Origin: Candidatus Dadabacteria bacterium
GTDB lineage: Bacteria > Desulfobacterota_D > UBA1144 > Nemesobacterales > CSP1-2
Assembly: GCA_040289575.1 (NCBI GenBank)
Contig: PSLL01000001.1
Coordinates: 64,919 to 89,801 of the forward strand
DNA: 24,883 bases
Direction of reading: 5' to 3'
Part shown: one piece after another, positions 1-24,883 of the stretch
Layout of the letters: every line of letters starts with the position of its first letter
Position numbering within the stretch: position 1 is the first letter of the stretch
Position numbers and translations under genes: made by a program
The notes under the pieces: generated by a model
Databases searched by the model: none
Told to the model about the DNA's origin: nothing
Seen by the model: the letters and a program-made list of their open reading frames with translations, nothing else

Positions 1-126
1 TTCGCTCGCCTCTACTCTTACGTCTATGTAGTCACAGTCTTTGAGTTTCTTTTGAGATTCTAAAACGAGATTATAAATTCGTTCTTTTATCTCCTCGATT
101 GATTCAACTGTGATTCTATCCGCCAC
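1..126 (-). CDS. N-terminus of a probable TldD/PmbA-family protein (runs off window edge)
   Basis: Manual translation from GTG at 126 after a GGAGG SD: MADRITVESIEEIKERIYNLVLESQKKLKDCDYIDVRVEASE. 'DYIDVRVE' resembles the TldD/PmbA N-terminal strand. Only 42 codons are visible. Confidence 0.55.
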   Translation of the reverse strand, partial: MADRITVESIEEIKERIYNLVLESQKKLKDCDYIDVRVEASE

Positions 127-263
127 TGCTTTATCCTCCGATTTATAATTAACCGATTATTCTCTGATAATTGTAGGAACGCATTGCAACTTGTCCTTAA
201 TTATAGAAGGCTGGATTTTAATAATAACACAGAGTTAAATAAATGACCGAGCGACATTTTTTC

Positions 264-293
264 TTGACGATGAGTTATCCTTCGTGTGATAAT
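264..293 (+). promoter_or_regulatory. Putative sigma70 promoter for the 346..855 gene
   Basis: TTGACG (264-269), 18 nt, GATAAT (288-293) with an extended -10 TG. Confidence 0.4.
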
Positions 294-345
294 TGTGTCG
301 AAAAGGATTTACACATTAAAATAATCTCATATAGGGCAGGTAACT

Positions 346-855
346 ATGGTTCACACTTTAAGGGCACATTCAGCGAGGTTGCTGGTTTTATCTGTTCTAA
401 TCATTGTTGCATGTGGCGGTTTGGAGCAAACTTCTTCTAGTGCAGATTTTTCTCCTACCCCTAAGGCGTTGGAAGATAAAGACATCCTATCAATCTGTAT
501 TGAGCATAAAAATCTTGCGTTTCATATACACATGACTTTAGAGATATATATCTTGAATAAAAAACAGGTTATCCCTAAGAACACTGGGATTTCCAGAGAG
601 TGTATGCATGTCATACATACCCATGATAAAACCGGGAAATTGCACATCGAATCGCCTTATTATCACCAATTTCATTTAAAAGATTTTTTTATAATATGGG
701 GCAAAACCTTCAACAGGAATTGTATCTTTCAATATTGCGTTGATGAAAACCATACCCTCTCGTTTTTTGTCAACGGAGTTGAAAATGACGATTATGAAAA
801 CCTGCCATTAAGAGACGGCGATGTAATACGTATTGTTTATAGCGAGAAGAAATAA
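346..855 (+). CDS. Uncharacterised His/Cys-motif lipoprotein
   Basis: Signal peptide with lipobox-like IIVA-C. Motifs FHIHMTL and CMHVIHTHDKTGKLHIES. C-terminal 'VNG...L.DGDVI.I.Y' beta-grasp-like ending. Confidence 0.75.
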   Translation: MVHTLRAHSARLLVLSVLIIVACGGLEQTSSSADFSPTPKALEDKDILSICIEHKNLAFHIHMTLEIYILNKKQVIPKNTGISRECMHVIHTHDKTGKLHIESPYYHQFHLKDFFIIWGKTFNRNCIFQYCVDENHTLSFFVNGVENDDYENLPLRDGDVIRIVYSEKK

Positions 856-863
856 CGCGGTCC

Positions 864-1855
864 CTACTTGGTTGCCAAAATAAGCGGCGAGGGGGTAGGG
901 GCTTCGATTGTTGTAACCTTCTTAAACCCCGCTTTCTTGAGCCAATCGCGGTACTCACGCATCGTAAACACGTCTCCATTTTCCGTGTGGAGGAGCATAT
1001 TGATGCCAAAGAGGAGAGGTATTAGTGGACCCGTTCGGCTGTCATTTGGCACCATTTCAGCAATTAGAAGCAGTCCGCCGCCTTTTAATGCCCGGTATGA
1101 TTTCCTGATGAGCCTCTCGCCCCATATCCTGCCTTCGGAATGGATGATCTGGCCGAGCGTTACAAGGTCGTAGCGATTGTGTCCAAAATCTACCTCACGC
1201 ATATTACCTTCAATATAATCGTATCTCTCGGCCATCCCGAACCGCTCTGTAAACTGCCGAGTAATCCGAGTGACCTCCGGGAAATCAACGACCGTTACAC
1301 GCGCTTCGGGTATGGCTTCTGCAAACGCAATAGACCATGCGCCTGAACCCGCCGCAACGTCAAGTATACTCCTGATGTGCCTGCGTGCTTCTTCATACAG
1401 GGCAGAGACGGCGGCGCGCGCCAAAGCTTAGGGGAAAAAGCCCAGCGACGAGCTTAGGAAAAAAACTCGCGTCCCTCTTCTTCCTTATCAACGGTGTTAA
1501 CCGGATGGCCGCTTCTCACAGCATCTGTAAGATGCGACCACATCTCCCAGCCGAGCTTTGTTATGTAAGCCATTCCGCCTATGTACGATTTTCTGTCTCG
1601 AACGAGAAAGGTTTTAGATATTGACTCCAAACTGTACCTATCGCCCTTTTTATTTAGATACCCAAGGCCGACCAAAGCGTCGAGTAGACGCCTGGTGCCG
1701 TGCTCCGATGACGACGCAGAACGGGCGATCTCCTTTGGGGTGTGTTTGCCATTCGCGATATGAGTAAAGAGGTCGAGTTCAACAGCGGCTACAACCGCCT
1801 GCGCTCTCCAACCTGCCCACAGGTCTTCTATTATCCTTTGTGGCGTCACTTTCAT
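864..1855 (-). pseudogene. SAM-dependent O-methyltransferase (dimerisation/wHTH domain + methyltransferase_2 domain), frameshifted
   Basis: ORF 1454..1855 is the dimerisation domain (AAVELDLFT...RRLLDALVGLGYL). ORF 864..1424 is the catalytic domain (ILDVAAGSG, VVDFPEV, IIHS, LKGGGLLLIAE). Removing one A from the A7 run (1459-1465) gives EFFPKLVAGLFPLSFG, and a second shift near 1415-1424 is needed to join the halves. Confidence 0.85.
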
Positions 1856-2140
1856 TTGAGTTGCTGATCGCCTTGTTATTGTTTAATTACCTCAATTCAG
1901 AATTTAAGATAAATAAAATTGATGCACAGTTGCTACGCAGACTCTGTTTTTAGCCTGCGTTTATGGAGCGTCTACGTATAAACGTTATTTATTATTTTGT
2001 CAAGGAGAAATACCTCTCCAATCCATAATTCGGTGTGTTATTATATTACCTCTTTTAATTAGGGGTAGCCTCATAGAGGTAATTAAATGATGTCCGTTCC
2101 TATGATATGGCTTCTAATACACTAGCGTGGAGGTATGGGT

Positions 2141-2704
2141 ATGGGATTTTTGGGAAGGATTTTTGGATCAAAAGAAAAGAGGCAGGAAAAACCAGCGGAG
2201 ACGGTAGGGGATTTAGAATCGGAACCTGTAGAAGAGGAATTGATCGAGACTATGCAGTCGGAGCCTATAATAGAGGAGAAATCGGAGTTCATAGAGGAAA
2301 AACATGAGTCTATGGAGAATGAGTATAAACCTGCAGAGACCGCACCTGAGTCTCCTCAGCCAGGCGCTTCTTATGAAGAGGAGAGAGACCCATTTATCAA
2401 CCTTGGCGGTGAAGAAGTGATTTCAGATATAATTGCGGGGAGATTTCAGGTTTTGGATGTGAGAACCCCACGCGAATATAAATCTCACCATATACTCGGT
2501 TCAACGCTTATACCTTTGCAACAATTAGATACTAGATACACCGAACTCGACCCGTCTCGTGAAATACTGGTCGTCTGTGAACACGGGATTCGCAGTCAGG
2601 ATGCCTGTCTTTTTCTCAGTGAAATGGGATTCAAGCGGCTTTATCATCTCATCGGCGGGTTGAGTGCTTATAGAGAGCCGCAAGAAGGAGAAAGATTTGA
2701 GTAG
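2141..2704 (+). CDS. Rhodanese-domain sulfurtransferase with long acidic N-terminal extension
   Basis: LDVRTPREY, HILGS, active-site loop CEHGIRS, LIGGLSAY. GGAGGT abuts ATG 2135 and lies 6 nt before ATG 2141, so 2141 is the preferred start. Confidence 0.9.
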   Translation: MGFLGRIFGSKEKRQEKPAETVGDLESEPVEEELIETMQSEPIIEEKSEFIEEKHESMENEYKPAETAPESPQPGASYEEERDPFINLGGEEVISDIIAGRFQVLDVRTPREYKSHHILGSTLIPLQQLDTRYTELDPSREILVVCEHGIRSQDACLFLSEMGFKRLYHLIGGLSAYREPQEGERFE

Positions 2705-2705
2705 T

Positions 2706-2723
2706 GGCACATTGCAAAGTGCC
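2706..2723. terminator. Short hairpin between convergent genes, possible terminator
   Basis: GGCAC-attgcaaa-GTGCC between the stops at 2704 (+) and 2733 (-). No strong U-tract. Confidence 0.3.
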
Positions 2724-2732
2724 CTAATGCTG

Positions 2733-3005
2733 TTACTTCTTTTTCAATTCCTCGCAAAACTTCTTTCCGCTTTCGGTAATCTCCCACACAGTCACAGGAT
2801 ATGTGTAGCTCAGATACCCAGAGCGCATCAGGTCCATTCCTGCCCACTCTGCCCTATCTTTCCACTTGGGATAGTTGGCAATAATGTTTTTCATCTTCTC
2901 TTCAACCCTGGGCAAGATATCCTCGACCTTCGCTTTGCCGCCGAGTTCAATAACCGATTCGAGTATTGGAACATAGAAATTCTTTAAGGGAATAGGGGGC
3001 TGCAT
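2733..3005 (-). CDS. Mrr N-terminal-like winged-helix domain (90 aa), in frame with the radical SAM ORF but with its own SD and ATG
   Basis: MQPPIP...PILESVIELGGKAKVEDILPRVEEKM...DRAEWAGMDLMRSGYL...WEITESGKKF matches the Mrr_N pattern. AAGGAGGA (3020-3013) lies 7 nt before ATG 3005. Confidence 0.7.
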   Translation of the reverse strand: MQPPIPLKNFYVPILESVIELGGKAKVEDILPRVEEKMKNIIANYPKWKDRAEWAGMDLMRSGYLSYTYPVTVWEITESGKKFCEELKKK

Positions 3006-4042
3006 TTTACTTTCCTCCTTTAAATCTCGGTTAAATACCAAACTGTGCACCTCTTCTGATTCCATAGAGAGTTTAATTTCTAACCTGTTATCTAAATCCT
3101 TTATCCAGGAAATCATCTTTCTATAAACATCGACCCTTTGGAATTTTAGATACTTATATTTACCGTCATTAGAAGGGACGAGTTCGCCGAGTAGGATTGG
3201 GCTTTCGGAGGATCTCTTCCTTATGACATCAATGAGGAGCTTATGGGGCTTAACCGTTCCAAGCGATACATAATCAATTTTCCTTGAATTGAGAACGGAA
3301 AAGATTTCATCTGCCATTTCTCTATAGTCTTTTTCCCATCCGTCATATATTATCATCGGGTCTAATCTCACACCGATTGTGTAGCCGGCCTCCTGACACC
3401 TTTTTGCCGCCATGAGCCTTTCTCTAAAGGAAGGGGCTTTATGCTCTATGGATCTTGCAATCCTCTCGGGGCTAAATGTCCATGATGGGATTATGTTTTT
3501 AGGTGGATTTTTTATTGATAGGAGGTTTCCTATGTTTGTGCTTTTTGTCCTAAACTCAATAAATCCGTCTTTGTATTTAGAGAAAAGTCGGGCGATATCC
3601 AGAGAGAATTCCGTAAGGTCGTCAAATGCCAGCGCGTCGCAGACCTCCCCCACATGGAAATACGGGTGCGGATGGGTTTTTAAAATCCCCTCGATCTTCA
3701 TTAGAATCTCATCCCGATTTATGAAAATCACAGGTACCTTGGTTTGAAAGTAATATTGGAGATAGCAGTATTCACAGTCGTACATACAGTCCATTTCATG
3801 AAAGAGATAATATTCCCCCATCTCCATTCTTCCGATGCTTTTTAAAACCTCTCCCTTTTTCTCTCCTAAAGCGAGTGAGTTTTTATCCTCCTTGGCTCTT
3901 TGAGCAAGCGTTTTTCCTCTCCTATTTTTCTGTAGTCATCTACAAACTCGATGGGAATAGGAGCGAGCTTGTATAGGATTTTCTCTTTAAAAGGATGGTA
4001 TTTTATCTTTTCTTCTATGTAGAGCTTATTCGGTTTTTGCAT
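2733..4042 (-). pseudogene. Spore photoproduct lyase (SplB)-family radical SAM protein, frameshifted near N-terminus, reading into a C-terminal Mrr_N-like domain
   Basis: CMYDCEYCYLQ radical SAM motif typical of the SplB family, plus EFRTKS and RLDPMI. ATG 4042 gives MQKPNKLYIEEKIKYHPF... and joins ORF 2733..3827 if one base is added in the T5 run at 3911-3915 (about 436 aa). Confidence 0.8.
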
Positions 4043-4061
4043 CGTTTAAATAAAGTTTACT

Positions 4062-4385
4062 TCACTCCTCAAATAGCTTTCCGAGCTTCATAGCCACCCC
4101 CATGTCTCCGGAGAGTTTCAGCTTTCCCGTCATAAATGCCACGTCCGCCCTCATTTGCTTCGTGGCAATCTTCACGAAATTCTCATCCGAGACTGTGATT
4201 GTGCAATGGGCCTCACTGTCATTTTCCCTTACACCGAGTGTGCCTTTCCTCAAATCAACTATCCATGTGCCGCCGTTGGGTCCATTGAGTACGAATTTGT
4301 ATACCGCATTTATCTGCGAGGATTCATCGGGTTTGGCGCTTATTTTTCTCTCTATCTTAGCGAATATCTCTTTCGGGGTAGCCAT
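4062..4385 (-). CDS. SCP2 sterol/lipid-binding domain protein
   Basis: YKFVLNGPNGGTWIVDL...AHCTITVS...AFMTGKLKLSGDMGVAMKL is the SCP2 signature. Start placed at MATPKEIF. Confidence 0.9.
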   Translation of the reverse strand: MATPKEIFAKIERKISAKPDESSQINAVYKFVLNGPNGGTWIVDLRKGTLGVRENDSEAHCTITVSDENFVKIATKQMRADVAFMTGKLKLSGDMGVAMKLGKLFEE

Positions 4386-4466
4386 TTTCTCAATTTGTCT
4401 CCTTTTGTAAGAATCATATTTTACCATTCACGCAATCGGGATTCTATCTATAACTAGATGATCCAT

Positions 4467-4495
4467 TTGACGATTTCTCTTTAGAAATTTAGAAT
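4467..4495 (+). promoter_or_regulatory. sigma70 promoter of mnmG
   Basis: TTGACG (4467-4472), 17 nt, TAGAAT (4490-4495), 34 nt before the ATG. Confidence 0.65.
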
Positions 4496-4529
4496 TCTCT
4501 AAACCCAATTGTAAGGGGTCGACAAAATT

Positions 4530-6440
4530 ATGGTTATTACATACCCGAAGAAATATCAGGTAATTGTAATCGGCGCTGGACATGCCGGATGCGAGGCTGT
4601 GCTTGCCGCAGCGAGGATGGGGTGTAAGACCCTTATGCTCACCGCAAATATTGACACAATCGGGCTTATGTCATGCAACCCCTCTATCGGCGGTGTAGGA
4701 AAGGGGCACCTTGTAAAGGAGATAGACGCACTGGGCGGCGAGATGGGAAAGGCAGCGGATGCGACTGCGATTCAATTCAGACGCCTCAATACGAGAAAGG
4801 GCGCTGCAGTTCAGGCAACCAGAATCCAGGCGGACAGACAGGCATACAAGCAATATATGAGGAGGGCATTGGAGTCTGAAAAAAACATAGATATAAAACA
4901 AAGGGCGGTAGAGGGGTTTCTTACCGAGGGCGGAAGGGTAGTGGGGGTCAAAACCAATCTCAGGGAGCATTTCATTGCGGATGCTGTTGTAGTTACCCCT
5001 GGCACGTTTCCAAACGGTATTATTCACATAGGGCTTACAAGAATATCTGCGGGGCGTGCGAGCGAGGCGCCTGCCCTTGGAATCTCTGATTCATTTCAGA
5101 GTCTTGGATTTAAAATCGGAAGACTAAAGACCGGAACACCGCCAAGGCTCGATGGGAGAACGATTAAATGGGATATACTTGAGCCTCAGCCTGGAGATAT
5201 TGACCCAAAGCCGTTTTCATTTTCGACTGGCAAAATCGAAAGGGAGCAGATGCCATGCTACATAACATACACAAACAGGAGAACACACGAGGTAATTAAG
5301 AACAACCTCCATAAATCCCCTCTTTATTCCGGCGTTATCAAGGGCATAGGGCCTAGGTACTGCCCTTCAATTGAAGATAAGGTTGTTAAGTTTGCCGATA
5401 AAGAGAGGCATCAGATATTCCTTGAGCCTGAAGGGGTGGGCACTTACGAGATTTATCCAAACGGGATCTCAACGAGTCTTCCTCTTGATGTTCAATATGA
5501 GTTTGTAAGAACAATTGAGGGGCTTGAGGAGGTCGAGATTATGAGGCCCGGATATGCGGTTGAATACGATTTTTCAGACCCCACTCAGCTTAAACCCACG
5601 CTTGAGACAAAGCTCGTTGAGAATCTATTTTTTGCAGGACAGATAAACGGCACCACTGGTTATGAAGAGGCCGCCTCTCAGGGGATTATCGCGGGGATAA
5701 ATGCGGCTCTACGGGTAAAGGGAGAGGGGCCTTTTATGCTAGACCGTTCAGAGGCATACATTGGAATCCTAATCGATGACCTTGTGACAAAAGGGGTGGA
5801 TGAACCGTACAGGATGTTTACGTCTCGTGCGGAGTACCGTCTGATTCTTAGGGAGGATAATGCGGACTTAAGGTTGAGGGAAAAGGGATACAGGATTGGG
5901 CTTGTAGGGGAAATGGATTTTCAGAGGTTCTTGGATAAGAGGAGGAGAATTCAGGAGGAGATGGAGAGGATTGAGAATACAAAGCTCTTTCCCGACCTCA
6001 AGACGAATGAAAAACTCGTCCAACTCGGTTCTTCACCTATTAAGAAACCGCACACTCTTAAAGAAATCCTGAGGCGTCCTGAGATTACATATAGAGAACT
6101 AGGCTTTATTGCCCCATCTCCTTCAATAGATGAGGACATCTCATCTCAGATTGAGATGGAGGTTAAGTATGAGGGATACATACGGAGACAGATGGAGCAG
6201 GTGGATAAATTCAAAAGGCTTGAGAATGTGAGAATCCCGGAGAATTTCAGCTACAATGGGATTCCTGGATTGTCTAAGGAAATAGTTCAGAAACTCTCGC
6301 GCATTCGTCCGAGTTCCCTTGGGCAGGCAAGCCGAATATCGGGAATCACCCCTGCTGCTCTTTCGGTTCTTATGGTTTATCTAAAGCGTAGAGAGATTGA
6401 AACTGAGGGGGGTTATTCCTCTCCTTCTTTGTTTTCCTGA
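4530..6440 (+). CDS. mnmG: tRNA uridine-5-carboxymethylaminomethyl(34) synthesis enzyme MnmG (GidA)
   Basis: VIGAGHAGCEA, MSCNPSIGG, RLKTGTPPRL, GPRYCPSIEDK, AGQINGTTGYEEAA, EPYRMFTSRAEYRL; 636 aa. Confidence 0.99.
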   Translation: MVITYPKKYQVIVIGAGHAGCEAVLAAARMGCKTLMLTANIDTIGLMSCNPSIGGVGKGHLVKEIDALGGEMGKAADATAIQFRRLNTRKGAAVQATRIQADRQAYKQYMRRALESEKNIDIKQRAVEGFLTEGGRVVGVKTNLREHFIADAVVVTPGTFPNGIIHIGLTRISAGRASEAPALGISDSFQSLGFKIGRLKTGTPPRLDGRTIKWDILEPQPGDIDPKPFSFSTGKIEREQMPCYITYTNRRTHEVIKNNLHKSPLYSGVIKGIGPRYCPSIEDKVVKFADKERHQIFLEPEGVGTYEIYPNGISTSLPLDVQYEFVRTIEGLEEVEIMRPGYAVEYDFSDPTQLKPTLETKLVENLFFAGQINGTTGYEEAASQGIIAGINAALRVKGEGPFMLDRSEAYIGILIDDLVTKGVDEPYRMFTSRAEYRLILREDNADLRLREKGYRIGLVGEMDFQRFLDKRRRIQEEMERIENTKLFPDLKTNEKLVQLGSSPIKKPHTLKEILRRPEITYRELGFIAPSPSIDEDISSQIEMEVKYEGYIRRQMEQVDKFKRLENVRIPENFSYNGIPGLSKEIVQKLSRIRPSSLGQASRISGITPAALSVLMVYLKRREIETEGGYSSPSLFS

Positions 6441-6583
6441 TTTTCTTCATTCTCTTCTTCACTGGCTAGGTTTTTCTCTAATAGCTCGGCAACATCTTCA
6501 TAATCCCCGCCAATATATGTTGTGTCGGGATCCTCGAGCATATCCACTAAGTCTTTTATCTTCTTTCGCCCCTTTCTAGGCAT
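6413..6583 (-). CDS. Small hypothetical protein (56 aa), basic N-terminus and acidic C-terminus
   Basis: GGAGG SD 8 nt before ATG 6583: MPRKGRKKIKDLVDMLEDPDTTYIGGDYEDVAELLEKNLASEEENEENQENKEGEE. Overlaps the mnmG 3' end by 28 nt. Confidence 0.6.
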   Translation of the reverse strand: MPRKGRKKIKDLVDMLEDPDTTYIGGDYEDVAELLEKNLASEEENEENQENKEGEE

Positions 6584-6758
6584 TCTGATTTCCTCCCTCA
6601 AATTCGCATACGCTTAGATTAAACAATAGCTTCAATCCCCACGCGACGGAGTTTAAGATTTATATAACTATTTCTATCAATACCGAAAAGTATAAGTACA
6701 AGTTTTTGAAAAGCAAGTGCACCAGATTGTTGTTTGTATAGGTTAGATTAAATTTTCA

Positions 6759-6786
6759 TTGACAAAACCGAGGTACTCCGTAAATT
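6759..6786 (+). promoter_or_regulatory. Putative sigma70 promoter upstream of the lipoprotein gene
   Basis: TTGACA (6759-6764), 16 nt, TAAATT (6781-6786). Confidence 0.45.
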
Positions 6787-7007
6787 GATAGGAGAAAATG
6801 ATCGGACAGAGTGGAAGACGGCTTTTTGAGCTAGGGTTTAAAGATCAGACAGGAATGTCTGATGGCTCTCTATGAGACTGGTTGATTATATTTGTATGAT
6901 CTATGAACAGGAAAATAGGCACAACGGTTGGTTATACCTATTCCTTATTCTTCAAGGCTCTATATCAAGTTCGCTTTAAGGATAATGCCGATAGAAGGAG
7001 GATGGTC

Positions 7008-7955
7008 ATGGAAAAGTCAGCAAGATTTATATCGCTTTTTTTAATGCTAACACTCGCTGTTTCAATAGCCCTCTTAGGCTGTGGCGGAGGCGGTGGTCAG
7101 GCAAGCACCATACGCGGAGCGGTAACCAATGTTACGGCAATGGTTCCGATAAAGGAAAAGACATCTATGCTCGCTCGAATTGGTGAACTCTTTAGTCTCT
7201 CAACGGCAGCAAGTGCTCAGGGCTCCGGAGTTGCTTGAATTAAAGTCATAGCCCAAGAAAATGGAAAGGATGTTGACGAAGATATAACAGACTCACAGGG
7301 TAATTTCACGTTGAATGTTCCTTCAGGTAATGTGACCTTGATCTTTACCAACTTCAATGCTTCTACAACGGTCATCACACCGGAAGATGGCACTCTTACT
7401 ATAGTCGTAGCCCTTCAGCCGAATCAGGTTGTAGTTCAGGATATGGGGGGTCAGGGTACCATCCGTTGTGAAACTGGGGATATTTCGTTTGCGCAAACAA
7501 GCCTCACGATCAATGGAGAGGGGAGGGATTGCATAAGCATTCGAGGAAACTGTAGTATCACTATTCCTGGTGATATAACTCTCACTGACTGCCAAAGGTG
7601 TATTAACGCTGAGGGCGGAGCCAATCTGACTCTCGGAGTTATTAGCTGTGATGCTAATGGAGACGGTATTGACACGGCGGGTAACACTAGTGTTATCATA
7701 TCCGGCAGTGGTATTGTCACCATTTCAGCTAAAGGAAGCGGCATTAGTGCCACAGGTACATCGGATGTTAGCATGGATATAAATGGTGGGATTAGCATCG
7801 TAGGTGTGCAGGATGGCATTAAGGCTAAGGGGAATTCACAGGTTACTTTGAATCCTGTTGGCCAATGCACAGTCGGTGGAAAGAATAATCCCGTTCAGAT
7901 AGAGGGTAATGCAATGGTAAGTACCGGTAGCTGTATCCTTGCTTTGCTCCCATAG
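7008..7955 (+). pseudogene. Surface lipoprotein (carboxypeptidase-regulatory-like domain + parallel beta-helix-like repeats) interrupted by an in-frame TGA
   Basis: AGGAGG SD then ATG 7008, lipobox ALLG-C followed by GGGGG. ORFs 6903..7238 and 7311..7955 share a frame: GSGVA*IKVIAQENGKDVDEDITDSQGNFTLNVPSGNVTL. C-terminal repeats GDGIDTAG / GSGISATG / QDGIKAKG. Confidence 0.75.
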
Positions 7956-7981
7956 AAATGCTAGGAATTGAGGATCTCGGC

Positions 7982-8010
7982 TGTCATTCTGAGCTGAGGG
8001 TGAAGAATCT
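7982..8010 (+). repeat. Half-copy of a REP-like intergenic repeat (TGTCATTCTGAGC...GAAGAATCT type)
   Basis: TGTCATTCTGAGCTGAGGGTGAAGAATCT just after the stop at 7955. It resembles a widespread miniature palindromic repeat family (from memory). Single copy in the window. Confidence 0.5.
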
Positions 8011-8157
8011 TCTCCGTGCAAAATGTCTACATTTTTAATCAACAAACACCCGGATTTTATGTTATATTTTCCACAGAGTTTTTATATAACTTTAGGAAGA
8101 TTTTTTAACCCACTGATATTACTTGATTTTCTTTAAAAAATATTGAAAAATTCCCTC

Positions 8158-8186
8158 TTGACAGGCACAATATATTGTGGTTCAAT
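8158..8186 (+). promoter_or_regulatory. sigma70 promoter of nrdJ
   Basis: TTGACA (8158-8163), 17 nt, TTCAAT (8181-8186) with an extended -10 TG. The spacer is occupied by NrdR box 1. Confidence 0.65.
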
Positions 8187-8211
8187 CTGGGTACAGCACA
8201 ATATAGGGGCA
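8165..8211 (+). promoter_or_regulatory. Tandem NrdR boxes
   Basis: GCACAATATATTGTGG (8165-8180, perfect palindromic core) and GCACAATATAGGGGCA (8196-8211), 31 bp apart. Both match the acaCwAtATaTwGtg consensus and the canonical spacing upstream of an RNR gene. Confidence 0.9.
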
Positions 8212-8284
8212 TAGATTTTAGCTTAGAATTATCATAAGTAATTGAAGATAGATAGAACAAAACATAAAAAAGGAGGAGGGAGAG

Positions 8285-10840
8285 ATGGCTTCTGAGAAAT
8301 TTGGGATTGTAGAAGATAATGGAAAAACGACACTGAGTGGATCGGATATTGCGGATTGTATTTCGTCTGATCTTCAGCTACGTCTTCAAACACAAATCCC
8401 AAATCACGAATTTCAAGTATTAGAAGATGGGGTCAAGACGGTGGCAATTCATGAATTACCTGTAGAATATAAGGAAGGCATTATGGATATACCTCAGGAG
8501 GCGATTGATTTCTTTAGTGGGGATGAGTTACGTGCGAGGGTATTCTATGAAAAGTACGCCCTCCGCGATGAATCGGGCAGGATAATTGAAAAAACCCCAG
8601 ATGAGATGTGGCGAAGGGTCGCAAGGGAGATTGCTTCTCCTGAGAAGACGCAGAAGCTGAGGAAAGAGTGGGAGGAGAAGTTCTACTGGCTTCTCTCCGA
8701 TTTTAGGTTTATCCCCGGTGGGAGAATCCTCTTTGGCGCGGGCCAAAAGAGAAGGGCAACGCTACTCAATTGCTATTTCATTCCAATAAAAGAGGATTCA
8801 ATTGAGGCAATATTTGAGTGGTGCAAAGAGGCGGCAAGGACATATTCATTCGGCGGGGGCGTGGGAACCGATATTTCAATACTGAGACCCAAAGGCTCTC
8901 CAGTAAATAACTCCGCAATCTATTCGACGGGTGCCGTGTCTTTTATGGAACTTATGTCTACAACAACGGGAACAATCGGTCAGGCAGGGCGCCGCGGGGC
9001 TTTGATGATAACAATAGGCGTTGACCATCCTGACGTGATGGATTTTATTGACATAAAAAACGACCCTGCGAGGACAAAGGTCAGGTTTGCAAACATCTCC
9101 GTAAGGGTCACGGATGAGTTTATGAAGGCTGTGGAAGAGGACAGAGACTTTGAACTCAGGTTTGAAAATGATAAGGCAAAAATACGCAAAAGGATCAGGG
9201 CTAGAGACCTTTGGGAAAAGCTCATAAGATCGGCATGGGCTTCTGCCGAACCAGGGGTAATTTTCTGGGACACGGTAAAGAAGGGGTCTCCCACTGAGTA
9301 TAACGGAATGGAGATTCACGGATTCAACCCCTGCAGCGAGCAGGCATTGGAGGACTATGGAAACTGCTGCCTTGGAAATGTGAACCTCTCCCTTTTTGTG
9401 AGGGACGAGTTTACGGATAGAGCAGGGGTCGATTGGGAAAACCTGGAGTGCGCCCTCAGGTTCTCCGTTCGTTTTCTCGATAACGTTCTTGACTACAACG
9501 CCGATAAACATCCGCTCAAGGCTCAAACCGATGCGTCTCAGCACTCGCGTCGTATCGGCGTCGGGTTTACGGGTTTTGGCGATATGCTTCTTAAGCTCAA
9601 CCTAAAATACGATACACCGGAAGCCATTGAGTTTACGGATAAGGTGTTTGAATACATAAAGAACATCGCTTATGAGGCAAGCTCGGATCTTGCTTCTGAA
9701 AAGGGGAGTTTTCCTGCGTTTGACTTAGACATCCATTTATCAAGGCCATTTATAAGGATGCTCGGCGGGGGCGTAATTGAAAAGATAAAGAAGCAGGGGC
9801 TTAGAAATGCTTGCATACTCACGGTTCCGCCTGTGGGGAGTGGTTCAATCCTCGCGGGGACTACGAGCGGAATTGAGCCTATTTTTGCGCTTTCTTATTA
9901 CAGGCGTTCTAAATCCCTATCTCAAGAAGAGTTCAAGGTCTATCACCCGCTCGTAGGCGAATATATGAAGAGATTCGGTCTCCATGATGAAAGTGAGCTT
10001 CCTCCAACCATTATAACGTCGCATGAGATAAAGCCTGAGATGAGAGTGCGTATGCAGGCCGCGATTCAAAAACACATTGACTCGTGCATATCGAGCACCG
10101 TAAACCTTCCAACCGATATTACACCAGAAGAGGTTCAGAGGATTTATTTCCTCTCATGGAAACTCGGATGCAAGAGCATAACAGTCTATAGGGAGGGCTC
10201 AAGAGAAGGAATCCTTGTTACAGAGGAGGCATGGAAAAAGGGTAATGAAAAATCCGCGGTGAGCGCAGCCGCGCCGGAGCCTATGACCGGGGATGAAGGG
10301 GCGCAAAAACCCACCCCCATCTCGTCCCTTCGTCCCTCCCCTAGTGAGTCCAAACGAGTCGCCATGCCTGAGATTAAGCCTCTTAAGCGTCCTACTTATC
10401 TTGAGGGATTCACAGAGGTAATAAAAACGGGATACGGGAACCTATACGTTACCGTAAACACATATGAGGGGAGGCCTTTTGAGGTATTTGTTCAGATTGG
10501 AAAATCAGGATACACAACAATGGCAGATGCCGAGGCGATAGGGCGTCTTGCGTCCCTTGCACTAAGGAGCGGGATAAGCGTAAAGGACGTTGTAGAACAG
10601 CTTGAGGGGATAGGGGGGGCATCTCCAGTGTTTGCGGATGGAAAGCTCATTATGTCAATCCCCGATGCAATCGCAGCGGTTCTGAGAAAACACTTTATTG
10701 TCGGTAATGAAAAAGGGAAAACAAGACCAAAGGAGATTGACATAACAATGGAGCGCTGCCCCGACTGCGGTAGCCGTTCACTCGCATTTGAACAAGGCTG
10801 CGTTGTCTGCAAAACCTGCGGGTTTTCTAGGTGTGATTAG
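8285..10840 (+). CDS. nrdJ: Class II adenosylcobalamin-dependent ribonucleotide reductase with C-terminal TSCPD domain and Zn ribbon
   Basis: FIPGGRIL, LLNCYF, GRRGALM, NPCSEQ, CCLGNVNL, SGIEP, ISSTVNLP, TVYREGSR. C-terminal TGYGNLYVTVN...SIPDAIA and CPDCG...CVVCKTCGFSRC. No ATP cone and no adjacent beta subunit. Strong AGGAGG SD. Confidence 0.95.
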   Translation: MASEKFGIVEDNGKTTLSGSDIADCISSDLQLRLQTQIPNHEFQVLEDGVKTVAIHELPVEYKEGIMDIPQEAIDFFSGDELRARVFYEKYALRDESGRIIEKTPDEMWRRVAREIASPEKTQKLRKEWEEKFYWLLSDFRFIPGGRILFGAGQKRRATLLNCYFIPIKEDSIEAIFEWCKEAARTYSFGGGVGTDISILRPKGSPVNNSAIYSTGAVSFMELMSTTTGTIGQAGRRGALMITIGVDHPDVMDFIDIKNDPARTKVRFANISVRVTDEFMKAVEEDRDFELRFENDKAKIRKRIRARDLWEKLIRSAWASAEPGVIFWDTVKKGSPTEYNGMEIHGFNPCSEQALEDYGNCCLGNVNLSLFVRDEFTDRAGVDWENLECALRFSVRFLDNVLDYNADKHPLKAQTDASQHSRRIGVGFTGFGDMLLKLNLKYDTPEAIEFTDKVFEYIKNIAYEASSDLASEKGSFPAFDLDIHLSRPFIRMLGGGVIEKIKKQGLRNACILTVPPVGSGSILAGTTSGIEPIFALSYYRRSKSLSQEEFKVYHPLVGEYMKRFGLHDESELPPTIITSHEIKPEMRVRMQAAIQKHIDSCISSTVNLPTDITPEEVQRIYFLSWKLGCKSITVYREGSREGILVTEEAWKKGNEKSAVSAAAPEPMTGDEGAQKPTPISSLRPSPSESKRVAMPEIKPLKRPTYLEGFTEVIKTGYGNLYVTVNTYEGRPFEVFVQIGKSGYTTMADAEAIGRLASLALRSGISVKDVVEQLEGIGGASPVFADGKLIMSIPDAIAAVLRKHFIVGNEKGKTRPKEIDITMERCPDCGSRSLAFEQGCVVCKTCGFSRCD

Positions 10841-10888
10841 TGGTTGAGATGAAAGCAAACGCGAAGAGGTCTTTAGGCTGTTCGGTAT

Positions 10889-10926
10889 AAAAAAGTGGGA
10901 GTCTCCCACAATGGGAAGGCTCCCAC
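10889..10926 (-). terminator. Intrinsic terminator for the sigma factor gene (possibly bidirectional)
   Basis: Hairpin GTGGGAGTCTCCCA-caa-TGGGAAGGCTCCCAC (10895-10926) flanked by A6 (10889-10894), which is a U-tract on the minus strand. Confidence 0.75.
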
Positions 10927-11014
10927 AGCCAAAGAAGGGTAGATAACATTTTAGATGGTATTATCGGGCAATAGATTCGTTAGGGTAATAAGTATTTTTT
11001 TTTGAATTGGGTAT

Positions 11015-12124
11015 CTATTCGAGAAAGCTCTTTAGAACCTCTTCCGTATCCGCCTCTGCGAGCTTCTGGAGCGCGCTTCTTTCAATCTGTCTTATCCGCT
11101 CGCGTGTGAGATTGAACCTTTTTCCAATCTCATCGAGTGTATACGTGGTATCCTGGTCTATTCCAAATCTCAACCTGATTATCTCCTCTTCTCTAGGGGT
11201 GAGCTTCGAAAGAGCCTCTTTTATCCTCTTTGTAAGCGCCTCCTTTGCCACTGTGGAATCCGATGCTGGTGAGTCCTCATCGGGGACAAAATCGAGGAAC
11301 GTTGCTCCCTCTCCATTTGGTATGGGAGAGTCGAGATGAACCACGTCATTTTTTACATTAAGAATCCGCTTTACTACCTCAAGAGGAGTCCCCGATCTCT
11401 TAGCAATCTCCTCAGGGGTAGGTTTTCTTTCTAACTCCTTGCGAAGCGCCGCGCTTATCCTAAATACCTTGCTTGACTGCTCTAGCAGATATACGGGAAC
11501 CCTGATTGTCCTTGTCTGGTCTAAAAGCGCCCTTGACATTGCCTGATGTATCCACCACGAGGCGTAGGTTGAAAACTTGTATCCCTTTGTATGGTCGAAT
11601 TTCTCCACCGCCCTCATCAACCCGGCGTTTCCTTCCTGAACAAGGTCTGCAAGTGGAAGGTCCCGACCCATATACCTCTTTGCCATGCTCACAACCAGAC
11701 GCAGGTTCGCCTTTACAAACCTGCCCTTAAGCTCCTTCGCCTTCTCTATATAGGCCTTCATGAGTGCATTTAACCTCTTTATCTGCCTTTCTTTTCCCCT
11801 GCTTTTGCCGGCCTTATCAATAATCGCCTTTATCTCCTTTGCTCTTGCTTCACACTTCTTTATCTCCGCCGAGAGCCTTATTTCATCTTCCGGTTTAAGA
11901 AGGGACTCATGAGACATGTCCTTAAAGTAGGCGGAGAGCAGTCTGAGCTGCTCTTCAGGAGCCCAAAACTCCTCGTCAGAGGTTGGAGACTCAGATCCTT
12001 CAATCTCAATCTGAGACTCTCCGTCTATTGGAATAAGCTCCTCAAATCCCCCTTCCCGGGCAAAATCCCCAAACTCATCCGGCTCTAAATTCATTTCTTC
12101 AAAGTCTATGTTTTTTACTTCCAT
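11015..12124 (-). CDS. RpoD/RpoS-family sigma70 factor, non-primary (no region 1.1)
   Basis: ANLRLVVSMAKRY, DLVQEGNAGLMRAVEKFD, KFSTYASWWIHQA, RTIRVPV, TLDEIGKRFNLTRERIRQIE; 369 aa. Confidence 0.95.
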   Translation of the reverse strand: MEVKNIDFEEMNLEPDEFGDFAREGGFEELIPIDGESQIEIEGSESPTSDEEFWAPEEQLRLLSAYFKDMSHESLLKPEDEIRLSAEIKKCEARAKEIKAIIDKAGKSRGKERQIKRLNALMKAYIEKAKELKGRFVKANLRLVVSMAKRYMGRDLPLADLVQEGNAGLMRAVEKFDHTKGYKFSTYASWWIHQAMSRALLDQTRTIRVPVYLLEQSSKVFRISAALRKELERKPTPEEIAKRSGTPLEVVKRILNVKNDVVHLDSPIPNGEGATFLDFVPDEDSPASDSTVAKEALTKRIKEALSKLTPREEEIIRLRFGIDQDTTYTLDEIGKRFNLTRERIRQIERSALQKLAEADTEEVLKSFLE

Positions 12125-12399
12125 TCCTTCACCCTTTCTTAATTCTCCTCCTAAATGTTTAGATTAAAATTGGGCAATATAGGATTCTCTTTAGTGAAAA
12201 GTATCTCCGGAGAGACTTCCATATATCTAGCCCGCCGATTCCTCTACCCCTATAGTACTAAACTAATCATTCGGACACTAGTTTCAAGGTTAAAAAAATC
12301 TAAAAAACTAAGCGGTTATAATTAAATACAGAATAAAATATAGAATTAGTTTCGCCATTGGTACCTATGTATAATATAGCGTAATTATAGGAAAAATCA

Positions 12400-13155
12400 A
12401 TGAAAAATTCTATGTGGAGATTATTTATGAGACTAAAACGAGAGACTGTATATTTAGGGCCTATACTTTTCTTAATCTCAATTACCGGATGTGTGTATCT
12501 GCATCTCTTAGAGGTTAGGAGGCAATTATCTAGTTTTGAGAATAACTTTGAGATTAGGGATCAAAACGGGCTTACGCTTGTATTTCTAAACCCAGTTCTT
12601 CTTACCGAAGACATTATATGGCTTACGGAAATCGGTCCAACATATGAAGAAGAAACAGGCCATGGCAGGCTGTGGAGATACATATTTGAAAAACAGTATC
12701 CAGGTCCGAGGGATGAAAAGGGGGACTTTGATATACCTATCATAATGCTTTTTCAGGGGAACGATAGGCTCCGCGAGGTCAGATTTCCGGAGCGGTTTCT
12801 TGAGTTTGTGTCAAAGCCGCTGCTTATAAGGATGTTCAAGTCAATGGGATACTCTCAAATAAGCAAGCTCAGACGCAGCGCAACATCGAAATTTGAGGGC
12901 AGCTCAATGGAGATTCCAAGAAGGCAATTTATACTCAAGGTTCTGGGCAAGCCCTTTAACATAGAAAATTCCGATCATACATCAAGGCTTGTATACAGAT
13001 ACAATCTCAAAAAAGGAAAACCTGCCGATAGGGGTTTCAATATACTGATTAATTTCACATTTCAACAAGGAGACGATAAGCTCCGCAAAGCCGAGGGCAA
13101 TATCGGAGATATGAGGCTTTTTATGGATTTTTCAGTTGAGGGATCGGACAGATGA
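12400..13155 (+). CDS. Hypothetical lipoprotein
   Basis: 251-aa ORF, hydrophobic stretch ending SITG-C. ATGA overlap with ispE. Exact start uncertain (12400/12412/12427). Confidence 0.7.
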   Translation: MKNSMWRLFMRLKRETVYLGPILFLISITGCVYLHLLEVRRQLSSFENNFEIRDQNGLTLVFLNPVLLTEDIIWLTEIGPTYEEETGHGRLWRYIFEKQYPGPRDEKGDFDIPIIMLFQGNDRLREVRFPERFLEFVSKPLLIRMFKSMGYSQISKLRRSATSKFEGSSMEIPRRQFILKVLGKPFNIENSDHTSRLVYRYNLKKGKPADRGFNILINFTFQQGDDKLRKAEGNIGDMRLFMDFSVEGSDR

Positions 13156-14015
13156 ACTCTATCACCCTCCTTTCGCCGGCCAAGATTAATTTAACCCTTG
13201 AAGTTCTCGGGAAGAGACCCGACGGATATCACGAAATCAGGTCAATTGTACAACCCGTAAACCTGTTTGATGAGGTGAAGATTGACATAGAGAATGGGGA
13301 AGGAATCGAAATTAAATCTACGGGACTTGAGATTCCAATAGGGAAGGAGAATCTCGCCTGGAAGGCGGCTGATGTCTTTCTAAAAGAGAGCGGGCTGAAT
13401 CTCAATGTGGAGATTTCTATAAAGAAGAGAATCCCGCTTGGCGCCGGACTCGGCGGCGGAAGCGGCAATGCCGCGGCGGTTCTTGTGGGTATGAATAGGA
13501 TTACAAAAAGATTCGGTGAAAATGAGCTTATCCAGTTTGCGCCTAAAATTGGGGCAGACGTTGCACTCTTTATCAATTGCCGGAGCGCCTTAATTGAGGG
13601 GATAGGAGAGAAGGTAACACTTATAAGGGACTTTCCCTTCTTTTACTATGTTCTTTTAAACCCCGGGTTTGAAACCTCGACAAAGAGAATTTATGAATTA
13701 TGGGATGAGATAGCAAAGGAGGATTCAATAAGAACAAGTATTGAGGATACGATCTCCCTTTTTAAAGATGGGCGATTTCCACTGAGGAATGATCTAGAGA
13801 AACCGGCTATGCATCTTTACAGGGAGATAAGATCACTGAAGGATAGACTGGTCGGTATGGGTGTAGAGGCGGTGTCAATGACCGGAAGCGGTTCTACAGT
13901 TTTTGGGGTTTTTGGAGACGGAGGAGTGGCAAAGAAGATCTATGACTACATGAAAGACAGCGGTATGTTTAGGACCTTTCTCGCTCAGGGAATCTCCGGA
14001 TGGCATAGGCTGTGA
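13152..14015 (+). CDS. ispE: 4-diphosphocytidyl-2-C-methyl-D-erythritol kinase
   Basis: SPAKINLTL, RPDGYHEI, KRIPLGAGLGGGSGNAAA, IGADV, NDLE, MTGSGSTVFG. Confidence 0.97.
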   Translation: MNSITLLSPAKINLTLEVLGKRPDGYHEIRSIVQPVNLFDEVKIDIENGEGIEIKSTGLEIPIGKENLAWKAADVFLKESGLNLNVEISIKKRIPLGAGLGGGSGNAAAVLVGMNRITKRFGENELIQFAPKIGADVALFINCRSALIEGIGEKVTLIRDFPFFYYVLLNPGFETSTKRIYELWDEIAKEDSIRTSIEDTISLFKDGRFPLRNDLEKPAMHLYREIRSLKDRLVGMGVEAVSMTGSGSTVFGVFGDGGVAKKIYDYMKDSGMFRTFLAQGISGWHRL

Positions 14016-14178
14016 GTTCATGTTGAATTTGGTATCTACCAATATATAAATTTGCCTCACATAGAAAAGCTTGGTAGGATTTTAGCGAAATTTGTAGGGC
14101 AAATCTTGTATTATTTGCCCAAAACTCAGAATTGGGCAGTTATGTATATTATCCAGCGCGGTGTGCACGTAATTATAT

Positions 14179-14252
14179 TGGGGCGTCGTCTAACGGCAGG
14201 ACTCGGGCCTTTGGAGCCCGCTATGGTGGTTCGAATCCACCCGCCCCAGCCA
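14179..14252 (+). tRNA. tRNA-Gln (anticodon TTG), CCA encoded
   Basis: Acceptor TGGGGCG/CGCCCCA, anticodon arm CGGGC-CTTTGGA-GCCCG, T arm GGTGG-TTCGAAT-CCACC, discriminator G plus CCA. Typical position after ispE. Confidence 0.98.
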
Positions 14253-14361
14253 ATAAAAGAAGAGGGAATTTTATATTTATCTGACATATAAGAACAGTTT
14301 ATTCCTTGAAAATCGGCTTCTAGTGATTAATTTAAGAATAAAAGAGATACTTAGGAGCAAG

Positions 14362-14598
14362 ATGATGGATAGGCAATTTAGTGGTTACACAGCTACACAA
14401 ACAGAAAACGGTTTTCATGTGGTGTTTCATGATTCTCAAAGAACCCCGCTAGATATAACCTTTGATAATTTTCAAGAATTTGCTAATAAATACAATAGGG
14501 AGCTTATGTCTGGAAAAGCACCAAGGCTCTCGGATAAAGAAGAGGTTTTACTCTCACTTTTGCAGATGATGCTCATTCCAGGCAACACGATACACTAG
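14362..14598 (+). CDS. Small hypothetical protein (about 78 aa)
   Basis: AGGAG SD before ATGATG at 14362/14365: MMDRQFSGYTATQTENGFHVVF...LLQMMLIPGNTIH. No recognisable family. Confidence 0.65.
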   Translation: MMDRQFSGYTATQTENGFHVVFHDSQRTPLDITFDNFQEFANKYNRELMSGKAPRLSDKEEVLLSLLQMMLIPGNTIH

Positions 14599-14748
14599 AA
14601 TATATCTCATAGCAGGGACAGGCAAGTACTCCTAAATACGGTGAGTTGTATATTTCCCCTCAATAGCCCTTTATGAGGCTGTTTCTAGCCGATGTATCTA
14701 CCCGATTCATCTAGTTTATTGACTTCTTCCGAGAACAGGACAATACCT

Positions 14749-15315
14749 CTATAACTGTCCTTTATATCGTTTTCTATACCATCGTCCTAAGAAGATAAAA
14801 GGCGTGATCAATACAATTTCAAGAATGATTGTACCAATGTTATATAGATCAATCATACTCTTGATTCATTCTAGAATGGACGCAGATGGTGAGCCAGTAT
14901 GATGAACACCTAAAAACAACTGTACCGGAGAGATGAAATTTTCCCTAATTATTAGCCGAAACATAGGTATACGGGGTGGATGTCTGTAAGGGGTGGAAGG
15001 GCCGAAGAAATCAATGACCACATGTGAGAGATATGAAATGAAACATAGACTGAATATCAATGAAAACGGCTTCATTCTGATACTAAGGAGTTCGGCTATT
15101 ACCATACTTGCCATAAGGGCAAAACCTAGGCTGTGCGTAATTCCGTGATGGTACAGCTCCGGCCTACCTATTAGAATGCCGGGGAGAAAATCCAAGTCCG
15201 GGGCAGCTGCCATGAATATACACAGAGAGGCCAGCCTAAGCCGATTACGGTTTGTTGATGCCGCGGAGAATTTATAGACCGCATAGCCCGCTAAAGAGTG
15301 TCCAATGGGAGTCAC
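14749..15315 (-). pseudogene. YdjM-like membrane metal-dependent hydrolase with premature TGA
   Basis: TPIGHSLAG, APDLDFLPG, HHGITHSL, SHVVIDFF motifs. The frame continues past TGA (14868-14866): SILE*IKSMIDLYNIGTIILEIVLITPFIFLGRWYRKRYKGQL to TAG at 14749. Confidence 0.8.
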
Positions 15316-15470
15316 TTAGGAAATTCTCCGAGATTTTAAGAGTTCGGTTGCTCTATTCCTATACGTGATAGGAATGAAAGAAGATAAAAGAAATTAACAC
15401 ACCGGGTATGACAAGGCAAATGTAGTGAAATTAACTATTAAAATTTGCTTGGGTCTTGTCTGCTTAGCCC

Positions 15471-15498
15471 TTGACATGTATAAAATATAGGCTATATT
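15471..15498 (+). promoter_or_regulatory. Putative sigma70 promoter of pcrA/uvrD
   Basis: TTGACA (15471-15476), 16 nt, TATATT (15493-15498). Confidence 0.5.
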
Positions 15499-15672
15499 CG
15501 ATGCAAGGAATTTCCCCAAATATTTTTCTAAGCTTATAAAAGTAATTAATATATTACAGTCCTTATGGTATAGGCAGCAGGGAGGAATAAAAAGGAATAA
15601 AAACTATACCTCTATTATTATATCTTATCCCTTTTGTCTATTACCATATATCAGGGATGGAGGATTAATTAA

Positions 15673-17850
15673 ATGGAGTTCAATATCTTGGATGATCTTA
15701 ACCCTTCTCAAGCAGAGGCCGTTTCGCATCCCGAGGGACCGCTTCTTGCCCTTGCAGGGGCGGGTTCGGGAAAAACGAGGGTGATAACCTATAGAATCGC
15801 CTATCTGATTAAGGAAAGAGGAATCCCACCCGCTAATATTTTAGCCGTAACGTTTACAAACAAGGCTGCAAATGAGATGAAAGAGAGGGTGCACCGCCTT
15901 GTCGCACGCGACGCGCACGAGTTGTGGATAGGGACCTTCCACTCGGTATGCTTAAGAATTCTCAAAAAGGAGATAGACAAACTCGAGGGTTTTAGAAGGG
16001 ATTTCATAATATACGACGAGGTTGATCAAATAAAACTCATAAGGCAGTGCATGAATGACATAGGGTTTAGCGATCGTATATTCGATCCAAGGTCTGTCCG
16101 CTCTCAGATAGATTCCGCTAAAAATAGGGGACTTGATCCTGGGGATTTTGGGGCGAATATATATGACGAGAAGATTTCTAGGGTTTATCACATATATGAA
16201 AAGGAACTGAGGCGACAGAATGCACTAGACTTTGGAGACCTTCTCCATTTCACAGTTGTGCTTTTTGAGAAGAGGCCGGATGTGCTTGAGAGGTATCAAA
16301 ACCAGTTCCAACATATCCTTGTAGACGAATATCAGGATACGAACTATCTTCAGTATAAAATCGTAAAATCGCTTTCCGGAAAGCATAGAAACATATTCGT
16401 TGTAGGCGACGACAATCAATCAATATACGGATGGCGCGGCGCGGACATATCAAACATTCTCAATTTTGAGAATGACTTCCCTGAGGCAAAGGTCGTAAAG
16501 CTTGAGCAGAACTATAGATCGACCAAGAATATTCTCAGGGCTGCAAATGCGATAATTCTCAGAAACAGATACAGACGCGACAAAAGACTCTGGACGGAAA
16601 ACCCTGATGGCGAGCTTGTGACATACTACGAGGCCCGCGACGAGAGGGATGAAGCCAAATACGTCGCCTCTTGTATAGAATACGAAAAGAACAATTTTGG
16701 AAAATCATACTCGGATTTTGCCGTATTCTACAGGACGAATAATCAGTCGCGTTTAATAGAAGAAGAGCTTGTGCATAGGGGAATTCCTTACACAATTGTG
16801 GGAGGAGTGGGTTTTTATGAACGGGCTGAGATAAAGGACATTATGGCTTATCTGAGGGTCATAGCCAATCCGCTCGATGAGATGAGCATAAGACGCATAA
16901 TCAATGTTCCGCCGAGGGGTATCGGAAAGAACACAATGGATGCACTTGAGAGAATATCTCAAGAGAGGGATGTCTCTATGTTTGATGCCATAGGGATTGC
17001 TCTAAAGGATGGTGTTCTCCCCAAGAAGGCCGCCGGGAGCGTGGAGAGGTTCTATAGACTTCTTAATGAGCTTATAAGGTTCTCAAAAAGACTGCCGATT
17101 GGAAAACTCCTTGAGAGGATTCTTGAGAAGACGAATTACATTGAGATGATTGAAAACGAGGAAGAAAGACGCCAGAACATAGGAGAGATGTTGAACCTTG
17201 CCGCTGAGTTTGAAAAGGAAGAAGGCGATGCAGACATCCATGACTTTCTTGACTGGCTTACGCTCTCAAGCGATGTCGACAGGTTCAATGAAAAGGCTGA
17301 TCAGGTTACCCTTATGACGCTTCATTGTGCTAAGGGGCTTGAGTTTCCAATAGTCTTTATTGTAGGGATGGAGGAAAATCTCTTTCCCCATATTAAATCG
17401 CTGGGAATTGGAAAACTGATAGAAGAAGAAAGAAGGCTTTGCTATGTGGGAATCACAAGGGCAAAGGAGAAAATCTATATTACAAGCACATCTAAAAGGA
17501 GATTCTTTGGAGTCGAGCAAAGGTCAATCCCTTCGAGATTTATAACCGAGATTCCAAAGAAGCTTCTCCATTGGGGAAACTATCAAATGGATCCTGCAGA
17601 ACAGACTAATAGGGGTTCTAATGACTCATCTCGTCATTATGCCAATGGCAACAGTCAACACAGCAGAGTCTATAAGAATGGAGATGTGCATCAATACATA
17701 ACAGGACAAAAGGTAACACATCCCCATTTCGGGCAGGGGGTAATAAAAAGGGTAGAGGGATTTGGCGATGAGGCGAAAATCGTTATCTCTTTTCCCAACC
17801 ACGGCGAGAAAAGGATTATTGCGAGCTTTCTCGGGCTTAAAAAGGCTTAG
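15673..17850 (+). CDS. pcrA: ATP-dependent DNA helicase PcrA/UvrD
   Basis: LAGAGSGKTRV, AVTFTNKAA, VDEYQDTN, VGDDNQSIYGWRGA, LEQNYRST, MTLHCAKGLEFP, EERRLCYVGITRA, C-terminal Tudor-like V.HP.FGQG. GGAGG SD. Confidence 0.97.
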   Translation: MEFNILDDLNPSQAEAVSHPEGPLLALAGAGSGKTRVITYRIAYLIKERGIPPANILAVTFTNKAANEMKERVHRLVARDAHELWIGTFHSVCLRILKKEIDKLEGFRRDFIIYDEVDQIKLIRQCMNDIGFSDRIFDPRSVRSQIDSAKNRGLDPGDFGANIYDEKISRVYHIYEKELRRQNALDFGDLLHFTVVLFEKRPDVLERYQNQFQHILVDEYQDTNYLQYKIVKSLSGKHRNIFVVGDDNQSIYGWRGADISNILNFENDFPEAKVVKLEQNYRSTKNILRAANAIILRNRYRRDKRLWTENPDGELVTYYEARDERDEAKYVASCIEYEKNNFGKSYSDFAVFYRTNNQSRLIEEELVHRGIPYTIVGGVGFYERAEIKDIMAYLRVIANPLDEMSIRRIINVPPRGIGKNTMDALERISQERDVSMFDAIGIALKDGVLPKKAAGSVERFYRLLNELIRFSKRLPIGKLLERILEKTNYIEMIENEEERRQNIGEMLNLAAEFEKEEGDADIHDFLDWLTLSSDVDRFNEKADQVTLMTLHCAKGLEFPIVFIVGMEENLFPHIKSLGIGKLIEEERRLCYVGITRAKEKIYITSTSKRRFFGVEQRSIPSRFITEIPKKLLHWGNYQMDPAEQTNRGSNDSSRHYANGNSQHSRVYKNGDVHQYITGQKVTHPHFGQGVIKRVEGFGDEAKIVISFPNHGEKRIIASFLGLKKA

Positions 17851-17869
17851 CGTTTATTCCAAATTTAAT

Positions 17870-18205
17870 CTACCGCCCCTTTATCTCCAATCTACTCGCA
17901 TCCACGTTTTTGATTCTATATTCCTTTCCATCTATTACTACCTTGGTGTTCTCGGCTATCTTGATTGCCTTTTCTTTCTCATCGCTGGATTGTGCTCTGC
18001 CAGTAAGACTGACATTCAAATCTTTGGTTTCGACATGTAACTCGACCGATATGTTCTCTTTAAAGAATTCTTCCCTTATGGCTTTGGTAATTTCAAAATC
18101 TGCATGCGCCTGATTAACGTTGTCTTTATTCCTATGACAGCCGGTAGGTATCAATGGGGTCGAGAAGATAACCATCAGGATTATTGCCCTTTTAGACCTC
18201 TCCAT
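17870..18205 (-). CDS. BON-domain (OsmY-like) putative lipoprotein
   Basis: Signal peptide ending PTG-C. DFEITKAIREEF...LHVETKDLNVSLTGRAQSSDEKEKAIKIAEN is the BON pattern. AAGGAGG SD. Confidence 0.8.
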   Translation of the reverse strand: MERSKRAIILMVIFSTPLIPTGCHRNKDNVNQAHADFEITKAIREEFFKENISVELHVETKDLNVSLTGRAQSSDEKEKAIKIAENTKVVIDGKEYRIKNVDASRLEIKGR

Positions 18206-18227
18206 TTTGTTGGGTCCCTCCTTAATG

Positions 18228-18614
18228 TTATCCGTGCTGTATATTTAATTTGGTTTTTGAGACCTCTACAAGCAGCTGCTCTACACTTATCTTCTCCGGG
18301 TGCATTGGTATTTGCATGGAAGCGACCACAATCTCTTGCGTGCCCTGTCTTCTCTTGACACTCAGCTTAAAGTCGGCGTCAATCTTTATCCCATTTTCTA
18401 CAATCCCTATGTGTAAAGGGTTCGTGGCTTTGAGGTCTATCTCATATGTAGCCCATATATCTTTGATGAGTTTGTCAACGATTGTCTGTATCTGATCCAG
18501 ATTTTCAGAAAAGGTTTTTTGAATGAGCTCCCTTATTTGATTTCCCAGCGCCGGTCCAAAATTAGAGCACAAGTCTTTTACAATACTACCTAAAAACCCT
18601 TGTGTGTCTGGCAT
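18228..18614 (-). CDS. Hypothetical protein (IGxVENGIxID family, copy 2)
   Basis: 128-aa ORF with AAGGAG SD. Shares a motif with the upstream small gene. Confidence 0.75.
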   Translation of the reverse strand: MPDTQGFLGSIVKDLCSNFGPALGNQIRELIQKTFSENLDQIQTIVDKLIKDIWATYEIDLKATNPLHIGIVENGIKIDADFKLSVKRRQGTQEIVVASMQIPMHPEKISVEQLLVEVSKTKLNIQHG

Positions 18615-18676
18615 TTCTATTTTCTCCTTTGGAAGGGATTTAATAAATGCGCAACTATCTAAACGGTCTTTTAGGA

Positions 18677-18900
18677 TTATTTCTTTGAAGAGAAGTCAAT
18701 TGGTATTAGGAGTCCGCCGATTTTGACCCTGGATTGGTTGGTAAGGGTTATGAAAAAATCGTTTTATTGAAGATTGTAGCCCTGATAAGCGGGTCAATGA
18801 CAATCCCATTTTCTACGAATCCGATTCTTATGTTTCCGTCTATCTGTGTTTCGTAACTCTCAATCAGTTCCCCCAATATGTCTTTTACAATTTCACCCAT
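18677..18900 (-). pseudogene. Small hypothetical protein (IGxVENGIxID family, copy 1), probably frameshifted; not in the ORF track
   Basis: AAGGAGGTG SD then ATG 18900: MGEIVKDILGELIESYETQIDGNIRIGFVENGIVIDPLIRATIFNKTIFS* (stop 18748). Adding one base in the A6 run (18753-18758) extends it with ITLTNQSRVKIGGLLIPIDFSSKK* to 18677 (74 aa). Confidence 0.65.
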
Positions 18901-18941
18901 GAAAGACACCTCCTTCTATATTGTATATCGTATGCCTTTTT

Positions 18942-20632
18942 CTAAACGCCCTTCATAATAATCCTTTCCGCAATCCTTTCCCCCAGCGCTCCGATTATCT
19001 TTGAAGGGTTGGGCCCCAGAGCCGAAGGCACAATTGAGCCATCGGCCACATACAGATTCGGGTAGTTGAAAACCTGCCCGTCCGCGTCAACAACCCCCTT
19101 TGTATCATCATCCCCCATAGGACATCCGCCCAAAGGATGCACTGTAATTAGGTGTTTCTGAGCCGACCATATAGGGTTCAACATCAAATTGCCGTCAAGC
19201 CCCGGCCTGGGAGCCTCGGTTATTTCTCGAAGTGTCCTCTCTATTTCTCTAAAAAGTGACATACTATGGGTGTGATTCCAATTAATCTCAAGATCCCCTT
19301 CATCGTCTATTGACATCTCCCCATCGGCGGCATCAATGCCCATTACTAAATAAGGGAGGTTATCTCTTACTGCGTCAAAATCCATCTGCTTAAGGAGTTG
19401 ATTAAAGATTCCCTCAATTAACCTATCACTTCCACCCATATTAAAAATCCCCTTTAGTGTACGCAGCCATTTGCGTCCGGAGGCATACCCGCCTGAGGTT
19501 CGCCTCAAATACGCCCTGAGTATATCTGGGAAGCCGCCGTCTTCTACAATAAATCCGTGCTCGCCGAGCTTATCGCGGTAATCTATCGTTGCGGTTATTG
19601 TAGGGCCGGTCATAGGGTTTACGGTGCGATTGGTTTCAAACCCGACTGCTCCGAAATCGCCGTTTCCTGAAAAATACCTCCCTAGCATATCGCTCAAATT
19701 GGGCAGTGTAGGGGCCATTTTCTTCCGACCGATTCTATATCCGTGTTTACACCTGAGTAGAAGCTCGGTAGACCCTAATGAACCGGCAGACACGATGAGT
19801 GTTTTTGCCGATACCGTTCCTGAGAAATTCCATCTCAGGTCCTCATAATGGACTGTATAGCCTTTAGGATGGATGGGATGGTCATCGGGGTTCTGCTCGA
19901 TTTTTACTACATTATTTTGAGAATATACCTCGGCTCCGGCTTTGACTGCGAGCCAGAGATAATTCAGATCGAGTGTATTCTTAGAATGCGTGTTGCAGCC
20001 GATAAAGCACTCGCCGCAATAGGCGCACCCAATCTGAGGGGGCCGCCTCGGCCATAGGGGTCTTTATTTAAGATCCCCTTTTCACCTCCGTTTTTTCCCC
20101 AGTAGATTGCCAGGTCAAGGAGCCTGAACCTGTCGGATGCCTCCACTCCATCGGCGGTCGCCTTTAATGCCAACGTCTTCAGAGGGGGGTCTGGTATTGG
20201 GCTGGGCCTGAGCATATTAAAAACCCTCTCATAATACCTGGGCATCTCCTCATGCCAGTTGACAGAACTGGGCCAGCGTTTTTGACCCTCTGGGCCCACT
20301 ATATCAAATGTTGATTTAAAGGCATCTATCTGAACATCTAGATAGACAAGGGAGGTTCCTCCCACCCCGCTTCCAACCATCACACTGATGTTGTTAAATG
20401 ACCTGAATTCCAAAAGCCCCTTCCATCCCCCTTTTCCGCCATCCCGCCACCACCAGTCCTTTGGCTTTGACAGATTTCTTGGAAACTCGCCCATGTGATA
20501 ACGCTTTCCGCGCTCAATCACACAGACAGAGACCCCTTTCCCCGCCCTTTTCTGGGCCTCCGCCAGACGACACGCCGTGACGGAGCCGCCGAAACCGGAG
20601 CCGATTATAACCACATCATAATATCGCTTCAT
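18942..20632 (-). pseudogene. GMC-family flavin oxidoreductase, cholesterol oxidase (ChoD)-like, single frameshift
   Basis: DVVIIGSGFGGSVTACRL, ERGK, GSGVGGTSLVY. Adding one base in the G5 run (20038-20042) gives GGPPQIGCAYCGECFIGCNTHSKNTLDLNYL...IVSAGSLGSTELLLR, continuous with ORF 18942..19793 (FSGNGD, TVHPLGGC, LYVADGS, GPNPS). About 563 aa. Confidence 0.9.
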
Positions 20633-20682
20633 TATGTGTCCTCTTCTAAAAGCATATAGGGTTGTTCGCCTTCAATTGCTTT

Positions 20683-21072
20683 TCATCTACCAGTCTTTTT
20701 GGCAAAATCGAGAAACATTCCAAATAATGCGGCAAATATCAGATCGCCTATGACTGGAATCAGGAAGAATAGAGGAACCTGTCCCCTGAGTGTTATCATG
20801 TTGTATATGAATATAATTGCAAAGGCCATCTTGCCTATTATCCCCAATATGACGATGTTTTTATTCCCATACATGTCCCTGTAAACCATATAATACCCAA
20901 TGCCGAATGTGACGAAGAGGGCAATCCATGAATGGAAATATGCAGGCGGCTGAGGCGGAGTCAGATTGGCTGTAGAGAATATCCATACGGCAAAAAGTGT
21001 GATAAATGCCCCTCCGACAATATTCCATAGTGCTCCGATTAAAAACACCCTTTTATAGAAACTCTCGTTCAT
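20683..21072 (-). CDS. Small integral membrane protein (about 4 TM)
   Basis: 129 aa with four hydrophobic segments (FLIGALWNI, FGIGYY, ILGIIGK, IGDLIFA). Tight operon spacing. Confidence 0.85.
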   Translation of the reverse strand: MNESFYKRVFLIGALWNIVGGAFITLFAVWIFSTANLTPPQPPAYFHSWIALFVTFGIGYYMVYRDMYGNKNIVILGIIGKMAFAIIFIYNMITLRGQVPLFFLIPVIGDLIFAALFGMFLDFAKKTGR

Positions 21073-21093
21073 TTTCTGCCTGCTGTGATATGA

Positions 21094-22350
21094 TTAAATA
21101 TGCGCATACTCGCCATATCCTCTTCCGCTTATGGTTTGTCCTTTGTATGTACCTTCGTAAGAGAAATTATAGTAGATCATGTTGCTTGAAATAGAGGCCG
21201 GGGGCCACTCTCTTTTTCCCGTGTATTCAAAGATTCCATCATCCATCACCGCCCTTACATGCCACCTCTTATAGAGTCTTACAGACGGTTTCCCCCGACA
21301 CTCGGCATCCACAATGTCAGTCTCGGGGTCGTCGAGATACTTGATCCTTACACTTTTGATCTCCCTATATGCGCCGTTTATATAAACTCCCCCTCGGTTT
21401 CGAAAATCTATTCCGAATCCCCTTGCATGAATGAAACCGCCCTGATGGTTATTATCACCGATGAACAACTCGTAATGGTATCGGATTGGTTTAAGAGAGG
21501 GGAAGAGGTTTTCTAACCATACGATGGGCAGCCAGAATCTGTCGAAATCAAACGGCTTGCGGGCAAAACCGTGCTCAAAACAACCCCTTCCATTGATTGA
21601 ATAAGTCTCCTCTTTATCGGTTAACTTATGAATATCGCTCCTTCTTGTCCTTCTTTTATACGTTATCTTTCCATACAGTTTTCCGAATGCCGCAAAATAG
21701 GTAAAAAATTCAGGAACATCCGCCCACCAGATTATGCTCTCTCCGTTGTAATGGAAGGTGAGGCTAATATCCGATTCTGGATTAGTAAATTGAAATTCAT
21801 AGTTTGGCCATGCGCCAGTGATTCTGCCGTATAGTTCCATCTCATTATCGCTTTTAGCCTTAACGCCAGTTATAGAAACGTCCAGTTTCTTATGGTCAAT
21901 ATTTAGGTCTGTTTTCTTCGTCATGTAATTATGTGAGAGGTTGTTTTCCCTCTCCTCTTTTCCGTTGATTTCCTCCTCTGTCGGGATTAGTGTGAGATGT
22001 TCAACCGCTTCAAATGTAGATAGTCTAAGGAGGAGCTTTTCATAGCTGTCTATGCCCTCAAGTCCATAGAGGCCGGTCATAATGCTTGCCCGAATCATCT
22101 TAACGGGGATATTTCTGTCTTCGGGAACCATAAAAAAATACCACCCGTCCCAGCCTGGCCATCGGACTCCGGTATCCACTTCGCCGTGTTTATCCAATTT
22201 GAAGTATCTGGGCAACTCGTATTCTTTGGATAGAGAATCTCTATTGTTGACTAAAGAGCGGTCAAAGAATCTGTATACCCAGAGTGAATTGAATCTGATA
22301 ATGAGGTAAAAAAGGACAAGAACTATTATGACTATGGCAAGAATTGTCAT
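21094..22350 (-). CDS. Membrane-anchored hypothetical protein, possibly AttH/CrtC/tocopherol-cyclase-like beta-barrel
   Basis: 418 aa, N-terminal TM helix, aromatic beta-rich body, WDGWYF near the N-terminus, internal INGRGCFEH and terminal ISGRGYGEY (duplicated barrel-end motif). The fold call is inference. Confidence 0.7.
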   Translation of the reverse strand: MTILAIVIIVLVLFYLIIRFNSLWVYRFFDRSLVNNRDSLSKEYELPRYFKLDKHGEVDTGVRWPGWDGWYFFMVPEDRNIPVKMIRASIMTGLYGLEGIDSYEKLLLRLSTFEAVEHLTLIPTEEEINGKEERENNLSHNYMTKKTDLNIDHKKLDVSITGVKAKSDNEMELYGRITGAWPNYEFQFTNPESDISLTFHYNGESIIWWADVPEFFTYFAAFGKLYGKITYKRRTRRSDIHKLTDKEETYSINGRGCFEHGFARKPFDFDRFWLPIVWLENLFPSLKPIRYHYELFIGDNNHQGGFIHARGFGIDFRNRGGVYINGAYREIKSVRIKYLDDPETDIVDAECRGKPSVRLYKRWHVRAVMDDGIFEYTGKREWPPASISSNMIYYNFSYEGTYKGQTISGRGYGEYAHI

Positions 22351-22365
22351 TTCATCCCCTTATTA

Positions 22366-22928
22366 CTACCAGGTGTCTAAGTGTCTTCCTTTCCTTCTCA
22401 GTTTAAAGAAAAAGATAAGGAGCGCAACACTCCAGACTATGAGCGTGAAGATCAACATGAAAAGGAATGTGCGGTCTTGATAGAACCATAGGGCTGTGCC
22501 CGATTTCCATTTGGCATAGCTTCCCAGATGAAACGTGCGGTCTATCTGTTCAAAGATCCAAACCGCCGAGTAGATGAAGATTGCAATGTATATGATCCTA
22601 TTTGCTACAATGTGTCCATTCTTGACCAGCCAATATCCCAGTAGAAATCCTCCATTTCCGGCCAGGAAAAAACCACTATAAATATTGGGAGATAGTATGG
22701 GTATGTGGTCACAGAATCCGCGTACCACCACATGTGCGTGGTTTCCCAGCCAAAGTAGTTGAGTAGGAAGTACACGGGAATCCAGCTAAAGAAAAATATC
22801 TGATAGATGTTGTTTTTAAGAAGCGATTGGTAGTAATACTCTGGCCTGCCAGTTTGGAGTTGCTTGTGTGCGGCATCGGCAAAGATGGTTCCTATGGCAA
22901 ATGCGACTGGAACGTCAATCTGCACCAT
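22366..22928 (-). pseudogene. Polytopic membrane protein (about 187 aa), single frameshift
   Basis: GAGGTG SD then ATG 22928: MVQIDVPVAFAIGTIFADAA...FGWETTHMWW...IFIVVF. Adding one base in the A6 run (22667-22672) joins it to FLAGNGGFLLGYWLV... of ORF 22366..22731. Confidence 0.8.
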
Positions 22929-23078
22929 GTTACACCTCTCTGTTGAATGTGATATGGACTTATATAAAACCTCCCCAATCCGACCTGTCTGCAATGTGAA
23001 GACGAGAACTGATTCCCCAGGACAGAGCCTTGTATAGCGCTTACCAATGCACCAGACTCACATTAATATAAACATATT

Positions 23079-23095
23079 TGCAAGCCCTATGCCAG
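23079..23095 (-). promoter_or_regulatory. sigma54 (-24/-12) promoter
   Basis: The minus strand reads CTGGCATAGGGCTTGCA, i.e. TGGCAY-N5-TTGCW with exact GG-N10-GC spacing, 150 nt upstream of ATG 22928. Confidence 0.8.
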
Positions 23096-23144
23096 CCCTA
23101 AGTTACTAAAATTGCTTTATCCCTTTCTTATGGATTTTTAAGTG

Positions 23145-23261
23145 TGTAAAAAGGGTTTACATTATTCTATTGTGGAATTTAATAAGTAGTTGAAGACATT
23201 GGGTTTTTATCAATATCCAGCATATAAAAGGGAGTCTACACTGCGTTAATAGAGTCTACAC
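23145..23261. promoter_or_regulatory. Candidate upstream activator sites
   Basis: Palindrome TGTAAA-aaggg-TTTACA (23145-23161) and exact direct repeat GAGTCTACAC at 23232-23241 and 23252-23261. Confidence 0.5.
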
Positions 23262-23336
23262 CTCGGAAGCGATTCTATTTATAGAGTCAGTAATTAAGAG
23301 TTTTATTTCAAATCAACCCTCATTTGCCTAAATTCA

Positions 23337-23364
23337 TTGACAACTATTTTCTTTCAGATAGGAT
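23337..23364 (+). promoter_or_regulatory. Putative sigma70 promoter of def
   Basis: TTGACA (23337-23342), 16 nt, TAGGAT (23359-23364). Confidence 0.5.
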
Positions 23365-23376
23365 TTTAGCCTTGCT

Positions 23377-23892
23377 ATGTCTCTTCTAAGAATTCTCAGT
23401 TATCCGGACCCAAGGCTCAGAAAAAGGTCTCTCTCTGTAGAGAGGATAGATAAAGAGATCGAGAAACTTCTTGATGATATGATTGAGACGATGTACAAGG
23501 CGCCGGGAGTCGGGCTTGCCGCACCTCAGGTCGGTGTAAATCTAAGGGTGATTGTAATTGATGTTTCTGTAAGGCAGGAGGGCACACCCGGACTCATACA
23601 GCTTATAAATCCTGAGATTATTTCATCTGAGGGTAGTCAGGTCGAAGAAGAAGGCTGTCTGAGCATTCCCGGATTTTCAAGCGAGGTCAGGAGAAAGGCA
23701 ACCGTCAGGGTTCAAGGGCTCGATCGAAGCGGAAAGCCCATTGAGATAGAGGGAAGCGGACTCCTTGCCCGTGCCTTTCAGCACGAAATAGACCATATAG
23801 ATGGGATTCTTTATATAGACAGGCTGAGCAGGTTAAAAAGGGAATTGATGAAAAAAAGGGTCGAGAGAGCACTAAGGAGCGAGGAAGACTAA
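23377..23892 (+). CDS. def: Peptide deformylase
   Basis: [18 protein letters not shown] and QHEIDH motifs. Confidence 0.98.
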
Positions 23893-24083
23893 GCGGCTTT
23901 CCGGACCCTTCCGGATTTAATACAGTTTGTGCAAACCCTGATTCTTCTTACCTCTCCACTCTGAAGATGCGCTTTAACCCTTCTAAGGTTGATATTCCAT
24001 CGTCTTTTTGTCTTATTATTTGCGTGGCTTACGTTGTGTCCATAGACGGGTTTTTTCCCACATATTGTGCAAATCTGAGCCAT
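23889..24083 (-). CDS. rpmB: 50S ribosomal protein L28 (Cys-containing, Zn-binding type)
   Basis: [29 protein letters not shown]...VCTNCIKSG. The stop codon overlaps the def stop. Confidence 0.97.
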
Positions 24084-24173
24084 TGAAAGATCCTTATTCT
24101 TTTATTGATTAAAAAACTATACCTACTGATATGGGCTATTGCAAGGCAACCAGTTGATTGGGATTAAGTAGAC

Positions 24174-24575
24174 TCACACCACCTCTTCCTGGTAGCCCTC
24201 CGCCGCCCTGAATATGACCTTGAATAAGTCCGTTGTAGAAATAATGCCCACCAGTTTTCTTCCTTCCATCACGGGAAGATAACGAACGTTCTCTTCATAC
24301 ATAATTCTTGTCAGTTCATCAACACTGTCATTGCTCTGTGCGCATTGGACACTCTCTGTCATAACATCTCGTATCTTCGTTTTCTCAGGGTCTCTTCCAT
24401 CAGCTACCACGCGGGTGAGGAGGTCTCCTTGTGTAAATATCCCAAAAGTCGGTTTTGGGGTTTGAACAATGAGCGCTCCTACATTGTGTTTTGCCATGAT
24501 TTGCACCGCTTCCTTTACAGATGTGTTTTCATCAACGGAGAGGACATCTTTGGTCATAATCTCATACGCCTTCAT
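24174..24575 (-). CDS. Stand-alone CBS-pair protein
   Basis: GGAGG SD then MKAYEIMTKDV...AVQIMAKHNVGAL...GIFTQGDLL...DVMT...RYLPV...VGIISTTDL. Confidence 0.92.
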   Translation of the reverse strand: MKAYEIMTKDVLSVDENTSVKEAVQIMAKHNVGALIVQTPKPTFGIFTQGDLLTRVVADGRDPEKTKIRDVMTESVQCAQSNDSVDELTRIMYEENVRYLPVMEGRKLVGIISTTDLFKVIFRAAEGYQEEVV

Positions 24576-24596
24576 GGTTTCAACACCTCCTTGGGT

Positions 24597-24635
24597 TTTA
24601 TATAGAGTTTGACCGGAGGTCAAACTCTATATAAA
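24597..24635. repeat. Perfect 18-bp inverted repeat with 3-nt loop
   Basis: TTTATATAGAGTTTGACC-gga-GGTCAAACTCTATATAAA. Confidence 0.9.
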
Positions 24636-24786
24636 CACACTGTGCATCTCCTTAGCAAATTGAGATTTATCTTCGGCAGTCAAACTATATTCATGATAAC
24701 ACACTATGTATAATCACGCCAGTGATGAGTAAGATTGCACTGAGTTTATATTTAATCCTTTTGTGTAATCGGCCTTGGCGAAGAGA

Positions 24787-24883
24787 CTAAAAGCCCATTG
24801 TCTCTTTTAAATCCTTTGTCTCTGGCATGGCAAAATAGAAAATAGACAATGCAACCGCCGCAACTGTGGCGAGAAATAGAAAT
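24787..24883 (-). CDS. C-terminus of a probable MFS transporter (partial)
   Basis: Manual translation FLFLATVAAVALSIFYFAMPETKDLKETMGF*: a last TM helix followed by the PETK motif typical of MFS C-termini. Confidence 0.65.
   Translation of the reverse strand, partial: FLFLATVAAVALSIFYFAMPETKDLKETMGF

Follow-up and report, generated by a model that had tools for sequence, protein, structure and literature searches.

A four-gene cassette pairing an AttH/CrtC-fold protein with a cholesterol-oxidase-like flavoenzyme in a Candidatus Dadabacteria genome and related loci

A stretch of 24,883 nt from a Candidatus Dadabacteria contig (hereafter the window) carries seven co-oriented genes that an earlier note had read as a candidate undescribed sigma-54-driven, envelope- or lipid-modifying operon centered on a cholesterol-oxidase-like enzyme. 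This raises the question of which of these genes form a conserved unit, which reaction they may carry out and whether the copy found here is still functional.

Gene layout and promoter region

The list of open reading frames and a three-frame translation confirmed seven genes on the reverse strand between 17870 and 22928, with intergenic gaps of 15, 21, 50, 41, 62 and 22 nt when recomputed from the gene coordinates, and the gene content was as previously described. In order, these correspond to a polytopic membrane protein of ca. 187 aa with an invariant FGWETTH motif (g1, 22928-22366, frameshifted), a 418-aa protein in which an N-terminal transmembrane helix precedes a double beta-barrel with the AttH/CrtC/Diels-Alderase fold (g2, 22350-21094, intact), a 129-aa protein with four hydrophobic helices (g3, 21072-20683, intact), a GMC-family FAD oxidoreductase resembling cholesterol oxidase (GMC, 20632-18942, frameshifted), a small protein of no named family (par1, 18900 to ca. 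18677, frame broken), a 128-aa member of a very rare family (par2, 18614-18228) and a 111-aa BON-domain protein (BON, 18205-17870).

The -24/-12 promoter proposed for these genes also holds. The sigma-54-type element TGGCATAGGGCTTGCA (TGGCAT-N5-TTGCA; reverse strand, 23079-23094), located ca. 150 nt upstream of the g1 ATG, matches TGGCAY-N5-TTGCW exactly, with GG at -24 and GC at -12 at the fixed spacing, and its TGGCAT...TTGC columns are invariant in an alignment of the window with its two closest relatives, the loci L001 and L002. Counting alone does not set the motif apart from chance (two matches with at most one mismatch against 1.32 expected; at least two in 37 of 100 shuffles); the promoter call carries weight because this is the sole exact match in the window, lies in the right place and is kept in both relatives. 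Transcription would start near 23067. Upstream, ca. 140-180 nt from the -24 element, a direct repeat of GAGTCTACAC (read as GTGTAGACTC on the operon strand) has its two copies 20 nt apart (reverse strand, 23232-23261; family D3 of a repeat search); it is largely kept in L001 and L002 and may represent an activator-binding site. Between this repeat and the promoter sits an inverted repeat read from the sequence, TGTAAA-N5-TTTACA (reverse strand, 23145-23161), exact in L001 and partial in L002, which is a candidate regulator or IHF-type site. Among the cassette loci the sigma-54 motif is present only in the window, L001 and L002, and no Sigma54_activat domain or sigma-54 activator gene was detected among the 28 window ORFs scanned.

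Conservation of the cassette and state of the window copy

Co-occurrence elsewhere, the test that the earlier note had set for itself, was observed for g1, g2, g3 and GMC: 26 of 36 related loci from several phyla have all four downstream and in the same orientation, and six of the remaining loci are cut by contig ends. Taken singly, g1 is present in 33 loci, g3 in 31 and GMC in 29; in three Bryobacterales loci g2 and GMC are present while g1 and g3 are both absent, and GMC is missing from one locus, L028. These loci are labelled Acidobacteriota, Dadabacteria, Desulfobaccales/Syntrophaceae or Brocadiia. The record labels of the two closest relatives do not agree with each other, L001 being filed under "Spirochaetia" and L002 under "Ignavibacteriales".

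Conservation does not extend to all seven genes. Outside the window, par1 and par2 were found only as remnants in L001 and are lineage-specific; par2 has no match in Pfam, and a search of 1.84 billion representatives gave it only five relatives at E up to 0.001. The two had been described as paralogs, of which some similarity stands, at the weak level of 15/45 identities (E 2e-4). The window BON gene gave no tblastn match in any of the cassette loci and lies outside the conserved core. A BON gene that looks unrelated to it recurs in four Bryobacterales loci (26% identity between the window protein and the BON ORF of the Bryobacterales cluster version, E 4e-6). For the window protein, the earlier description as a BON lipoprotein is supported for the domain, from a family with a lipid-binding role (Pfam 8.4e-8, 32.8 bits against a gathering cut-off of 27). 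It is a candidate lipoprotein: the N-terminus is signal-peptide-like with a Cys at residue 23 (...STPLIPTGC) and, relative to [LVI][ASTVI][GAS]C, G at -1 and T at -2 fit but P at -3 is atypical. In having a BON domain above the gathering score and such an N-terminus with a Cys it resembles OsmY/DolP-type lipoproteins, from which it differs by its single BON domain and length of 111 aa.

Between the window and L002, dN/dS ranges from 0.05 to 0.11 for each cassette gene, compared with 0.097 for the flanking def and 0.047 for CBS, and the cassette is under strong purifying selection. Flanking genes vary between loci, as do the add-ons, additional redox or hydrolytic enzymes that comprise an OYE ene-reductase in three loci, a FAD_binding_4 oxidase in three, either another GMC or a fusion of GMC to a hydrolase in 12 and Metallophos in 11. 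The flanking ORF scans revealed no recurrent gene of lipid biosynthesis and no recurrent isoprenoid, sterol or hopanoid gene, and the sterol-, hopanoid- or isoprenoid-like substrate suggested earlier has no counterpart among recurrent neighbors. The cassette is a self-contained membrane module carried by different phyla in unrelated genomic contexts. The statement that no named pathway has this composition agrees with the literature searched, in which no description of the gene combination was found. One apparent co-mention of AttH and cholesterol oxidase (PMC4943939) was a false lead, "ATTH" being an accession prefix there, and in the available text of PMC12324291 cholesterol oxidase appears only among functions correlated with hopanoid producers.

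Three genes of the window copy had been reported as frameshifted in this assembly. The lesions are real in this sequence and correspond to the loss of one nucleotide each from a T-run in g1 (near 22675) and a C-run in GMC (near 20043) and, near 18766 in par1, to 13 nt missing relative to L001, the frame as it is stopping at 18748. With two lesions in homopolymers, a third of 13 nt and a decayed nearest relative, they may be either assembly artifacts or true changes. This relative, L001, shares the UvrD neighbor and has larger lesions that differ from those of the window, namely an insertion of 4 nt, a g2 reading frame interrupted by a stop codon (it ends ...FDFDRF where that of the window continues with W) and deletions of 14 nt and 106+23 nt, together with the absence of the BON gene. 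The L001 copy is clearly decayed, and the window copy has undergone either recent inactivation or homopolymer sequencing errors. Since three window genes are broken and L001 is decayed, the module may be non-functional here. That the operon of this genome is a dying remnant doing nothing is a serious possibility, one to which we give somewhat less than an even chance: in addition to these lesions, dN/dS between the window and L001 reaches 0.13-0.16 for g2 and g3 against 0.089 for UvrD. However, two of the three window lesions follow a sequencing-error pattern, as does a fourth split window gene, encoding an O-methyltransferase and interrupted next to a T8 run; in the comparison of the window with L002, dN/dS is at the low level of housekeeping genes, and the promoter is intact.

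The barrel protein, the flavoenzyme and their membrane partners

The AttH/CrtC-like barrel predicted for g2 is supported by its fold and not by any sequence model. The AF2 model (pLDDT 89.3, pTM 0.88) displays the two-domain lipocalin-like barrel of the AttH/CrtC superfamily, with Foldseek probabilities of 1.00 to 2ich, 7a0t, 9g4c and 7e5t (E 1.9e-10 to 2.2e-7, TM-scores only 0.41-0.60), and matches to Fsa2 (1.9e-10), AttH (2ich, 2.5e-9), 25-phosphosteroid lyase (4.9e-9) and kievitone hydratase (1.5e-7). The Atlas assignment was CrtC/Lipocalin_9 (score 0.94), with neighbors carrying CrtC, Lipocalin_9 or DUF6670. No match was obtained for g2 at E up to 0.1 with the Pfam models CrtC (PF07143), AttH, Lipocalin_9 or related ones, nor with NCBIfam models; when 26 family members were scanned at E up to 10, the sole relevant match was a weak one to DUF6670 in nine of them (best E 0.0046). 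A total of 239 homologs were detected, and none of the 120 that were listed has a Pfam domain or a functional name. Many polar residues are invariant, including D68, D211, E259, H260 and E414, and Y291, Y293 and E294 are invariant as well; the catalytic residues of CrtC are His, Tyr and Asp.

The reactions of solved or assayed members of this fold take place at isoprenoid-type double bonds and consist in the addition or removal of water or phosphate, or in cyclization. CrtC, kievitone hydratase, the archaeal hydroxy-GDGT synthase Hgs, 25-phosphosteroid lyase, Fsa2 and Phm7 share the two-barrel fold with g2 and act on hydrophobic, mostly isoprenoid substrates, Hgs being reported to modify membrane lipids. 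Unlike them, g2 has no Pfam CrtC/AttH match, shows only 8-12% identity to its structural matches and possesses an N-terminal membrane anchor, and partners such as g1 and, usually, g3 and GMC were not found described for this fold in the literature. The top Foldseek matches being fungal decalin-forming Diels-Alderases (Fsa2, Phm7 and relatives, 1.9e-10 to 1.6e-9), with Diels-Alderase and Svf1 clusters also in the Atlas listing, g2 and GMC could be a secondary-metabolite tailoring pair in which a pericyclase and a FAD oxidase act on a polyketide or terpenoid whose synthesis is encoded at another place in the genome. This is very improbable given that 119 flanking ORF scans revealed no PKS, NRPS or terpene synthase (the one ketoacyl synthase seen, in L035, is encoded on the opposite strand), that the same cassette occurs, membrane-anchored, in very different genomes and that bacterial AttH and hydratase structures give higher target TM-scores (0.57-0.60).

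The assignment of the fourth gene to cholesterol-oxidase-like GMC enzymes proved correct. Its window fragments match Pfam GMC_oxred_C (1.5e-18), with DAO and NAD_binding_8 matches at residues 5-48, and the intact L002 ortholog of 573 aa matches GMC_oxred_N (2.4e-7) and GMC_oxred_C (3.9e-18), so that the N-terminal FAD-binding GxGxxG fold and both GMC domains of the family are found. The NCBIfam cholesterol oxidase model NF058674 is matched by the L002 protein over its full length (207.2 bits) and by both window fragments (102.9 and 64.4 bits), none of which reaches the equivalog cut-off of 850 bits. The best solved relative is a Streptomyces cholesterol oxidase (1.9e-22), with whose motifs HPLGGC and GPNP align, both being also present in the C-terminal fragment of the window; the catalytic pair of the family, His and Asn (or His) in the C-terminal domain (His447/Asn485 in cholesterol oxidase numbering), is found in these motifs. 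The automatic JGI name of the homologs is likewise "cholesterol oxidase". With class I cholesterol oxidases (Streptomyces ChoA, mycobacterial ChoD-like) the protein shares the full-length model alignment, the N-terminal FAD-binding GSGFGGS and the HPLGGC and NP motifs; it differs by its lower score, by ca. 70 additional residues relative to solved ChoA chains (499-510), by the lack of a secretion signal, by its location within a membrane-protein cassette and by its hosts, which include anaerobes and organisms not known to handle sterols.

Cholesterol oxidase is nearest to GMC among named models as well as among solved structures, and the cassette might serve the sigma-54-inducible breakdown or detoxification of exogenous sterols or terpenoids. 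GMC would then form the 3-ketone in the manner of cholesterol oxidase, and g2 would be an AttH-like side-chain lyase or hydratase of the kind that acts in anaerobic cholesterol degradation. The phosphosteroid lyase among the g2 fold matches, the inserted ene-reductases, which are OYE/BaiCD-like, and the phosphoesterases near 11 of the 36 loci are in line with this proposal. We nevertheless consider it unlikely, for no transporter, kinase, beta-oxidation or ring-cleavage gene recurs beside the cassette, the GMC score is far under the equivalog cut-off, autotrophic anammox lineages carry the cassette, and both enzymes look cytoplasmic and membrane-tethered.

The two membrane proteins belong to no named family. 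The WET motif noted in g1 is confirmed, W61, E62 and T63 being invariant in 21 of 21 homologs, and g1 is the most conserved member of the cassette, with 49-77% identity between the L002 protein and 20 other aligned homologs (Brocadiia included) and 37 invariant columns, among them D5, D18, E62 and R111. The AF2 model of the L002 ortholog has five long helices (pLDDT 81.8) and no PDB match with E < 1 in Foldseek; g1 had no match among Pfam and NCBIfam models and the Atlas search gave no named family. Longer or fused forms of g1 were not found in a search rated weak evidence by its own tool. A 607-aa ORF of L015 was rejected as a g1-g2 fusion, the g1 matches falling in another frame, and the c15 protein that occupies the place of g1 upstream of g2 in Bryobacterales was rejected as a relative (hhalign against the g1 profile, probability 0.2). 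For g3, residues W16, N17, K81 and D110 are invariant and no Pfam or NCBIfam model matched; a complex prediction for g1 and g3 (score 0.00, mark 0.32) weighs neither for nor against binding.

Two small membrane proteins accompanying a flavoprotein in anaerobes also evoke a membrane-bound dehydrogenase of respiratory type that would act on a small, soluble alcohol or sugar, with GMC as the catalytic subunit, g1 and g3 as a quinone-reducing anchor and g2 as a lipocalin-like accessory or chaperone instead of an enzyme. The GMC family includes quinone-linked choline, alcohol and sugar dehydrogenases, to which weaker matches were seen. The invariant polar residues of g2 suit an enzyme over a passive carrier, the Bryobacterales loci mentioned above keep g2 and GMC without the presumed anchor and the best GMC relatives are sterol-directed rather than sugar- or choline-directed, which makes this option quite unlikely; if true, it would still be a new membrane-anchor architecture for GMC enzymes.

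A putative lipid-modifying module and its significance

The reading that we prefer, tentatively and at a little under an even chance, is that of a cytoplasm-facing membrane module catalyzing two reactions on lipids, the gain or loss of water at a double bond and the dehydrogenation of a hydroxyl. An isoprenoid-type membrane lipid of the cell itself would most likely be the substrate. The observed basis of this reading consists of gene order, conservation, folds, motifs, the promoter footprint and the lesions, to which topology, reaction order, substrate class and the roles of g1 and g3 are added as suppositions. In such a module g2 would be tethered by its single N-terminal helix with the AttH/CrtC-type double barrel on the cytoplasmic side, where the barrel would add or remove water at the double bond; the way charges are distributed and the absence of a signal peptide suggest that both g2 and GMC face the cytoplasm. 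GMC, which has no signal peptide and keeps its His and Asn motifs, would turn a hydroxyl of the same hydrophobic substrate into a carbonyl, and, since several of the host lineages are strictly anaerobic, its electron acceptor would probably be the quinone pool and not O2. The proteins g1 and g3 may act as integral-membrane partners in lipid presentation or electron acceptance. In the window and its two nearest relatives the cassette would be under the sigma-54 promoter, to which the window adds the two rare small proteins and the BON lipoprotein. The earlier reading of a membrane lipid-modifying operon is thus kept for its gene content, g2 fold, GMC enzyme and promoter and abandoned for the seven-gene unit and for the "envelope" label, which fits the BON lipoprotein only.

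A hydratase-plus-dehydrogenase logic for O2-independent oxyfunctionalization is known from BchF/BchC in bacteriochlorophyll synthesis. Like this pair and like Ted/Hgs of archaeal lipids, the cassette places a water-adding enzyme beside an alcohol-oxidizing one and its hosts include strict anaerobes, but the protein families differ. To our knowledge, a tertiary alcohol is not oxidizable by a GMC enzyme. In the available text of a preprint, an AttH-like protein hydrates double bonds of archaeal membrane lipids, and the products reported so far for such enzymes are tertiary alcohols (bioRxiv 10.1101/2025.10.20.683597); hydration followed by oxidation at one and the same carbon is therefore unlikely.

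Acidobacteriota, Brocadiia, Dadabacteria and Desulfobacterota are abundant in soils, sediments and wastewater and yield lipid biomarkers for which few tailoring enzymes have been identified. The cassette combines a new AttH-fold branch, a sterol-oxidase-like flavoenzyme and two wholly unannotated membrane-protein families and, being compact and purifying-selected, offers with this combination a concrete, clonable target for a new O2-free lipid modification. Names would thereby be put onto three unannotated families, g2 alone counting 239 detected homologs. A bolder and rather unlikely version is that of an unrecognized and widespread O2-independent machine of Acidobacteriota, anammox bacteria, Dadabacteria and Desulfobacterota that introduces hydroxyls, keto groups or a ring into a bulk isoprenoid membrane lipid (such as a hopanoid, squalene-derived, polyprenyl or quinone lipid), with g1 as a new intramembrane enzyme whose active site would comprise the invariant D5, D18, E62 and R111; if this is true, orphan lipid biomarkers of the environment may derive from its products.

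Operon layout and conservation of a four-gene cassette

The ORF list and three-frame translation place seven reading frames in one orientation on the minus strand, from 22928 to 17870, with gaps of 15, 21, 50, 41, 62 and 22 nt in operon order. The first gene, g1 (22928-22366), encodes a polytopic membrane protein that starts with MVQIDVP and is preceded by a GAGAGGTG ribosome-binding site. It is followed by g2 (22350-21094), whose 418-aa product has a single N-terminal helix and then an all-beta body, by g3 (21072-20683; 129 aa with four hydrophobic helices) and by a gene encoding a flavoenzyme of the GMC type (20632-18942). Two small proteins with no assigned function, par1 (from 18900) and par2 (18614-18228), come next, and the last gene (18205-17870) encodes a BON-domain protein having a signal-peptide-like N-terminus and a Cys at residue 23. 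Elsewhere in the window, a 121-aa SCP2 sterol-carrier-type protein (4062-4427, minus strand; Pfam 2e-24) is encoded ca. 14 kb from the operon, and a spore-photoproduct-lyase-like radical SAM protein with a C-terminal Mrr_N domain occurs at 2733-3827 (minus strand); its SPL profile match begins at position 78 of 338, so that its N-terminus may be missing.

A pattern scan with the g2 profile, over one genome per GTDB species, returned 36 loci whose record titles name Terriglobia, Bryobacterales, Solibacteraceae, Dadabacteria, Desulfobaccales, Syntrophaceae, Thermodesulfobacteriota and Brocadiia, in addition to L001 and L002, the closest relatives of the window. When these loci were searched by tblastn with the window proteins, g1 was found directly upstream of g2 in 33 (absent from three), g3 directly downstream in 31 (two cut by contig ends, three without it) and the GMC gene downstream in 29 (six cut by contig ends, one, L028, lacking it); all four genes occur together in 26 of the 36. 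Three Bryobacterales loci (L026, L027 and L036) have kept g2 and the GMC gene without g1 or g3. The cassette g1-g2-g3-GMC is a conserved four-gene unit under selection. The earlier note had proposed a seven-gene operon, and co-occurrence elsewhere holds for these four genes only, par1, par2, the BON gene and the promoter being lineage-specific. Across cassette and flanking genes, L001 and L002 are 84-91% identical to the window at the protein level; given this identity, at least one of their bin labels (Spirochaetia for L001, Ignavibacteriales for L002) is doubtful.

Among the 36 loci, par1 and par2 were detected by tblastn solely as remnants in L001, which has no BON gene, and par2 has five relatives among 1.84 billion representative proteins. 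The two had been described as paralogous, and their mutual resemblance is weak (E 2e-4). The few distant par2 relatives (145-165 aa) carry extra internal helical repeats (...F..LIKD...) before the conserved C-terminal part. The window BON gene had no tblastn match in any of the 36 loci. A BON ORF of similar size, with 26% identity to the window BON protein (E 4e-6), terminates an extended Bryobacterales cluster in four loci, a weak hint that BON proteins may be recurrently associated with the cassette.

Promoter region and state of the reading frames

An exact TGGCAT-N5-TTGCA element is located at 23079-23094, ca. 150 nt upstream of g1. Matches with at most one mismatch number 2 versus 1.32 expected, so the count does not exceed chance; the element counts because it is the sole exact match in the window, lies at the right location and is conserved in relatives. 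Since both the gene layout and this element are seen in the window, the original observation of seven co-oriented genes behind a near-consensus -24/-12 promoter is confirmed in full. A sigma-54 element with 9 of 10 consensus positions is confined to the window, L001 and L002, the other loci reaching at most 8. When the upstream sequences from the window, L001 and L002 were aligned with one another (mean identity 65%), three blocks proved to be conserved, namely TGGCAT...TTGC, a TGTAAA-N5-TTTACA inverted repeat and paired GTGTAGACTC repeats. The inverted repeat (23145-23161) and the two GAGTCTACAC direct repeats (23232-23241 and 23252-23261), all of them farther from g1 than the -24/-12 element, are candidate activator or IHF sites that L001 and L002 have for the most part kept. 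A promoter that depends on an activator would be expected to have this layout. Scans of 28 window ORFs found no gene for such an activator. In one Brocadiia locus (L035, 13485-16050), genes for a histidine kinase and for a sigma-54 activator (Sigma54_activat 6e-74) follow ca. 2.3 kb downstream of the cassette, and no sigma-54 motif was found upstream of its g1.

The three members noted earlier as frameshifted could each be assigned a lesion. Compared with the intact L002 genes, g1 is one T short in a T-run near 22675 and the GMC gene is short of a single base at a C-run near 20043; for par1, comparison with L001 shows 13 nt missing near 18766. Single-base deletions in homopolymers have the look of sequencing errors, a description that does not fit the 13-nt deletion. 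A fourth broken gene lies outside the operon, an O-methyltransferase (864-1855, minus strand) split beside a T8 homopolymer into a dimerisation domain (1454-1855) and a Methyltransf_2 domain (864-1424). That the operon is, in this genome only, a dead remnant is a serious possibility, to which we give rather less than even weight. The dN/dS values between the window and L002 are 0.05-0.11 for all cassette genes, no higher than in the neighbouring def (0.097) and CBS (0.047) genes, so that the cassette genes, if broken at all, were selected until very recently.

In L001, by comparison, the operon copy (1-4700) is heavily decayed with lesions that differ from those of the window: g1 has a 4-nt insertion, the g2 frame is closed by a stop codon (it ends with ...FDFDRF where the window continues with W) and 14 nt and 106+23 nt are deleted from the GMC gene. 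The UvrD neighbour common to both (91% protein identity) is intact in L001, and dN/dS is slightly raised there (0.13-0.16 versus 0.089 for UvrD). The cassette is undergoing loss in at least one member of the window lineage.

Family assignments of the encoded proteins

The window GMC protein matches Pfam GMC_oxred_C (1.5e-18), and the NCBIfam cholesterol-oxidase model is the top match for both of its fragments. Cofactor and active-site motifs are intact, and in the L002 orthologue HPLGGC and NP are in register with those of Streptomyces cholesterol oxidase. On these profiles and motifs the GMC assignment of the fourth gene is solid. The intact L002 orthologue aligns end to end with the cholesterol-oxidase model, at 207 bits, far under the cut-off of 850; the proposed likeness to cholesterol oxidase thus holds, but orthology does not. 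The BON domain of the last gene scores above the Pfam gathering score, as had been expected. The remaining products (g1, g2, g3, par1 and par2) have no above-threshold Pfam or NCBIfam match at E up to 0.1, the DUF3487 row for a g1 fragment (0.053) and the exodeoxyribonuclease VII row for par2 (0.046) being chance-level and far under curated cut-offs.

An AlphaFold2 model of g2, built from an alignment of 26 homologues (pLDDT 89.3, pTM 0.88), was compared with the PDB by Foldseek. Structures matched at probability 1.00 included those of the fungal Diels-Alderases Fsa2 and Phm7 (1.9e-10 to 1.6e-9), the AttH protein NE1406 (2.5e-9), 25-phosphosteroid lyase (4.9e-9) and kievitone hydratase (1.5e-7), with TM-scores of 0.41-0.60 and 8-12% sequence identity. 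Separately, g2 adjoins CrtC/Lipocalin_9, DUF6670 and Diels-Alderase clusters in the ESM Atlas, and weak DUF6670 matches occur in 9 of 26 family members. The AttH/CrtC-like barrel suggested earlier therefore stands as far as the fold is concerned; its sequence puts g2 in an unmodelled family, with 239 detectable homologues. Among the 120 of these listed, none has a Pfam domain and the names given are all "hypothetical protein". Besides its membrane anchor, g2 has many invariant acidic and aromatic residues.

The most conserved cassette member is g1: identity to the L002 protein is 49-77% in the 20 further homologues aligned, those from Brocadiia among them; 37 columns are invariant, among them D5, D18, the FGWETTH motif and R111. 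Its model (five long helices, pLDDT 81.8) has no PDB counterpart at E below 1 by Foldseek and no named neighbour in the Atlas. Invariant residues of g3 are W16, N17, K81 and D110. Both g1 and g3 are outside any described family.

Proposed function of the cassette

Where enzymes of the g2 fold have been characterised, they either protonate or hydrate double bonds of the isoprenoid type or catalyse the elimination of phosphate, and GMC enzymes convert hydroxyls into carbonyls. We favour, at just short of even confidence, an O2-independent module that modifies a hydrophobic, probably isoprenoid, membrane lipid. Because positive charges follow the g2 helix (R19, R27, R31 and R37) and GMC has no signal peptide, the catalytic domains of both would lie on the cytoplasmic face. 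There, g2 would act at the lipid as AttH-fold enzymes do, by hydration or protonation of isoprenoid-type double bonds or by phosphate elimination, and GMC would oxidise a lipid hydroxyl to a carbonyl, its flavin probably being re-oxidised by quinone rather than O2, since many hosts are strict anaerobes. Obvious candidates for lipid presentation or electron acceptance would be g1 and g3. These membrane proteins might instead provide a new membrane anchor for a dehydrogenase complex with a soluble substrate, which we regard as quite unlikely.

The main weakness of the lipid-module reading is its chemistry, as tertiary alcohols are not oxidisable by a GMC enzyme. In a recent preprint, an AttH-fold protein is shown to hydrate archaeal membrane lipids, and hydratases of this type are reported to yield tertiary alcohols (bioRxiv 10.1101/2025.10.20.683597). 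The two enzymes would consequently act at different positions, or g2 would be non-hydrating (e.g. a lyase or cyclase).

Neighbour domains were assigned by Pfam scans of one representative per ORF cluster, with BLAST clustering for the remaining loci. The recurring neighbours are additional redox or hydrolytic enzymes: an OYE ene-reductase (L008, L009, L015), an FAD_binding_4 oxidase (L002, L006, L022), a second GMC or GMC-alpha/beta-hydrolase fusion (12 loci) and calcineurin-like (Metallophos) phosphoesterases, three or more unrelated kinds of them, in 11 of the 36 loci (L018, L020, L022, L023, L024, L026, L027, L029, L030, L033, L036). The presence of these phosphoesterases may mean that the substrate or an intermediate is phosphorylated. 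The Bryobacterales variant (L026, L027, L036, and L021; about 1-16500) is a larger cluster without g1 and g3. Besides g2 and GMC it encodes a fusion of GMC and hydrolase, a cytochrome c resembling RoxA, a Metallophos protein, a 482-aa unknown, a 1391-aa protein without Pfam match, a BON protein and a 279-297-aa unknown. In scans of flanking ORFs in the loci, neither transporter genes nor isoprenoid, hopanoid, carotenoid or polyketide genes recurred; the flanks vary between loci, so that the cassette is carried as one self-contained unit. Catabolism of exogenous sterols or terpenoids by the cholesterol-oxidase-like enzyme and its partners is an unlikely alternative, and tailoring of a secondary metabolite seems improbable.

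The combination of genes was not found in print in the open-access and bioRxiv literature that was searched. Parts of the operon belong to known superfamilies (GMC, AttH/CrtC fold and BON), and the cassette may be read as a putative hydratase/lyase-plus-dehydrogenase lipid-tailoring unit, its folds implying chemistry of a familiar sort.
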